Shown: positions 1 through 48,369 of the stretch, in pieces
How positions within the stretch are numbered: the first letter of the stretch is position 1
How the letters are laid out: every line of letters starts with the position of its first letter
Assembly: GCA_041601795.1 (NCBI GenBank)
Contig: JBFIHK010000001.1
Location: 1-48,369, forward strand
DNA: 48,369 nucleotides
From: Minisyncoccia bacterium
GTDB lineage: Bacteria > Patescibacteriota > Minisyncoccia > Phycocordibacterales > XYD1-FULL-46-19
Direction of reading: 5' to 3'
Notes under the pieces: model-generated
The model's input: the letters and a program-made list of their open reading frames with translations, nothing else
What the model was told of the DNA's origin: nothing
The model's database searches: none
Translations under genes and position numbers: made by a program

Positions 1-137
1 TTATTATTAAATCTAGTGTAATTAGCAGCTTCAACATCTCTGGAATCAGAATAACTGACGAAAACTAATGACAAAATCACTAACAAAAAAACCATTGCTA
101 CCCCACTGAACTTATTCTGCCTAAGCCAAGATGTCAT
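1..137 (-). CDS. hypothetical protein, N-terminal part only (gene runs off the window start); hydrophobic signal/TM-like N-terminus
   Basis: ATG at 137 on the minus strand, frame open to position 1: MTSWLRQNKFSGVAMVFLLVILSLVFVSYSDSRDVEAANYTRFNN. TTAGAT-N17-TATAAT lies upstream. Confidence 0.35.
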   Translation of the reverse strand, partial: MTSWLRQNKFSGVAMVFLLVILSLVFVSYSDSRDVEAANYTRFNN

Positions 138-215
138 GATTATATTACTTAGATTATAACTCTAATTAGCTTAAAATCTAACTTGCCTTTTTTAAAATGT
201 GTATAACTTAAATTT

Positions 216-243
216 AAAAAAACACCTCACTGTACAAGTGAGG
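216..243 (-). terminator. rho-independent terminator ending the small-peptide operon
   Basis: Minus-strand hairpin CCTCACT-tgtac-AGTGAGG (225-243) followed by a T7 run (complement of A216-222). Confidence 0.7.
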
Positions 244-275
244 CGCCTTAACACCAAATCGAACATAACAAGAAA

Positions 276-425
276 TCAACCTCGATCCCGAAGGGCAGCC
301 AAGTAGCCGGCTTTTTTATTAAGATCCTTCAAATCCCGCTGGTGATCCTCCTTCTTTTTTGGTTTTGGAGGAAATAACAACAACATCTGACCCCAGAGCC
401 AACGAAGCCATTTTCTTGTTCTCAT
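276..425 (-). CDS. small basic protein, 49 aa (below the length cut-off of the supplied ORF track)
   Basis: AAGGAG 8 nt upstream of ATG at 425. Translation MRTRKWLRWLWGQMLLLFPPKPKKKEDHQRDLKDLNKKAGYLAALRDRG. Starts 27 nt after the stop of the Cys-rich ORF. Confidence 0.3.
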   Translation of the reverse strand: MRTRKWLRWLWGQMLLLFPPKPKKKEDHQRDLKDLNKKAGYLAALRDRG

Positions 426-452
426 AGGGCACACTCCTTTCTGGTTGTGTTG

Positions 453-620
453 TTAAAATTCAAACCTTAAAACTACTGCAAACTTTAACATGAGCGTCAT
501 AAAACCCGGCAACAATATTCCACCACAAGTAGAGCAAAGAAAGCAACATGGGACCAGATGTTCAACCTTAACCCCCGGATTGTGGCAAGAACAATGACAT
601 TGACCTATTATTTTAGTCAT
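453..620 (-). CDS. Cys/His-rich 55-aa peptide with hydrophobic C-terminal tail
   Basis: Internal ATG at 620 of the 453..668 ORF is preceded by GGAGG (8-nt spacing). MTKIIGQCHCSCHNPGVKVEHLVPCCFLCSTCGGILLPGFMTLMLKFAVVLRFEF has 7 Cys and 3 His within the first 31 residues. Confidence 0.45.
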   Translation of the reverse strand: MTKIIGQCHCSCHNPGVKVEHLVPCCFLCSTCGGILLPGFMTLMLKFAVVLRFEF

Positions 621-658
621 GATTTTAACCTCCAAAAAAAGACCAAACGCTTGAAATA

Positions 659-687
659 TTAATACCATTAATTTTTTAATAACTCAA
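659..687 (-). promoter_or_regulatory. candidate sigma70-type promoter for the peptide operon
   Basis: Minus strand TTGAGT-N17-TATTAA about 40 nt upstream of the ATG at 620. Confidence 0.3.
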
Positions 688-802
688 CCTAATGTTTATG
701 TTGTGGTCAGGGATAATCCTCTCGTCGCCACTCGAGGATTTCCACGACCCTGCCTCAACAGTTTCTTTTGCTAAAGAAACATGTTTCCGGCTTCCACCAG
801 TA

Positions 803-830
803 TCAAAAAATCTCCAGCAGTGGAGATTTT
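803..830 (-). terminator. hairpin terminator downstream of tRNA-Ala (usable in both directions)
   Basis: 8-bp stem AATCTCCA/TGGAGATT (809-816/821-828), loop GCAG, flanked by an A-run on one side and a T-run on the other. Confidence 0.6.
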
Positions 831-836
831 TCTATC

Positions 837-912
837 TGGTGGACCCGGGGAGATTCGAACTCCCGACCTCCCGCTTGCAAAGCGGGCGCTCTACCAACTA
901 AGCTACGGGCCC
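837..912 (-). tRNA. tRNA-Ala (anticodon UGC), CCA encoded
   Basis: Reverse complement GGGCCCGTAGCTTAGTTGGTAGAGCGCCCGCTTTGCAAGCGGGAGGTCGGGAGTTCGAATCTCCCCGGGTCCACCA folds as a cloverleaf. It has a TTCGAAT T-loop, the G3:U70 alanine identity pair and anticodon loop CTTTGCAA. Confidence 0.95.
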
Positions 913-1035
913 AGTAGAAAATATTGCTAATTTAATCTTAAATTGTGGGCTACGTCCGCCAGCAATATCTACTTACAGGGCGGGCCCAAATACCAACTCC
1001 TAAATACTAAATGAAAACTAGCCAAAAATCAAACC

Positions 1036-1356
1036 TTAATTAAGAGTATCTTCAGAACTAGTAGCAACAACCTCAACTGTAGACGCAATATTTAAGTCTT
1101 TTAATTCTACTTCTAAAGCTTGTAGACCTTGGCTAATCTGAGCTATTTGAAGCTCGCATAACTTAACTTCTTTCTCATTAGACTTATTTACCTTAGAGCA
1201 TTTTTCTATGGTTTTTTGATAAGAGGCTAATTCTTGTTCTATCCTATCTGTTCTAGACATATTGGCTTCACCTAAAGACTGAGCCCAAATAAAGACCAAA
1301 ATTAAAAATACCATCACAAGCAACCCAGCTAAAATTTTACGATTGGCGTCATTCAT
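1036..1356 (-). CDS. membrane-anchored coiled-coil protein (FtsB/DivIC-like architecture; function not established)
   Basis: 106-aa ORF with an N-terminal TM segment (ILAGLLVMVFLILVFIWA) followed by a heptad-like charged region. Lies directly downstream of ddl. Confidence 0.55.
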   Translation of the reverse strand: MNDANRKILAGLLVMVFLILVFIWAQSLGEANMSRTDRIEQELASYQKTIEKCSKVNKSNEKEVKLCELQIAQISQGLQALEVELKDLNIASTVEVVATSSEDTLN

Positions 1357-1426
1357 ATAATATCAATTAAATTTAAAGATTTAGACATTATACCTATAAC
1401 AGGCCCAATAAGCTACCCTCAAAAAA

Positions 1427-2392
1427 TTAGCCCTTAATAAGAGCCATGGTTAAAATATGATCCAAAAAGTCAGCATAAGATACTCCCACAGCCTCCATCG
1501 AGTCTGTAAAAGGAGACCCTTTCATGAGTCCAGGCAAAGTATTAGTTTCCAACACATAAACACCCCTAGGGGTGACCCTAAAGTCTGATCTAGAATAATG
1601 TCTTAACTTAAGTGTTTGATGAATTGTTTTTGCTAATTCTTGAATAGAATCTTTCTCCTCAACCTTAAAACAGCCTGGGCAAATTTTTCTAGTTAAACCT
1701 GAGTATTTATCTTCATAGCTCCAAAAGTTATCTGACGGAGTAAAAATTTCTATTGGGGGTAAAGCATAAATATCAGATTTTCTAAAGTCATTTATGACTC
1801 CACAACTAGATTCCCGACCTCTTATATATTCTTCTATTAAAACATAATTTGAAAAACGTAAACTCTTTTCAATGGCTTGTTCTAAATCCAAAAAGGTTTT
1901 AGCTAAATATACTCCCACCGACGATCCCCTGTCTTTTGGTTTAACTATCCACGGCGGAGCAATTTTTTTAAAAACTTCACTGGCTATTACAAAAACAGAA
2001 TCTCCTCTTTCAAATAACATACCTCGAGGCACTAAAATACCCTTGTCTTGCAAAATTTCTTTCACTTCATATTTATCTAAACCAATAGCAGAAGTTTGGC
2101 TGTTACTACCTGTATAAGGTAAATTTACTTCCTCTAACAATCTTTGAACGCTACCATCTTCACCAAATTCCCCATGAAGAGCATTAAAACCAACGTCTAT
2201 AAATTCAGGTAAATCATTTATTTTTATTGGTAAACCCTTATAATGCCAAACTTTGTCTTTGGTTACCAAAATATCTACTGGTTCATATTTATTTTTATCT
2301 AAGCTACTTAAAACATTGGCTCCTGTCGCCAATGAGACTTCATACTCGTGTCCAACGCCTCCTCTAATAACCCCTACTCGAGTTTTAGTCAT
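1427..2392 (-). CDS. ddl: D-alanine--D-alanine ligase
   Basis: 321 aa. N-terminal GGVGHEYEVSL, ALHGEFGEDGSVQRLLE and C-terminal ETNTLPG ATP-grasp motifs typical of Ddl. Confidence 0.9.
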   Translation of the reverse strand: MTKTRVGVIRGGVGHEYEVSLATGANVLSSLDKNKYEPVDILVTKDKVWHYKGLPIKINDLPEFIDVGFNALHGEFGEDGSVQRLLEEVNLPYTGSNSQTSAIGLDKYEVKEILQDKGILVPRGMLFERGDSVFVIASEVFKKIAPPWIVKPKDRGSSVGVYLAKTFLDLEQAIEKSLRFSNYVLIEEYIRGRESSCGVINDFRKSDIYALPPIEIFTPSDNFWSYEDKYSGLTRKICPGCFKVEEKDSIQELAKTIHQTLKLRHYSRSDFRVTPRGVYVLETNTLPGLMKGSPFTDSMEAVGVSYADFLDHILTMALIKG

Positions 2393-2404
2393 AGATGAAA
2401 ATAA

Positions 2405-2791
2405 TTAAACCTTATTCATATAACTATTAACTTTAGCTACCACATCATCAAGAGTAAAATTAGCTTTAATTAAAAAGTCGCTAGCTCCTAAACCTTTAGC
2501 TTTTTCTATATCTTCTCTTTGGCCTAAATTTGAAAATACTACTACTGGAATTTTAGATAAATTAGCATCTCCTTGCATTTTTTCTAAAACTTGAAAACCA
2601 TCCACTCCCGGCAACAACAAATCAAGCAACACAAGGTCCGGACTATCGGTATCTAAATGTTTTAAAGCTTGCTCTCCATCAGCCGCCACAGCTATATTGT
2701 AGTTTTCTTTTTCTAAACGTTTAACGGTTAAAGATCTCAAAAATTCATCATCTTCAACTATGAAAATCTTTTTTAATTCAGCGTCGCTCAT
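2405..2791 (-). CDS. response regulator, receiver domain only (CheY-like, no output domain)
   Basis: 128 aa. Acidic pocket VEDDE, phospho-acceptor context LVLLDLLLPG, and a conserved K in FLIKANF. Confidence 0.9.
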   Translation of the reverse strand: MSDAELKKIFIVEDDEFLRSLTVKRLEKENYNIAVAADGEQALKHLDTDSPDLVLLDLLLPGVDGFQVLEKMQGDANLSKIPVVVFSNLGQREDIEKAKGLGASDFLIKANFTLDDVVAKVNSYMNKV

Positions 2792-2830
2792 ACTTTTTTA
2801 ATTTAAATAAATAACAATGAAAACATTATA

Positions 2831-4357
2831 CTATGGTTTTTTACTTCCGCCCACTTTTTGATGCACAGGTAATACAATATGAAAAGTAGTACCCTTATTT
2901 TCCTCACTATCAAACCACATAGCCCCTGCATGTCTGTCTACTATGTCTTTAGCAATAAATAACCCAATACCACTACCATCTGGTTCCTGAAGCCTAGCAT
3001 TGGAAGCCCGATAAAATTTATGAAAAATTTTAGCTTGCTCTTCTTTGGGAATACCAACTCCATTGTCTTTCACCACTACTTCTAAAGCTTGTTCGGCGCT
3101 GTTTAATTTATCGTCTTTCACCTCTACTTCTATTTTACCATTACGAGGGGTGTACTTTAAAGCATTGTCTAATAAATTTTCAAAGACCATCCTAATTTTA
3201 TTAACATCTAGATTGATGGTCGGTAAATTATCCGGAGCTTCTTTAATGGTTAGAGTTATGTTTTGACTTTCAGCCTGATTTGAAAATTCAAAACTTATTT
3301 CTTTTAATAAAGCTACCAAATCTATAGGAGTAAAATTGTAATCATCTTTTTTAGCTTCGTCATGGTCAATATGAACCAAGTTGTTAACAATATTCATGAC
3401 CCTTAAAGTACTTTGATATCCTTTATTTAAAAAATCTTTTTGTTCCTCATTTATCGGACCTAATTGTTCTGATATCATCATATTGAAAGTCCATTTTATA
3501 GCTGACATAGGGGTTCTTAATTGATGAGTAGTGACAGAAATAAACTCTGACTTAGCATGCTCTAGAACATCTAATTTTTGCTTAGCTAGAGCTAATTCTA
3601 ATTCTTTAGCCCTTAATTGACGACCGTTTTCATCTATTTTAGCTGCAAACTTACGCATCCATTTATCTTTTTCTTCTTTTTCATCTTGAGCTTGCCCACT
3701 ACGTTTTATTTTTTCAGAGTTTATACGACGACTTTCTTTTGGTAAGACAAGGGCGTGCATATAAGAAAAAATAAAACCAAAAACAATCATGACTAAAGCC
3801 CAAATTAAGCCCGAAGATAAGAAAGATATACTGGGTTCAAATTCAAAAACTGATTTTAAAATACTCAAGTTAAAATTGTAATCCAAAAAAACAATCTCCT
3901 GTCCAGCTAAAGCTTCAACAGCGTATAAAATAGTACCCACTAATAAACTAATAAAAAAAGCCAATAAAGGAGAAAATAAAACTACCGCTTCAAAAATAGG
4001 GTATAAAAATATTAAAGGGAGTAAAACACTAATATGCGCAAAAAATAACAAACCGATACCACAAAGAAGAATATCTAAAATTATTTGAGCCCCATTTAAC
4101 AAACCTAATAAATTATTAGATTGTTTGTTGTAAATAAAACGATAACCAATAAACAAAAGTAAATTACAAAAACTAGCCAGTAGTAAAATACCCAAAAATA
4201 TAATGTCTGGGGTTAAAATAAAATCTAATTCTCTAACTTGATCTAAACCCGTAGTTGAAAAAAAACCCAAGAAAACCAAAATCAATAATAGAAAAAACCA
4301 GCGCAATGAAATAAGGCGTCCAGAAGCAAAAAGAGTTAAACTATCAAAAGTAGTCAT
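2831..4357 (-). CDS. membrane sensor histidine kinase
   Basis: 508 aa. Multi-TM N-terminus, coiled coil, H-box SVTTHQLRTPMSAI, N-box NLLDNALKYT, and G-boxes DNGVGI and GSGIGL. Confidence 0.9.
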   Translation of the reverse strand: MTTFDSLTLFASGRLISLRWFFLLLILVFLGFFSTTGLDQVRELDFILTPDIIFLGILLLASFCNLLLFIGYRFIYNKQSNNLLGLLNGAQIILDILLCGIGLLFFAHISVLLPLIFLYPIFEAVVLFSPLLAFFISLLVGTILYAVEALAGQEIVFLDYNFNLSILKSVFEFEPSISFLSSGLIWALVMIVFGFIFSYMHALVLPKESRRINSEKIKRSGQAQDEKEEKDKWMRKFAAKIDENGRQLRAKELELALAKQKLDVLEHAKSEFISVTTHQLRTPMSAIKWTFNMMISEQLGPINEEQKDFLNKGYQSTLRVMNIVNNLVHIDHDEAKKDDYNFTPIDLVALLKEISFEFSNQAESQNITLTIKEAPDNLPTINLDVNKIRMVFENLLDNALKYTPRNGKIEVEVKDDKLNSAEQALEVVVKDNGVGIPKEEQAKIFHKFYRASNARLQEPDGSGIGLFIAKDIVDRHAGAMWFDSEENKGTTFHIVLPVHQKVGGSKKP

Positions 4358-4433
4358 AAAATTAGTTTAATTTAATTTTAACAAACCAATTTTTGTCTGA
4401 CTACTTACTTTTTAATAAAACTGTGGGCGGTAT

Positions 4434-5729
4434 TTACAAGTTTTCCCAACCATCATCCTGACGACATAGTAATCCTTTTTTTAATTCCGGTTGAAGCATA
4501 ATTTTTGCTACTACTTTTTCTAACCTCATCCCCTGTGAACCTTTAACAAAAATTAAATCTCCTGACTTAATATTATCTTTTAACCATGCACCGATTAAAC
4601 TTTTGTCTTCAAAATGAAGACAAAAGTCTTCAGCTAGGCCAGCATTAATAGCCCCTTTATTTATTCCCTTAGCTTTTTTGCCGGTAGTAATTAAAATATC
4701 AAAAGTCTGCCCCGCTTGTTGTCCAATTTTAAAATGGGCTTCAGCAGAATACACACCCAACTCAAGCATGTCGCCCAAAACAGCTATTTTACGGCCTTGA
4801 AGTTTTAAATCCTTGATAGTTTCCATGGCTTTAGCACTAGCCTCTGGAGATGAATTATAGGTATCATCTAAAATTAAACTACCTTTAATACCAGCCAAAA
4901 GATTAAATCGTCCCTTTGGTAATCTATAATTTTCAACCAACTTATCTACCACTTGTGATATGTTTAATTCTAAAATTTTAGCCACCGCTACCGCCCCCAA
5001 AAAAGAATAAATTTGATGTTGCCCTAAAACACCCTTTAACAACACCGGCTTTTTAACCCCAGCGGTATTAATATTAAAACTAAGAGCCCAAGGGGCTCCA
5101 GCTTGATATTCTACAACCACATCACTGGCGTAAACATCAGCTGCTGCTGAAAAACCATAAGTAAGAATATGTTTAGAATCTAAATTATTTTTTTTAGTTT
5201 TTAAAATCTGATCATCTAAATTTAAAATAGCCCAACCATCATCTTTTATCCCTTCAACTAAAGACATTTTTTCAGCCACTACTTCGTCTTTATTCTTGAA
5301 AAATTCAATATGAGCCGGTACTTCTGGAAGTCTCGTTACCATAGCTAAGTCTGGTTTTAACCACTTAACTATTTTTCTTATATCACCAGGATGATCAGCT
5401 CCTACTTCAAGTATTAACCATTTTGGATAATCTTTTTGAAAAATGACTTTCAATCCACCCAAAAGAACTTTAACCCACAAAAAAACGCTCGACCAGCCAC
5501 TCTTTTGATTTACAACAGTAAGAGGAACTCCTAGTTCACTATTGTAACTTTTTTCACTCCGTCTAACTGGCAAAAAATCCTTCAAAGCAAAATAAATAGC
5601 ATCTTTGGTCGAGGTTTTACCCACACTACCAGTAATGGCAATAATTTTAGGCCGATGAATTTTTAAAATTAATCTAGTTTCCCAAATTAAGATAAAAATA
5701 ATTATTTTTTTAGCAATTTTTTTAAACAT
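4434..5729 (-). CDS. murF: UDP-N-acetylmuramoyl-tripeptide--D-alanyl-D-alanine ligase (Mur ligase family)
   Basis: 431 aa. P-loop ITGSVGKTSTKD followed by NSELGVPLT, which resembles the MurF signature. Mur ligase middle and C-terminal domains are present. Confidence 0.8.
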   Translation of the reverse strand: MFKKIAKKIIIFILIWETRLILKIHRPKIIAITGSVGKTSTKDAIYFALKDFLPVRRSEKSYNSELGVPLTVVNQKSGWSSVFLWVKVLLGGLKVIFQKDYPKWLILEVGADHPGDIRKIVKWLKPDLAMVTRLPEVPAHIEFFKNKDEVVAEKMSLVEGIKDDGWAILNLDDQILKTKKNNLDSKHILTYGFSAAADVYASDVVVEYQAGAPWALSFNINTAGVKKPVLLKGVLGQHQIYSFLGAVAVAKILELNISQVVDKLVENYRLPKGRFNLLAGIKGSLILDDTYNSSPEASAKAMETIKDLKLQGRKIAVLGDMLELGVYSAEAHFKIGQQAGQTFDILITTGKKAKGINKGAINAGLAEDFCLHFEDKSLIGAWLKDNIKSGDLIFVKGSQGMRLEKVVAKIMLQPELKKGLLCRQDDGWENL

Positions 5730-5744
5730 ATTTTTTTATCAAAA

Positions 5745-6956
5745 TCATTGTAGCAAACGCCCACGTCTTTTTCTATGGTAAGACAAAGCAAAACGATGGG
5801 CTTCATTGTTAGCTAAGAGAATTTCCATTTCATACTGACGAGCTAGTGTGCCCGAACCAATTATTTCTCTTGGCTTATGATGCTTATCTTTTACTACCGC
5901 TACAACAGGAATATCAAAGCCTAAAGTGGTCAAAATTTTTTCGCCCGCTTTTAACTGATTTCTACCCCCATCTAAAACAATTAAATTAGGTAGTGGCCAC
6001 TCCAGATGATCAAAGCGACGCTCTAGAACTTCTTTTAAATTTAAAATATCATTATTTTTATCGAGTCCAGCCCCTTTAATTTTAAATTTTCTATAATCAC
6101 TTTTAAAAGGTGTACCATCTTTTATCACTGTCATTACCCCAATAGTATCCTTACCACTGGTATGAGCAATATCGTAAGCCTCGACCCGTAAAGATGCGCT
6201 ACTTTTTTTATTTTGCAACAAAGCAATATCATTGACGTGTTTTAAAGTAAAAATTCTATCCCGATAAACAGCCGCTAGCTCAAAATTCTGTTTTAAAATA
6301 GCTCGCTTCATGTCTATATTTACCTTTTTAATCAAAGCCGATTTTTTTCCTTGGAAAAATAAGCGTAAATGATTAATGGTTCTGGCATATTCTTTTTTGG
6401 TTATTTGCTTGCTACACACCCCTGGACATAAACCTACTTGAGCCGAAAAACAAGACTGACCAGTTTCGGGTTTACATTTATCTCTAAAAGGAAAAATTTT
6501 TCTAATTATTTTTAAAGCTGTTTTTAATTCTGACGCCTTAGGAAAAGGGCCGAAAGTATATTTAATGTCTGTTGGTTCCCATACTTCTACCAAGTCTTTA
6601 CCTCGAACGGCCAAAACTCTAGGCCAATCTTCTTTGGTTACGATCACATAAAGATAACTCTTATCGTCTTTGGCTTTAGTATTGCCGCTAGGTTTATGTT
6701 TTTTAATTAAACTTGACTCTAGAATTAAAGCCTCCAACACAGAATCTGTTTGATGCCATTTTAATTCATCGGCCCCTTCCACAATATTAGCCACCAAAGG
6801 CCCTCGAGTATCCATGAGGTCAGACCCAAAATAACTACTTACTCTATCTTTTAGGGAAGTAGCTTTCCCGATATAGGTTATTTTGTTTTGAGCTAGAAAA
6901 AAATAAACTCCAGGTTCATCAGGTAGTTTGTATTTTTTTAAATCTTGTTTTTTCAT
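5745..6956 (-). CDS. uvrC: excinuclease ABC subunit C, short form
   Basis: GIY-YIG (PGVYFF, YIGKA), Cys cluster CKPETGQSCFSAQVGLCPGVC, UVR helix FELAAVYRDRIFTLKHV and RNase H-like nuclease block RVEAYDIAHTSG. Ends at EAHRFALSYHRKRRG. ATG at 6956 has GGAG 9 nt upstream; the track start at 6974 is TTG. Confidence 0.9.
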   Translation of the reverse strand: MKKQDLKKYKLPDEPGVYFFLAQNKITYIGKATSLKDRVSSYFGSDLMDTRGPLVANIVEGADELKWHQTDSVLEALILESSLIKKHKPSGNTKAKDDKSYLYVIVTKEDWPRVLAVRGKDLVEVWEPTDIKYTFGPFPKASELKTALKIIRKIFPFRDKCKPETGQSCFSAQVGLCPGVCSKQITKKEYARTINHLRLFFQGKKSALIKKVNIDMKRAILKQNFELAAVYRDRIFTLKHVNDIALLQNKKSSASLRVEAYDIAHTSGKDTIGVMTVIKDGTPFKSDYRKFKIKGAGLDKNNDILNLKEVLERRFDHLEWPLPNLIVLDGGRNQLKAGEKILTTLGFDIPVVAVVKDKHHKPREIIGSGTLARQYEMEILLANNEAHRFALSYHRKRRGRLLQ

Positions 6957-6978
6957 AAAATAACTCCATGACAAGAAA

Positions 6979-9633
6979 CTAGTCCTTGTGTTTTTTATTT
7001 TTCGCTTGTTTTAATATTTTATTTAAATAAAAACCAGTATGGGTGTCTGTTTGGGCTATTTCTTCTGGAGTACCCTTGGCCACTAGCTTCCCCCCTCCAG
7101 AACCCCCTTCTGGTCCCATATCTATAACATAATCAGCATTTTTAATCACATCTAAATTATGTTCAATTACAACCACCGTATTACCTTTATCAACTAAACG
7201 TTGTAAAATGGCTACCAAATTTTTAACATCTTCATAATGAAGACCCACTGTTGGCTCATCTAAAATATAAATGGATTTTTGTACAAACGGACGATACAAT
7301 TCTGAAGATATTTTAACCCTTTGGGCTTCTCCGCCAGACAAAGTGGTGGCCGACTGACCAAGTTCTAAATAACCCAAGCCAACTTCATTTAAGGTTTTCA
7401 AACGATCGCTAATGGCTGGAATATCACGAAAAAATTCAAATGCCTCCTCAACCGTCATATGTAAAACATCGCTAATATTTTTATTTTTATATTTTACCTC
7501 TAAAGTCTCTTTTTGGAATCGACTTCCTAAACAAACATCACAAGTCACATAAACTGTTGGCAAAAAATGCATTTCAACGGCAATAGTACCGTTTCCTCCA
7601 CAAGCTTCACAACGTCCACCTTTGACATTAAAAGAAAAACGTCCGGGTTTCCACCCTCTGACTCTAGCTGTTTCTGTACTAGCAAAAACTTCTCTAATCC
7701 AAGTAAAGGCACCAGTATAAGTGGCTGGATTAGACCGTGGAGTCCGCCCAATAGGAGACTGATCGATCAAAATAGAGCGTCCTAAATATTCACTACCAGC
7801 AAACTCGTCACAATTAAAAATTTCATTTGATCTAGCTTTTCGATTAAACTTAGCTTGAAGATTTTTATATAAAATTTCATAGACAAAACTAGATTTACCC
7901 GAACCAGACACTCCGGTAATAGCTACCAATTTACCTAAAGGAACATCAACATTTAAATTTTTAATATTAAAAATTTTACCTCCCTTTACTCTTAACTTAC
8001 CCTTATTAGCTTTTCTTCTAGTTTCTGGTAAAGGCACTCTCTTTTCACCTCGTAGATAATCTACCGTTAAGGAATTGTAATTATTAGTTTTACTGGTCAA
8101 TAATTTTTCTGTTTTATCTGCTACCACTACACTGCCACCATGAACACCAGCCCCAGGGCCAATGTCAACCAAAAAGTCAGAAGCAAAAATAGTGTCCTCA
8201 TCGTGTTCGACCACAATAATAGTGTTACCCAAATCGCGCAAATCAAGTAGAGTTTGAATTAATTTGTCATTATCTCGACTATGCAAACCAATAGTCGGTT
8301 CATCCAAGACATATAAAGTACCCACCAAACGCGACCCCAATTGAGAAGCTAAGCGAATTCTTTGAGCCTCACCCCCAGATAAAGTATTGGCCCGCCTATC
8401 TAAAGTAATATAATCTAAACCAACATCTAACAAAAATTTAAGCCTAGACTCTATTTCTCTTAAAATCATTTCGGCAATTTGTTTATCTTTTTTACTTAAA
8501 GTTAAATTTTTTATAAATTCACTAGCTTCTTTAATAGACAAACCAGTAAAGCCGACGATGTTTTTTTTATCTTTAGAACTCTCTAAAAACACCTGCAAAG
8601 CCTCCTTCCGCAACCGATAACCACTACAGTCAGGACAAGATTTAGTACTATATAAATTTTTAGTCCCTAAACCATGGCAAGTTGGACACGCTCCATAAGG
8701 TGAATTAAAAGAAAAAAGTCTAGGTTCTATTTCTGGAAAAGAAAAACCATCTCGGGGGCAAGCAAATTTAGCCGACAACAATATTTCAATTAAAGACTCG
8801 GCTAACACATTGTTTTTAAGACTTGCCCGACCAATCACCACTCGAACTAAACCCTCAGATTCATCTAAAGCTCTTTCTACTCCTTCTACTAGCCGACTGT
8901 AAGCATTATCATAAGAAGCTTCTTCTACTTTAGCTTTTAAAGATGTCTTAGTTAAATCTTGAGCCTTAAAATCGGCTATTTCTATTTCATCTATTAATAC
9001 ATCTATATCGTGTTTTTTATTTCGAGCTAACTCTATTCTGTCTCTTAAATTATATCTTTTTTCATCTATCAACACTTCCGAATAACCTTTGTCTAATAAA
9101 TCATACAACAGTTGATAATATTCTCCTTTGCGCCCCCTTATAACTGGAGAGTAAATTTTTACAGTTTCAGCAGTCGGTTTTTTAATATTGTCTTTAATTT
9201 GATCTAAGACAAAATTAACTATTTCATCGTTAGACAATTTATTTATTTCTTGCCCACACAAAGGACAAAAAGGTTTACCGATACGAGCATACAAGACTCG
9301 TAAGTAATCATAAATCTCTGTAATAGTGGCCACAGTTGATCGTGGGTTTTGCGACCTAGATTTCTGGTCAATAGAAATAGCCGGAGACAAACCAGTAATT
9401 TCATCCACTTCTGGTTTTTGCATTTGACGTAAAAATTGCCTTGCATAAGAAGATAAAGATTCAACATAGCGTCTTTGTCCCTCGGCAAAAATAGTATCAA
9501 AAGCAAGACTTGATTTACCTGAACCAGACAGTCCAGCAATAACTACCATCTCGTCGCGGGGTATTTCTAAGTCTATATTTTTTAAATTATGTGTCTTAGC
9601 TCCTTTAATTGTTATTTTTTTCTCGTCTTTCAC
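6979..9633 (-). CDS. uvrA: excinuclease ABC subunit A
   Basis: 884 aa, GTG start. Two ABC modules (GLSGSGKSS, GVSGSGKSS; two LSGGEAQR signatures) and zinc-finger Cys pairs. Confidence 0.95.
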   Translation of the reverse strand: MKDEKKITIKGAKTHNLKNIDLEIPRDEMVVIAGLSGSGKSSLAFDTIFAEGQRRYVESLSSYARQFLRQMQKPEVDEITGLSPAISIDQKSRSQNPRSTVATITEIYDYLRVLYARIGKPFCPLCGQEINKLSNDEIVNFVLDQIKDNIKKPTAETVKIYSPVIRGRKGEYYQLLYDLLDKGYSEVLIDEKRYNLRDRIELARNKKHDIDVLIDEIEIADFKAQDLTKTSLKAKVEEASYDNAYSRLVEGVERALDESEGLVRVVIGRASLKNNVLAESLIEILLSAKFACPRDGFSFPEIEPRLFSFNSPYGACPTCHGLGTKNLYSTKSCPDCSGYRLRKEALQVFLESSKDKKNIVGFTGLSIKEASEFIKNLTLSKKDKQIAEMILREIESRLKFLLDVGLDYITLDRRANTLSGGEAQRIRLASQLGSRLVGTLYVLDEPTIGLHSRDNDKLIQTLLDLRDLGNTIIVVEHDEDTIFASDFLVDIGPGAGVHGGSVVVADKTEKLLTSKTNNYNSLTVDYLRGEKRVPLPETRRKANKGKLRVKGGKIFNIKNLNVDVPLGKLVAITGVSGSGKSSFVYEILYKNLQAKFNRKARSNEIFNCDEFAGSEYLGRSILIDQSPIGRTPRSNPATYTGAFTWIREVFASTETARVRGWKPGRFSFNVKGGRCEACGGNGTIAVEMHFLPTVYVTCDVCLGSRFQKETLEVKYKNKNISDVLHMTVEEAFEFFRDIPAISDRLKTLNEVGLGYLELGQSATTLSGGEAQRVKISSELYRPFVQKSIYILDEPTVGLHYEDVKNLVAILQRLVDKGNTVVVIEHNLDVIKNADYVIDMGPEGGSGGGKLVAKGTPEEIAQTDTHTGFYLNKILKQAKNKKHKD

Positions 9634-9744
9634 AACTTCTTATTTAAATAATAAAACAAATCAAAAACCTCAAATTAAAATTGGCTTAAATTAGAACAAG
9701 TATAATAGCACATAAAACTAGATATTTGTAGTCGTGTCAAATAT

Positions 9745-10311
9745 TTAATATTTTCTAATGACTCCCTTAACTAAAGCCACTATTTTCAAGTCAAACTCTG
9801 GATATAGGGGTTGATATTTTTTATTAGCTGGTTCCAACCACACTAAAGTCCCCTTTTTCCGAAAATATTTCATTGTAAACTCACCGTCTATATTGGCCAC
9901 AACAATATCTCCGTCTCGAGCTGTATCGGCTTTTTCAGCTATAACCATGTCGCCATCGTCAATATGAGCTTCAATCATTGAGTCTCCGTCTACTTCCAAA
10001 ATAAAAGTTTTATCTTTTTTTTCTATTAAAAAGTCATTTAAATTTAAAGTATCAAAAGTGTGCTCCGCTTCTACTGACATCGGTAGCCCAGCGGTAACAG
10101 AACCTAAAAGTGGCACTTCTAGAAAACTAGCTTCTGGCACTAATCGACCCAAGTGATCTTTAGCCACTATTTTTTGCTCCACCATTTTACTAACTACTTT
10201 ATAGACAGCATTTTTAGACTTGAAGCCAAACAAAGTCATCATTTCAGCATAAGTGGGCAAGCGTCTGTGTTTATCATAAAAAACTAATAATATTTTTTTA
10301 TAATGATCCAT
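9745..10311 (-). CDS. lexA: LexA repressor (S24 autopeptidase)
   Basis: 188 aa. Winged-helix N-terminus, cleavage site VTAG|LPM, catalytic GDSM serine and the VKGVIRK lysine. Confidence 0.9.
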   Translation of the reverse strand: MDHYKKILLVFYDKHRRLPTYAEMMTLFGFKSKNAVYKVVSKMVEQKIVAKDHLGRLVPEASFLEVPLLGSVTAGLPMSVEAEHTFDTLNLNDFLIEKKDKTFILEVDGDSMIEAHIDDGDMVIAEKADTARDGDIVVANIDGEFTMKYFRKKGTLVWLEPANKKYQPLYPEFDLKIVALVKGVIRKY

Positions 10312-10314
10312 AAT

Positions 10315-10509
10315 TTAAAATAAAGTTAAAGTCGACACCAAATTGGACAAATAGCTTTTACCAGACAATCTTTTTAATTCTTTTGATAAAGACTTATGAC
10401 GCAAAGCTTCTTTCGAATAAGGTAAACCTCTGACTATTTTGTCATCTATAATTTTATTTAAAGTGTTTATCTCTGTAACCAAAGATTTTTTGTATTGGTG
10501 GTAGTTCAT
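10315..10509 (-). CDS. small hypothetical protein (64 aa) immediately upstream of lexA
   Basis: Shortened from the 10315..10593 ORF to the ATG at 10509, because the upstream part overlaps a good promoter. MNYHQYKKSLVTEINTLNKIIDDKIVRGLPYSKEALRHKSL... Stop is 3 nt before the lexA ATG. No clear SD. Confidence 0.4.
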   Translation of the reverse strand: MNYHQYKKSLVTEINTLNKIIDDKIVRGLPYSKEALRHKSLSKELKRLSGKSYLSNLVSTLTLF

Positions 10510-10548
10510 AATAATATGGTCAATATAATATAAAATAATTATATTAAT

Positions 10549-10577
10549 AGTATAGGTGAACGCTAGTTTACCGTCAA
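10549..10577 (-). promoter_or_regulatory. candidate promoter of the orf-lexA(-uvrA-uvrC) unit with a GAAC-N4-GTTT half-palindrome in its spacer
   Basis: Minus strand TTGACG (10577-10572)-N17-TATACT (10554-10549). The spacer contains AAACTAGCGTTC, one mismatch from GAAC-N4-GTTC. Confidence 0.4.
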
Positions 10578-10615
10578 CATTATTTATCCCCACCTCTTTA
10601 GATTCGATAATAAAA

Positions 10616-12634
10616 TTAATCTAAATTTAATAACGCCTTAATCTCATCTCTAAGCATAGCTGCCGTCTCAAAATCTAAAACTTTAATTGCATCCGACATT
10701 TCTTTTTCTTTAGTGGTAATTATTTTTTTCAAAGCTCTTTTATCACTACCGATAGCTATTTTGTCTAACTCAACCAAACGTTGAACAGCTTTTTGCCTGT
10801 CACTTTTTATACCCTCAGTAATATCTTCAATGTTTTTCTTAATACTAATAGGAGTTAAGCCGTGTTTCTTATTATGAGCCATTTGCAAAGTTCGGCGCCT
10901 TTTAGTTTCATCAATGGCCTTTTTCATGGAACCAGTAATACTATCGGCATATAAAATAACTCGACCATCTATGTTTCTAGCTGCTCGGCCAATAGTCTGA
11001 ACTAAAGATGTCTCAGACCGCAAGAAACCTTCTTTGTCTGCGTCTAAAATACCAATAAAAGATACTTCGGGTAAATCTAACCCCTCTCGCAATAGGTTAA
11101 CTCCGACCAAAACATCAAAATCCCCTTTACGGAAACTAGATAAAATTTGAATTCTATCTAAAGTTTTTATTTCACTATGTAAATATTCAGCTTTTATTTT
11201 TTTGGCTTTTAAAAATTCACTTAAATCTTCAGCCATTTTTTTAGTTAAAGTAGTCGCAATCACCCGATAACCCTTTTTAATTTCTTTTTCAGCTTCAGCG
11301 ATAAAATCAATTACTTGACCAGGATAAGTATCGGAGCCAATAATTGGCCTGATTTCTAAAACAGGATCAAGGAGCCCAGTTGGTCTAATAATTTGTTCAG
11401 CCACTTGCTTACTTTTTTCAATTTCATATTTACCTGGTGTCGCACTGGTATAAATGACTGGCCCTACTCTTTCTGTAAATTCATCAAATTTTAAAGGTCT
11501 ATTGTCTAAAGCGCTAGGCAACCTAAAACCATATTCAATTAAAGTTTTTTTTCGACTCTGATCACCAGCATACATAGCCCCAATTTGAGACACTGTAACA
11601 TGGGATTCATCTATAATAGTTAAAAAGTCTGGTGAGCCATCCTTTTTTTTAGGAAAATAAGACAATAATGTATCTGGGGCCTCACCCTTATTCCGCCCGG
11701 ACAAATGGCGGGAATAATTTTCTATACCATTACAATAGCCAATTTCAGCCATCATAGCCATGTCATACTTAGTTCGTCTTTTTATTCTCTCAGCCTCTAA
11801 AGATTGACCTCGGTCTGTAAAATATTTTAATTGATCTTTTAATTCGGCTGAAATAGAACTTAAGGCCTGTTGTCTCATTTCTGGTGTAGTCACGAAATGT
11901 TTAGCTGGAAACAAAAAAAAGTTTTTAGGTTCACTTACCACCCCTCTTGTTATAGAATCCAAATGTAAAATTTGATCTATTTGATTACCTAAAATTCTAA
12001 TATTATAAATCTCTTTTTCAGACGGAGGCATAATTTCAATAGAATTACCTATAGCTCTAAAAGTACCAGGGGTTAAATCGGCATTGGTTCGTTCATAAAA
12101 AATACTCACTAATTTTTTTATAAAATCATTTCTAGAAATTTTTTCTCCTTGCTCAATTAACAAATGTTCTTTTTTATATTCAGCTGGACTACCTAAACCA
12201 TAAATACAAGAAACTGAAGCAACAATAATAACATCCTGTCTAGTCAACAAAGCTTGAGTAGAAGCATGGCGAAGACGCTCTATCTCCTCATTAATAGAAG
12301 CATCTTTTTCAATATAGGTATCGGTTATAGGCATATAAGCCTCAGGTTGATAATAATCATAATAAGAAACAAAATAATGAACAGCATTATCGGGGAAAAA
12401 AGTTTTATACTCTTGAGCTAGTTGAGCTGCTAGTGTTTTATTATGCGCAATAACTAAAGTCGGCTTATTAATTTGGGCAATTATATTAGCAGCGGTAAAA
12501 GTCTTGCCCGATCCAGTCACACCCAAAAGAGTCTGGTGATTAAAACCAGATTTTAAACCCACAACCAACTTATCTATGGCTTGAGGTTGGTCACCAGCAG
12601 GCTTATAGTCACTTTTTAAATTAAAAATAGCCAC
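10616..12634 (-). CDS. uvrB: excinuclease ABC subunit B
   Basis: 672 aa, GTG start. KPAGDQPQAI, Walker A GVTGSGKT, DESH box and C-terminal UVR motif FETAAMLRDEI. Confidence 0.95.
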   Translation of the reverse strand: MAIFNLKSDYKPAGDQPQAIDKLVVGLKSGFNHQTLLGVTGSGKTFTAANIIAQINKPTLVIAHNKTLAAQLAQEYKTFFPDNAVHYFVSYYDYYQPEAYMPITDTYIEKDASINEEIERLRHASTQALLTRQDVIIVASVSCIYGLGSPAEYKKEHLLIEQGEKISRNDFIKKLVSIFYERTNADLTPGTFRAIGNSIEIMPPSEKEIYNIRILGNQIDQILHLDSITRGVVSEPKNFFLFPAKHFVTTPEMRQQALSSISAELKDQLKYFTDRGQSLEAERIKRRTKYDMAMMAEIGYCNGIENYSRHLSGRNKGEAPDTLLSYFPKKKDGSPDFLTIIDESHVTVSQIGAMYAGDQSRKKTLIEYGFRLPSALDNRPLKFDEFTERVGPVIYTSATPGKYEIEKSKQVAEQIIRPTGLLDPVLEIRPIIGSDTYPGQVIDFIAEAEKEIKKGYRVIATTLTKKMAEDLSEFLKAKKIKAEYLHSEIKTLDRIQILSSFRKGDFDVLVGVNLLREGLDLPEVSFIGILDADKEGFLRSETSLVQTIGRAARNIDGRVILYADSITGSMKKAIDETKRRRTLQMAHNKKHGLTPISIKKNIEDITEGIKSDRQKAVQRLVELDKIAIGSDKRALKKIITTKEKEMSDAIKVLDFETAAMLRDEIKALLNLD

Positions 12635-12811
12635 GATTATAATGTAACATAAAATAATTAAATTTATGGCCGACGTAGAGTAAAAAAAAATAGTACTCTT
12701 ATCTTGTCCTCCGTGCCAATGACAACAAAAAGGTCACTTGTCTGCCAGGTAAGCAAGAAGCGAATTCTAAGCAAGTCTAAGGGTTTATCCTAGGATTGAA
12801 TACCCCCTTTT

Positions 12812-12857
12812 AAAAAACCCCGGGTGCCGGACATACAATTCCTGCTTTCACCCGAGG
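12812..12857 (-). terminator. rho-independent terminator after tgt and the 38-aa ORF
   Basis: Minus strand 9-bp stem CCUCGGGUG/CACCCGGGG (one G-U pair) with a 22-nt loop, followed by U6. Confidence 0.55.
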
Positions 12858-12865
12858 CTCTTCCC

Positions 12866-12982
12866 CTAAATCATGGCTACTGCAGCCAGCATGATAAATA
12901 CTATCAAACTGACAACTGCGACCGATAAGTAAATAACTATTCTTTCTAACTTTTTGTACCTAGTTTCATTATCAGACACCAT
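12866..12982 (-). CDS. 38-aa single-pass membrane peptide (below the ORF-track cut-off)
   Basis: AAGGAG 4-5 nt upstream of ATG at 12982. MVSDNETRYKKLERIVIYLSVAVVSLIVFIMLAAVAMI. The terminator follows directly. Confidence 0.4.
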   Translation of the reverse strand: MVSDNETRYKKLERIVIYLSVAVVSLIVFIMLAAVAMI

Positions 12983-13086
12983 GTTCTCCTTCTACGCTAA
13001 AGACCAAATTTAAACTTCTCTTAGTTAAACTATAACGAAAATAACATGTTTCTAACATCTAGTCAAAAAATAACTAGCTTGTTTAT

Positions 13087-14295
13087 CTAGAATTTAGTTT
13101 TTAAATATAAATTTAAAAAATCTTGTCTAAAACTGTCAAAACTATCGTCCAAAATGGACTGTCTAATATCATCTGTCAATTTAATAATAAAATGTAAGTT
13201 ATGAATAGAAGCCAGTGTCGCCCCCAACATCTCATGAGCCCGGAAAAGATGGGCTAGATAACCAGCCGTATAATTAGTACAAGTATAACAAGAACAATCT
13301 TTTTCTAAAGGTGAAAAATCTTCTTTATATTTTTGATTTAAAATATTAATTTTCCCCTTTTTGGTATATAAAGTACCATTGCGAGCAATACGAGTCGGAG
13401 TCACACAGTCAAAAGTATCCATACCCGCTTCAACACCTAGAAAAATATCTTCAGGTTCTCCAATACCTAATAAGTGGCGCGGTTTACTTTCTGGTAGGAC
13501 GCTAGTAGTTGTCCTTAAAACTTGACCTAAATCACTTTTAGAAAAAGAGCCTCCAATACCAAAACCAGCCAAATCATCTAACCCAGCCAAAAAATGAGCC
13601 GACTCTTGTCTTAAATCTTCATATTGACCTCCTTGGACTATACCAAATAAACCCTGCTTACACTTGGCAGTTTTATTTTTAATATGGGCCTCTATACTTC
13701 GCTCCGCCCACCTGTGGGTTCTAATTAAAGCCTTTTTTTGATAATCATAAGACACAGCCGGAGAAGTACATTCATCAAAAGCAAAAATAATATCTGCCCC
13801 TAAATTATGTTGAATATCAATAGATTTTTCTGGATCTAAACGATGACAACTACCGTCAATGTGAGACTTAAAAGTCACCCCATTGTCATCAATTTGAGCC
13901 AATTTTTCAGTTTGAGGCATTTTACTGTTTGTATCTGCACTGCCACCATCTTTAGCAAACTTGGTCACTCCACCTTCACCAAAAGCAGCTCCTAAAGAAA
14001 AAACTTGAAACCCACCAGAATCTGTAAACATAGGGCCGTCATAATTCATAAACTTATGTAAACCACCAGCTTGTTTAATTATTTTGTCTCCCGGTTGCAA
14101 ATATAAATGATAAGTATTAGCCAATATAGTTTGAGCGCCTAAAGATTTTACTTGCTCTGGAGTTAAAGCCTTAACTGTGGCTTTAGTACCCACAGTCACA
14201 AAAGCCGGGGTTTTTATTTCACCATGTAAAGTGGAAATAGCCCCCGCTCGCATACTATTTTTAGCTTGATCTATTTTAAAATTTATTGGCTTCAT
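13087..14295 (-). CDS. tgt: queuine tRNA-ribosyltransferase (tRNA-guanine transglycosylase)
   Basis: 402 aa. TPAFVTVGT, FTDSGGFQ, LFGIVQGG and zinc site CSCYTCTNYTAGYLAHL. Confidence 0.95.
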   Translation of the reverse strand: MKPINFKIDQAKNSMRAGAISTLHGEIKTPAFVTVGTKATVKALTPEQVKSLGAQTILANTYHLYLQPGDKIIKQAGGLHKFMNYDGPMFTDSGGFQVFSLGAAFGEGGVTKFAKDGGSADTNSKMPQTEKLAQIDDNGVTFKSHIDGSCHRLDPEKSIDIQHNLGADIIFAFDECTSPAVSYDYQKKALIRTHRWAERSIEAHIKNKTAKCKQGLFGIVQGGQYEDLRQESAHFLAGLDDLAGFGIGGSFSKSDLGQVLRTTTSVLPESKPRHLLGIGEPEDIFLGVEAGMDTFDCVTPTRIARNGTLYTKKGKINILNQKYKEDFSPLEKDCSCYTCTNYTAGYLAHLFRAHEMLGATLASIHNLHFIIKLTDDIRQSILDDSFDSFRQDFLNLYLKTKF

Positions 14296-14298
14296 ATT

Positions 14299-14754
14299 TT
14301 AAATCACCACATACCATATCAGCAATCCTAAATTAGTCCACCAACCTAAGAAAGAAAAAATAAAACTAACTTTAATCTTATTTTGCAATGATTGAGGTAA
14401 AATATCTGATCCTTGGCCACTTTTTTCTCGCTCCAACAAAAAAGGGCTGATTTTAAAACTTAAAAATAGTCCGTTCAATATTAAAACTAAAATCAAAATA
14501 AAATGATAAATGGGCCAGATCCAAAAATTCTCTTGTCGATAAAACAAAAAGCTGCCAATTATAACCAGTAGAATACCCAGCCAAATTAAAGGCTTAGTTA
14601 CTTTGTGGGTTCTCGTTGTAGCTAAAGTCCAATAAGTAGATTTTTGACCTAAAAAACCTAATAAATCTATTACTGTTACCGCTCCTAAGCCAATCACAAA
14701 CCCAGCTATAAAAACAAACAAACCAACAAAGTTTAATATTAGTTGAGCGTCCAT
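14299..14754 (-). CDS. hypothetical integral membrane protein (about 4 TM)
   Basis: Start moved to the ATG at 14754 (MDAQLILNF...), overlapping the tspO stop by 16 nt. Hydrophobic throughout. Confidence 0.55.
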   Translation of the reverse strand: MDAQLILNFVGLFVFIAGFVIGLGAVTVIDLLGFLGQKSTYWTLATTRTHKVTKPLIWLGILLVIIGSFLFYRQENFWIWPIYHFILILVLILNGLFLSFKISPFLLEREKSGQGSDILPQSLQNKIKVSFIFSFLGWWTNLGLLIWYVVI

Positions 14755-15224
14755 AAAATGTAATTTAAATAAGTTGCAAACGAAACCCACAATAAATACG
14801 GCAACAATAAAACCGAAGCTATTTTAGACCTAGACCAGAGTAAAATCATTAAAATAAGGACTGAAGCCAATATTTCTGTCGCTAGCCACACCGCCAGTCC
14901 GATTTTTGTTAAATAAAAGAAAGCTAAACTCCAAGAAACATTAACCACAGCGTTATAAATAAAGACAAAGCCTATTAACTTCCACCAAAAGTCGCGTTTA
15001 ATCTTATTCCACCAAATTAAAGCTGATATGGTAGTCAAAATATAAATAGTGGTCCAAACAGGCCCAAACAACCAACTAGGCGGATTAAACTCTGGCTTAA
15101 TTAAAGTATCATACCAACCAATATTAATACCCACACTAGTAAACCAAGAACCTAAAACAGCTACCAATATGCCAACAAGAGGGATAATAATATAATTTAT
15201 TTTTAATTTTGACTTTAAAATCAT
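14739..15224 (-). CDS. tspO: TspO/MBR family tryptophan-rich sensory protein
   Basis: 161 aa, 5 TM. FNPPSWLFGPVWTTIY and a Trp-rich profile typical of TspO. Confidence 0.85.
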   Translation of the reverse strand: MILKSKLKINYIIIPLVGILVAVLGSWFTSVGINIGWYDTLIKPEFNPPSWLFGPVWTTIYILTTISALIWWNKIKRDFWWKLIGFVFIYNAVVNVSWSLAFFYLTKIGLAVWLATEILASVLILMILLWSRSKIASVLLLPYLLWVSFATYLNYILWTLN

Positions 15225-15226
15225 GA

Positions 15227-15706
15227 TTAAGTTTGAGAACGTTTTTTAGCCACCATAGAAATACCTTGCTCTAATTTGCCCAAAAAATCTTTATGCCACT
15301 GGGCTCCAGCTCGGGCAAAGTCTACGACTTCTTTTAAGTTTAACTCTTCGGCAGCAGCCTCCGCTAATTTAAAATGAACAATAGCTCCACCTTCAAAAAA
15401 ACCTAACCATTCTATAACCTCAGATGAATCTTGCCAGTCTTCTGGTTTTTGCATATACAAATTAGCCATGGCTGTTAATTTAACCCCTGTCTTATCAGCT
15501 TTAGTTAAAATAACCTCTTTTAAATCTGATTCTTGAACAATGTGGTTTAAATTTTTTTTATGTTCAGCATAAATTTCATTAGCCTTATTAGTAAAATCCT
15601 GCCCCAACACACTGCTTAAGGCTGTTTTTGCCTGCAAAAATTGTTCCGCTCCGACATTAATAAAAGCCATCACTTCACCTAACTTTTTAGCTGTAAATTC
15701 ATTCAT
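15227..15706 (-). CDS. hypothetical soluble helical protein
   Basis: 159-aa ORF, tightly packed after tspO. No motif I can name with confidence. Confidence 0.55.
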   Translation of the reverse strand: MNEFTAKKLGEVMAFINVGAEQFLQAKTALSSVLGQDFTNKANEIYAEHKKNLNHIVQESDLKEVILTKADKTGVKLTAMANLYMQKPEDWQDSSEVIEWLGFFEGGAIVHFKLAEAAAEELNLKEVVDFARAGAQWHKDFLGKLEQGISMVAKKRSQT

Positions 15707-15784
15707 ATTTTTTTAAAAAACTATATTTATAATTAGACTTCATTATATCACAGTACTCTAAGCTTTAATTTCTGACTCTAAACC

Positions 15785-16642
15785 TTAAACTAAATAAATA
15801 TCCTGTCCATAACCACCAACCCCTACAAATTCAGCTTCGCCTCTTAATATTTTTTCAAATGGCCTGCATGCAAAACAACCTCCTTCTCCTTCAGGACAAT
15901 CAAAACTACCTGTTTGTCTGGCCAGCTTTACTTCTTTAGCCACAGTTAAAACTCGATTCTTGGCTTCTTCTATGTTTGGCAAAGTTTTAGGAGTCAACAA
16001 ATCATCAGTTTCTAAATACCAATAACTAGCTTTAGTCACGGCTCGTTTTTGTAAGTGATTCAAAAGTAAAAGGTAAATTGGCAGTTGTAAAGAGTCTTCA
16101 CTTTCTTCATGACGACCTGTTTTAAAATCTACCACATGAACAGAATCTGTAGCCGGTAAATATTCCAACCAATCAATTTTGCCACATAAAATAATATTAT
16201 CCTCTTCAGATAAATAAAAATTAGGGGGCATATTATTTTCATGTTCTTTTAATTTTAAAGCTTTATTAACTAAAGGGCCCATATTTTTTTGCACCCGAGT
16301 AATCATTTTTTCTCCTCTTAACTTATATTCTGTCTCCATTTCTTTAGTTGTAAAACCACCCTGTCTACCCGAAACTTTAACCCACTCCTTATTAAATATA
16401 TCCAACAGGGGCTGCTGGCTTCTACTTTCAGCCGGCCACTTAATTAAACCTTCCAACACTTCATGAACCGCTACCCCTAGTGACATAGCTGGACTAGTTA
16501 TATTTATTTTATGACCTGTAGCTGGGTCCTTATAAACATTATGCAAAAAATAAGCCCGAGGGCATTTTAAAAAATCACCCATCGAGGAATGAGACACCCA
16601 CACCGCCGAATATTTATCTGGTTTTTTGTTTTTATTCATCAT
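15785..16642 (-). CDS. PD-(D/E)XK nuclease, Cas4/RecB-exonuclease-like with a 4-Cys cluster
   Basis: 285 aa. N-terminal SHSSMGDFLKCPRAYF, core GKIDWLE...VVDFKTG, and C-terminal CPEGEGGCFACRPF (1 + 3 Cys, as in Cas4/AddB Fe-S nucleases). Confidence 0.8.
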   Translation of the reverse strand: MMNKNKKPDKYSAVWVSHSSMGDFLKCPRAYFLHNVYKDPATGHKINITSPAMSLGVAVHEVLEGLIKWPAESRSQQPLLDIFNKEWVKVSGRQGGFTTKEMETEYKLRGEKMITRVQKNMGPLVNKALKLKEHENNMPPNFYLSEEDNIILCGKIDWLEYLPATDSVHVVDFKTGRHEESEDSLQLPIYLLLLNHLQKRAVTKASYWYLETDDLLTPKTLPNIEEAKNRVLTVAKEVKLARQTGSFDCPEGEGGCFACRPFEKILRGEAEFVGVGGYGQDIYLV

Positions 16643-16648
16643 ATATAA

Positions 16649-17575
16649 TTATTTTATCGGCAATATTCTGGCCAAAGATTCAATTCTTCCTGCTACCACT
16701 AAAGTAGGTAAGCCCAACAAGCAATTATCTTTAACTGAGATAGCTGCTCCTCCTGAATTACCCTGCTCTATTTTAGCGGAAGTAATATAATAGTCGTCAT
16801 CTAAACCAGATATTATCCCTTCGGTGGCGGTAATACTTATTTTAGATCCCACACTTGGGTAGCCTAAAATAACCACCCCATCCCCAATCACAGGTGGCTT
16901 GGAGCAAGTTTTAACGGGGCCTGCCACGCCGGGCAAATTAACATATCGATTCATATTTATAAAAGCCAAATCTGCCTCAGTATTCAAATCAAAAGAAGTA
17001 GTTTCCAATTTAACACCACTAGTGGCAAAAGTTAGTTCACATTTTATAGCTTGTGAGCCATCTTTGTTCAGTACATGTTTATTGGTAATAAATCTAGTCT
17101 GCCCAGCTACAATAGTTGCGACCCCTGAAGCCTTAGAAGTTGTTTCCCCGTCACCATTTTTCAATTCACAATGAATTCTAGCCACTCGAGGACTCCAACT
17201 ATTAATTAATTTAACAATATCTTGAGAGTCTAAAGTTTGTCTATAATCGGCCACAGAGACTTCCAAAGAAGATAATTGTTCGACTGATTTTTCATATTCT
17301 TCTTCTGCTTCCAATCTTTTAACTTGTTCTTGTTCTAAAGCTACAGCCAAATTATTATTTCCCACTACTAAAGATTTAACAACATCTTCAACTTCTTGTA
17401 ATTTAAGATTTAATTTAAGATTGTCTGTTTGAGTAATTTCAATATTCTGATTTAAAGCAATAAGACTAAATATAACGCCTCCCAAAATAAGCAAAGAAAC
17501 TAAAAAAACAACCCCCAAAATAAAAGCCTGGTATTTTTTAATCGCCCTTAATTTTGTTTTAAAAAACAAGTTCAT
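16649..17575 (-). CDS. membrane-anchored trypsin-like serine protease with coiled-coil stalk
   Basis: 308 aa. N-terminal TM, coiled coil, TNKHV (His), an Asp region and GNSGGAAI (Ser) of the chymotrypsin/S1 fold. Confidence 0.7.
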   Translation of the reverse strand: MNLFFKTKLRAIKKYQAFILGVVFLVSLLILGGVIFSLIALNQNIEITQTDNLKLNLKLQEVEDVVKSLVVGNNNLAVALEQEQVKRLEAEEEYEKSVEQLSSLEVSVADYRQTLDSQDIVKLINSWSPRVARIHCELKNGDGETTSKASGVATIVAGQTRFITNKHVLNKDGSQAIKCELTFATSGVKLETTSFDLNTEADLAFINMNRYVNLPGVAGPVKTCSKPPVIGDGVVILGYPSVGSKISITATEGIISGLDDDYYITSAKIEQGNSGGAAISVKDNCLLGLPTLVVAGRIESLARILPIK

Positions 17576-17599
17576 AAAGAAAATATATTATAACAAATT

Positions 17600-19225
17600 T
17601 TAATCAAAAAATAACCGAGCTAATCTAATTTCATCAAAGGAAAAACTAGTTGGTAGAATTTTTTTGACTGGCGACAGCTTTGCTGTGCCCACTTTTTTAA
17701 ACGCTTGATCAACGATTTTTAATCTATTTAAAGCCGGTTTCAAATGGTTAATATTTGGCAAACTATCTTCCTCTTTTAACTTTTCTAAATGAGTTAAAAT
17801 AGTTCCCGGTTTAACATTTCTTTTCTGAGCCATATCAGCTAAAGTTAATCCTTTTTCAACTAAAAGAAGTGTCTCTTCATGAGCCAATTTCTTTTTTGGG
17901 GGCAAATTAACAGCACAAGTTGTTACAAATCTATCAATGATAGTTTTTTGTCTTTCTTTGGAAGTTAAACCAAGGGCTTTGGTTAAATTAAGACCGACCT
18001 TTTGAGCCAACTTATCAAAAGTAACAGCCTCATCATTTACTAAAAGAGAGGCTTCATTAAAACCTAACAACCGTAAGCCAGAAAAACTTTTAACTCGAGA
18101 TAAAGCTACATAACCCATTCCAGGAACAAAAGCCTTGGACAAATCTATTTCTGCCGCCTCTAAAGTCATCCCCTGACTTTTATGAACAGTAGTTGCCCAA
18201 GCCAGTCGTAGTGGGATTTGAGACAATTCAGCCTTAACTTTGCCTTCATCCTCTATTGCCCAAGTAGCTCTATCAACCTCTATCTCTTGTCCATTTGCAA
18301 GTGCTACTATTGGTAACCGCCTAGACGTAAAACCCACCACCTGGCCTAAAGTACCATTGGCTATACCCTGATCAAAATTATTTTTAATAAACATTACCCT
18401 AGCTTTAAGCTTCAGCCTTAAAACAGGCATCACCAGTGAGCCTCTTTCTATAGTTTCGGCTAAACGTTTATTACCCTTATAAATAGACTCATATTCATAC
18501 AAGCTACCAGTTAAACGACTTAATTCTTTATTATTAGCCTCATCCACATCAACATTATGAGTGAACAATCTCACTGGGGTTACTTCATCTATAGAGGCCT
18601 GTAGACGGTCATTTAATTTATCTTTATGGCTAGCTAAAATGTTTTGATTACGAATAGCTTGCAATAGTTCATATAAAGAGTCATCTGTTTGTCTATATTG
18701 ATCTTCAAGGGCACAAATTTTAATGTCAGCCAATCTCCAGGCCCTAGCCCCATAAGCAAAAGCCTTATTTTCATATTTAAATATCGGTGGCAATTGGAAA
18801 AAATCACCCGACAAAACAATTTGCATCCCCCCAAAAGGAACATCATTTTTTTTAAAAGCCCGACAAATCATATCTACGGCGTCCAATTGTTCAGCCGACA
18901 ACATTGAAATTTCGTCTATAATTAAAACTGAAGTTTGATCAAAGTGTTGCCATAAATATTTTTTTTCAAGCAAGGATTCAAGATCATAAGCAGACAGACT
19001 ATCTTTAACTCCTAAACCAGACCAAGAATGAATAGTTAACCCTTGTAAGTGAGTTGCTGCGATACCTGTCGAAGCGGTAATAGCCACTTTGATATTTTTG
19101 GCCTTCAACCATTTTATATATTCATTTAATAGGTAAGTTTTTCCTGAACCAGCCGGTCCAGTAATAAAACAGTTATTACCCATTTTAAGTAGAGTTAAAG
19201 CATCTTTAGCTATCATAACCCTCAT
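17600..19225 (-). CDS. PIF1/RecD-like SF1 DNA helicase with C-terminal HTH domain
   Basis: Walker A TGPAGSGKT, Walker B LIIDEISM, GDFFQLPP and TVHKSQG. C-terminal LTLADMAQKRNVKPGTILTHLEKL is HTH-like. The track start at 19288 is TTG; ATG at 19225 or 19216 is more likely. Confidence 0.85.
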   Translation of the reverse strand: MRVMIAKDALTLLKMGNNCFITGPAGSGKTYLLNEYIKWLKAKNIKVAITASTGIAATHLQGLTIHSWSGLGVKDSLSAYDLESLLEKKYLWQHFDQTSVLIIDEISMLSAEQLDAVDMICRAFKKNDVPFGGMQIVLSGDFFQLPPIFKYENKAFAYGARAWRLADIKICALEDQYRQTDDSLYELLQAIRNQNILASHKDKLNDRLQASIDEVTPVRLFTHNVDVDEANNKELSRLTGSLYEYESIYKGNKRLAETIERGSLVMPVLRLKLKARVMFIKNNFDQGIANGTLGQVVGFTSRRLPIVALANGQEIEVDRATWAIEDEGKVKAELSQIPLRLAWATTVHKSQGMTLEAAEIDLSKAFVPGMGYVALSRVKSFSGLRLLGFNEASLLVNDEAVTFDKLAQKVGLNLTKALGLTSKERQKTIIDRFVTTCAVNLPPKKKLAHEETLLLVEKGLTLADMAQKRNVKPGTILTHLEKLKEEDSLPNINHLKPALNRLKIVDQAFKKVGTAKLSPVKKILPTSFSFDEIRLARLFFD

Positions 19226-19345
19226 TATAGCAAATAAATCAGCCTCCCGTCTTACCCTTACCACCTTTATCTTTTTTAACCACCACAAAACAAAAAAACA
19301 GCAAAATACTCCCAGCGCTCCCTAAAAACCAACCTTACAACAAAC

Positions 19346-20107
19346 CTAAAGTCCTTTAGAAACAGTAAAAGTTATCATATAATCAGCAATGGATAGGGTT
19401 TGGCCTTCCATTTTTTCTGGAGTGACAGTTTTAATACTTAATGAATATTTTTCTCCTAGATTTCTTTGACCTTCATCGCTTTTTAAACTAAAAATTTGAG
19501 TCTTACCTCCTGTTGTTACTTCTAAATCAACTGTTGTCGCTCCAGCTTGAATACATTCAACCGTAAGTGGACAACGACTATCTTGGGGTATATCTATTAA
19601 TTTTATAGTCGTATCATAATCAGGTATAGCAAATGACTGTCCTACTTTTAAATCATAATCCTTGGCATCCCCTTGTGGCCAGAATAAATTTGATAACAAT
19701 TCTGCCCCTTCACTCGGAAACACTTTTTGGTCTAAAAGTAAGCCGTCTTTATTGTAGGCAATGGCCCACAGTTTAGATATCATAATTGGTTCTGTTGGTA
19801 TATTTAAAACCCACAAGTCTTCCTTGTCATTGTTACCACTTACTTTTGTCATATTTCCTAATTTAAATTCAGACTCTTGCTCTATTAATATTTTATTACC
19901 AAAAATAACTATTTCATTTACCTCTCGAGCTGTCACCTCTAGCCTTTTTGAATTTGAATCAAAATTAATATTTAAAATCTCTCCCTTAACTTCTGTCTCT
20001 ATTTCATCTAAAGCTGGGTTGGCTGTTTTATACCACCAGAAATAACCCCCACCAGAAACCAGGATTAAAAAAATCATGATTAAAATGATTAATCTACCTA
20101 CATACAT
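19346..20107 (-). CDS. hypothetical exported or membrane-anchored protein
   Basis: 253 aa, N-terminal TM (LIILIMIFLILVSGGGYFWW), beta-rich remainder. Confidence 0.55.
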   Translation of the reverse strand: MYVGRLIILIMIFLILVSGGGYFWWYKTANPALDEIETEVKGEILNINFDSNSKRLEVTAREVNEIVIFGNKILIEQESEFKLGNMTKVSGNNDKEDLWVLNIPTEPIMISKLWAIAYNKDGLLLDQKVFPSEGAELLSNLFWPQGDAKDYDLKVGQSFAIPDYDTTIKLIDIPQDSRCPLTVECIQAGATTVDLEVTTGGKTQIFSLKSDEGQRNLGEKYSLSIKTVTPEKMEGQTLSIADYMITFTVSKGL

Positions 20108-20157
20108 AAAATTGCCAACTAATTAGTACTAATTAAAACTAGCATACGCTTTTAGTT

Positions 20158-21210
20158 TTATTTGTCCAACACCACCGGTTGGTACATTTCAAGTAAAGTA
20201 AAAAATAAACTTAAAATAAGTGGCCCATACAAAAAACCTAAAGGACCGAAGGTCAAAATACCACCTAAAACAGAAACTAAAATTAAAATAGGGTGTATTT
20301 TAACTCCTCGGGAGTAAAAATAAGGAATCATAATATTATCAACTAAGCCCACCACTACAATACCCCAAACAGCTAGCCCTAAAGCCATTAATCCACTTGA
20401 ACTAAAGAATAAATAAACAACCGCAGGCAATATAACAATAGCTGTTCCCAATCCTGGAACCAAAGAACCAATAGCAGCTATAACCCCCCATAAAGTAGCA
20501 TTAGGTACTCCAAAAATAAATAATCCTAAACCAGTAAAAAAACCTTGTAATAAAGCCACCACTAAGGCACCTCTAATAACTGAATTTATAGTATTTTCTA
20601 ATTTTTTAATAATTTTTTCATCGTCCACATCCTTCAAAGGACTAATTTCTACAATATATTTTTTTAATCTACCTCCATCTTTAAATAAGAAGAAAAGTAA
20701 TATGATAGACAAAACAAACCCAAAAATAGTATGAAGAGCTGTAATGGTGCCACTTTTCAATAAAGTCCAATTGTCTAACACTACAGATAGTACCGTTGAA
20801 GAAGTTTTCTGTTTGAGGTCGTCTATGTTGCCAAGAGTAAAATTTGGTAATATGTTTTGAACTGTTTCTTCTATTGTCAAAACAGCTTGATCAATTAAAT
20901 TCTCAGTATCAGAAGCTACTATATACCCTGCTACATTTTGACCCTCTTTTATAATTTGAGTAGAAACAAAAAATAAAGGTAGTATTACTACTACAGCTAT
21001 AATAAAAATAGTCGTTAAACTAGCCACTGCAGGCCACTTTTTAATGTGGCTTAAAATATTAATATAAAAAGGTTTGAAAATAACTGCCACCACTAAAGCA
21101 AAAGCAATACTATTAAAAAATGGAGTAAAAATAAATACTACTAAAGCCATGGACCCAAACAAAAGAAACCCGAAAAAATAACTTTGAATGCGTTCTTGTT
21201 TTTTTGTCAT
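20158..21210 (-). CDS. AI-2E family transporter (PerM/UPF0118)
   Basis: 350 aa, about 8 TM. Gly-rich C-terminal core GSLVPGLGTAIV...GPLGFLYGPLILSLF typical of the family. Confidence 0.85.
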   Translation of the reverse strand: MTKKQERIQSYFFGFLLFGSMALVVFIFTPFFNSIAFALVVAVIFKPFYINILSHIKKWPAVASLTTIFIIAVVVILPLFFVSTQIIKEGQNVAGYIVASDTENLIDQAVLTIEETVQNILPNFTLGNIDDLKQKTSSTVLSVVLDNWTLLKSGTITALHTIFGFVLSIILLFFLFKDGGRLKKYIVEISPLKDVDDEKIIKKLENTINSVIRGALVVALLQGFFTGLGLFIFGVPNATLWGVIAAIGSLVPGLGTAIVILPAVVYLFFSSSGLMALGLAVWGIVVVGLVDNIMIPYFYSRGVKIHPILILVSVLGGILTFGPLGFLYGPLILSLFFTLLEMYQPVVLDK

Positions 21211-21263
21211 AATAAAATTATACCACTAGTTATTTTTTTTACTTGCAAACTTATAAACAGTTT

Positions 21264-21292
21264 TAAAAAAACACCCCGAAGGGTGTTTTTTT
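21264..21292. terminator. bidirectional hairpin terminator
   Basis: ACACCC-cgaa-GGGTGT stem-loop flanked by A7 and T7 runs. Confidence 0.7.
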
Positions 21293-21317
21293 AAAAACTT
21301 TTTGATTGTAAATTTAA

Positions 21318-21668
21318 TTACTTCTTGTCAGCTATCTTTTTTATATCAGCTTGAATGTGCTTCCAATATTTTTGTAAATCTTTTTTTAACATTAAAGCAT
21401 CTTTTTCTCCCACATTTTTTAATTTAGCATATTTGGCCACCACCTTTTCCGCTGCTAAATCATAGTTAGTCTTAGTGACCTCTTTCATTTTTTCTATTTC
21501 AGACAACATATCACCCCGAGCTTTTATCATCCAAGATTTAATTTGTTTACGATTTTTTTCGCCTTCAGGACCATATAATAAATAACCCCCGGCAATAGCT
21601 GCTACCGCCCCCACCCCTAAAGCAATTCCTGCTCCAAAAGCTGATTTTTTATTTGTTTTTTTAGCCAT
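21318..21668 (-). CDS. YtxH-like small stress-type protein
   Basis: 116 aa. Gly-zipper N-terminal segment GAGIALGVGAVAAIAGGYLLYGPEGEKNRK followed by a charged helix. Confidence 0.55.
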   Translation of the reverse strand: MAKKTNKKSAFGAGIALGVGAVAAIAGGYLLYGPEGEKNRKQIKSWMIKARGDMLSEIEKMKEVTKTNYDLAAEKVVAKYAKLKNVGEKDALMLKKDLQKYWKHIQADIKKIADKK

Positions 21669-21701
21669 AAGTTTAACGATAATTATTAATTTATTGATAA
21701 T

Positions 21702-22007
21702 TTATTTCTTTTTTTTACCACTAGCATTTTCCATAAGCATATTAACAACCTTTTTAAAGGTCAAGGCTCCTAAAAGCATTCTTAATTGCTTTTTAGTCGT
21801 CGCTACACCTTCTTTTATATCATCTCTAGCATCATCAATATCATCAGCTATTTTAACAGATTCGCTGTAAACAACATCAGATATTTTATTTAGATTTTTT
21901 AAAATTTTTATCACATAAATAAGACCAACCACCAGCAAAAGAAGCAAAATAACTTCTGTCAGGCCAGTGATAAAAATAAAAATTGGAGAAGATATAATTT
22001 CAGTCAT
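21702..22007 (-). CDS. DUF948-like membrane-anchored helical protein
   Basis: 101 aa. N-terminal TM plus an acidic helical region. Pairing with a YtxH-like gene is a common arrangement. Confidence 0.45.
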   Translation of the reverse strand: MTEIISSPIFIFITGLTEVILLLLLVVGLIYVIKILKNLNKISDVVYSESVKIADDIDDARDDIKEGVATTKKQLRMLLGALTFKKVVNMLMENASGKKKK

Positions 22008-22013
22008 AAATGT

Positions 22014-22694
22014 CTAATTTTTTAAGTTAGCTACTATGTTAACAGAGATTGATACATTATCAGATATAACATTGTCACCTAAATTGTCGAAAAAACTACC
22101 AGAGCCGTATTGTAAGCCCCACTTTGTTCTATCCATAATAAAATCGCCGTTTATAACCACTTCACCAGTCTCTGAAGCACTAATATCAACTGGGAAAGTT
22201 ATACTTTCTGTGACATCTTTAACCGTTAAATTTCCATTAACAGAATAAGTGCCGTCGCCATTATCTACAACATTACTAATGCTCATTGTTGACGTAGGAT
22301 AAGTTTCAACATCAAAGAAATCTGCTGATTTTAAGTGAGTCGCTAGTTTATCTAAAGCAATTTGAGTATTAGAAGTTTTAGTGCCCATCAAACTATCCAT
22401 ATCAAAAACAACTTCTCCGGTAGTGATTTGCCCAGATGCAACCACGAAATTACCAGCTTGAACACCGAGAGTACCAATATCCTCATAGTTAGCAATGAGT
22501 TCTTTAGCCCCCACCCAAGCAATATTACTTTTATTAGTGTCTACTTCATATTGTCCATCTACTAAATCAACCGAGGTGGCAGGAGTGGTTGTAGCCAGCT
22601 CACTGTCTTTATCTTGAGACTCAGAATTATTTAACCCGAAATAAAGCAAAGCCCCTACAATCGCTACTGCCACTAAAGATATAATTACTTTCAT
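22014..22694 (-). CDS. YceI family periplasmic/exported protein
   Basis: Start set at the ATG at 22694 (MKVIISLVAVAIVGALLYF signal anchor). YceI-like blocks FDMDSL, LKSADFFDVETYP and GNLTVKDVT. Confidence 0.8.
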   Translation of the reverse strand: MKVIISLVAVAIVGALLYFGLNNSESQDKDSELATTTPATSVDLVDGQYEVDTNKSNIAWVGAKELIANYEDIGTLGVQAGNFVVASGQITTGEVVFDMDSLMGTKTSNTQIALDKLATHLKSADFFDVETYPTSTMSISNVVDNGDGTYSVNGNLTVKDVTESITFPVDISASETGEVVINGDFIMDRTKWGLQYGSGSFFDNLGDNVISDNVSISVNIVANLKN

Positions 22695-22828
22695 ATTTTT
22701 ATTATCTATTTTTAAATTATTTATATTTGGGGAAAACCAAATATACACTTCATAATACCTCTAGTATACTATTAATAAATATTTTTCACAAAGGTCGTAT
22801 TTATTATTTTATTAAACACGTCAAATTT

Positions 22829-23065
22829 ATGATGAAAAAAAATAGTCTCAATAAGCTAGCTTGGTTGTTGGTTATAATCGGAGCTTTAAACTGGGGTTTA
22901 TACGGCATAGGTATGTTAATGGGTCGTGACTTAAACTTAGTTTATCTACTATTTGGAACTTGGATGACAATCGAAGCTTTAGTTTATGTCTTGGTTGGTT
23001 TATCTGGCCTCTATTTGTTAATAGTGGGCAAAAAAGGTTGTTCTTGCAGTAACGGCAACATGTAA
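22829..23065 (+). CDS. DUF378 family small membrane protein
   Basis: Start set at the ATG at 22829. LAWLLVIIGALNWGLYG motif and two TM segments. Confidence 0.7.
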   Translation: MMKKNSLNKLAWLLVIIGALNWGLYGIGMLMGRDLNLVYLLFGTWMTIEALVYVLVGLSGLYLLIVGKKGCSCSNGNM

Positions 23066-23082
23066 AACTCTATAAGAGAAAC

Positions 23083-23114
23083 AAAAAAACACCTATTTTA
23101 ATAGGTGTTTTTTT
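23083..23114. terminator. bidirectional hairpin terminator
   Basis: CACCTAT-ttta-ATAGGTG flanked by A7 and T7 runs, between convergent genes. Confidence 0.75.
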
Positions 23115-23128
23115 GTTTTTTGTAAAAA

Positions 23129-23677
23129 TTACTTTTTAGCTACCCACAACCACAAAGGTGGCAAATTAAATGGCAACAAACTAAACTTACCCTTTTTAAA
23201 TACTGGTCTAACCGCCCCTAAAGCTAACGGGGTGATTTGAAAAATAACAAATAAACCTCCAGGTGCTAATATTTTGTAAGAAACATCAACTATTTGCCGG
23301 ACAACGCTTGATGTTAAAAAACTAAAAGGAATACTTGATAAAATTCTGTCCACTGACGCAATGTTGGCTGTTTGTAAAATACTAGCAATATTTTCGGCGG
23401 AATCATTAAACACATAAACATTATTTTCCGTTTTAAATTTACAACTTAATTTTTGAGCCAATTTCTGATTTCTTTCAATTAAAAAAAGCTGACCGCAAGG
23501 AGTAATTTTTTGTCTAACAAGTTCTGCTATTTCCCCACTACCCGGGCCATATTCAACGACAATGTGCCCTGGCTTTAAATTTAACTGTTGAATAATTTTT
23601 TTGGACGATATTGATGAAGTTGAAACTAAGCTCGCTACCAACGGGTCTTTAATTAATAGTTTTAAATACGATTGCAT
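23129..23677 (-). CDS. class I SAM-dependent methyltransferase (substrate unknown)
   Basis: 182 aa. Motif I VVEYGPGSGEIAE and an acidic post-I residue (LIERN). Confidence 0.65.
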   Translation of the reverse strand: MQSYLKLLIKDPLVASLVSTSSISSKKIIQQLNLKPGHIVVEYGPGSGEIAELVRQKITPCGQLFLIERNQKLAQKLSCKFKTENNVYVFNDSAENIASILQTANIASVDRILSSIPFSFLTSSVVRQIVDVSYKILAPGGLFVIFQITPLALGAVRPVFKKGKFSLLPFNLPPLWLWVAKK

Positions 23678-23731
23678 AATATTTATTTTAACATGCCACT
23701 CTTTATTTGAGACTAGTTCTAAATTAAAAAA

Positions 23732-26700
23732 CTATTTTTCAAACCGATTATACAAAACAGGAATTAAAAATAAAGTTAAAATAGTAGAAAAAGACAAGCC
23801 AAAGACAATAGAGTAAGCTAACGGCCCCCAAGTTTCACTAGATAAAGCTAATGGTAAGATTCCTAAGACAGTAGTGACAGTAGTTAACATAATTGGCCTA
23901 AAGCGAGTCTTGGTGGCCTCTTTAACTGCTTCTGTTTTAGATAAACCTTTTTGTCGGTCTTTATTTATTCTATCTATTAAAATAATTGCATTATTAACTA
24001 CAATTCCCGCTAAAGCCACCACCCCAATAAAACCAGGAAAAGATAAAGGTAATCTAACAACAAACAACCCTACCATCACTCCAATTAAAGATAACGGAAT
24101 CGAAGTCATAATATAAAACGGCTGTTTAAATGACTGAAATTGCCAGACTAAAAGAGCATAAATTAAAAACATTCCTAAAATCATAGCTTTACCCATATCT
24201 GTAAAAGATTCGGCTATATCTTCCTGTTCCCCACCAAAATTAACCGATATCGAGGGTGGTAAATCTAAGTTTTCTCGGGCTTTATTAAAATTAGCCACAA
24301 TCTCTCTTGGGGTCACCCCTTTTTCAACATCAGCTAATACTTTTATCTGCCTCTGGCCATCTTCATGCTCTATCACTGAGCGACTATTAGTTAATCTAAT
24401 AGTGGTAAAAGTAGACAAAGGGACAGGACCAAATAATGTATTAATTGTTAACCCTTCTATAGTGGCTAAACTTATTCTTGGTGCTACTCCCAAATTACTG
24501 CCATTATGTACATTTAAATAGGAGACGACGACATCAATATCTGTTTGTCCATCTTTTATAACCGTAGCAGTAGTTCCAGTAGTGACAGTTCTAAGTAAAG
24601 AAGCTACATCAATGGCGCTAACCCCATAAATACTAGCCCTTATTTTATCAACCTCTAAAACAAAGTCACCATTAGATTCAGGACTAGACAACCGAACATT
24701 TTGAGTTCCAGGAATAGTCCTCAGTATTTGAATATAATTTTGAGCAACTGCTTCTACGCTTTCAATTGACTCTCCATTAATGTTGATAGTAACAGGAGAA
24801 CCTTGCGGTGGACCATCTTCTAATCCTCTAACCACCACTTCAGCTGGCAATATATTTGATAACTTATTATTATATTCATCAATCAAAGCCAAACTTTTAT
24901 CAGGCGAACTGGGATTAACTTTTACAGTAAAATTAGCTTGATGAGAATTATTGTTTCCACCAACTCGAACCAAAAAAGTGTCTAGACGATTGTCTTGAAG
25001 TAAAATATTTTCCAACGTAACAACAGATTTATTAGTATCATCTAAAGTGGTTCCAATAGGTTTGGTTAAATCTATATAAAAAGTATCATAATTACTAGCT
25101 GGAAACATATTAACACCCACTAAACCTGTTATGGGTAATATAATAGCAATGATAAAAGCGCCTCCTAACCATTTAAACATTTTCTTTTGCTTAGTTTTAT
25201 CCAATAAAACAATACCTAATAATTCATCATATTTAAAAACTATAAACTTAATATAACCATCAATCTTTTTAGATAAATATTTTTTACTAGGGTAAGCCGG
25301 CTCAACTTTAAACCGTAAAAACCTAGCCCCAATAGTGGTCAACACACCCAAAGCAACAAATAAAGACGACAATAAAACTATAGTGATAGTAACTGGAATA
25401 CTAACTATAAATTTACCAATAATACCTGAGGTCATCAGCATAGGTAAGAAAATTAAAATGGTAGTTAAAGTACCAGACATTAAAGGTAAAGAAAATTCAG
25501 CTGTAGTGTTGTGAGCGGCCTGAATAGAACTTTGACCAGCCCCTAGTTTTTGATATAAACTTTCCACCACTACAATAGAGGAATCGACCAAAATACCTAG
25601 GGCTAAAATTAAAGAAAATAAAGTCAAAAAATTGATAGTATAATCTAAATAACCCAAGAAAATAAAAGTAATAGAAAAAGTTAGTGGGACTACTAAACTA
25701 GCTAGCAATGCTTCACGCAACCCTAAAAAAACAATCAATAAAATTAGAATAATAGCCACTGTACCAAGACCACTAAAGATTAAACTAAATAAATCTGCCT
25801 TTATTAAAGTGGCCCAATTTTCTATAAAAACAATATCAATATCAGTTGGTAGTTCAACCTCTTTTAATTTATCTATTTTAAGTTGGACCAAATTAACTAT
25901 ATCTATAATATCTCCGCCAGCGGTTTTATAGACAGATAAAGTAATAGCTGGCTCAGGATCTTTACCCAAAATAGACAAACGAGACAAACTCCCGCCAGTA
26001 TTATAAACTTCTACCACTTGACCTAGATCGTTAACCACTATCGGTACTCCGTTACTTGTTTTAATGGGTACTTGTTTTAAATCAGTCAAAGTCTTGAGCC
26101 CTCCGGCTAATCTTAAAGAAAAAACTTCCCCGGCCGTTTCAATTGAACCAATAGGAACATTATTGTTGGCTATTTGAATAGACCTAACTATTTCATTCAC
26201 AGATAAACCATATTGATCTAATCTGTTTTTTTCAATTTCGACTCTTAATTCTTTTTGAGGAGCTCCAATAGTTTCTACTCTAGAAACAAAAGGAATTTTT
26301 TCAAGTTCCGACTCTATGGTATTAGCATAAAAAATAAGTTCTTCAGCCGAATATTGACCACTTAAGGTCATAACCACTATTGGCTGATCTGTAAAACGAA
26401 TTTTTTCTATCACTGGCAATTCAACATCACTAGGTAAATCGACTTGAATATTAGCCAACCTATCTCTTAATTTACTTACTTGCTCATCACCGTCTGAATT
26501 AATATCAAATTGAACTATGACTTGAGACATACCTGCTCTAGACGAAGAAGTGTAAGTATCTAAATCTTCCATTTTGGCAATCTGTTTTTCAATTGGGCTA
26601 GTAACCAAGTTTTCTACTTCCAAACTGCTAGCACCAGGTAAAAATGTTGTCACTGTTGCTATGGGAACATCTACTTCTGGGCTGGATTCTTTAGGTATTT

Positions 26701-26806
26701 GCCAAATGGAAAACACCCCAAAAATAACCACCAAAATTATTAAAATATAAGTCACACGATAGTGCTTCAAGAAAAAATCCCAAAAATTATTTTGATGAAT
26801 TCCCAT
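23732..26806 (-). CDS. RND family efflux transporter permease (AcrB/AcrD/AcrF-type)
   Basis: 1024 aa, 12-TM topology with two large extracytoplasmic loops. N-terminus FFLKHYRVTYILIILVVIFG is typical. Confidence 0.9.
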   Translation of the reverse strand: MGIHQNNFWDFFLKHYRVTYILIILVVIFGVFSIWQIPKESSPEVDVPIATVTTFLPGASSLEVENLVTSPIEKQIAKMEDLDTYTSSSRAGMSQVIVQFDINSDGDEQVSKLRDRLANIQVDLPSDVELPVIEKIRFTDQPIVVMTLSGQYSAEELIFYANTIESELEKIPFVSRVETIGAPQKELRVEIEKNRLDQYGLSVNEIVRSIQIANNNVPIGSIETAGEVFSLRLAGGLKTLTDLKQVPIKTSNGVPIVVNDLGQVVEVYNTGGSLSRLSILGKDPEPAITLSVYKTAGGDIIDIVNLVQLKIDKLKEVELPTDIDIVFIENWATLIKADLFSLIFSGLGTVAIILILLIVFLGLREALLASLVVPLTFSITFIFLGYLDYTINFLTLFSLILALGILVDSSIVVVESLYQKLGAGQSSIQAAHNTTAEFSLPLMSGTLTTILIFLPMLMTSGIIGKFIVSIPVTITIVLLSSLFVALGVLTTIGARFLRFKVEPAYPSKKYLSKKIDGYIKFIVFKYDELLGIVLLDKTKQKKMFKWLGGAFIIAIILPITGLVGVNMFPASNYDTFYIDLTKPIGTTLDDTNKSVVTLENILLQDNRLDTFLVRVGGNNNSHQANFTVKVNPSSPDKSLALIDEYNNKLSNILPAEVVVRGLEDGPPQGSPVTININGESIESVEAVAQNYIQILRTIPGTQNVRLSSPESNGDFVLEVDKIRASIYGVSAIDVASLLRTVTTGTTATVIKDGQTDIDVVVSYLNVHNGSNLGVAPRISLATIEGLTINTLFGPVPLSTFTTIRLTNSRSVIEHEDGQRQIKVLADVEKGVTPREIVANFNKARENLDLPPSISVNFGGEQEDIAESFTDMGKAMILGMFLIYALLVWQFQSFKQPFYIMTSIPLSLIGVMVGLFVVRLPLSFPGFIGVVALAGIVVNNAIILIDRINKDRQKGLSKTEAVKEATKTRFRPIMLTTVTTVLGILPLALSSETWGPLAYSIVFGLSFSTILTLFLIPVLYNRFEK

Positions 26807-28523
26807 TTTTATTAGTCTCTATTTTTACCAAATCACCTTCTGTTAAACCTCTAACTGAAGCTACTATTTTATCAACACCATCTAAACCACTTACAATTTC
26901 TATTTGATCTCCTTCAACTGCTCCTTTTACCACGGGTACGGATGATATTCTATTATTTTTATTGACTACAAAAACACTTGCTCCAACAGGGTTCAACTTA
27001 ACCGCTTTAATAGGTAAATAAACAACAGCTTCTAAGCCACCTCTAATCTCATTATTTTCCCCATTAGAGTTGGTCTCTATTTGAACTGTCACATACTCTC
27101 CTATGACCAAATCGTTGACTATGTTATCAGTTAAAGTTACACCTAACTCTACTTTTTGAGTAACTGGATCTACCCCAGGTGACATTTTAAAAACAGCTCC
27201 TTGATATCTTCCATCTATCACTACTTTATTACCAATATCCACTTTCTTGATATCTTGACTTGAAATATAAGTTTTAATTTGAATATTGTTTTGATCAGCC
27301 ACTAAAGCGATCAACTGCCCTGGACTAACATATTCTCCGATCCGCACAGGTAACGTCACCACCGAACCAGACACTGGAGCCCGTAACACAGTTTTACTAG
27401 CCCCTGCTCCAGAACTGGCTAAATTAGCTTCAGCTTGACTAATTGCATTACGTTGTAAATTTAATTCCTCTATAGTCGGTGGGGCAGTATTTAATTTTAA
27501 CTGTTCCTCTGCTAAGACCAAAGAGCGTCTAGCATTACTCAAGCCTTGATTGGTATTTCTTAGGTTAGTTAAAGCTGTATTTATTTTAGTTAAAGCAGTT
27601 GAGATTGAATTTTGATAAGAGGCGTATATATTCTGACCTGCCACATCACTGGCCATGTAATCATTTACAACTTCAGACAAATCTAAACCTAATTTTTGAG
27701 CCAAAGTTAAATCAGATATCATTTTAGCAACCAAAACATCAACTTCTTTATTTGATTTATGATTTAATTCTACTGCCCAATCTTCAAGAACACCATTTAA
27801 CTGTCGTCGTCTGCCATTTAAATTATAATTAAAAGAATCACGAGAATTACCAATATAATAAGTGATTCCAACACTACTAGAAATACTAACACCGAAACTC
27901 GGTGAAGAAGTAGGATTACTATAAAGTAAATCTATATTAGCTCTTAAAGCTTGTTGTAGGTCGCTGTAAGCTACATTTAAAGCATTCCAAACGGATTCTT
28001 CCGCATTTAAAACAGCACCCTCCGCTTGGCTAATTTGAGCTTCAAAAACAGCCCGACCTTCGGCTCGAACACCTTTTTCTAACTGAGACAATTTAATCTT
28101 TTCTCTTTCCACTGATGCCCTAGCAGAAGCAACCCCCGCTGTTAAATCAGCATTTTTTAGAATCACTAAGATCTGACCTGCCTGAACAAAATCTCCTATT
28201 TTAACATGTATGCTAGCTACGGGGGCCGAGTACTCAGCCTTAACTTCAGCCTGACTACTAGATTCTACTTCACCAGTTGTTTCTATTTTTCCATTTAAGG
28301 TTTGATCTATACTACCAACAGTGATTAAAGAAACGATTTTACCACTTGATCCATCTTGTTCCTGATCATTGTTTTGGCCACCAAAAGCATAGGTCAAAGA
28401 AACTCCTCCGATTAAAATAAGAAAAACTAAAATCAATGATGATTTTTTATTCTGACTGAAACCTAATTTAATTCGATTTAAATAATTTTTAATTTTTAAC
28501 ATAAATATTTTAAAAAATCCCAT
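26787..28523 (-). CDS. HlyD/membrane-fusion-type efflux adaptor, long form
   Basis: 578 aa. N-terminal anchor, lipoyl-like halves (GDFVQAGQILV ... GEYVSPGQLIA) around a very long coiled coil. Overlaps the RND gene start by 20 nt. Confidence 0.8.
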   Translation of the reverse strand: MGFFKIFMLKIKNYLNRIKLGFSQNKKSSLILVFLILIGGVSLTYAFGGQNNDQEQDGSSGKIVSLITVGSIDQTLNGKIETTGEVESSSQAEVKAEYSAPVASIHVKIGDFVQAGQILVILKNADLTAGVASARASVEREKIKLSQLEKGVRAEGRAVFEAQISQAEGAVLNAEESVWNALNVAYSDLQQALRANIDLLYSNPTSSPSFGVSISSSVGITYYIGNSRDSFNYNLNGRRRQLNGVLEDWAVELNHKSNKEVDVLVAKMISDLTLAQKLGLDLSEVVNDYMASDVAGQNIYASYQNSISTALTKINTALTNLRNTNQGLSNARRSLVLAEEQLKLNTAPPTIEELNLQRNAISQAEANLASSGAGASKTVLRAPVSGSVVTLPVRIGEYVSPGQLIALVADQNNIQIKTYISSQDIKKVDIGNKVVIDGRYQGAVFKMSPGVDPVTQKVELGVTLTDNIVNDLVIGEYVTVQIETNSNGENNEIRGGLEAVVYLPIKAVKLNPVGASVFVVNKNNRISSVPVVKGAVEGDQIEIVSGLDGVDKIVASVRGLTEGDLVKIETNKNGNSSK

Positions 28524-28585
28524 AGTTAAAACGCGATGATTATATCACACATATTGAACTTTTACAATATTAGAGAAATCTAATT

Positions 28586-30367
28586 TTAAGTAGTTCTTTT
28601 AGCTTTACTTCTAGCTGCTTCTGTTAAATATTTTTTTCGTAAACGCACACTTTTGGGTGTAACTTCTAAATATTCATCATCAGACATGACTTCTAAACCT
28701 CTTTCTATATCTATAGGTGTAGCTGGAGTTAAATAAGATTTTTCATCAGCCCCCGACGAACGCATATTGGTCAATTGTTTACCTTTAGTGGGGTTAACCA
28801 TCATCTCTTCGCCTTTAGCGGTATTACCTATAACCATTCCTTCATACACCTCAACTCCAGCATCAATATATAAAGTTCCCCGAGTTTGCAAGTTAGCCAA
28901 AGCAAAAGCCAGGGCTTTGCCCGAAGCCATAGAAGTCATAGACCCAACCACTCTTTTTTCTATCGCTCCAGCATAAGGCTTAAACCCAATCACTCTGCTG
29001 GCAAAAATACCTTCACCTTTAGTATCAACTATAAATTGCCCTCTGTAGCCAAGTAATCCTCGCGTTGGCCCCTCTAAAGTCATTCTAATAATACTGCCGT
29101 CTGTTTTCATATTCGTCATATGCACCCCTCTCTTGGCTAGCTTTTCAATCACTTGACCTTGGGCGGTACTAGGAATTTCTATAGTTACCTCTTCAAAAGG
29201 CTCGCTTTTGACCCCATCTATATCTTTAATAATCACCTGAGGCTGAGACACAGACATTTCATAACCCTCGCGACGCATATTTTCTAACAAAATAGCTATA
29301 TGCAATTCACCACGACCACTGACTTTCATACCATCCCCTTCAAAATCTACTTTTAATCCCACGTTTATTTCTAATTCTTTAACTAATCTCTCCCTAATTT
29401 GACGACTAGTAACATATTTACCCTCACGTCCTCCAAAGGGAGAATCATTAACTAAAAAGTCTAAGGAAATAGTTGGTTCATCTACTGCAATTACAGGTAA
29501 CATATCAGTGCTTTCGTTATCAGTTAAAGTGTCTCCAATATAGACATCTGTTAACCCAGCTACCATAGCTATATCGCCAGCTTCTACTGTCTCTACTTCA
29601 GTTCTTTTAGTACCCAAAAAAGTAAACAATTTTGTTACCTTACTATTTTCTATCTGACCGGATGGTTTTTTAATAAAAACTTTATCACCCATTTTTATTA
29701 CTCCTTCATAAATTCTAACAATAGCCAAGCGGCCCAAAAAATTATCGTAGCCCAAATTAAAAGGTTGGGCTTTTAATGTTGTTTCTATCACTTGAGGCGC
29801 CTTAGGTACATTCTCCAAAATAGTATCCAATAATGGCTCCATATTCACCTGCTTATCAGTTAAATTTTTCATCGCCACCCCATCTTTACCAATAGCATAA
29901 ACAGTCACAAAATCTAATTGATCTTCAGTCGCTCCTAAATCTAAAAACAATTCTAAAATTTCATCATGAACTCTGGCAGGACTGGCGGCTGGTTTATCTA
30001 TTTTATTTAAAACAACAATCGGTTTATGGCCTATTTCTAAAGATTTTTTAAGCACAAAACGAGTTTGAGGCATTGGCCCCTCTTGGGCATCTACCACAAG
30101 TAGCACCGAATCAATAGACCTTAATACTCGTTCTACTTCAGACCCAAAGTCAGCATGGCCTGGAGTGTCAACAATATTTATTTTTGTCCCCTTGTAAACA
30201 ACAGAGGTGTTTTTAGCATAAATAGTAATACCTCGCTCTTGCTCCAAGGCATTAGAGTCCATACTGGCTCCGTCTTCATTCATGCCGGTAGCCGACATTA
30301 AAGCATCGGTCAAAGTAGTTTTGCCGTGATCAACGTGAGCTATTATTGCAATGTTTCTAATATCCAT
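28586..30367 (-). CDS. typA: translational GTPase TypA/BipA
   Basis: 593 aa. [29 protein letters not shown] and BipA-type C-terminal domains. Confidence 0.95.
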
Positions 30368-30511
30368 ATATTTATTAAGTCAAAAAAGAAAATGGCCAAA
30401 ACGGCCAAAATAATTTATATCATCATACAATACAAAGTTTTATATAGCAAGCAAATACTATAGGGGTAATATTTTGCTGCCCAGGGATTATTGCGTTAGA
30501 ATTAACTTAAT

Positions 30512-31711
30512 ATGAAAATTTTAATTATTGGTGGTGGTTTTGGTGGCTTATATACAGCTAAGTATTTAGACCAATTACTCAAGTCAGAACCTCTTATAGA
30601 AATCACTTTGGTTAACCAAACTAACTACTTTTTGTTTACCCCTCTTTTACATGAAGTGGCCACCGGTAGCTTATCGCCCTTAAGTATAGCTGAACCGATT
30701 AGAGAAATTTTAAGAGGTACTAAGGTAAAATTTATTCAAGCTACCGCTACTAGTGTAGATAAAAAAACTAAGCAAGTTTCAACCACTGCCGGCATTTTAG
30801 ATTACGATTATTTAGTTATTGCCACTGGCTCCAAAACAAATTTTTATCACCTAGACCAGACTAAAGTTTTTCAATTAAAAAATCTCCGCGATGCTGTTAA
30901 TTTAAAAAATCATTTAATAGACAAAATAGAATTAGCTACCACTAGCAAAAATGAAGACAAAAACAAACTCACTACTTTTGTCATTGTTGGAGGTGGAGCC
31001 ACCGGGGTCGAACTAGCAGCAGAGCTAGCTGGTTTTACTTGCCAAACAATGATAAAAAAATACTACCCCGCCGGTTCTGATTTAAGTCAAATTAAGATTT
31101 ATTTAATAAATAGTGGTCAGACTGTTTTACCCCACTTAAATCCTAAAATTCAACAAATAGCAACCACAAGCTTACTTAAAAAAGGTATTAACTTAAAACT
31201 AAACACTAAAGTAGAAGAAATAATAAATGACCAAGTAATTTTATCTTCGGGTGAAAAAATAACAACCGAAACTATTATCTGGACAGCTGGAGTTTTACCT
31301 CATCACCCCAATACAAATGACAATAAAAGAATTAGAGTTAATGATTTTCTACAAGACTTAGACTACCCAAATATTTTTGTTTTAGGTGATGTCGCTGGCC
31401 AGGTTGACCCCGCTCCCATGTTGGCACAAGTAGCCACCAAAGAAGCTACAATAGTAGCCAAAAATATTAAAGCTTTAATACATAAACAAACATTAACTGC
31501 CTTTAAATTTAAACCTCAGGGCATGTTAATTTCCCTAGGTACTTGGAATGCAGTGGGAGAAATTTGGGGCATAACCGTCTCTGGCCGATTTACTTGGTGG
31601 CTATGGCGAACTATTTATTTATCTAAATTCATGTCTTGGCGTAAACGTTTCCGTATTATGGCCGAGTGGACAGTTAATTTATTTTTTCCTCGAGATATTA
31701 CTAAAATTTAA
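30512..31711 (+). CDS. ndh: type II NADH dehydrogenase / FAD-dependent pyridine nucleotide-disulfide oxidoreductase
   Basis: 399 aa. Two Rossmann motifs IIGGGFGG and VGGGATGVE. Confidence 0.85.
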   Translation: MKILIIGGGFGGLYTAKYLDQLLKSEPLIEITLVNQTNYFLFTPLLHEVATGSLSPLSIAEPIREILRGTKVKFIQATATSVDKKTKQVSTTAGILDYDYLVIATGSKTNFYHLDQTKVFQLKNLRDAVNLKNHLIDKIELATTSKNEDKNKLTTFVIVGGGATGVELAAELAGFTCQTMIKKYYPAGSDLSQIKIYLINSGQTVLPHLNPKIQQIATTSLLKKGINLKLNTKVEEIINDQVILSSGEKITTETIIWTAGVLPHHPNTNDNKRIRVNDFLQDLDYPNIFVLGDVAGQVDPAPMLAQVATKEATIVAKNIKALIHKQTLTAFKFKPQGMLISLGTWNAVGEIWGITVSGRFTWWLWRTIYLSKFMSWRKRFRIMAEWTVNLFFPRDITKI

Positions 31712-31738
31712 AAAACAGGACTTAAGTCCTGTTTTTTA
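31712..31738. terminator. bidirectional hairpin terminator
   Basis: ACAGGAC-ttaa-GTCCTGT flanked by A and T runs, between convergent ndh and the MscS gene. Confidence 0.75.
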
Positions 31739-31751
31739 AAGAGGTTAAATT

Positions 31752-32666
31752 TTATTTAACTTGATGTATCATCCTCTGCGGAAAAGGAATTTCTATGCCA
31801 GCTTTATCGAAAGCAATTTTCAACCTCTTGCGCAATTCACCTGCCACCGCCCACTGTTCTATTGGCTTAGTGTCACCTAAAATTTTTATAACAACAGCTG
31901 AATCTGCAAATTCTTCGACTCGGATAAATTTTGGTGGCTCTATTATTTTATTAGCCCACATTTTGTCTTCGGCTAAATTCTTACCAACTTCATTGACCAC
32001 TTGTTCCACTTGTTCTAAATCAGCTGTATAAGAGACGCCAATATTTAAGTTAACTCGAGCAAACTTTTTAGATAGATTGGCTACCTTAGTTATTTCTCCA
32101 TGAGGTATATGATGAACAGTACCATCTAAGTCTCGCATAGTAGTAGCCCTTAAACTTAAAGTCTCCACCAAACCACAAGTGTCCCCAAAACAAACCACAT
32201 CACCTACTCGATATTGGTTTTCTAAAATAATAAATAAACCTGAAATCAAATCTCTAATTAAATACTGCCCTCCAAAACCAATGGCTACCCCAGCTACTCC
32301 AGCAGCTGCTAATAAGGGCCCGATCGCTACTCCTATTTCTGATAACACCATCAAAGTAGCTAGTACAATGATTAACACCCCGACCGTTCTAGTGGCCACT
32401 TCAATTAAAGTATTTTCTCTTTTTTCTTCTGCTTGTCTACCTCCTTCCCCTTCAAGAATCAACCTTCTTACTACTTTATCTATAACTTTTCTAGCTGAAA
32501 TATGGGCCAAGTAGGCCAAACTAACTATCAATAAAACTGCCACCCCGTGGCTAAAAAACCAAGTCACAAGAATATTTTGAATATAATTTATATCAAACAT
32601 CATCGAACCCATTGTAACCCACATTAACCAAGTGGCCAAATATATTTTTTTATTTGACAAATCCAC
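31752..32666 (-). CDS. small-conductance mechanosensitive channel (MscS family)
   Basis: 304 aa, GTG start. TM3-like Gly/Ala-rich helix, then YRVGDVV...GLVETLSLRATTMRDLDGTVHHIPHG. Confidence 0.85.
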   Translation of the reverse strand: MDLSNKKIYLATWLMWVTMGSMMFDINYIQNILVTWFFSHGVAVLLIVSLAYLAHISARKVIDKVVRRLILEGEGGRQAEEKRENTLIEVATRTVGVLIIVLATLMVLSEIGVAIGPLLAAAGVAGVAIGFGGQYLIRDLISGLFIILENQYRVGDVVCFGDTCGLVETLSLRATTMRDLDGTVHHIPHGEITKVANLSKKFARVNLNIGVSYTADLEQVEQVVNEVGKNLAEDKMWANKIIEPPKFIRVEEFADSAVVIKILGDTKPIEQWAVAGELRKRLKIAFDKAGIEIPFPQRMIHQVK

Positions 32667-32812
32667 CTCTATATATTACTATAAACAAACGCTTTAGATA
32701 CTCGTGTAGGGCTCTCAAGCTGCAAACGCTTAAAAACTTACAGTAACGTTTGGAATTATTACCTGCACTTGGCCCAGAAACACTAAATAGTTTCTCTAAT
32801 TAAAATATAATA

Positions 32813-34075
32813 ATGACTTATACAATGAACCGACACAGTCGGGGTGGATCTAGTTCACGCCCGAATTCTAATCGATCTTTTTCTACTAGACGAACCAGAG
32901 TAGGCGGTGGATCTACTAGATATCAAAATAACCGCCCTAACAATCGTCGAGGTGGACGTAAAATGCCCACTTTTAACCCAGCTCAGTTTATAAACAAAAA
33001 CCCAGTTGACGCTAAAGTTGAAATTTACACCCCTAAAAACACTTTTAAAACTTTTGGTTTTAATGAAAAATTAGTTAAAACCTTAACTTCTTTAGGTTTA
33101 GTTACCCCGTCTCCTATTCAAGATAAAATCATACCAGAAATTTTAAATGGCCATGATGTTATTGGTATTGCTGAAACCGGCACCGGTAAAACAGCCGCTT
33201 TTTTACTACCTTTAATCGAAAAAACTTTAACCGATTCCAAACGCCAAACTTTAATCTTAACTCCAACTAGAGAACTGGCTCTACAAATAGAAAACGAACT
33301 CCGACTACTATCCCAAGGTTTGCGTATTTTTGGTACCACTTGTGTCGGTGGTATTAATATTAGACCCCAAATAAGGGCTTTGAGTCGTCATAATCATTTT
33401 GTTATTGGTACTCCAGGACGAGTTTTAGATTTAATTAATCGTGGTTGTTTCAAAACTCAAAACGTCACTTCAGTGGTTTTAGATGAAGCTGACCGCATGT
33501 TAGACATGGGCTTTATTAATGACATTAGAACTATTTTAAGCTCTACCCCAAAAGACAGAGAGACACTCTTTTTCTCCGCCACTACCAGCAAACAAACAGA
33601 TGCTTTAACTAAAGACTTTCTACGCGAGCCAGTAACTATTTCCGTCAAGAAAAAAGATGTCACCAATAGTATTGAACAAGATGTAGTCCCTCATGGTCCA
33701 GATAATAAACTAGAGACTTTGATCGATCTTTTTTCTAATCTAGACTTAAAAAGAGTAATCATTTTTGGTGCTATGAAACATGGTGTAGAAAAATTGTCCG
33801 AAGAACTATCTAGACATAATATCAAAGCTGATTCTATTCATGGCAACAAAAACCATACTCAAAGACAAAGAGCTTTGCGCGAATTCAAAAATGGCAACAC
33901 TAGAGTTTTAGTAGCTACTGATGTCGCCGCCAGAGGTATTCATGTCGACAATGTCTCCCACGTTATCAACTACGACTTACCAAATACCTTTGAAGACTAT
34001 GTTCACCGTATTGGTCGCACCGGCCGAGGCGACAAATTTGGTAAAGCTCTAACTTTCGTACCTAAAACTAGATAA
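32813..34075 (+). CDS. DEAD-box ATP-dependent RNA helicase with Arg/Asn/Ser-rich N-terminal extension
   Basis: 420 aa. Q-motif region, AETGTGKT, DEAD, SAT and HRIGRTGR. Confidence 0.9.
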   Translation: MTYTMNRHSRGGSSSRPNSNRSFSTRRTRVGGGSTRYQNNRPNNRRGGRKMPTFNPAQFINKNPVDAKVEIYTPKNTFKTFGFNEKLVKTLTSLGLVTPSPIQDKIIPEILNGHDVIGIAETGTGKTAAFLLPLIEKTLTDSKRQTLILTPTRELALQIENELRLLSQGLRIFGTTCVGGINIRPQIRALSRHNHFVIGTPGRVLDLINRGCFKTQNVTSVVLDEADRMLDMGFINDIRTILSSTPKDRETLFFSATTSKQTDALTKDFLREPVTISVKKKDVTNSIEQDVVPHGPDNKLETLIDLFSNLDLKRVIIFGAMKHGVEKLSEELSRHNIKADSIHGNKNHTQRQRALREFKNGNTRVLVATDVAARGIHVDNVSHVINYDLPNTFEDYVHRIGRTGRGDKFGKALTFVPKTR

Positions 34076-34084
34076 TTTATTAAA

Positions 34085-34112
34085 AAATAAGCCCATTAAA
34101 TTGGGCTTATTT
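34085..34112. terminator. hairpin terminator between convergent genes
   Basis: AAGCCCA-ttaaat-TGGGCTT with an A-run before and a T-rich tract after. Confidence 0.6.
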
Positions 34113-34134
34113 ACTTTTCAGTCATATCAACGCT

Positions 34135-34524
34135 CTACATAAAGTAAGCAAACCAAGTTAAATATAAGCCCACAAATAAAACAACACCCCCAACAATAGA
34201 TACAGCTTTTGTAGTAGCAAACCAGTCGCCAACTTTATTAGCTAGTTGTGGCTTTACTACCAAAATAATACCTTTCAAAAGCATGGCCCACCCCAAAAAG
34301 CTAATTATTATCTGAGGTAAAGAGTTCCAAACATTGTGAACCCCCACCTGAACTATACCCAAAGACAAAGTTAGAAAACCAAAACACAAAACAGCCAAGG
34401 TCTCCTTTTCTAAATCACGATAAATTTTTAAATAATACTCACGACTAAGAAAAATACCCAAACTCATAGCTACAAATATTGGCCCCCATATTTGAGCCAA
34501 AAATATAGTAATAGGATCAATCAT
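34135..34524 (-). CDS. hypothetical 4-TM membrane protein
   Basis: 129-aa hydrophobic ORF. Confidence 0.55.
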   Translation of the reverse strand: MIDPITIFLAQIWGPIFVAMSLGIFLSREYYLKIYRDLEKETLAVLCFGFLTLSLGIVQVGVHNVWNSLPQIIISFLGWAMLLKGIILVVKPQLANKVGDWFATTKAVSIVGGVVLFVGLYLTWFAYFM

Positions 34525-34727
34525 ATTTTTTAAATTAAACTTATAATAGACTTTTATCCTCTAATCTAATTTTAACAAAGTTTATAGCAGACGTAGAGCA
34601 AGCAAAGTGCACAAGTGTTTTTTTCTTCTAAAATAAAAGCTAGTGGATATTTTTAATTTAAAAAACTTTATTACAAAACTTCTATGTTATAATTTGATTA
34701 TTAGGCTTACTAACTAAATTTTTATTT

Positions 34728-35120
34728 ATGGATATTATTCTACTTATCGGCCGAGTGTTTTTTGGTGGTTTTTTCTTTCTTTCTGGACTTAATCACTTTA
34801 AGCATTTAACAAATATGACCTCTTACGCTAGAAGTCAAAAAGTGCCCGCACCGAAACTAGCAGTTATTGGCACTGGCCTGTTATTACTTTTAGGTGGTTT
34901 AGGAATTATTTTAGGTGTTTACGTTAATCTATCTCTTATCTTTATCACTATTTTCTTTGTGTTCGTCACTCCTAAAATGCACCCTTTTTGGCGAGAAGTT
35001 GACCCCGCTAAAAAAGCGGTCGAAAAAAGAGACTTCATGAAAAATATAGCCCTTCTAGGAGCTACTATTATGCTTTATGTTTTAACTTCTTCACCTTGGG
35101 CTTATAGTTTAATGTTTTAG
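34728..35120 (+). CDS. DoxX family membrane protein
   Basis: 130 aa. LLIGRVFFGGFFFLSGLNHF N-terminal DoxX signature, 4 TM. Confidence 0.8.
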   Translation: MDIILLIGRVFFGGFFFLSGLNHFKHLTNMTSYARSQKVPAPKLAVIGTGLLLLLGGLGIILGVYVNLSLIFITIFFVFVTPKMHPFWREVDPAKKAVEKRDFMKNIALLGATIMLYVLTSSPWAYSLMF

Positions 35121-35137
35121 AACCCAATAACTAATTT

Positions 35138-36040
35138 TTATTTATAAAGTTCTAACACAGCCTTAACGCCAGCTAAATTTTTAGCCCACTCCACTTTCTC
35201 ATGGGTGGTTAATTCTACGGTTACTGCTGATATACCAATAGTCGAAAGCCATCCTTCCATGTCGCCTGTGATTTCATAATGGTCGAAACTTTCTACTGCG
35301 GGGTAACCAGAAGCCTTACTATAAGTGTTCATTAAAGCTCTAGTTCCAGTAGAAATACCAGCCCCACATTCGGCCGCATAAACAGCATTAGACTGGCTAT
35401 GCCAAGACACTACCGCACTTAGGTCATTGGTTAAAACAAAGTTTCGTATAGCTTTAGCCTCTGGTTCAGAAAATGGAGCGGTTCCAGCGTCCACCACCTT
35501 CGAACGCCAAGTACTTTCTGGTTGCCACCTGCAGTCAAAGTTACGATTTAGATCTACATTGTTAGCGTTAAAACGACCTCGTCCCGTACCGTCATCTGGT
35601 CCAGGCACATCAAAGGCGGTAAACCTACCCCCGATACCAACTACTTTAAACAAGCCATCTGGGTTAGCTACTGGAATAATAGATACTTTAACTCCAACTG
35701 GAATTAAGTCTGTGTTCGCATTAAAATAATCTATCATCATGAACGCCAGAAGTGAGCTGTTCCATTCATAGCCACCATGAACACCACCAATAAAAAGTAA
35801 GTGTTTGTCTCCTTCTCCAAAAGAATAAACTTCTATTGGTCGCCCTTCAACCGACAAACCTATAGTTTGAGCTTCCCCTTCTAGAGTTGTAACTTCTATT
35901 TCTTCCTCTAATACATTTTCCTCTTCACCCAATGGTAAAATAGACCAAGTAAAAGGGTTAAACGCAACCACTCCAACAGCTACCATTATTGCCCCCACTA
36001 CAAATACTCCAACGAGCAACTTTAAGCTTCTACTCGGCAT
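35138..36040 (-). CDS. exported M14-type zinc carboxypeptidase (catalytic residues present)
   Basis: 300 aa. Signal anchor, GGVHGGYEW, VDLNRNFDCRWQ, SWHSQS and VTVELT. Confidence 0.75.
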   Translation of the reverse strand: MPSRSLKLLVGVFVVGAIMVAVGVVAFNPFTWSILPLGEEENVLEEEIEVTTLEGEAQTIGLSVEGRPIEVYSFGEGDKHLLFIGGVHGGYEWNSSLLAFMMIDYFNANTDLIPVGVKVSIIPVANPDGLFKVVGIGGRFTAFDVPGPDDGTGRGRFNANNVDLNRNFDCRWQPESTWRSKVVDAGTAPFSEPEAKAIRNFVLTNDLSAVVSWHSQSNAVYAAECGAGISTGTRALMNTYSKASGYPAVESFDHYEITGDMEGWLSTIGISAVTVELTTHEKVEWAKNLAGVKAVLELYK

Positions 36041-36923
36041 AAAATTCTAAAATAGCTTCAATACCATTTCTGTTTTTAGACCATTCAATATCCTTATGAT
36101 TAGTTAAAAGAACACTGATAGCTGGAATTTTTTCTTTAGCGAGCCAATTTACCATGTCACCTGTAATTTCATAAAAGTCAAAATCTTTATAAGCAGGGTA
36201 GCCAGAAGCTTTAGCGTATAAATTCATAATCTTTGTTGTTTCAGGTAAAATTCCATTTTCGCAACTAGAAGCATATACACCCCCAGCAGCACTATACCAA
36301 GCAACAACAGCTTTAATATTATTATTATTTATATAATCTTTAACAGCTTTAGTTTCAGGCTCAGAAAATGGAGCTGTTCCAGCATCGACAGTTTTACTTT
36401 GCCAAGTACTTTCTGGTTGCCACTTACAGTCAAAGTTACGATTCAAATCGACTCCATTTGCATTAAACCTTCCAGCTAATTTTAACGCTTCACTGGCAGA
36501 AACATCAGCCCCAGTAAAGTCGCCACTAGTGGTACCTGTTACCTTTTCTAACCCATCAGGATTTAAAACTGGAATCACTGTCACTTTCAAATTATCCGGA
36601 ACTAAGTTGCTATTACTATTTAAATAATCTACAAGCTCATTTGCTACTAGAGCTGTATTCCAAGAGTAGCCACCATGAATGCCCCCGACAAAAAGAATTT
36701 CTTCTTCGCCTTCGCCAAAGTGATAGGCTACTATGTCGCTGCCTTCAATAGATGTCCCAATAACCGTTTCGGGTTCATTTTCAACCACCACTTCAGCGGT
36801 AGTTGTAGCCACCTCCACGTCAACCCCCCCAGCTTCTTCAACGTCGTTTACCTCTTGAGTAAAAAAGAAAAAAGCCCCTAATCCCAACACAAGCACTATA
36901 AGAAAAACTATGATTTTATACAT
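36030..36923 (-). CDS. exported M14-like paralog, predicted inactive (pseudo-peptidase)
   Basis: 297 aa. Same fold blocks (VDLNRNFDCKWQPESTW, VDAGTAPFSEPE) but HGGYSW, AWYSAA and ISVLLT at the three positions where the neighbour has E, H and E. Confidence 0.7.
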   Translation of the reverse strand: MYKIIVFLIVLVLGLGAFFFFTQEVNDVEEAGGVDVEVATTTAEVVVENEPETVIGTSIEGSDIVAYHFGEGEEEILFVGGIHGGYSWNTALVANELVDYLNSNSNLVPDNLKVTVIPVLNPDGLEKVTGTTSGDFTGADVSASEALKLAGRFNANGVDLNRNFDCKWQPESTWQSKTVDAGTAPFSEPETKAVKDYINNNNIKAVVAWYSAAGGVYASSCENGILPETTKIMNLYAKASGYPAYKDFDFYEITGDMVNWLAKEKIPAISVLLTNHKDIEWSKNRNGIEAILEFYAE

Positions 36924-37002
36924 ATCTTTATTTTAACATAAATTATATATTCATTACATTAGGCTAAATTTTAACTTAACGGCCGCTAGTTCTCCTTAGA
37001 GA

Positions 37003-37644
37003 CTAGCGGTCCTTTATTTTTTCTCGAAAATCAAAAATGAGTTTTTCATAACCAAAATCTTCAACTATTTGCCAAGCCTTATAATAAAAATTATTTCTAC
37101 CACCGGATCCAGATGCTAAAAATTTTATATGAGTATTTAAAATTTCTGGCCTTTTTATCACATCAAAAAATATAAAAGCTAAAACAGAGTAAATCATTAT
37201 GTGTTTTTTAGTTGTAATATCTTCATCTTTCAGACTGTCTCGTATTTCCCAGCATAATTCGCCCAACTCATTATAAGCAAATAAACGATGAGTCAACTCA
37301 TGCACTAAATTTAAAAGGAAAAACTCTGGAGAATGTCCACTTTTTAAAATAATAGGATTGCTAATATCTCTAGGTGTCCCCTTTATAATATGAACATCTA
37401 TCATAGAAACAGGAAAATATAATTCTAATTCCTTAGATAAAGCACTCAAAATTATCTCTCCATACTCCTCCCATATTTTTTTAAATTCTTGTACTTTATT
37501 TGCTACTTCTTCATTAGAGGGAGGAGTCCAATCGTTCCAACCAGAAGAAGCTAGGCTTGGATTATTATTACAATAAAAAATAAAAAAAGGGTCTAGTAAA
37601 CGATTATGTTTGATTATAATTTTTGGATTCGGATGATTAGACAT
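37003..37644 (-). CDS. hypothetical HExxH protein (putative metallopeptidase-like)
   Basis: 213 aa. LVHELTHRLF is the only recognisable motif, and there is no signal peptide. Very AT-rich coding sequence. Confidence 0.5.
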   Translation of the reverse strand: MSNHPNPKIIIKHNRLLDPFFIFYCNNNPSLASSGWNDWTPPSNEEVANKVQEFKKIWEEYGEIILSALSKELELYFPVSMIDVHIIKGTPRDISNPIILKSGHSPEFFLLNLVHELTHRLFAYNELGELCWEIRDSLKDEDITTKKHIMIYSVLAFIFFDVIKRPEILNTHIKFLASGSGGRNNFYYKAWQIVEDFGYEKLIFDFREKIKDR

Positions 37645-37721
37645 ATTTATTTACTGAAACTTGGTAATTTTTAAAAAAATTAATCACGTCACATTATACT
37701 ACACTAAGAATAAATAGATTC

Positions 37722-38714
37722 CTAAAAACTATCCCACATATCTTTATTTTCTTGACCTAAAGCCCATAGGGAAATTCCTCTAAGATTGTACTTGTCGACT
37801 AATTTTAATTTAGCCCTAAACCCAGCTGGCCCGTCACACCAAGTTAAATAAGCATTGCCACTTGGGACTATATAGGCACTATATTCTGATTCCAAACCTT
37901 CTATATAACCCTGTAACAGAAGTTGGGACTTATCAATATCATCTTTAACGTCATCATGAGACAGCTCACCAAATTGTTTATAACCACCAGAGAGTCGCCA
38001 TTTAGAACAATAAAAGGCTATGCCTAGTTGAAGTTTATTCTTAGGCACGATAGTAGTCATGAAATCTAACACTGCTTGCTGGTAAAGAAGAGAACCTGTT
38101 GGGCCAAATGAATTAGGATCATTATAGGCCATGGCTACTAAATAATCAGCCGCTTCAGCCAATTTTTCATAGTCATAGGCAGCAGTTAAATCTTGATTGA
38201 TAGCCTTGGGGTTATAAGGAGTAGTCCGAGGAATAACCGCCACGCTAAATTCTAAATTGGCCTTTTTAAATTCTTTTCCAGCTTTCTCTACAAACTTAGT
38301 GTAAGCATTTCTGTCAGCTGAAGAAATATATTCAAAATCAAATTGCCAGCCAGCATAATCTTCATCCTGGGCTTCATCTATTAGGTCATCAATAATATCA
38401 TTTTGAATATTTTCAGCGGCCAATATTTTAGACATTAAAGTTCGACTAAAGTCTTGCTGAAAAACAAGGGGCACAACTTTAACTTTTTTATTATGGGCCC
38501 TTTTTATCACCCCCTTATCATTAGTTTTTTTAAGATCAAAATCATAATCAATATAATAAACTTGAGGCGACACCACATCTATAGACTTATAATTAGTTTT
38601 GAAACTTTTATCACCCGTACCATTGTTATAAAAATAAGCTTGCACCACTTGAGCAAAGCTTGTAACAGGAAACAATAAAGACACCAATATTAAAACAAGA
38701 AAAATATTTTTCAT
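37722..38714 (-). CDS. exported glycoside hydrolase family 18-like protein
   Basis: 330 aa. Signal peptide MKNIFLVLILVSLLFPVTSFA and YAGWQFDFEY (the DxE end of the GH18 DxxDxDxE motif). Confidence 0.65.
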   Translation of the reverse strand: MKNIFLVLILVSLLFPVTSFAQVVQAYFYNNGTGDKSFKTNYKSIDVVSPQVYYIDYDFDLKKTNDKGVIKRAHNKKVKVVPLVFQQDFSRTLMSKILAAENIQNDIIDDLIDEAQDEDYAGWQFDFEYISSADRNAYTKFVEKAGKEFKKANLEFSVAVIPRTTPYNPKAINQDLTAAYDYEKLAEAADYLVAMAYNDPNSFGPTGSLLYQQAVLDFMTTIVPKNKLQLGIAFYCSKWRLSGGYKQFGELSHDDVKDDIDKSQLLLQGYIEGLESEYSAYIVPSGNAYLTWCDGPAGFRAKLKLVDKYNLRGISLWALGQENKDMWDSF

Positions 38715-38722
38715 ATTCTTAC

Positions 38723-38751
38723 ATTATCAAGAATGCTAGAAGTAAATGCAA
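38723..38751 (-). promoter_or_regulatory. candidate promoter of the GH18-like gene, near-leaderless geometry
   Basis: Minus strand TTGCAT-N17-GATAAT. Only 8 nt separate the -10 from the ATG at 38714, with no SD. Confidence 0.35.
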
Positions 38752-38939
38752 CTAGCTAAATTACTACTAGTAACCCTTCCAGCATCAAAGCCTTCACTTC
38801 GTTTGTCTTTGCTAGCCTCATCGGATTCGGATATTTTCATACCAAGCCCCATAAGGCTTTTTTAATTAAATAAATTATAGCATTTTGACCCTCTTCGGAA
38901 TGGTATAAAAAGAGACAAAAGCGACACTGGGAACGTTTT

Positions 38940-40538
38940 TTATTCGTAACCTCTACTAATTGCAGATTCAAGTGTATTGTAAACAATTGGCATTTTATTT
39001 TTAAAATCTTCTAAAGTTATTGATTCTGCAACACTAACCGCATATGATATTTTTTCATCACTCGAGATTTCATCTTTCTCTTTTTTATGATCTTCAGGAT
39101 AATATTCTTCAATGGTTTCAGTTTCTAGTATATGTATTTGTTCTCCTTCTTTTAACCAAGGATGTGCTTCTTTAAACTTTGTAAAATTAGACTCTTGTTC
39201 GGAATTAGGTAAATCTAAAAGAAAAACTACCTTGTCTTTATATACACCATTGGTCAAAAGAGGTGTGTAGCACTGGTTTATTGCATGATAAATCTCTTTA
39301 TGTTTTTCAGAATCACCACGAGCAAATATTATTTTAATATTTAAACATTTCTTATTTTCACTATAAAATCTTTCAATAATTTTATTTATAAAATGATATT
39401 CAGTTTGACCTTCTACAATTATAAAATTACTTGGTAATAATAAATCATTTGGACTACCTCCCAGTAATTGATAAATAGAATTTAATCTATCCTGTTCGCT
39501 TTCCACTTTCTCTAACCTAGAATCACCTTCTATCTTAACAACATTGAATATATTTTGATTTTCATAATTTTCATTAGCAAAAACTGAAGAATGGGTATTT
39601 ATAAAAACCTGACCACCATTATCAATAATATCTCTAAGAGCTTTTTTTAATGATCTTTGTGCTGACGGGTGTAAATGTAGTTCGGCTTCATCAATTAAAA
39701 ATATGAAATTTCTAGCAATACCTTGTTCTTTTCTATAGTCTGCATATGATTGAATGATTGCTAGCATTATTGCACGCTGCATACCATCTCCTTTATTTTC
39801 TGCTTTAGTCTTTATGCCATCATCTATTTCAGTATCAAAGCCTTTTAACATGTCCTCAATCTTTGGATTCTGTATACTAAAATCGACAGTAGTATCTTCG
39901 GAAAATTGTTTTTGAAGATAAAATTCAACTTTCTTCTCTAGAGAGTCTACTGAATTTCTAAAAACAGATCCTTCAGAATTAAACAACTCATCAAATAGTT
40001 TTATGAACTCCTTGTATTTAGGATCATTATTTATTACATCTGATAAAACACCAGACAACATCTCAGCAATTGGGGTTTTTGATTTATAACCAGAAACATC
40101 TCCTAACTTTATCTTAGTAGTAACATATTCTATTTTAGGTAAAAAATAATTTAATGCTGCATCAAAACCTGTAGGATTTCCCACACTTTCTCCATTTACA
40201 ATCATAAACCTTTTATCATCTTCGCTAGTCTTCTCTAAAATAAATTCGTCGTTTTCTCCGAGCACGTTTTCGATTACTTTCTTGTATCTTTCATTTTCCA
40301 GATTTTCTAAAGAACTTCCGACATTACTATAGTGGACCCTTATCTTAATAGGATTTGTTTTCTGATGTTTATAATAGTTGGAGTCCACAGTTTTTCCAGA
40401 ATCAAACCAATCTAGAGCTTCAAACAAATTTGTTTTACCATGATTATTTTGACCAACAAATACGTTAAAATCATTTACATCAAAATCATATCTCTTAATT
40501 GATCTAAAATTTTCAATTTCTATCCTAGTAATTTTCAT
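38940..40538 (-). CDS. OLD-family-like ATPase-Toprim nuclease
   Basis: 532 aa. IEIENFRSI, Walker A GQNNHGKTN, signature-like GDGMQR, Walker B FLIDEAELHLHP, INTHSS, then the Toprim-type IIVEGQTEYHF. Confidence 0.75.
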   Translation of the reverse strand: MKITRIEIENFRSIKRYDFDVNDFNVFVGQNNHGKTNLFEALDWFDSGKTVDSNYYKHQKTNPIKIRVHYSNVGSSLENLENERYKKVIENVLGENDEFILEKTSEDDKRFMIVNGESVGNPTGFDAALNYFLPKIEYVTTKIKLGDVSGYKSKTPIAEMLSGVLSDVINNDPKYKEFIKLFDELFNSEGSVFRNSVDSLEKKVEFYLQKQFSEDTTVDFSIQNPKIEDMLKGFDTEIDDGIKTKAENKGDGMQRAIMLAIIQSYADYRKEQGIARNFIFLIDEAELHLHPSAQRSLKKALRDIIDNGGQVFINTHSSVFANENYENQNIFNVVKIEGDSRLEKVESEQDRLNSIYQLLGGSPNDLLLPSNFIIVEGQTEYHFINKIIERFYSENKKCLNIKIIFARGDSEKHKEIYHAINQCYTPLLTNGVYKDKVVFLLDLPNSEQESNFTKFKEAHPWLKEGEQIHILETETIEEYYPEDHKKEKDEISSDEKISYAVSVAESITLEDFKNKMPIVYNTLESAISRGYE

Positions 40539-40569
40539 AATCTGATTGTAGCAAATACAACCAATTATA

Positions 40570-40911
40570 TTAAGTAATTAGACTGTGTAGTTCATTAAAA
40601 CCGACTGGTTCACAATCAAACTTCTTCAGCCTTGAAAGTGAAACACTAGCTCCATTATTAGAAATTTCCTTTAGCCTGTCTTTTGAAAGAACATAAAACT
40701 CCCATTGATTCATATCTAGAATATCTAGTGTCTTGTGATCTTGATGCTTAAATAGAGACAACACATAAACATCAGCTTTATAATCTTTCTCGGCTTTTAC
40801 CTCAGATTGTTTCTTTACAACAGAGTAGTAATGGGTACCAAAGAAAAAATAGAGGTCAAAGATATTGACATACGAAATTATATGAAATATCTCCTGAAAG
40901 AGGGTTCTCTT
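40570..40911 (-). pseudogene. 5'-truncated PD-(D/E)XK-like nuclease remnant
   Basis: The frame is open for 113 codons, but the first usable start is the GTG at 40764, downstream of the nuclease-like core NIFDLY...SEVKA. C-terminal part ADVYVLSLFKHQDHKTLDILDMNQWEFYVLSKDRL. Confidence 0.35.
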
Positions 40912-40978
40912 TTAGAAAAAAGAGAACTACTTGGATGTATCAAAGGTAAGATTATTTTAAATAATAAAAAAGTCTCAA

Positions 40979-41740
40979 TTATTTAGAAGGCCTTGTGTTT
41001 GTAAACTCATCTAACTTGTCAGGATGTTCTTTTAAAAGATAGCGCTGGATAACTAAATTCATGTAAGAGTTTTTTAATCTAAAAGCTCTAACCTCTGCAG
41101 GTTTATCACTAAAAGGTTGTGAGGTTTTAGATTTACCACAAGAAGGATCTTTAAATTTACCATTATGTTTAGGGCAAAGGGTTAGATATTTATGTTGGTG
41201 TTGATGTATTTCATGTGCCTCACCATTCTTTATGAATTCTATAATCTTTAAGTAATCTTCATTCAGTTCTTCAAGAACTTCTTCTGTCATTTCCCAAATG
41301 AATACATACTTGATTAAATATTTTGACCTAGGGACTTCCTTGTCATGAACATACCAAACGAACAGGATTTTTTTATTCTTCTTATACAAAGATGATTCTT
41401 TAATATGTTTATTGTTATGCTCTTCAGAATAATTAATGATATTCAAAGAAAGTGGTTCTTTGACCGTAAGTCTTCCGTTCTTTAATAATTTGAGCGGACT
41501 AGTCTTCAGTTCAACATCTAAGTGTTCTATGTCTGCACCTGCTGTACTATTCTTAGGTATACCAAAATAACCGTATTCAATAGCATATCCGACTCCAGCC
41601 TTAGTAAGGACTCGACTACTTTCGTCATCATCTACAATAGAAGACATAATTTCTTCTAGTGTCCTTCCCTCTAAATCTTTCTGGGCAATTTTCTCTAATT
41701 CCTTAACAGTCTTTATTTGCTTTAAATTTAGCTTTGACAT
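40979..41740 (-). CDS. MutH/Sau3AI-fold endonuclease, single domain (candidate restriction subunit)
   Basis: 253 aa. KAGVGYAIEYGYFG...GADIEHLDVELKT gives D70-x6-E77-x-K79, the same spacing and numbering as E. coli MutH D70/E77/K79. Confidence 0.85.
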   Translation of the reverse strand: MSKLNLKQIKTVKELEKIAQKDLEGRTLEEIMSSIVDDDESSRVLTKAGVGYAIEYGYFGIPKNSTAGADIEHLDVELKTSPLKLLKNGRLTVKEPLSLNIINYSEEHNNKHIKESSLYKKNKKILFVWYVHDKEVPRSKYLIKYVFIWEMTEEVLEELNEDYLKIIEFIKNGEAHEIHQHQHKYLTLCPKHNGKFKDPSCGKSKTSQPFSDKPAEVRAFRLKNSYMNLVIQRYLLKEHPDKLDEFTNTRPSK

Positions 41741-41804
41741 ATATAGAGAAATATACTAAAAATCTTGATCTTACACAATTTATGTGGCACAAATTATAGA
41801 CAGC

Positions 41805-41833
41805 TTGATCGAAAATTATAAGAATGTTAATAT
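41805..41833 (+). promoter_or_regulatory. candidate methyltransferase promoter whose -35 hexamer contains GATC
   Basis: TTGATC (41805-41810)-N17-TAATAT (41828-41833). The ATG at 41844 follows 10 nt after the -10. Confidence 0.35.
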
Positions 41834-41843
41834 GATAATACTT

Positions 41844-43109
41844 ATGAAAAAACCAATTAAAAAAATAAGAGTCGTTGAGTTATTTGCTGGTGTCGGTGGC
41901 TTTAGACTTGGACTAGAAGGCCATAAAGGAAGCAGGAAGTCTCATCATAATAATTATGAAACTATTTGGTTCAATCAGTGGGAGCCATCCACAAAAAGAC
42001 AACATGCTCATGAAACTTATGTAAAGAATTTTGGAGATGTAGATGAGTATACAAATATTGATGTAGCAAAAGTTACAGATAAGGTTCCTGACCACGACCT
42101 ACTAGTTGGTGGATTTCCTTGTCAGGATTACTCCGTAGCGAGAAATCTATCTTCTTCTGCAGGACTTGAGGGAAAGAAAGGTGTTCTATGGTGGTCGATC
42201 TATAACATCTTAGAAAAGAAAGGAAAGAAAGCTCCTGATTATTTGATGCTAGAAAATGTAGATAGACTTCTAGTGTCTCCAGCTTCTAGAAGAGGTCGTG
42301 ATTTTGCGATTATACTTTCTTCATTAAACAAACTTGGGTATATGGTTGAATGGCGAATTATTAATGCCGCAGAATATGGATTTCCTCAAAGAAGGAAAAG
42401 GATTTTTATAATGGGATATAAAAAGGGTTCGGAAATTGAAAAGAAATTTAAGAAAGAGAAAGATGTAGAAAAATGGCTTAGCAAAACAGGTCTTACTCAA
42501 AAAGCATTTCCTGCAAATATTGTAAGTGGTTTTAATTATTTTGAATTAAATTCTGACCCTGTTGAAGTGTCTAATAATTTCAATACAGAAAATCCAAAAA
42601 CATCACCATTTCAAAATAGTGGAATAATGTTTGATGGAAAAGTTTACACAGCAAAAACAAAAGAAAATTACATAGGAAAATTCGTAACACTTGGAGACAT
42701 TCTGATTTCAGACAAAGAAGTTCCTGAAGAGTATTACATCAACAAAGATGACTTAAAAAAATGGAAATATTTGAAAGGAGCAAAAAATGAGCCTCGAAAA
42801 GCAGCCAGTGGTTTTGAATTCATATACAAGGAAGGATCTATGACATTCCCAGACGCATTAGATAGGGCCTCTAGGACAATCATTACTGGTGAAGGTGGAC
42901 CAACACCATCTAGGTTCAAGCATGTTATTGAAACAAAGAAAGGTTTACGCAGATTAACACCCATTGAACTAGAAAGATTGTGTATGTTCCCTGATTACCA
43001 CACAGATGGTCACACTGACTCAAAACGAGCTTTCTTTATGGGTAATGCTTTGGTTGTTGGAGTTATAGACAGATTAGGTAAAGTCTTGGCAGATTTACAC
43101 AATAGTTAA
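41844..43109 (+). CDS. DNA (cytosine-5)-methyltransferase
   Basis: Motif I ELFAGVGG, IV GGFPCQDYS, VI LENV, VIII QRRKR and X GNALVV. Start ambiguous: ATG 41844, ATG 41832 or GTG 41784. Confidence 0.9.
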   Translation: MKKPIKKIRVVELFAGVGGFRLGLEGHKGSRKSHHNNYETIWFNQWEPSTKRQHAHETYVKNFGDVDEYTNIDVAKVTDKVPDHDLLVGGFPCQDYSVARNLSSSAGLEGKKGVLWWSIYNILEKKGKKAPDYLMLENVDRLLVSPASRRGRDFAIILSSLNKLGYMVEWRIINAAEYGFPQRRKRIFIMGYKKGSEIEKKFKKEKDVEKWLSKTGLTQKAFPANIVSGFNYFELNSDPVEVSNNFNTENPKTSPFQNSGIMFDGKVYTAKTKENYIGKFVTLGDILISDKEVPEEYYINKDDLKKWKYLKGAKNEPRKAASGFEFIYKEGSMTFPDALDRASRTIITGEGGPTPSRFKHVIETKKGLRRLTPIELERLCMFPDYHTDGHTDSKRAFFMGNALVVGVIDRLGKVLADLHNS

Positions 43110-43112
43110 AAA

Positions 43113-44888
43113 TTAGGTGAAGTGTTCAACCAAATCTGTTATTAAATTATCACTTTTATAATAACCAATAGGATTAAATTCCTTAGTTTTGGTATCAAAA
43201 TAAATCAAATTTTCTTTTTTCAAGAAAGCTTTTTCTTCAAACTTTTTCCATTTATCCAAAGTAGCCTCAACCACTTCTTTAAGTTCATTTTTCTTCCACG
43301 AAGTTCCAATCAAAGTATATGTAGCTATCATAGTTACAGCAATGTCACCATATCTTAAACCAAATCCACATTTACCAACAAACCATCCATTAACAGGTTT
43401 TCTAGCTTGTTTTTTTAATAGCTGAACCTCTCGATAAACGAGGTATGAAAGAACATATTTAGAGTAGTTGCTTTTAGTAGTAAGTATCTTAAATATTTCA
43501 TCTGAAAATAGAAAGTCTTCAGATAAATTTTTAGGGTTTTTAATTTTCTCAGGAAAGCCTGAGGCATAGGCCATTTTTATAAATTCATTACGATTAATCA
43601 CGTCCTCTTTCTTAATATACAAATTATTAAGACTGTTTAAAAATTCTCCTTTTTTTCTTTCATAATACAAGTCAAATTCTTCAAATATGTACTTCTGAAG
43701 AGCTGCTTGAGAATCATGATTAGACAATAAATCTCCCTTACTAATTGAGGATTGATTATTAGTAGCTAATGAAACTGGACCAGTAATATTATTGTATTTC
43801 TCAGTATCATTCTGAACAATTACTTTCAATAAGACTTCTTTATCTTTGAAAGGATTTTTTGCAAACTCTTTTTTTAAAAATCTTTTATATATATGACTTA
43901 GTGTAAATGATGTTTGACCACCATTAATGATTTGAGGGTCTTTTATTGTTATCTCACCAGTTCTTTTTTTACCAGTATTTTCTGTATACAAGGATTCTGT
44001 AGAGAGCATAGTAATTCCGTTGTTCAATAAAACAAAATCATTGGTATCCTTCTTGAGAATAGAATCTTCAATCTTTTTGTTAACACCCTTAGCATTCATA
44101 CCCAGATAAGTTCTTGGATTATATTTCAGTATTGAATTCTTATATCTAGTAAGTGCCTTTGCTATTTCTTCAGTAGGAATAAATATCATAAATATTGTAC
44201 ATACCCCATATTCTGTCTTTACTTCATAATTAATCGGTTTTTTATCAGCACTCGATAACAAAATATTGAAACTCAACTTATTTTCATTAAAAAAGTCATC
44301 TCTGATATAAGGAAAAAGTAATTCATCATAAACCTTATAATAATTAAAAACTTTGATATCCCATTCTTTTGGAAAATGAGTAGTGAGTATATATTTTTTT
44401 TGTAATTCAGTGAGATTAGCCACGAGTACAACCACAAATTTATACTCTGAAGGATTTTTTAAATTTCTTAACTTCTTTTGAAACTCAAGAATCTTTTTAT
44501 TATACTGATGCCCATCAAAGCTCTTTTTCTCACCAGTGGTGACTCTTTCTAAATCCATCCTCCATAAATCCTTGTTATCTATGTCAGTTTTTACATAACC
44601 CCTAGCACTGTTTCTGAATTTTGCCTGAATTAAATAAACTAACTTTTCCTCATTATTTATATAGTACGCATCAATACCACCATCATTAGCTCCTTCAGTA
44701 ACCAGATTCTCTCTTTGTTTAAAATCTAAAATACCAAAGTAACTTTTAATAAAAAAATGTATCAGGGCCCTTGACCTCGCACCCTCGATGTCAACCTTAC
44801 CGTTCTCAGGTAGATATAAATCTAAATTAGATTCTGCATTGACTCTTATTTTATCAATGATTTTTACTAAGACGTTATATTTATTCAT
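43113..44888 (-). CDS. AIPR family abortive-infection protein with Mrr-like N-terminal nuclease motif
   Basis: 591 aa. N-terminal GANDGGIDAYY...YLIQAKF (Mrr-cat-like D...QxK) and AIPR core NPRTYLG...VNKKI...LLNNGITM...IINGGQTS. Confidence 0.85.
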   Translation of the reverse strand: MNKYNVLVKIIDKIRVNAESNLDLYLPENGKVDIEGARSRALIHFFIKSYFGILDFKQRENLVTEGANDGGIDAYYINNEEKLVYLIQAKFRNSARGYVKTDIDNKDLWRMDLERVTTGEKKSFDGHQYNKKILEFQKKLRNLKNPSEYKFVVVLVANLTELQKKYILTTHFPKEWDIKVFNYYKVYDELLFPYIRDDFFNENKLSFNILLSSADKKPINYEVKTEYGVCTIFMIFIPTEEIAKALTRYKNSILKYNPRTYLGMNAKGVNKKIEDSILKKDTNDFVLLNNGITMLSTESLYTENTGKKRTGEITIKDPQIINGGQTSFTLSHIYKRFLKKEFAKNPFKDKEVLLKVIVQNDTEKYNNITGPVSLATNNQSSISKGDLLSNHDSQAALQKYIFEEFDLYYERKKGEFLNSLNNLYIKKEDVINRNEFIKMAYASGFPEKIKNPKNLSEDFLFSDEIFKILTTKSNYSKYVLSYLVYREVQLLKKQARKPVNGWFVGKCGFGLRYGDIAVTMIATYTLIGTSWKKNELKEVVEATLDKWKKFEEKAFLKKENLIYFDTKTKEFNPIGYYKSDNLITDLVEHFT

Positions 44889-44962
44889 AATAATGAATCA
44901 TACCAAATAACAGAGTTTTATATAATTGAAGCACCTCGTACTCCGAACCTACCTCACACTAG

Positions 44963-45033
44963 CTGCCGGACTAGGACTCGAACCTAGATTAACTGGACCA
45001 AAACCAGTCGTCCTACCATTAGACGATCCGGCA
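44963..45033 (-). tRNA. tRNA-Gln (anticodon UUG), CCA not encoded
   Basis: Reverse complement TGCCGGATCGTCTAATGGTAGGACGACTGGTTTTGGTCCAGTTAATCTAGGTTCGAGTCCTAGTCCGGCAG. U1:A72 and G73 as in bacterial tRNA-Gln, anticodon loop UUUUGGU, T-loop TTCGAGT. Confidence 0.9.
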
Positions 45034-45101
45034 ATGAAAAAATCGTCAAATTATTTTACTTTTGTATTTTGCTATATTTTAAGACTAAATGCAATTTAAA
45101 A

Positions 45102-45578
45102 TTAAAAGTGGCTAAATTTAACCTTGTCACCTATTTTAATTTGGGCTTTTTTAGCTACCCCACTGTTTACCTCAAGCACATACTCAACTGGCACGAGCGG
45201 TGAATAGAAAACTGGTTCATTGGGGTCAAAAAAATAAGACACATTATGTTCTACCCCTGCCACTTGCCCATCTGTAATCCAAATAATGTCTATGGGAAAA
45301 TTCATGTCTGGCATCCAAAAGCGATGCCGAGCTTTTTCAGGAAAAATAAATAACATACCAGTACCAACTGGCAAAAACTTTCGCCCCGACAAACCTTTAA
45401 CTCTAGCCTGTGGGGTAGTGGCTAGCTCTACTTTAAAACTAGTATTATTAATCGACACCATAGGAACATTTGCCACTTCAACTTCTTTTTGATCAAAAAA
45501 ATAATTTTGAACATACACAAAACCCCCACCAATAATAAAAAAAGTGATAAATATAATAGAAACTGGTTTTAAAGTCAT
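45102..45578 (-). CDS. DUF192 domain protein
   Basis: 158 aa. N-terminal TM, then RVKGLSGRKFLPVGTGMLFIF...FWMPDMNFPIDIIWI. Confidence 0.8.
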   Translation of the reverse strand: MTLKPVSIIFITFFIIGGGFVYVQNYFFDQKEVEVANVPMVSINNTSFKVELATTPQARVKGLSGRKFLPVGTGMLFIFPEKARHRFWMPDMNFPIDIIWITDGQVAGVEHNVSYFFDPNEPVFYSPLVPVEYVLEVNSGVAKKAQIKIGDKVKFSHF

Positions 45579-46627
45579 GAATTATTTTTAACTCCTAATT
45601 TTTGACAAATATTAACCACCCCCAGTTCAAGAGGTAGTTCTGTCATATAAGTGGTTCCAATGGCATCATAAACTTCTAATAATTCTTTTAGAACAGCAGA
45701 AATCTTGTCGGCCGATTTATGACTCGCTAATACTTCTAACTGCTTATAGGTATCAGCTAGGGTGTTTTTTTTAATATCGCTTATCATGTCTGGCGCATAT
45801 TTTATTAACATCACTTGCCTTAAATTATCTAAGACGCGACGCGTAAATATTTTAATATCTCCACTTTGATTAGAAATATTTTTGACAATCGCCAAAGCTT
45901 GACCTGAATCTGCTTCCAATAAAGCAGTTAAAAAACTCAAAACTAAGCTAATTTCAGGTTCACCGGTTACAGCCCTAACATCCAAAATAGTTACTTCGTT
46001 ACTACTTTTAGTACTACTTAAAACTTTCTGCAATACTCCCAAAGTATCGCGAAAAGAACCGGCCCCTAATGTAGCCACCATATTAGCCGCTTCTTTTTCT
46101 ATATTATAACCTTCTTTTTTGGCTATTTTTGTTACCACTTGAACTAAAGTTTCAACTGGAGGTTGGCGAAACAAATGAAGCTGACAGCGAGAGACAACAG
46201 TTTCTGGCACTTTATGCAACTCAGTGGTCGCTAAAATAAAAACTACATGAGCTGGTGGCTCTTCTAAAGTTTTTAATAAAGCATTAAAAGCCGACTTAGA
46301 CAGCATGTGAACCTCATCGATAATGTAAACTTTAATTTTAGATTCAAAAGGTAGGCTCCTGACACCCTCTCTAAGTTCCCTAATATCATCCACCCCGGTG
46401 TTAGAAGCGGCATCTATTTCATATAAATCTTTGGCTGAGCACCCTAGAGCTTCGGCTATAATCCGAGCAATAGAAGTTTTACCTGTACCTCTTGTTCCAC
46501 AAAAAAGATAAGCGTGAGCAAAGTTACCAGCTTTTATTTGTTCCTCTAAAGAACTAACAATATGTTCTTGCCCGACCACTTCTTTAAATTTTGTCGGTCG
46601 GTATTTACGATATAAGACAGTAGACAT
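45575..46627 (-). CDS. dnaX: DNA polymerase III subunit gamma/tau, short form
   Basis: 350 aa. YRPTKFKEVVGQEH, GTRGTGKTS, IIDEVHMLS and SRCQ. Confidence 0.9.
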   Translation of the reverse strand: MSTVLYRKYRPTKFKEVVGQEHIVSSLEEQIKAGNFAHAYLFCGTRGTGKTSIARIIAEALGCSAKDLYEIDAASNTGVDDIRELREGVRSLPFESKIKVYIIDEVHMLSKSAFNALLKTLEEPPAHVVFILATTELHKVPETVVSRCQLHLFRQPPVETLVQVVTKIAKKEGYNIEKEAANMVATLGAGSFRDTLGVLQKVLSSTKSSNEVTILDVRAVTGEPEISLVLSFLTALLEADSGQALAIVKNISNQSGDIKIFTRRVLDNLRQVMLIKYAPDMISDIKKNTLADTYKQLEVLASHKSADKISAVLKELLEVYDAIGTTYMTELPLELGVVNICQKLGVKNNS

Positions 46628-46640
46628 AGATTTTATTATA

Positions 46641-47630
46641 TCAGACTTTGGAAGCAGCCAAAAAGTGACGCACTTTTTGTTCTACCTCGAAAGCGTTTTC
46701 GGCGGTCATTAATTCTGTTCTTAATTCGCTTGCTCCTGGGAAACCTTCTACATAAGCTTTAAAATGTTTTTTCATAATTGCAAAACTTTTTGTATGGCCA
46801 GAAAAAAGTTTTTTATTAGTCTTTGTTGGACCAAATAAATCCCAAAATAAATTGGAGTGCTCAATTAAAACTTCCAACTTTTCTCTCACACTAGGCTTGT
46901 ATTCAGAATAAAGCCACGGGTTACCATAAATACCCCGACCAATCATTACCCCATCTACTCCATAAAGATTAATTTTATTTCTCGCTTCAGTTAAATCTTT
47001 AACATCTCCATTACCTAAAATTAAAGTGTTACTCCCTTGAGCTAATTTAATTGGAATTTTAATTTCCTCCCAATGTGCCGCGACTTTAGACATTTCTTTT
47101 CTAGTGCGCAAATGAAAAGTAATAGCGGCCGGCTCAACTTCAAGTAAATACTTGGTCCAGTTTTCTATGTCGATTTGATTGTACCCAATACGGGTTTTAA
47201 CTGACACCGGTAAACTAGTACCCTCTTTTGCAGCCAAAACTAACTCCTGTGCTAGCTTGGGGTGTTTAATTAAATCTGAGCCACAACCTTGGCGTTCTAT
47301 CCCTCTATCGGGGCAACCCATATTAATATCAATTCCAGCAAAACCTAAAGTCTCCACAAAAGCGGCGGCCTCTTTCATTACTTGTGGCCTAGAAGTAAAA
47401 AGTTGAGCAATAATAGGCTTTTCATTAGCCGTAAAATACAATTCTCGCATAAGCTTTTGCCTGCCTTCTGGGTGCATTAAGCCATCGGCTGATACAAACT
47501 CAGTCATCAATAAATCCGGTTGGCCACACCCCGCAATAATTTGTCTAAAGGCAGCATCAGTCACATCCGCCATCGGTGCTTGAACCATAATGGGCCTTTT
47601 AAATTGAGTCCAAATATTATTTTTAAGCAT
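46641..47630 (-). CDS. dus: tRNA-dihydrouridine synthase
   Basis: 329 aa. VQAPMADVTDAAFR, DINMGCP and TIM-barrel Dus motifs. Confidence 0.9.
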   Translation of the reverse strand: MLKNNIWTQFKRPIMVQAPMADVTDAAFRQIIAGCGQPDLLMTEFVSADGLMHPEGRQKLMRELYFTANEKPIIAQLFTSRPQVMKEAAAFVETLGFAGIDINMGCPDRGIERQGCGSDLIKHPKLAQELVLAAKEGTSLPVSVKTRIGYNQIDIENWTKYLLEVEPAAITFHLRTRKEMSKVAAHWEEIKIPIKLAQGSNTLILGNGDVKDLTEARNKINLYGVDGVMIGRGIYGNPWLYSEYKPSVREKLEVLIEHSNLFWDLFGPTKTNKKLFSGHTKSFAIMKKHFKAYVEGFPGASELRTELMTAENAFEVEQKVRHFLAASKV

Positions 47631-47686
47631 ATTCTTTAGGCTAACTTAAAATAAATAAAATATCTACTTTAAAATTAATTTCTAAC

Positions 47687-47715
47687 TTGACTGAACTCTA
47701 TATAAGTGTTAGATT
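47687..47715 (+). promoter_or_regulatory. candidate promoter of the orphan plus-strand gene
   Basis: TTGACT-N17-TAGATT about 70 nt upstream of the start codon. Confidence 0.3.
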
Positions 47716-47787
47716 ATGGGACGAATAAAAAATCATTTTAGATCTTTAAGCCCATAGGGGTCAAAACAAGCAAAAGGAGAAACTACC

Positions 47788-48165
47788 TTGATGACCATCC
47801 GAACCAACATCATAGCGCCAGACTATCTAGTCTGTCCTGAAGAATCAGAGGTCATGATGACCTTCGACATGAAGAAGTGGAACATGTTCAATAATTTATT
47901 CAGACTGAGCACCTGGAACTATCTGTTTCAATCGGTGATTGTTGAAATAGACGGTAATAAAAATTCCCAGTTTTTGAGAGTTTACCCCCCTGATTTTTAC
48001 CCCCAGGAAGACGACGTATTGATTATTTTCGATTCTTTGTCTGGGTCTATTGTTAAAAAAACAGTCCATCCCAACAGGGATATCCAATCGTGGGACGAAT
48101 TGACTCTTGCTTGCAGGAAGCTACACTCGCATTTTATAACAACAAGTGAGAGATTTCCAAATTAA
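47788..48165 (+). CDS. hypothetical protein, no recognisable family
   Basis: 125 aa. AAGGAG upstream of TTG 47788 / ATG 47791. A strong terminator follows directly. Confidence 0.6.
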   Translation: MMTIRTNIIAPDYLVCPEESEVMMTFDMKKWNMFNNLFRLSTWNYLFQSVIVEIDGNKNSQFLRVYPPDFYPQEDDVLIIFDSLSGSIVKKTVHPNRDIQSWDELTLACRKLHSHFITTSERFPN

Positions 48166-48169
48166 ATAT

Positions 48170-48208
48170 AGCCCCACTCCATCTTCGATGGAGTGGGGCT
48201 ACTTTTTT
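48170..48208 (+). terminator. strong rho-independent terminator
   Basis: 13-bp perfect stem AGCCCCACTCCAT/ATGGAGTGGGGCT, loop CTTCG, then a T-run. Confidence 0.85.
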
Positions 48209-48247
48209 ATTATTTTAAACAATTTTTACACTATCAATTAAAATTTT

Positions 48248-48369
48248 TTAATTATAAAAATAATCAACCAGCGCCCTATAGGTAGCCCGGGCAAGAATAG
48301 GTAAACTTTTTTGACGTCTATCCGCCAAATAATATTGTGGTTCATAAATATATCCATATTCAACTAAAA
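48248..48369 (-). CDS. C-terminal 40 codons of a gene entering from beyond the window end (possibly a cell-wall amidase-type C-terminus; weak)
   Basis: Frame open from 48369 to the stop at 48248-48250: LVEYGYIYEPQYYLADRRQKSLPILARATYRALVDYFYN. Confidence 0.3.
   Translation of the reverse strand, partial: LVEYGYIYEPQYYLADRRQKSLPILARATYRALVDYFYN

Follow-up and report, generated by a model that had tools for sequence, protein, structure and literature searches.

Class 1 OLD nucleases (P2 Old, Thermus scotoductus OLD, Vibrio cholerae class 1 OLD) combine an N-terminal ABC-type ATPase with a C-terminal Toprim-like region, and assignment to class 1 depends on a solitary gene, without a UvrD-like helicase downstream and without a retron or AriB partner (PMC7049728). 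R.Sau3AI (PDB 4PXG, site GATC), which is paired with an m5C methyltransferase, is autoinhibited until relieved by its C-terminal MutH-like effector domain, and both MutH and Sau3AI need an activating partner or domain (10.64898/2026.04.21.719898). CfrBI is a precedent for methylation-controlled divergent promoters of restriction-modification (RM) genes (bioRxiv 10.64898/2025.12.04.692298). AIPR genes within RM operons have been described and called common (PMC2292703, PMC7593597, PMC5608340), and structure prediction of AbiUi of Lactococcus suggests a nuclease (PMC13064643).

We have compared these systems with a locus in a window of 48,369 nucleotides, the whole stretch analysed, from an uncultured candidate-phyla-radiation (CPR) bacterium. 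The 6.3-kb stretch adjoining tRNA-Gln is a worn-down mobile-element remnant with three ordinary anti-phage modules (Table 1), their activity against phage being predicted from sequence. As a whole, the block is probably best explained as a degraded, horizontally acquired, recombinase-borne defence islet whose three immunity modules are functionally separate. A sequence-only reading had placed an OLD gene, a MutH-sized nuclease, a C5 methyltransferase and an AIPR gene next to tRNA-Gln(UUG), between housekeeping flanks on both sides; all are present at those positions, and the flanks consist of GH18 and two M14 carboxypeptidases on the left and DUF192, dnaX and dus on the right. That observation is partly confirmed and the interpretation placed on it partly supported.

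Table 1. Features of the tRNA-Gln-adjoining block, with positions in the window.
Feature	Position	Strand	Evidence or remark
Left boundary, non-coding spacer	38715..38939	.	between GH18 start and OLD stop
Solitary OLD-family ATPase-Toprim nuclease, 532 aa, class-1-like	38940..40538	-	PADLOC Old 1.9e-59; Pfam
Remnant, C-terminal ~80 codons and stop of a ~197-aa hypothetical-protein family	40570..40836	-	tblastn
Remnant, last 60 codons of a large serine recombinase (Resolvase + Recombinase + Zn_ribbon family)	40804..40986	+	homology
Single-domain Sau3AI/MutH-family type II restriction endonuclease, 253 aa	40979..41740	-	NCBIfam, Pfam, PDB
Divergent promoter region	41741..41843	.	two CTTGATC motifs, 41764-41770 and 41804-41810
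C5 cytosine DNA methyltransferase, 421 aa	41844..43109	+	Pfam DNA_methylase 7.5e-61; PADLOC MTase_II 6.9e-164
AIPR/AbiU-family protein, 591 aa	43113..44888	-	Pfam AIPR 9.9e-36 (residues 255-553); PADLOC AbiU 5.2e-35
tRNA-Gln(UUG)	44962..45033	-	ARAGORN and Rfam, 61.4 bits; right boundary

Given the strand of tRNA-Gln, the block sits off the 3' end of the tRNA, which is a likely landmark of the insertion site, and dus-dnaX-tRNA-Gln synteny is kept in relatives. At the other end, the left spacer contains no ORF and no Rfam match, and includes a terminator-like hairpin on the + strand at 38844-38859. The deviant composition claimed earlier is borne out by tetranucleotides, the highest deviation in the window coinciding with the block (z up to 3.3), but the GC shift is modest (block 31.0%, rest of the window 34.8%, OLD and AIPR 29.1% each). 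Absence of SD sequences, taken previously to set island genes apart from their neighbours, does not do so, as the GH18, dnaX, dus and carboxypeptidase genes also lack them and only DUF192 has one; promoter-proximal starts are likewise common to the neighbours. In common with tRNA-associated islands and serine-recombinase integrative elements, the block adjoins a tRNA gene on its 3' side and has defence cargo, deviant composition and a recombinase gene, here a remnant. In contrast to them, it has a large serine recombinase rather than a tyrosine integrase, only 60 codons of which are left, and it lacks bounding direct repeats: tRNA-derived repeats bounding the block were sought and none was found, nor were att sites. 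dnaX identity to the nearest genomes is at most 52%, a distance which cannot reveal an empty site. On both counts, insertion by the recombinase at tRNA-Gln is inferred rather than observed.

The block had been read as lacking any integrase and as containing decayed fragments. The fragments are present, but one of them encodes the C-terminal 60 aa of a large serine recombinase. Related contigs have an intact copy of this recombinase next to the same genes, and absence of an integrase is true of an intact gene only. The remnant is 55-78% identical to recombinase C-termini in L083, L086, L082 and L089 (E 1e-14 to 1e-27) and overlaps the 3' end of the endonuclease gene by 8 bp, as do intact copies elsewhere. 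Intact recombinases, mutually 54-71% identical, adjoin the same endonuclease in L083, L086 and L195 and adjoin OLD homologues in L185 and L187; in CPR/Patescibacteria, such islets are built around a large serine recombinase of ~440 aa, and their usual place is immediately downstream of a tRNA gene. Next to the recombinase end lies the second remnant, 34-39% identical to the C-termini of plasmid-borne ~197-aa hypothetical proteins (E down to 1e-9), its N-terminal part missing, and collinear nucleotide homology with L089 stops at window position 40822. The recombinase and the ~197-aa gene, which are divergent, would both have lost their 5' parts in one deletion, and this would have fixed the islet in place.

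Identity to L089 and L195 reaches 85-90% for the methyltransferase and 75-83% for the endonuclease, whereas dnaX and dus are 47-52% identical to those of L089 and L092. This excess of cassette genes (75-90% to their closest relatives) over housekeeping genes points to horizontal transfer. The earlier proposal of an immunity block acquired at a tRNA-Gln hot spot is upheld by this excess and by composition, by gene content downstream of tRNA-Gln, which differs among distant relatives, and by comparable islets that adjoin tRNA genes in other CPR contigs. Vertical inheritance of the block as ancestral chromosomal content at the dnaX-tRNA-Gln locus, rather than as a mobile islet, would account for AIPR, methyltransferase and endonuclease lying downstream of dnaX-tRNA-Gln in four lineages (window, L089, L092/L099 and L179), and is in keeping with the lack of att repeats and the small GC shift. 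We nevertheless consider it improbable, as similarity does not run in parallel across the genes. The dnaX of L179 is the closest (52%), yet its cassette is the most distant (AIPR 41%, methyltransferase 58%, endonuclease 30%), L089 has a dnaX of only 47% identity beside a methyltransferase of 85% and an endonuclease of 75%, and the closest methyltransferase (90%) and endonuclease (83%) come from an IMG/VR contig whose recombinase is intact. Moreover, unrelated contexts (L082, L083, L086, L095) share the same cassette, the block includes a recombinase remnant, and the tetranucleotide outlier matches its position.

The OLD ORF matches Pfam AAA_15, AAA_21 and OLD-like_TOPRIM, has Walker A (residue 29) and Walker B (residue 281) motifs, and contains E376, D409, D442 and E477, which are invariant in 14 homologues. 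It resembles class 1 OLD in its N-terminal ABC-type ATPase and C-terminal Toprim-like region and in being solitary, with no helicase of the UvrD type, or of any other, downstream and with neither a retron nor an AriB partner. In contrast to class 1 OLD, it belongs to a CPR/Bacteroidota subfamily of ~532-537 aa, its Toprim region just reaches the Pfam threshold, the canonical DxD motif is replaced by a single invariant Asp (D442), and its homologues of 60-76% identity adjoin a 440-aa serine recombinase in the two contexts examined. OLD is separate cargo and would act on its own. The alternative, that OLD, the MutH-like enzyme, the methyltransferase and AIPR constitute one new integrated multi-gene defence system, draws on their contiguity within 6.3 kb at a tRNA and on an OLD-family gene in L086, ~6 kb away from that contig's copy of the RM pair, a gene that is, however, only 27% identical and over ~100 residues only. 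Partners of OLD in the two homologue contexts compared (76% and 60% identity) are different, an Eco57I-like RM in L185 and a LexA-S24-methyltransferase fusion with an Mrr protein in L187, and a close OLD homologue and AIPR occur together only in an identical Logan copy. Within the block, two gene remnants, the recombinase included, separate OLD from the RM pair, and nucleotide homology falls into two independent blocks, 38975-40539 and 40822-45035, that to other OLD loci ending at 38975. A four-gene system is therefore most improbable, being already largely refuted by these separate distributions. The four modules had been regarded as one arrangement assignable to no named system, a view that is not supported, as OLD homologues have other partners and the RM pair occurs without AIPR or OLD; PADLOC and NCBIfam give every gene a known kind (Old; type II REase and MTase; AbiU/AIPR). 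There is thus no single new four-part system but an islet composed of known modules.

The endonuclease matches Pfam MutH (6.9e-25) and NCBIfam Sau3AI (6.9e-54, model positions 7-226 of 475 only), and aligns with residues 30-243 of PDB Sau3AI 4pxg (E 4.3e-27), corresponding to the N-terminal catalytic domain with the D-x6-E-x-K triad intact (D70, E77 and K79, all invariant). Like Sau3AI, it has a C5 methyltransferase as partner and GATC motifs conserved in the control region; unlike Sau3AI, it lacks the C-terminal effector domain, scores 183.5, below the NCBIfam equivalog cut-off of 300, and is encoded divergently from the methyltransferase, with its own sites in the promoter region. The best 120 of 237 homologues are 223-286 aa, and the 253-aa enzyme is, by homology, not truncated but a member of a large single-domain family. 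In the absence of an effector domain, it may nick DNA, need a partner or behave in another manner. It is divergent from a ~421-aa C5 methyltransferase in every context examined. In the window the methyltransferase shows the motifs FAGVGG, PCQ, ENV, QRR and GNA and starts at ATG 41844, although the longest ORF begins at GTG 41784; the gene call on an identical Logan contig is also 421 aa.

The AIPR protein resembles AbiU and Pfam AIPR (PF10592) in being one large protein with a C-terminal AIPR domain (Pfam 124 bits), but the PADLOC AbiU model leaves its N-terminal 250 aa uncovered. This ~250-aa domain, which precedes the AIPR domain in a protein modelled by AlphaFold2 at pLDDT 87.6, has a D69/D73...Q88-x-K90 motif whose residues are invariant in the homologue alignment. 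It is a probable PD-(D/E)xK nuclease head; the label Mrr given to it previously is plausible, but the PD-(D/E)xK match is below significance. A weak match to MzaE, the AIPR-family protein of MZA, is also detected (E 4.7e-14), at 51.8 bits against a cut-off of 1050 and with MzaA-D genes absent. The AIPR gene converges on the methyltransferase with a gap of 3 bp, and the tie between them suspected earlier holds in 7/7 contexts of the CPR clade, across AIPR identities of 40-74% and in two gene orders, convergent and co-directional with overlap. Conversely, 85 neighbours at 58 other AIPR loci include 0 C5 and 4 N6 methyltransferases (Fisher p = 5e-7, for loci that are not independent samples), and most sampled members of the wider family are solitary, unlike this clade with its one C5 methyltransferase. 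The link between AIPR and RM is real, but in general terms already in the literature, and part of it could stem from common ancestry of a single cassette in the CPR clade, since dnaX-tRNA-Gln is close by in several of the contexts.

AIPR is absent from some copies of the RM cassette (L082, L083, L086, L195), and dependence is therefore one-sided. AIPR would be an accessory depending on the RM module, most likely on its methyl mark for self-protection, and would serve as a second-line nuclease or abortive-infection effector. A stronger reading makes AIPR a required partner in one genuine three-component system with the methyltransferase and MutH-like endonuclease, either as a trans-acting activator or DNA sensor replacing the missing Sau3AI effector domain or as a second nuclease reading the m5C mark as self. 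The activation needed by both MutH and Sau3AI is consistent with such a role, as are the persistence of the AIPR-methyltransferase pairing with several endonuclease architectures, including L092, in which the Sau3AI-type endonuclease is replaced, the 8-bp overlap of AIPR and endonuclease in the co-directional form, and a MutL-like GHKL ATPase filling the AIPR slot in L083. However, the four contexts without AIPR indicate that the RM pair does not need it, and AIPR alongside full two-domain Sau3AI enzymes (L182, L095) indicates that it is no specific substitute for the missing domain. The slot adjoining the methyltransferase varies as in ordinary defence-island mosaics, and the wider AIPR family, as noted, is mostly solitary. 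We regard a three-component system as rather unlikely, and favour AIPR as an accessory to the RM pair.

GATC specificity of this pair is predicted on the basis of homology to Sau3AI and the promoter motifs; the endonuclease, consisting of the catalytic domain only, would cut unmodified GATC and the methyltransferase would protect host sites. Exactly two GATC sites are present in 8/8 homologous intergenic regions (background density 0.18 per 100 bp), spaced ~40 bp apart in 7/8 and 10 bp apart in L092, and GATCAA is invariant in an intergenic alignment of 61% mean identity. In the window, the second CTTGATC supplies the TTGATC -35 hexamer of a predicted promoter, with a TAATAT -10 after a 17-nt spacer and then the methyltransferase ATG. 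The RM genes are transcribed divergently from a ~100-bp region with one GATC inside the predicted methyltransferase -35 hexamer, and methylation of these sites could, by CfrBI-like feedback, adjust the ratio of methyltransferase to endonuclease once the system has entered a new host. The likeness to CfrBI lies in a divergent methyltransferase and endonuclease with a short common promoter region containing their own recognition site, and the difference in two sites instead of one, in an m5C GATC system, and in regulation that is here predicted from sequence. Both CTTGATC motifs of the window equate to GATCAAG and lie in the region common to both genes, a pair of motifs that is invariant in the endonuclease family. 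Among 4-nt palindromes of the window, GATC shows the strongest depletion, with 76 observed against 99.9 expected.

The block at tRNA-Gln(UUG) is a fixed, decayed serine-recombinase islet. Its cargo is a Sau3AI-type restriction-modification (RM) cassette, to which an AIPR/AbiU gene is attached, and, separately, a class-1-like OLD nuclease gene. All parts belong to known kinds and the four together are not one system. Annotation with Pfam, PADLOC and NCBIfam bore out the gene families named in the sequence-only reading, OLD, MutH/Sau3AI, C5 methyltransferase and AIPR. Its view that the four modules form a single unassigned arrangement was not upheld, as each part is of a known kind and OLD is found elsewhere with other partners. 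The main result is a correction, a supposed integrase-less stack of four nucleases being replaced by a recombinase-borne, decayed islet with three known modules. The points of interest are the strict coupling of AIPR with the methyltransferase within one clade of the candidate phyla radiation, the abundance of single-domain Sau3AI relatives and an invariant pair of GATC sites in the control region, none of which should come as a great surprise to those who study defence systems.

Features of the tRNA-Gln islet and the matches that identify them
Feature	Position	Strand	Evidence
OLD family protein, 532 aa	38940-40538	-	PADLOC Old 1.9e-59; Pfam AAA_15, AAA_21 and OLD-like_TOPRIM at threshold
Remnant of ~197-aa hypothetical-protein family, C-terminal ~80 residues	40570-40836	-	34-39% identity; family known from plasmids
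Remnant of large serine recombinase, last 60 residues	40804-40986	+	55-78% identity to recombinase C-termini
Sau3AI/MutH-family endonuclease, 253 aa	40979-41740	-	Pfam MutH 6.9e-25; NCBIfam Sau3AI 6.9e-54
C5 methyltransferase	41784/41844-43109	+	Pfam 7.5e-61 (206.8 bits); PADLOC MTase_II 6.9e-164; TIGR00675 226.5 bits
AIPR/AbiU protein, 591 aa	43113-44888	-	Pfam AIPR (PF10592) 9.9e-36; PADLOC AbiU 5.2e-35
tRNA-Gln(UUG)	44962-45033	-	ARAGORN and Rfam

The source organism is an uncultured bacterium of the candidate phyla radiation (CPR), of Paceibacterota/Parcubacteria type, whose DnaX is at most 52% identical to that of any GTDB species representative, the best matches being Paceibacterota and Parcubacteria MAGs. 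A 6.2 kb Logan contig (L001) carries the same genes, encoding proteins identical to those of the window; the identical contig occurs in run SRR29257383. The position beside tRNA-Gln(UUG) is as had been proposed and, the tRNA gene lying on the minus strand, the block therefore extends from its 3' end; the housekeeping flanks were also correctly described, with GH18 and two M14 carboxypeptidase genes on the left and DUF192, dnaX and dus on the right. In an Rfam search of 38500-45200 at permissive thresholds, the tRNA was the sole match. The DUF192 gene (45102-45578, minus strand) lies between dnaX and tRNA-Gln, with a 4-bp overlap at the dnaX stop. In the distant relatives examined, tRNA-Gln comes straight after dnaX and no homologue of DUF192 was detected in the vicinity.

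The foreign composition suggested for the block was confirmed. Strand-symmetric tetranucleotide deviation peaks exactly over it (z 2.0-3.3 in 4-kb windows, 38-45 kb) and is the largest anywhere in the contig, whereas the shift in GC is only mild, 31.0% in the block versus 34.8% outside. Overall GC of the window is 34.3%, the lowest values (28.8-29.6%) occurring at 20500-22000, below the GC of the island. A contrast in Shine-Dalgarno sequences and leaders between island and neighbours, also put forward earlier, was rejected as no difference was found. The GH18, dnaX, dus and carboxypeptidase genes likewise lack a Shine-Dalgarno sequence, AGGAG being found only at DUF192 among the neighbours checked, and promoter-proximal starts are not special to the island, dnaX too having TATAAT a few bases before its ATG.

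The 440 bp separating the OLD and endonuclease genes hold two gene remnants that meet. The recombinases matched by the first are of the Resolvase, Recombinase and Zn_ribbon type, and this remnant overlaps the endonuclease 3' end by 8 bp. In other CPR contigs such recombinases are convergent to the same endonuclease with a slight overlap at its 3' end, which is the geometry of the window. Among the homologue-carrying loci compared with the window (designated L082, L083 and so on), intact recombinases of 425-441 aa are encoded in L083, L086 and L195, L089 has a 263-aa remnant without the Resolvase domain and L082 a 139-aa C-terminal ORF near the contig end. Both window remnants derive from divergent genes which have lost their 5' parts, with a shared junction near 40805-40820, and a single deletion would account for both losses. 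As the recombinase remnant lies in the block, the claim that the block has no integrase is true only of an intact gene; an intact integrase or recombinase, as expected of an integrative island, is not found and the last 60 recombinase codons remain.

Similarity of the cassette to elements in other genomes exceeds that of the housekeeping genes. The methyltransferase is 90% identical to that of L195 and 85% to that of L089, the corresponding values for the endonuclease being 83% and 75%, while dnaX and dus are 47-52% identical to those of L089 and L092. Nor are the similarities congruent. L179 has the nearest dnaX and the most distant cassette, the nearest AIPR is that of L092, and L195 and L089 have the nearest methyltransferases. 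This excess and this incongruence indicate horizontal transfer with modular exchange of cassette genes. A foreign composition and a raised similarity to elements of other genomes, both expected of an island, are found together. L195 (IMGVR_UViG_3300022821_001679, 1-9140), which IMG/VR classes as viral, further encodes an intact serine recombinase of 425 aa, an SNF2 helicase and a fragment of an N6/N4 methyltransferase, and may be a provirus or integrative element spreading the RM cassette.

The order dus-dnaX-tRNA-Gln is conserved in distant relatives, followed after the tRNA by a zeta toxin, an N6/N4 methyltransferase or an efflux system. Comparison of the tRNA-Gln locus, made among contigs scanned with dnaX in relatives of at most 52% identity, shows variable content downstream of the tRNA but, because this content differs everywhere, defines no empty site. 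Related islets usually begin at a tRNA gene, tRNA-Gln(UUG) in L082, L089, L092 and L179, tRNA-Gln(CUG) in L187, tRNA-Asn in L102, tRNA-Ser in L086 and tRNA-Trp in L083. No att-type direct repeats were found in the block, and no second copy of the tRNA 3' end in the whole window at up to 3 mismatches. Serine recombinases need no tRNA-derived flanking repeats, and the absence of such repeats consequently decides nothing.

OLD is independent cargo, carried by an element of the same kind. Its homologues (60-76% identity; P0241 in L185 and P0273 in L187) adjoin a serine recombinase of 440 aa that belongs to the remnant's family, whose members are 54-71% identical to each other, and their further neighbours are an Eco57I/BpuSI-like RM system in L185 and a LexA-S24-C5 methyltransferase fusion with an Mrr protein in L187. 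Nucleotide homology is likewise divided into two blocks, one covering OLD (38975-40539, 74% with L185) and the other extending from the remnant to tRNA-Gln (40822-45035, 72.5% with L089, collinear over 4.2 kb). The independence of OLD follows from these separate blocks and differing partners; the alternative, in which OLD is part of the AIPR/RM unit, is ruled out by the homologue contexts and the break in nucleotide homology. The protein has Walker A (GQNNHGKTN, residue 29) and Walker B (LIDEAELHLHP, residue 281) motifs that are invariant in homologues. Its C-terminal Toprim region scores 23.2 bits with PF20469, exactly the cut-off; E376, D409, D442 and E477 are invariant and the canonical DxD is absent. 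Within residues 370-480 of an OLD subfamily from CPR and Bacteroidota (~532-537 aa), a single D442 (LLDLP/LIDKP) replaces DxD. The gene is solitary, followed downstream by 225 non-coding bp and then GH18, with the gene remnants upstream; no UvrD/PcrA-like helicase (class 2, Gabija), retron (class 3) or AriB (class 4, PARIS) lies beside it, and the GajA and AriA models score far below the Old model on the protein. Class 1 OLD is delimited by the lack of a downstream UvrD-like helicase (PMC7049728), and the window OLD is like class 1 in having none. In the spacer between GH18 and OLD, a terminator-like hairpin with a T-run is present at 38844-38859 on the plus strand. No gene of that strand ends there, and the hairpin may have been left behind by the decayed element.

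The endonuclease corresponds to the catalytic N-terminal domain of Sau3AI, aligning with residues 30-243 (PDB 4pxg, E 4.3e-27) and with positions 7-226 of the 475-position NCBIfam Sau3AI model, at a score of 183.5 versus a cut-off of 300. The active site D-x6-E-x-K (D70, E77, K79) is invariant in 24 family members, two-domain relatives included. At 253 aa the protein does not show the two-domain build (~475-490 aa) in which a MutH-like effector domain forms the C-terminal part. In Sau3AI this domain is a non-catalytic effector relieving autoinhibition, and MutH needs MutL (bioRxiv 10.64898/2026.04.21.719898); the window endonuclease differs from Sau3AI in consisting of the catalytic domain only. 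It is not a truncated Sau3AI pseudogene, as the best 120 of 237 homologues at E <= 1e-5 are 223-286 aa in length; these are mostly from Patescibacteria, with one Nanoarchaeota cluster. Nor do the neighbouring fragments represent a decayed Sau3AI C-terminal domain, since they match the serine recombinase and the ~197-aa hypothetical family. Equivalence to MutH of mismatch repair was rejected with NCBIfam MutH scores of 61.3 and 48.4 bits versus cut-offs of 243 and 229.9, and the gene is paired with that of a C5 methyltransferase. CPR and DPANN genomes contain many MutH-sized relatives of Sau3AI that lack the effector domain believed to be required for activating Sau3AI, which makes their mode of cleavage of biochemical interest.

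All of motifs I (FxGxG), IV (PCQ), VI (ENV), VIII (QRR) and X (GN) are present in the methyltransferase, at residues 14, 92, 137, 182 and 400 of the 421-aa form. This form begins at ATG 41844, most likely the true start because gene calls elsewhere agree and promoter elements, a TTGATC -35 hexamer, a 17-nt spacer and a TAATAT -10, sit immediately upstream. The gene is divergent from that of the endonuclease, 103 bp apart in the window, and at every locus fetched (window, L082, L083-85, L086-88, L089-91 and L195) a single-domain endonuclease diverges from a 413-425-aa C5 methyltransferase across ~100 bp. Exactly two GATC sites occur in 8/8 homologous intergenic regions (window, L082, L083, L086, L089, L195, L095 and L092), the background density in the same loci being 0.18 per 100 bp. 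The pair is ~40 bp apart and reads GATCAA(G) in seven of the eight, the spacing being 10 bp in L092, and GATCAA stands as an invariant island in an alignment of 61% mean identity. One site coincides with the -35 hexamer predicted for the methyltransferase gene, and the other would fall where the -35 element meets the spacer in the promoter predicted for the endonuclease gene. Across the window, no other 4-nt palindrome is as under-represented as GATC (76 observed versus 99.9 expected, ratio 0.76). The pair and the depletion, taken with the Sau3AI homology, support GATC as the probable recognition site of the cassette, where m5C would block cutting. CfrBI is described in bioRxiv 10.64898/2025.12.04.692298 as a divergent methyltransferase/endonuclease pair whose promoter region contains the system's own site. 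Like CfrBI, the divergent RM genes of the window share a control region with their presumed own GATC sites, which by analogy suggests that methylation-dependent feedback of the CfrBI kind may operate at the predicted divergent promoters. The invariant pair offers a testable case of such feedback in an RM system of not-yet-culturable organisms.

The AIPR domain occupies residues 255-553 of the AIPR/AbiU protein (124.4 bits versus a cut-off of 25). The wider family comprises ~600-aa proteins (1086 matches), its proteobacterial members being 35-40% identical over the full length. To our knowledge, AIPR/AbiU proteins have been without a mechanism since 2001. The N-terminal ~250 residues include four invariant positions, D69, D73, Q88 and K90, on adjacent predicted beta-strands, an arrangement that fits a Mrr-like PD-(D/E)xK site at a level below significance. 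Weak Pfam matches were obtained with single AIPR members only (Mrr_cat 0.043, PDDEXK_6 0.024, YhgA-like 0.017), and Foldseek with the N-terminal domain model returned MspJI at the top (E 0.04), EcoO109I, and also HamA, Avs4 and Can2, none significant. The full AIPR model had no significant match in the PDB (best E 0.33, ParB-N), and a PDB profile search was empty. Assignment to the MZA system was rejected, with MzaE scoring 51.8 bits versus a cut-off of 1050 and no Mza partners in the block. A recent review states that AbiUi "resembles a nuclease" and that it causes a modest drop in plating efficiency with delayed phage transcription (PMC13064643). One AIPR example, in Staphylococcus pseudintermedius, adjoins an MboI/DpnII-type system specific for GATC (PMC7593597), and another is from Prevotella intermedia (PMC5608340).

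All AIPR relatives of at least 40% identity with usable flanks adjoin this methyltransferase family (7/7 contexts). In one subclade (L089, L092, L095 and the window; 55-74% identity) the AIPR and methyltransferase genes converge, lying 3 bp apart in the window and overlapping by 4-8 bp in the other three. In the second (L102, L179 and L182; 40-42% identity) RadC, AIPR, endonuclease and methyltransferase are co-directional, the endonuclease being of Sau3AI type (338-486 aa) and overlapped by AIPR by 8 bp in L179 and L182. The RadC (JAB-domain) gene directly upstream of AIPR (L179:6339-7004, L182:6342-6997, L102:999-1664) overlaps the AIPR start in L179 and L102 and is split into two ORFs in L182. 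The linked endonuclease itself varies, being single-domain in the window and L089, two-domain in L182 and two-domain with a LexA-type S24 peptidase in L095; in L092 its slot is filled by a different 250-aa N-terminus fused to S24. At the 58 other AIPR loci, from metagenomes, a Pfam scan of the 85 immediate neighbours detected only four DNA methyltransferases, all N6-type and none C5. The difference (7/7 versus 4/58 methyltransferase-adjacent) gives a Fisher p of 5e-7, which is indicative only as the loci are not phylogenetically independent. Neighbour clustering over 80 metagenome loci gave no conserved partner for the wider family.

Conversely, the RM pair occurs without AIPR in L082, L083, L086 and L195, where the slot beside the methyltransferase holds a tRNA only, an MzaB-like GHKL ATPase, small ORFs, and an SNF2 helicase with a 457-aa protein, respectively. 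The dependence is therefore one-sided, the AIPR clade always keeping the methyltransferase and the pair needing no AIPR. As to whether the block's genes co-occur elsewhere, AIPR does so with the methyltransferase, OLD has other partners and the RM pair is also found without AIPR. We infer an accessory role for AIPR, which would depend on the methyl mark to be active or to be tolerated. A stronger reading, which we put forward tentatively and think unlikely, is that Sau3AI-type RM cassettes have in the CPR AIPR clade an obligate third component that depends on the methyltransferase, in either of two modes. AIPR would be a trans partner of the activator-less, MutH-sized endonuclease, by analogy with MutL acting on MutH, or it would be a second nuclease under the control of the same m5C mark. 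If true, this would place the long-uncharacterised AIPR/AbiU family in a defined mechanistic context. An AIPR clade that never leaves one C5 methyltransferase, alongside an RM pair that does without AIPR, provides a clean test of whether AIPR depends on the methyl mark.

[quoted passage not shown] LexA-type Peptidase_S24 is fused to RM components at three loci. The L095 fusion (11253-13145, plus strand; 630 aa) is a full two-domain Sau3AI with S24, and that of L187 (8462-10039, minus strand; 525 aa) joins LexA_DNA_bind, S24 and a C5 methyltransferase. The 385-aa protein of L092 (14295 being its end and 13138 its start, plus strand) is not a decayed Sau3AI, as it has only the S24 peptidase domain in common with the L095 fusion. 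These fusions hint at autocleavage or SOS-type control of RM.

Follow-up and report, generated by a model that had tools for sequence, protein, structure and literature searches.

The DNA analysed here, referred to below as the window, is a 48,369-nt stretch (positions 1 to 48,369 of contig JBFIHK010000001.1) from an uncultured Minisyncoccia bacterium of the Patescibacteriota. The features on which our argument depends lie side by side in it, and are given below with the profile or method behind each assignment in parentheses:

40979..41740, minus strand: MutH/Sau3AI-like restriction endonuclease (REase), single-domain, 253 aa (PF02976, NF040973)
41741..41843, no strand assigned: divergent REase/MTase control region with GATC sites at 41767 and 41807 (promoter-like sites)
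41844..43109, plus strand: C5-cytosine DNA methyltransferase (MTase), 421 aa from Met21 (PF00145, TIGR00675, PADLOC)
43107..43115, no strand assigned: tail-to-tail junction TAA-AAA-TTA (sequence read directly)
43113..44888, minus strand: AIPR/AbiU-family gene, 591 aa, intact open reading frame (PF10592, PADLOC AbiU)
43230..44126, minus strand: AIPR core with NNGIT and INGGQT motifs, residues 255-553 (PF10592, Foldseek)
44289..44888, minus strand: predicted N-terminal PD-(D/E)xK nuclease domain, residues 1 to ~200 (AF2, Foldseek, hhalign)
44619..44684, minus strand: catalytic signature D69-GG-I-D73 ... Q88-A-K90 (conservation, alignment to Mrr_cat)
44962..45033, minus strand: tRNA-Gln(ttg), 73 nt upstream of the AIPR start (ARAGORN)

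The first-pass annotation had placed the gene at 43113..44888 in the AIPR family, and profile searches bear this out. In a Pfam search PF10592 matches the protein with 124.4 bits (E 9.9e-36; gathering cut-off 25) over residues 255-553, corresponding to profile positions 2-302 of 308, and a search of the genome recovers the same span; the AbiU profile of PADLOC matches at E 5.2e-35, aligning residues 250-530 with profile positions 241-480 of 537. The protein falls below the equivalog score of NCBIfam NF041935 (MzaE of the MZA system). All four motifs quoted in that annotation are present (DGGIDAYY at residues 69-76, IQAKF at 87-91, NNGITM at 289-294 and INGGQTS at 321-327), and their key residues are invariant across 40 aligned homologues, including N289, N290, T293, N322, G324, Q325 and T326 in the core. 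Homologues of the protein are numerous (1088 retrieved), and its AF2 model has a pLDDT of 86.9. The gene has a G+C content of 29.1%, compared with 35.5% genome-wide, and its 1776 bp contain 0 GATC sites where ~2.8 would be expected at the rate of the window, a deficit that is not significant.

Judged from its sequence, this is an ordinary AbiU/AIPR-type gene encoding a predicted anti-phage nuclease, and the protein has a predicted three-part architecture: an N-terminal PD-(D/E)xK nuclease followed by a ParB/DUF262-like core, with a helical domain at the C-terminus. It shares its Pfam and PADLOC family, a length of ~590 aa and the combination of an N-terminal PD-(D/E)xK-type nuclease with an AIPR core in a single-polypeptide effector with AbiU (AbiUi/AbiU1) of Lactococcus lactis, for which delayed phage transcription and modest protection have been reported (PMC13064643). 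Unlike AbiU, the window copy belongs to a Patescibacteria clade in which the gene is always embedded in a Sau3AI-type restriction-modification (R-M) cassette, and its match to the PADLOC profile is limited to the core.

The assignment of the N-terminal domain rests on several converging comparisons. AF2 models give it an alpha-beta-beta-beta-alpha-beta order, with D69, D73, Q88 and K90 of the confident model placed on strands 2 and 3, and across 53 N-terminal domains D69, G71, D73, Q88, K90 and R92 are invariant. Its top Foldseek matches in the PDB are PD-(D/E)xK nucleases, all at sub-threshold E values of at least 0.04; among them are MspJI (E 0.043), EcoO109I, HamA and Can2. In keeping with these matches, AbiU-1 has been assigned to the PD-(D/E)XK superfamily (PMC13099982), and AbiUi has been described as nuclease-like (PMC13064643). 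An hhalign comparison with Mrr_cat (PF04471) yields a probability of 34% and P 4.2e-4 over 27 core columns, against a best P of 0.0078 among 31 shuffled or reversed controls, and it places the DGGID...QxK of Mrr_cat on the AIPR signature residues. The Mrr-like motif proposed earlier for this region therefore stands, as a local profile-profile similarity.

That similarity does not extend to membership in the Mrr family. Residues 1-258 match no Pfam family even at E up to 10, hence neither Mrr_cat nor Mrr_N; the nuclease domain begins at the N-terminus, and a separate N-terminal DNA-binding domain (Mrr_N) was not found. A search of the window's own genome with Mrr_cat returned 0 matches, and the family HMM profile returned no relevant match among PDB sequences. 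The AIPR domain further differs from Mrr by a large insertion between its third and fourth strands. In Mrr itself, the Mrr_cat core is the catalytic part and, as far as is known, not the part that reads methylation; nothing in AIPR points to methyl-dependence. The first-pass annotation had seen a paradox in an Mrr-type domain standing beside an m5C methyltransferase. What resembles Mrr, however, is no more than the generic PD-(D/E)xK catalytic core, and with this the paradox falls away.

For the core, a Foldseek search of BFVD finds a phage AIPR protein at E 7.5e-12 and N-terminal (DUF262) proteins of the GmrSD type at E 1e-3 to 7e-3 (probability 1.0), while against the PDB the ParB-N of pNOB8 is matched only at E 0.4 and the whole chain has no significant match. 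A Pfam search with residues 251-591 yields AIPR only. The published relationship of AIPR to DndB left no hhalign signal against three Gammaproteobacteria DndB sequences, templates too thin for this comparison. A ParB-superfamily domain has been described in the AbiU1/AIPR/COG1479 family (PMC3632139), and at the fold level the AIPR core appears to resemble the N-terminal domains of GmrSD. With GmrSD, BrxU and SspE the protein would share a working principle in which a ParB-like sensor and a nuclease are fused; it differs from them in having no Pfam DUF262 match and in carrying its nuclease as an N-terminal PD-(D/E)xK domain, whereas theirs is a C-terminal DUF1524/HNH domain.

AIPR converges on the MTase gene with a gap that had been given as 3 nt, and this is exact: in the sequence of 43100-43119 (caatagTTAA AAATTAggtg) the MTase stop occupies 43107-43109, AAA 43110-43112 and the AIPR stop 43113-43115. 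A consensus scan detects no terminator-like site at this junction, and folding of 43050-43180 gives a weak AU-rich hairpin on the plus strand only (z -2.2) and nothing on the minus strand (z -0.8). Antisense read-through between the AIPR and MTase transcripts may occur here. As a special design, however, the gap does not hold up. By a crude ORF-based gene call of the 564-kb genome, 8 of its 53 convergent gene pairs are separated by 3 nt or less and 14 by 20 nt or less, and most members of the clade to which this AIPR belongs (see below) have the genes co-directional; a selected tight 3' abutment as the main point of the locus is rejected on these two observations. The gap of 3 nt is an expression of how compact this Patescibacteria genome is overall.

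The first-pass annotation had paired AIPR with the MTase alone and had overlooked the REase at 40979..41740. The MTase frame is open from 41784; its Met21, at 41844, lies ahead of the FAGVGG motif, and the identity of the enzyme is secure (PF00145, E 7.5e-61; TIGR00675, 226.7 bits; PADLOC MTase_II, 544 bits). Divergent from it, 103 nt away, the REase matches the MutH domain PF02976 at E 6.9e-25, and its translation shows D70, E77 and K79. Against NF040973 (Sau3AI family) it scores 183.5 bits over profile positions 7-226 of 475, failing the equivalog cut-off of 300 bits with a match to the N-terminal half only, whereas full-length relatives in loci L013 and L009 exceed that cut-off with 429.5 and 436.5 bits. 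The true cognate partner of the MTase is this divergent REase, and the unit is a triad. M.Sau3AI is a C5-cytosine methylase, as is the MTase of the window, and GATC is the most depleted of the G+C-containing 4-mer palindromes of the genome (observed/expected 0.81). The pair is probably a type II, m5C R-M system of the Sau3AI type with predicted GATC specificity, differing from the Sau3AI system itself in that its REase comprises the N-terminal catalytic half only (253 aa) and in that the cassette adds AIPR as a third gene.

How general this arrangement is can be read from the homologues. In a tree of 163 of them, the 14 AIPR copies with Sau3AI-type neighbours group together in a single clade that contains no others (support 100 and 1.0). 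Every one of the 12 clade loci with a visible neighbourhood has an m5C MTase, and 11 have a Sau3AI/MutH-like REase, intact or split; in the remaining one (L001) an unrelated 385-aa S24 protein takes the place of the REase. The co-inheritance that had been proposed for AIPR and this MTase is thus upheld for its close orthologues, and the preferential linkage is real but lineage-specific. In most members of the clade the genes share one strand in the order (RadC)-AIPR-REase-MTase, and consecutive stops and starts overlap; between the AIPR stop and the REase start the overlap is 8 nt, pointing to coupled expression. Loci with the convergent layout form a single group that branches from within the co-directional type; the layout arose once, from an ancestral co-directional (RadC)-AIPR-REase-MTase operon. 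At homologous convergent junctions the two genes overlap, by 8 nt in L001, 4 nt in L005 and 8 nt in L009, compared with the gap of 3 nt in the window.

These observations bear directly on whether the neighbourhood is a chance adjacency, in which unrelated defence genes piled up in a tRNA-Gln hotspot. The same tRNA-Gln adjoins the cassette in L005 and lies 3.8 kb from it in L001; an OLD-family nuclease and decayed remnants are further components of the island around the window's cassette, as such an accumulation would leave them, and defence genes are known to cluster in defence islands (PMC3506569). The tight gap, being ordinary for this genome, asks for no further explanation under it. But accumulation by chance would have to account for 14 AIPR copies that group exclusively together, keep the same partners across differing genomic contexts and show two gene orders. 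Among 300 other genomes of the phylum, moreover, the MTase clade occurs in 2 and AIPR in 5, never together. Since each is rare and the same partners recur, repeated chance adjacency is unlikely, and of the explanations weighed here we give this one, already disfavoured, the least credence.

AIPR nevertheless appears to be separable from the R-M pair. In G183/L129 a Sau3AI-type R-M system of the same clade, with a 461-aa REase and an MTase of 61% identity, occurs without AIPR, which marks AIPR as an add-on. Outside the clade, homologues of the same ~600-aa architecture mostly stand alone: by Pfam neighbour tallies and motif scans with Pfam confirmation, only ~6% of those sampled have any methyltransferase nearby and ~94% have none. 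(An MTase HMM built from the cassette's own clade proved too narrow on its own for other m5C MTases.) The 135 immediate neighbours at 77 genome loci include one N6_Mtase and no listed m5C MTase; some MTase is present at roughly 6 of ~75 metagenome loci, and within 8 kb of homologues outside the clade a motif scan found no m5C MTase. This type of protein therefore works without a dedicated methylase, in agreement with the resistance that AbiUi alone confers in Lactococcus (PMC13064643), and we infer that AIPR is independent of the MTase.

We accordingly favour, at a probability of roughly 55%, the reading of the locus as a three-gene, tRNA-Gln-adjacent defence cassette in which AIPR is an independent add-on kept beside an R-M pair. 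The REase and MTase would form the Sau3AI-type pair and AIPR would be a third-gene effector, a self-contained second-line nuclease comparable to solitary AbiU. Its ParB-like module may sense or bind nucleic acid or NTP and so license the nuclease during infection, and AIPR would be kept in place by selection for layered defence and joint transfer, not by a need for the MTase. Such a cassette would be no new kind of system, as both its ParB-like core with a nuclease and the linkage of AIPR to R-M systems have been published (Iyer et al. 2008, PMC2292703; Makarova et al. 2012/2013, PMC3506569 and PMC3632139); R-M-linked AIPR genes, including that for the MZA protein MzaE, likewise have R-M genes, a cytosine methylase among them, as neighbours.

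An alternative would tie AIPR to the MTase through a ParB/DUF262-like core that reads the marks set by the MTase, as SspE reads phosphorothioate and GmrSD and BrxU read modified cytosines. The one MTase would in that case work for two nucleases, or AIPR would be a second restriction activity from which the same methylation gives protection. The fold-level likeness of the core to the DUF262 domain of GmrSD-type enzymes is consistent with this, as are the MTase in every informative clade locus and the abutting or overlapping 3' ends of the two genes in four diverged lineages. Pairings of AIPR with an MTase have also arisen independently, at L156 (where AIPR converges on an N6_N4 MTase across a 25-nt gap), L161, L178, L188 and G241 (in the order MTase-R.ThaI-Vsr-AIPR). 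Where the REase is split (L015, L096) or replaced (L001), AIPR and MTase are both intact, a retention that is partly circular for AIPR because the sample was ascertained on intact AIPR genes. Linkage to the MTase also persists down to 40% AIPR identity, even though the identities of the two proteins are incongruent (MTase 85% and AIPR 55% between the window and L005; 89% and 46% between L013 and L014). Together with the stop/start overlap of AIPR and REase, these patterns could reflect a tighter functional dependence than mere stacking. Against it stand the ~94% of same-architecture homologues outside the clade that lack a nearby MTase, and the catalytic and core motifs, which are identical inside and outside the clade. 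We regard a tie to the MTase as the chief competitor of the add-on reading, though an unlikely one. More doubtful still is its most specific form, in which AIPR would be, in this clade, a modification-state-reading nuclease for which m5C marks tell self from non-self, as phosphorothioates do for SspE.

The loci with a broken or replaced REase also weigh on a third possibility, modelled on PrrC and EcoprrI, namely that AIPR guards the REase: by analogy, the REase or the R-M complex would keep it inactive until an attack by a phage anti-restriction factor set it free. The stop/start overlap of AIPR and REase in co-directional cassettes would fit such an arrangement, and functional coupling of R-M and abortive-infection systems has been discussed (PMC3506569). 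Yet AIPR is intact in exactly those loci (L015, L096, L001) where its supposed keeper is not; in the window the REase has no C-terminal Sau3AI domain and is parted from AIPR by the inverted MTase, and we see no sign of an interaction surface. A guard role is accordingly improbable, only slightly less so than chance adjacency.

The AIPR/AbiU family is widespread, and to it this locus adds a compact clade with clear limits, whose AbiU-type nuclease gene is without exception accompanied by a single, simple type II R-M pair; the gene order takes two forms, and there are natural variants whose REase is broken or replaced. If AIPR did read modification in this clade, one methylase would serve two mechanistically different nucleases, and the cassette would offer a first handle on how AIPR is controlled. 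The three-gene unit is well suited to the question of whether AIPR depends on, guards or merely accompanies the methyltransferase.

Our preferred reading, which we place at somewhat better than even odds (roughly 0.55), is that the AIPR protein encoded in the window acts as an independent, AbiU-type second-line nuclease that has been co-selected and co-transferred with a Sau3AI-type restriction-modification (R-M) pair. The cognate partner of the m5C methyltransferase (MTase) in this pair is a MutH/Sau3AI-family nuclease (REase) that was absent from the first-pass annotation. The features concerned are these:

38940-40538, minus strand: OLD-family ATPase-Toprim nuclease (PADLOC Old E 1.9e-59)
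40979-41740, minus strand: MutH/Sau3AI-family nuclease, 253 aa (PF02976 E 6.9e-25; NCBIfam Sau3AI NF040973 183.5 bits)
41784/41844-43109, plus strand: m5C MTase (ORF; PF00145 E 7.5e-61; PADLOC type II MTase 544 bits)
43107-43109, plus strand: MTase stop TAA, followed by three A residues
43113-43115, minus strand: AIPR stop, read as TTA in the sequence
43113-44888, minus strand: AIPR gene, 591 aa (PF10592 AIPR E 9.9e-36; PADLOC AbiU E 5e-35)
44962-45033: tRNA-Gln, 73 nt upstream of the AIPR start

In all three of the closest protein clusters (74%, 58% and 55% identity), AIPR converges on an m5C MTase, with 3' ends that overlap by 8, 8 and 4 nt, and two of the three also have a MutH-type nuclease gene transcribed divergently from the MTase; one of these clusters, L009 (L-numbers denote homologous loci), sits in a different genomic context. 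Relatives at 40-57% identity carry the order (RadC)-AIPR-REase-MTase on one strand (L013, L014, L015, L093, L095, L126, L127, L137 and, truncated by contig ends, L096 and L128). In these co-directional cassettes the end of RadC and the start of AIPR share 4 nt, and the end of AIPR either shares 8 nt with the start of the REase gene or lies flush against it. The RadC/JAB-domain gene sits upstream of AIPR in most of them (L013, L014, L015, L096, L126 and L128) and is split in L093, and its 4-nt overlap with AIPR in L013-L015 suggests that it is part of the cassette; no such gene lies beside AIPR in the window. An IQ-TREE phylogeny of 85 homologues placed the ten R-M-linked copies then known on one branch (support 100), within which the four convergent cassettes (window, L001, L005 and L009) are monophyletic (support 98) and nested, with the co-directional L013 as sister. 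In a FastTree phylogeny of 163 homologues, the last common ancestor of the R-M-linked copies has the 14 linked sequences as its only descendants (support 1.0). The preferential linkage of AIPR to this MTase proposed earlier thus holds for orthologues, as one exclusive 14-copy clade: co-inheritance with the R-M pair is real, confined to one small lineage, and acquired once.

Outside the clade, 135 immediate neighbours at 77 genome loci included one N6_Mtase and no listed m5C methylase, and a motif scan found no m5C MTase within 8 kb of non-clade AIPR. About six of about 75 further metagenome loci have some methylase, of N6_N4 (L156, L178, L188), MmeI-like (L204), m5C (L161) or type I (L193) type. 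Conversely, another genome of the phylum (G183/L129) has a same-clade Sau3AI-type REase-MTase pair that is not accompanied by AIPR, and among 300 other sampled genomes of the phylum the MTase clade is present in 2 and AIPR in 5, never together. The R-M pair is otherwise ordinary, with AIPR as an optional third gene. Elsewhere in the phylum, G241, a genome of the same class as that of the window, provides a second and independent case of AIPR added to type II R-M, an MTase(m5C)-R.ThaI-Vsr-AIPR operon (L131, G241:C9:9000-23000; genes 6210-10006, minus strand; R.ThaI, PF15514 E 3e-82) whose 580-aa AIPR belongs to a different subfamily. At L156:186-3527, a non-clade AIPR homologue (38% identity) and a beta-class N6_N4 methyltransferase are convergent, 25 nt apart; the tail-to-tail layout is therefore also seen with a methylase of an unrelated class. 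Reports of AIPR genes within R-M neighbourhoods that include cytosine methylases date back to 2008 (PMC2292703, PMC3506569, PMC3632139). In a Patescibacteria-group MAG, an AIPR homologue (L023:8001-9821, 41% identity by tblastn) has no long ORF under table 11 and may use a different genetic code or be broken.

Direct reading of positions 43100-43119 (caatagTTAAAAATTAggtg) together with the ORFs confirms that the MTase and AIPR stops are 3 nt apart, with AAA between them. The first-pass annotation took this gap as a special layout, a view that does not survive comparison with the host genome (564 kb, 35.5% G+C, 34 contigs, 98% complete). By a crude ORF-based gene call, 8 of its 53 convergent adjacent gene pairs (15%) overlap or lie no more than 3 nt apart, and 14 (26%) lie within 20 nt, so the gap is not unusual for this genome. 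A terminator scan found no terminator-like site at the junction and none on the minus strand inside the MTase gene; the nearest plus-strand candidate lies about 450 nt within the AIPR gene. Folding of 43050-43180 yielded, for the plus strand, a weak hairpin rich in AU (z -2.2); the minus strand gave nothing (z -0.8). Given the lack of a junction terminator-like site and these folds, read-through into the opposing gene is likely, as for many gene pairs of this genome. The minus strand carries both AIPR and REase, which flank the inverted MTase, and because the scan found no minus-strand terminator-like site from 43113 to 41740, a transcript that begins at AIPR or at the tRNA-Gln promoter could conceivably pass through the MTase in antisense and reach the REase gene.

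The AIPR protein belongs to the AIPR/AbiU family by Pfam, PADLOC, motif and architecture. It is no orthologue of MzaE (51.8 bits vs a cut-off of 1050). The motifs noted earlier are present at residues 69-76, 87-91, 289-294 and 321-327, with key residues invariant in 40 homologues. A confident AlphaFold2 model (40 homologues; pLDDT 86.9, pTM 0.83) gives residues 1 to ~200 the alpha-beta-beta-beta-alpha-beta order of PD-(D/E)xK nucleases, with D73 at the beginning of strand 74-78 and Q88-A-K90 in strand 83-89; D69, G71, D73, Q88, K90 and R92 are invariant across 53 N-terminal domains. A Foldseek search of this domain model against the PDB returned no significant match; the best sub-threshold matches were mostly PD-(D/E)xK proteins (MspJI, E 0.043; EcoO109I; HamA; Can2; RNA polymerase subunit Rpb5). 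In profile-profile alignment with 23 Mrr_cat domains from genomes of the same phylum, DGGID...IQ(A/S)K fell on the Mrr catalytic motif (P 4.2e-4, probability 34%), while 30 column-shuffled controls and one reversed control all gave P >= 0.0078. Pfam Mrr_cat did not match the N-terminal domain. "Mrr-like" is therefore apt for the catalytic core alone, but by model the protein is no member of the Mrr family. Residues 1-258 match no Pfam domain of any kind, hence no Mrr_N, and the supposed paradox of an Mrr-type domain beside an m5C MTase, which takes likeness of the catalytic core for methyl-reading, is unsupported. Against the BFVD library, the core (residues 255-553) hits first a phage AIPR protein (E 7.5e-12), then several proteins labelled "GmrSD N-terminal domain" (DUF262; E 1e-3 to 7e-3, prob 1.0), and more weakly one DndB-like protein (E 0.087) and one ParB protein (E 0.13). 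AbiU-1 has been assigned to the PD-(D/E)XK superfamily (PMC13099982), and both the nuclease domain and the ParB/DUF262-like core of AIPR/AbiU proteins have previously been published.

The REase is separated from the divergent MTase by 103 nt. As in L005, only the MutH-like catalytic half remains of the Sau3AI-type enzyme: its NF040973 match covers only the N-terminal half of the model, and D70, E77 and K79 are visible in the translation. It is a close relative of the L005 enzyme (255 aa; E 2.5e-126) but only a distant one of the full-length enzymes in other cassettes (E about 1e-23). Genome-wide, GATC has an observed/expected ratio of 0.81, the lowest among G+C-containing 4-mer palindromes, which fits a GATC-specific system without proving one. 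Two GATC sites (41767-41770 and 41807-41810) fall in the divergent region, a density of 19 per kb vs 1.6 per kb in the window; the 1776-bp AIPR gene (29.1% G+C) contains none. The OLD-family gene stands in the same island without an evident partner, and decayed remnants also lie to the left of the REase. Rightward beyond tRNA-Gln are DUF192, DnaX and Dus genes.

AIPR and MTase give incongruent identities when cassettes are compared pairwise (window vs L005, MTase 85% and AIPR 55%; L013 vs L014, 89% and 46%), and L093 has a type-A AIPR, yet an MTase nearer type B. Modules have been swapped between cassettes while the AIPR/R-M association persisted. In three related genomes (window, L001 and L005) the cassette occupies a single Dus-DnaX-tRNA-Gln site or its vicinity, yet the AIPR, MTase and REase alleles are combined differently, which indicates in-place module replacement at a hotspot; in L005 a serine recombinase gene lies just past the REase. 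The restriction gene is the unstable member, being split, halved, fused or replaced. It is split into two ORFs in L015 (9805-11202; 338+117 aa; AIPR and MTase intact) and L096 (4041-5341; 283+157 aa; adjoining AIPR intact). At L009:11141-13033 (also L010-L012 and L135), a 630-aa Sau3AI-family REase (NF040973 436 bits) ends in a fused LexA/UmuD-like S24 self-cleaving peptidase domain (PF00717 E 6e-20), and at L001:11138-12295, the window's closest relative, an unrelated 385-aa protein takes the place of the REase; its N-terminal 250 aa are unassigned, and it has the same S24 domain. That AIPR associates with the MTase through module exchange, and outlasts a REase split or replaced in L015, L096 and L001, could mean that AIPR depends on, or reads, MTase methylation. 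However, the sample was drawn by a search for intact AIPR proteins, so AIPR retention is partly built in. Such dependence is the main rival to our reading, though we consider it unlikely. The same exchange and REase instability keep alive the idea that AIPR guards the restriction enzyme. The cassette's practical value is as a compact test unit; among its variants, the coupling of a restriction enzyme to a RecA-sensitive domain would be unusual.
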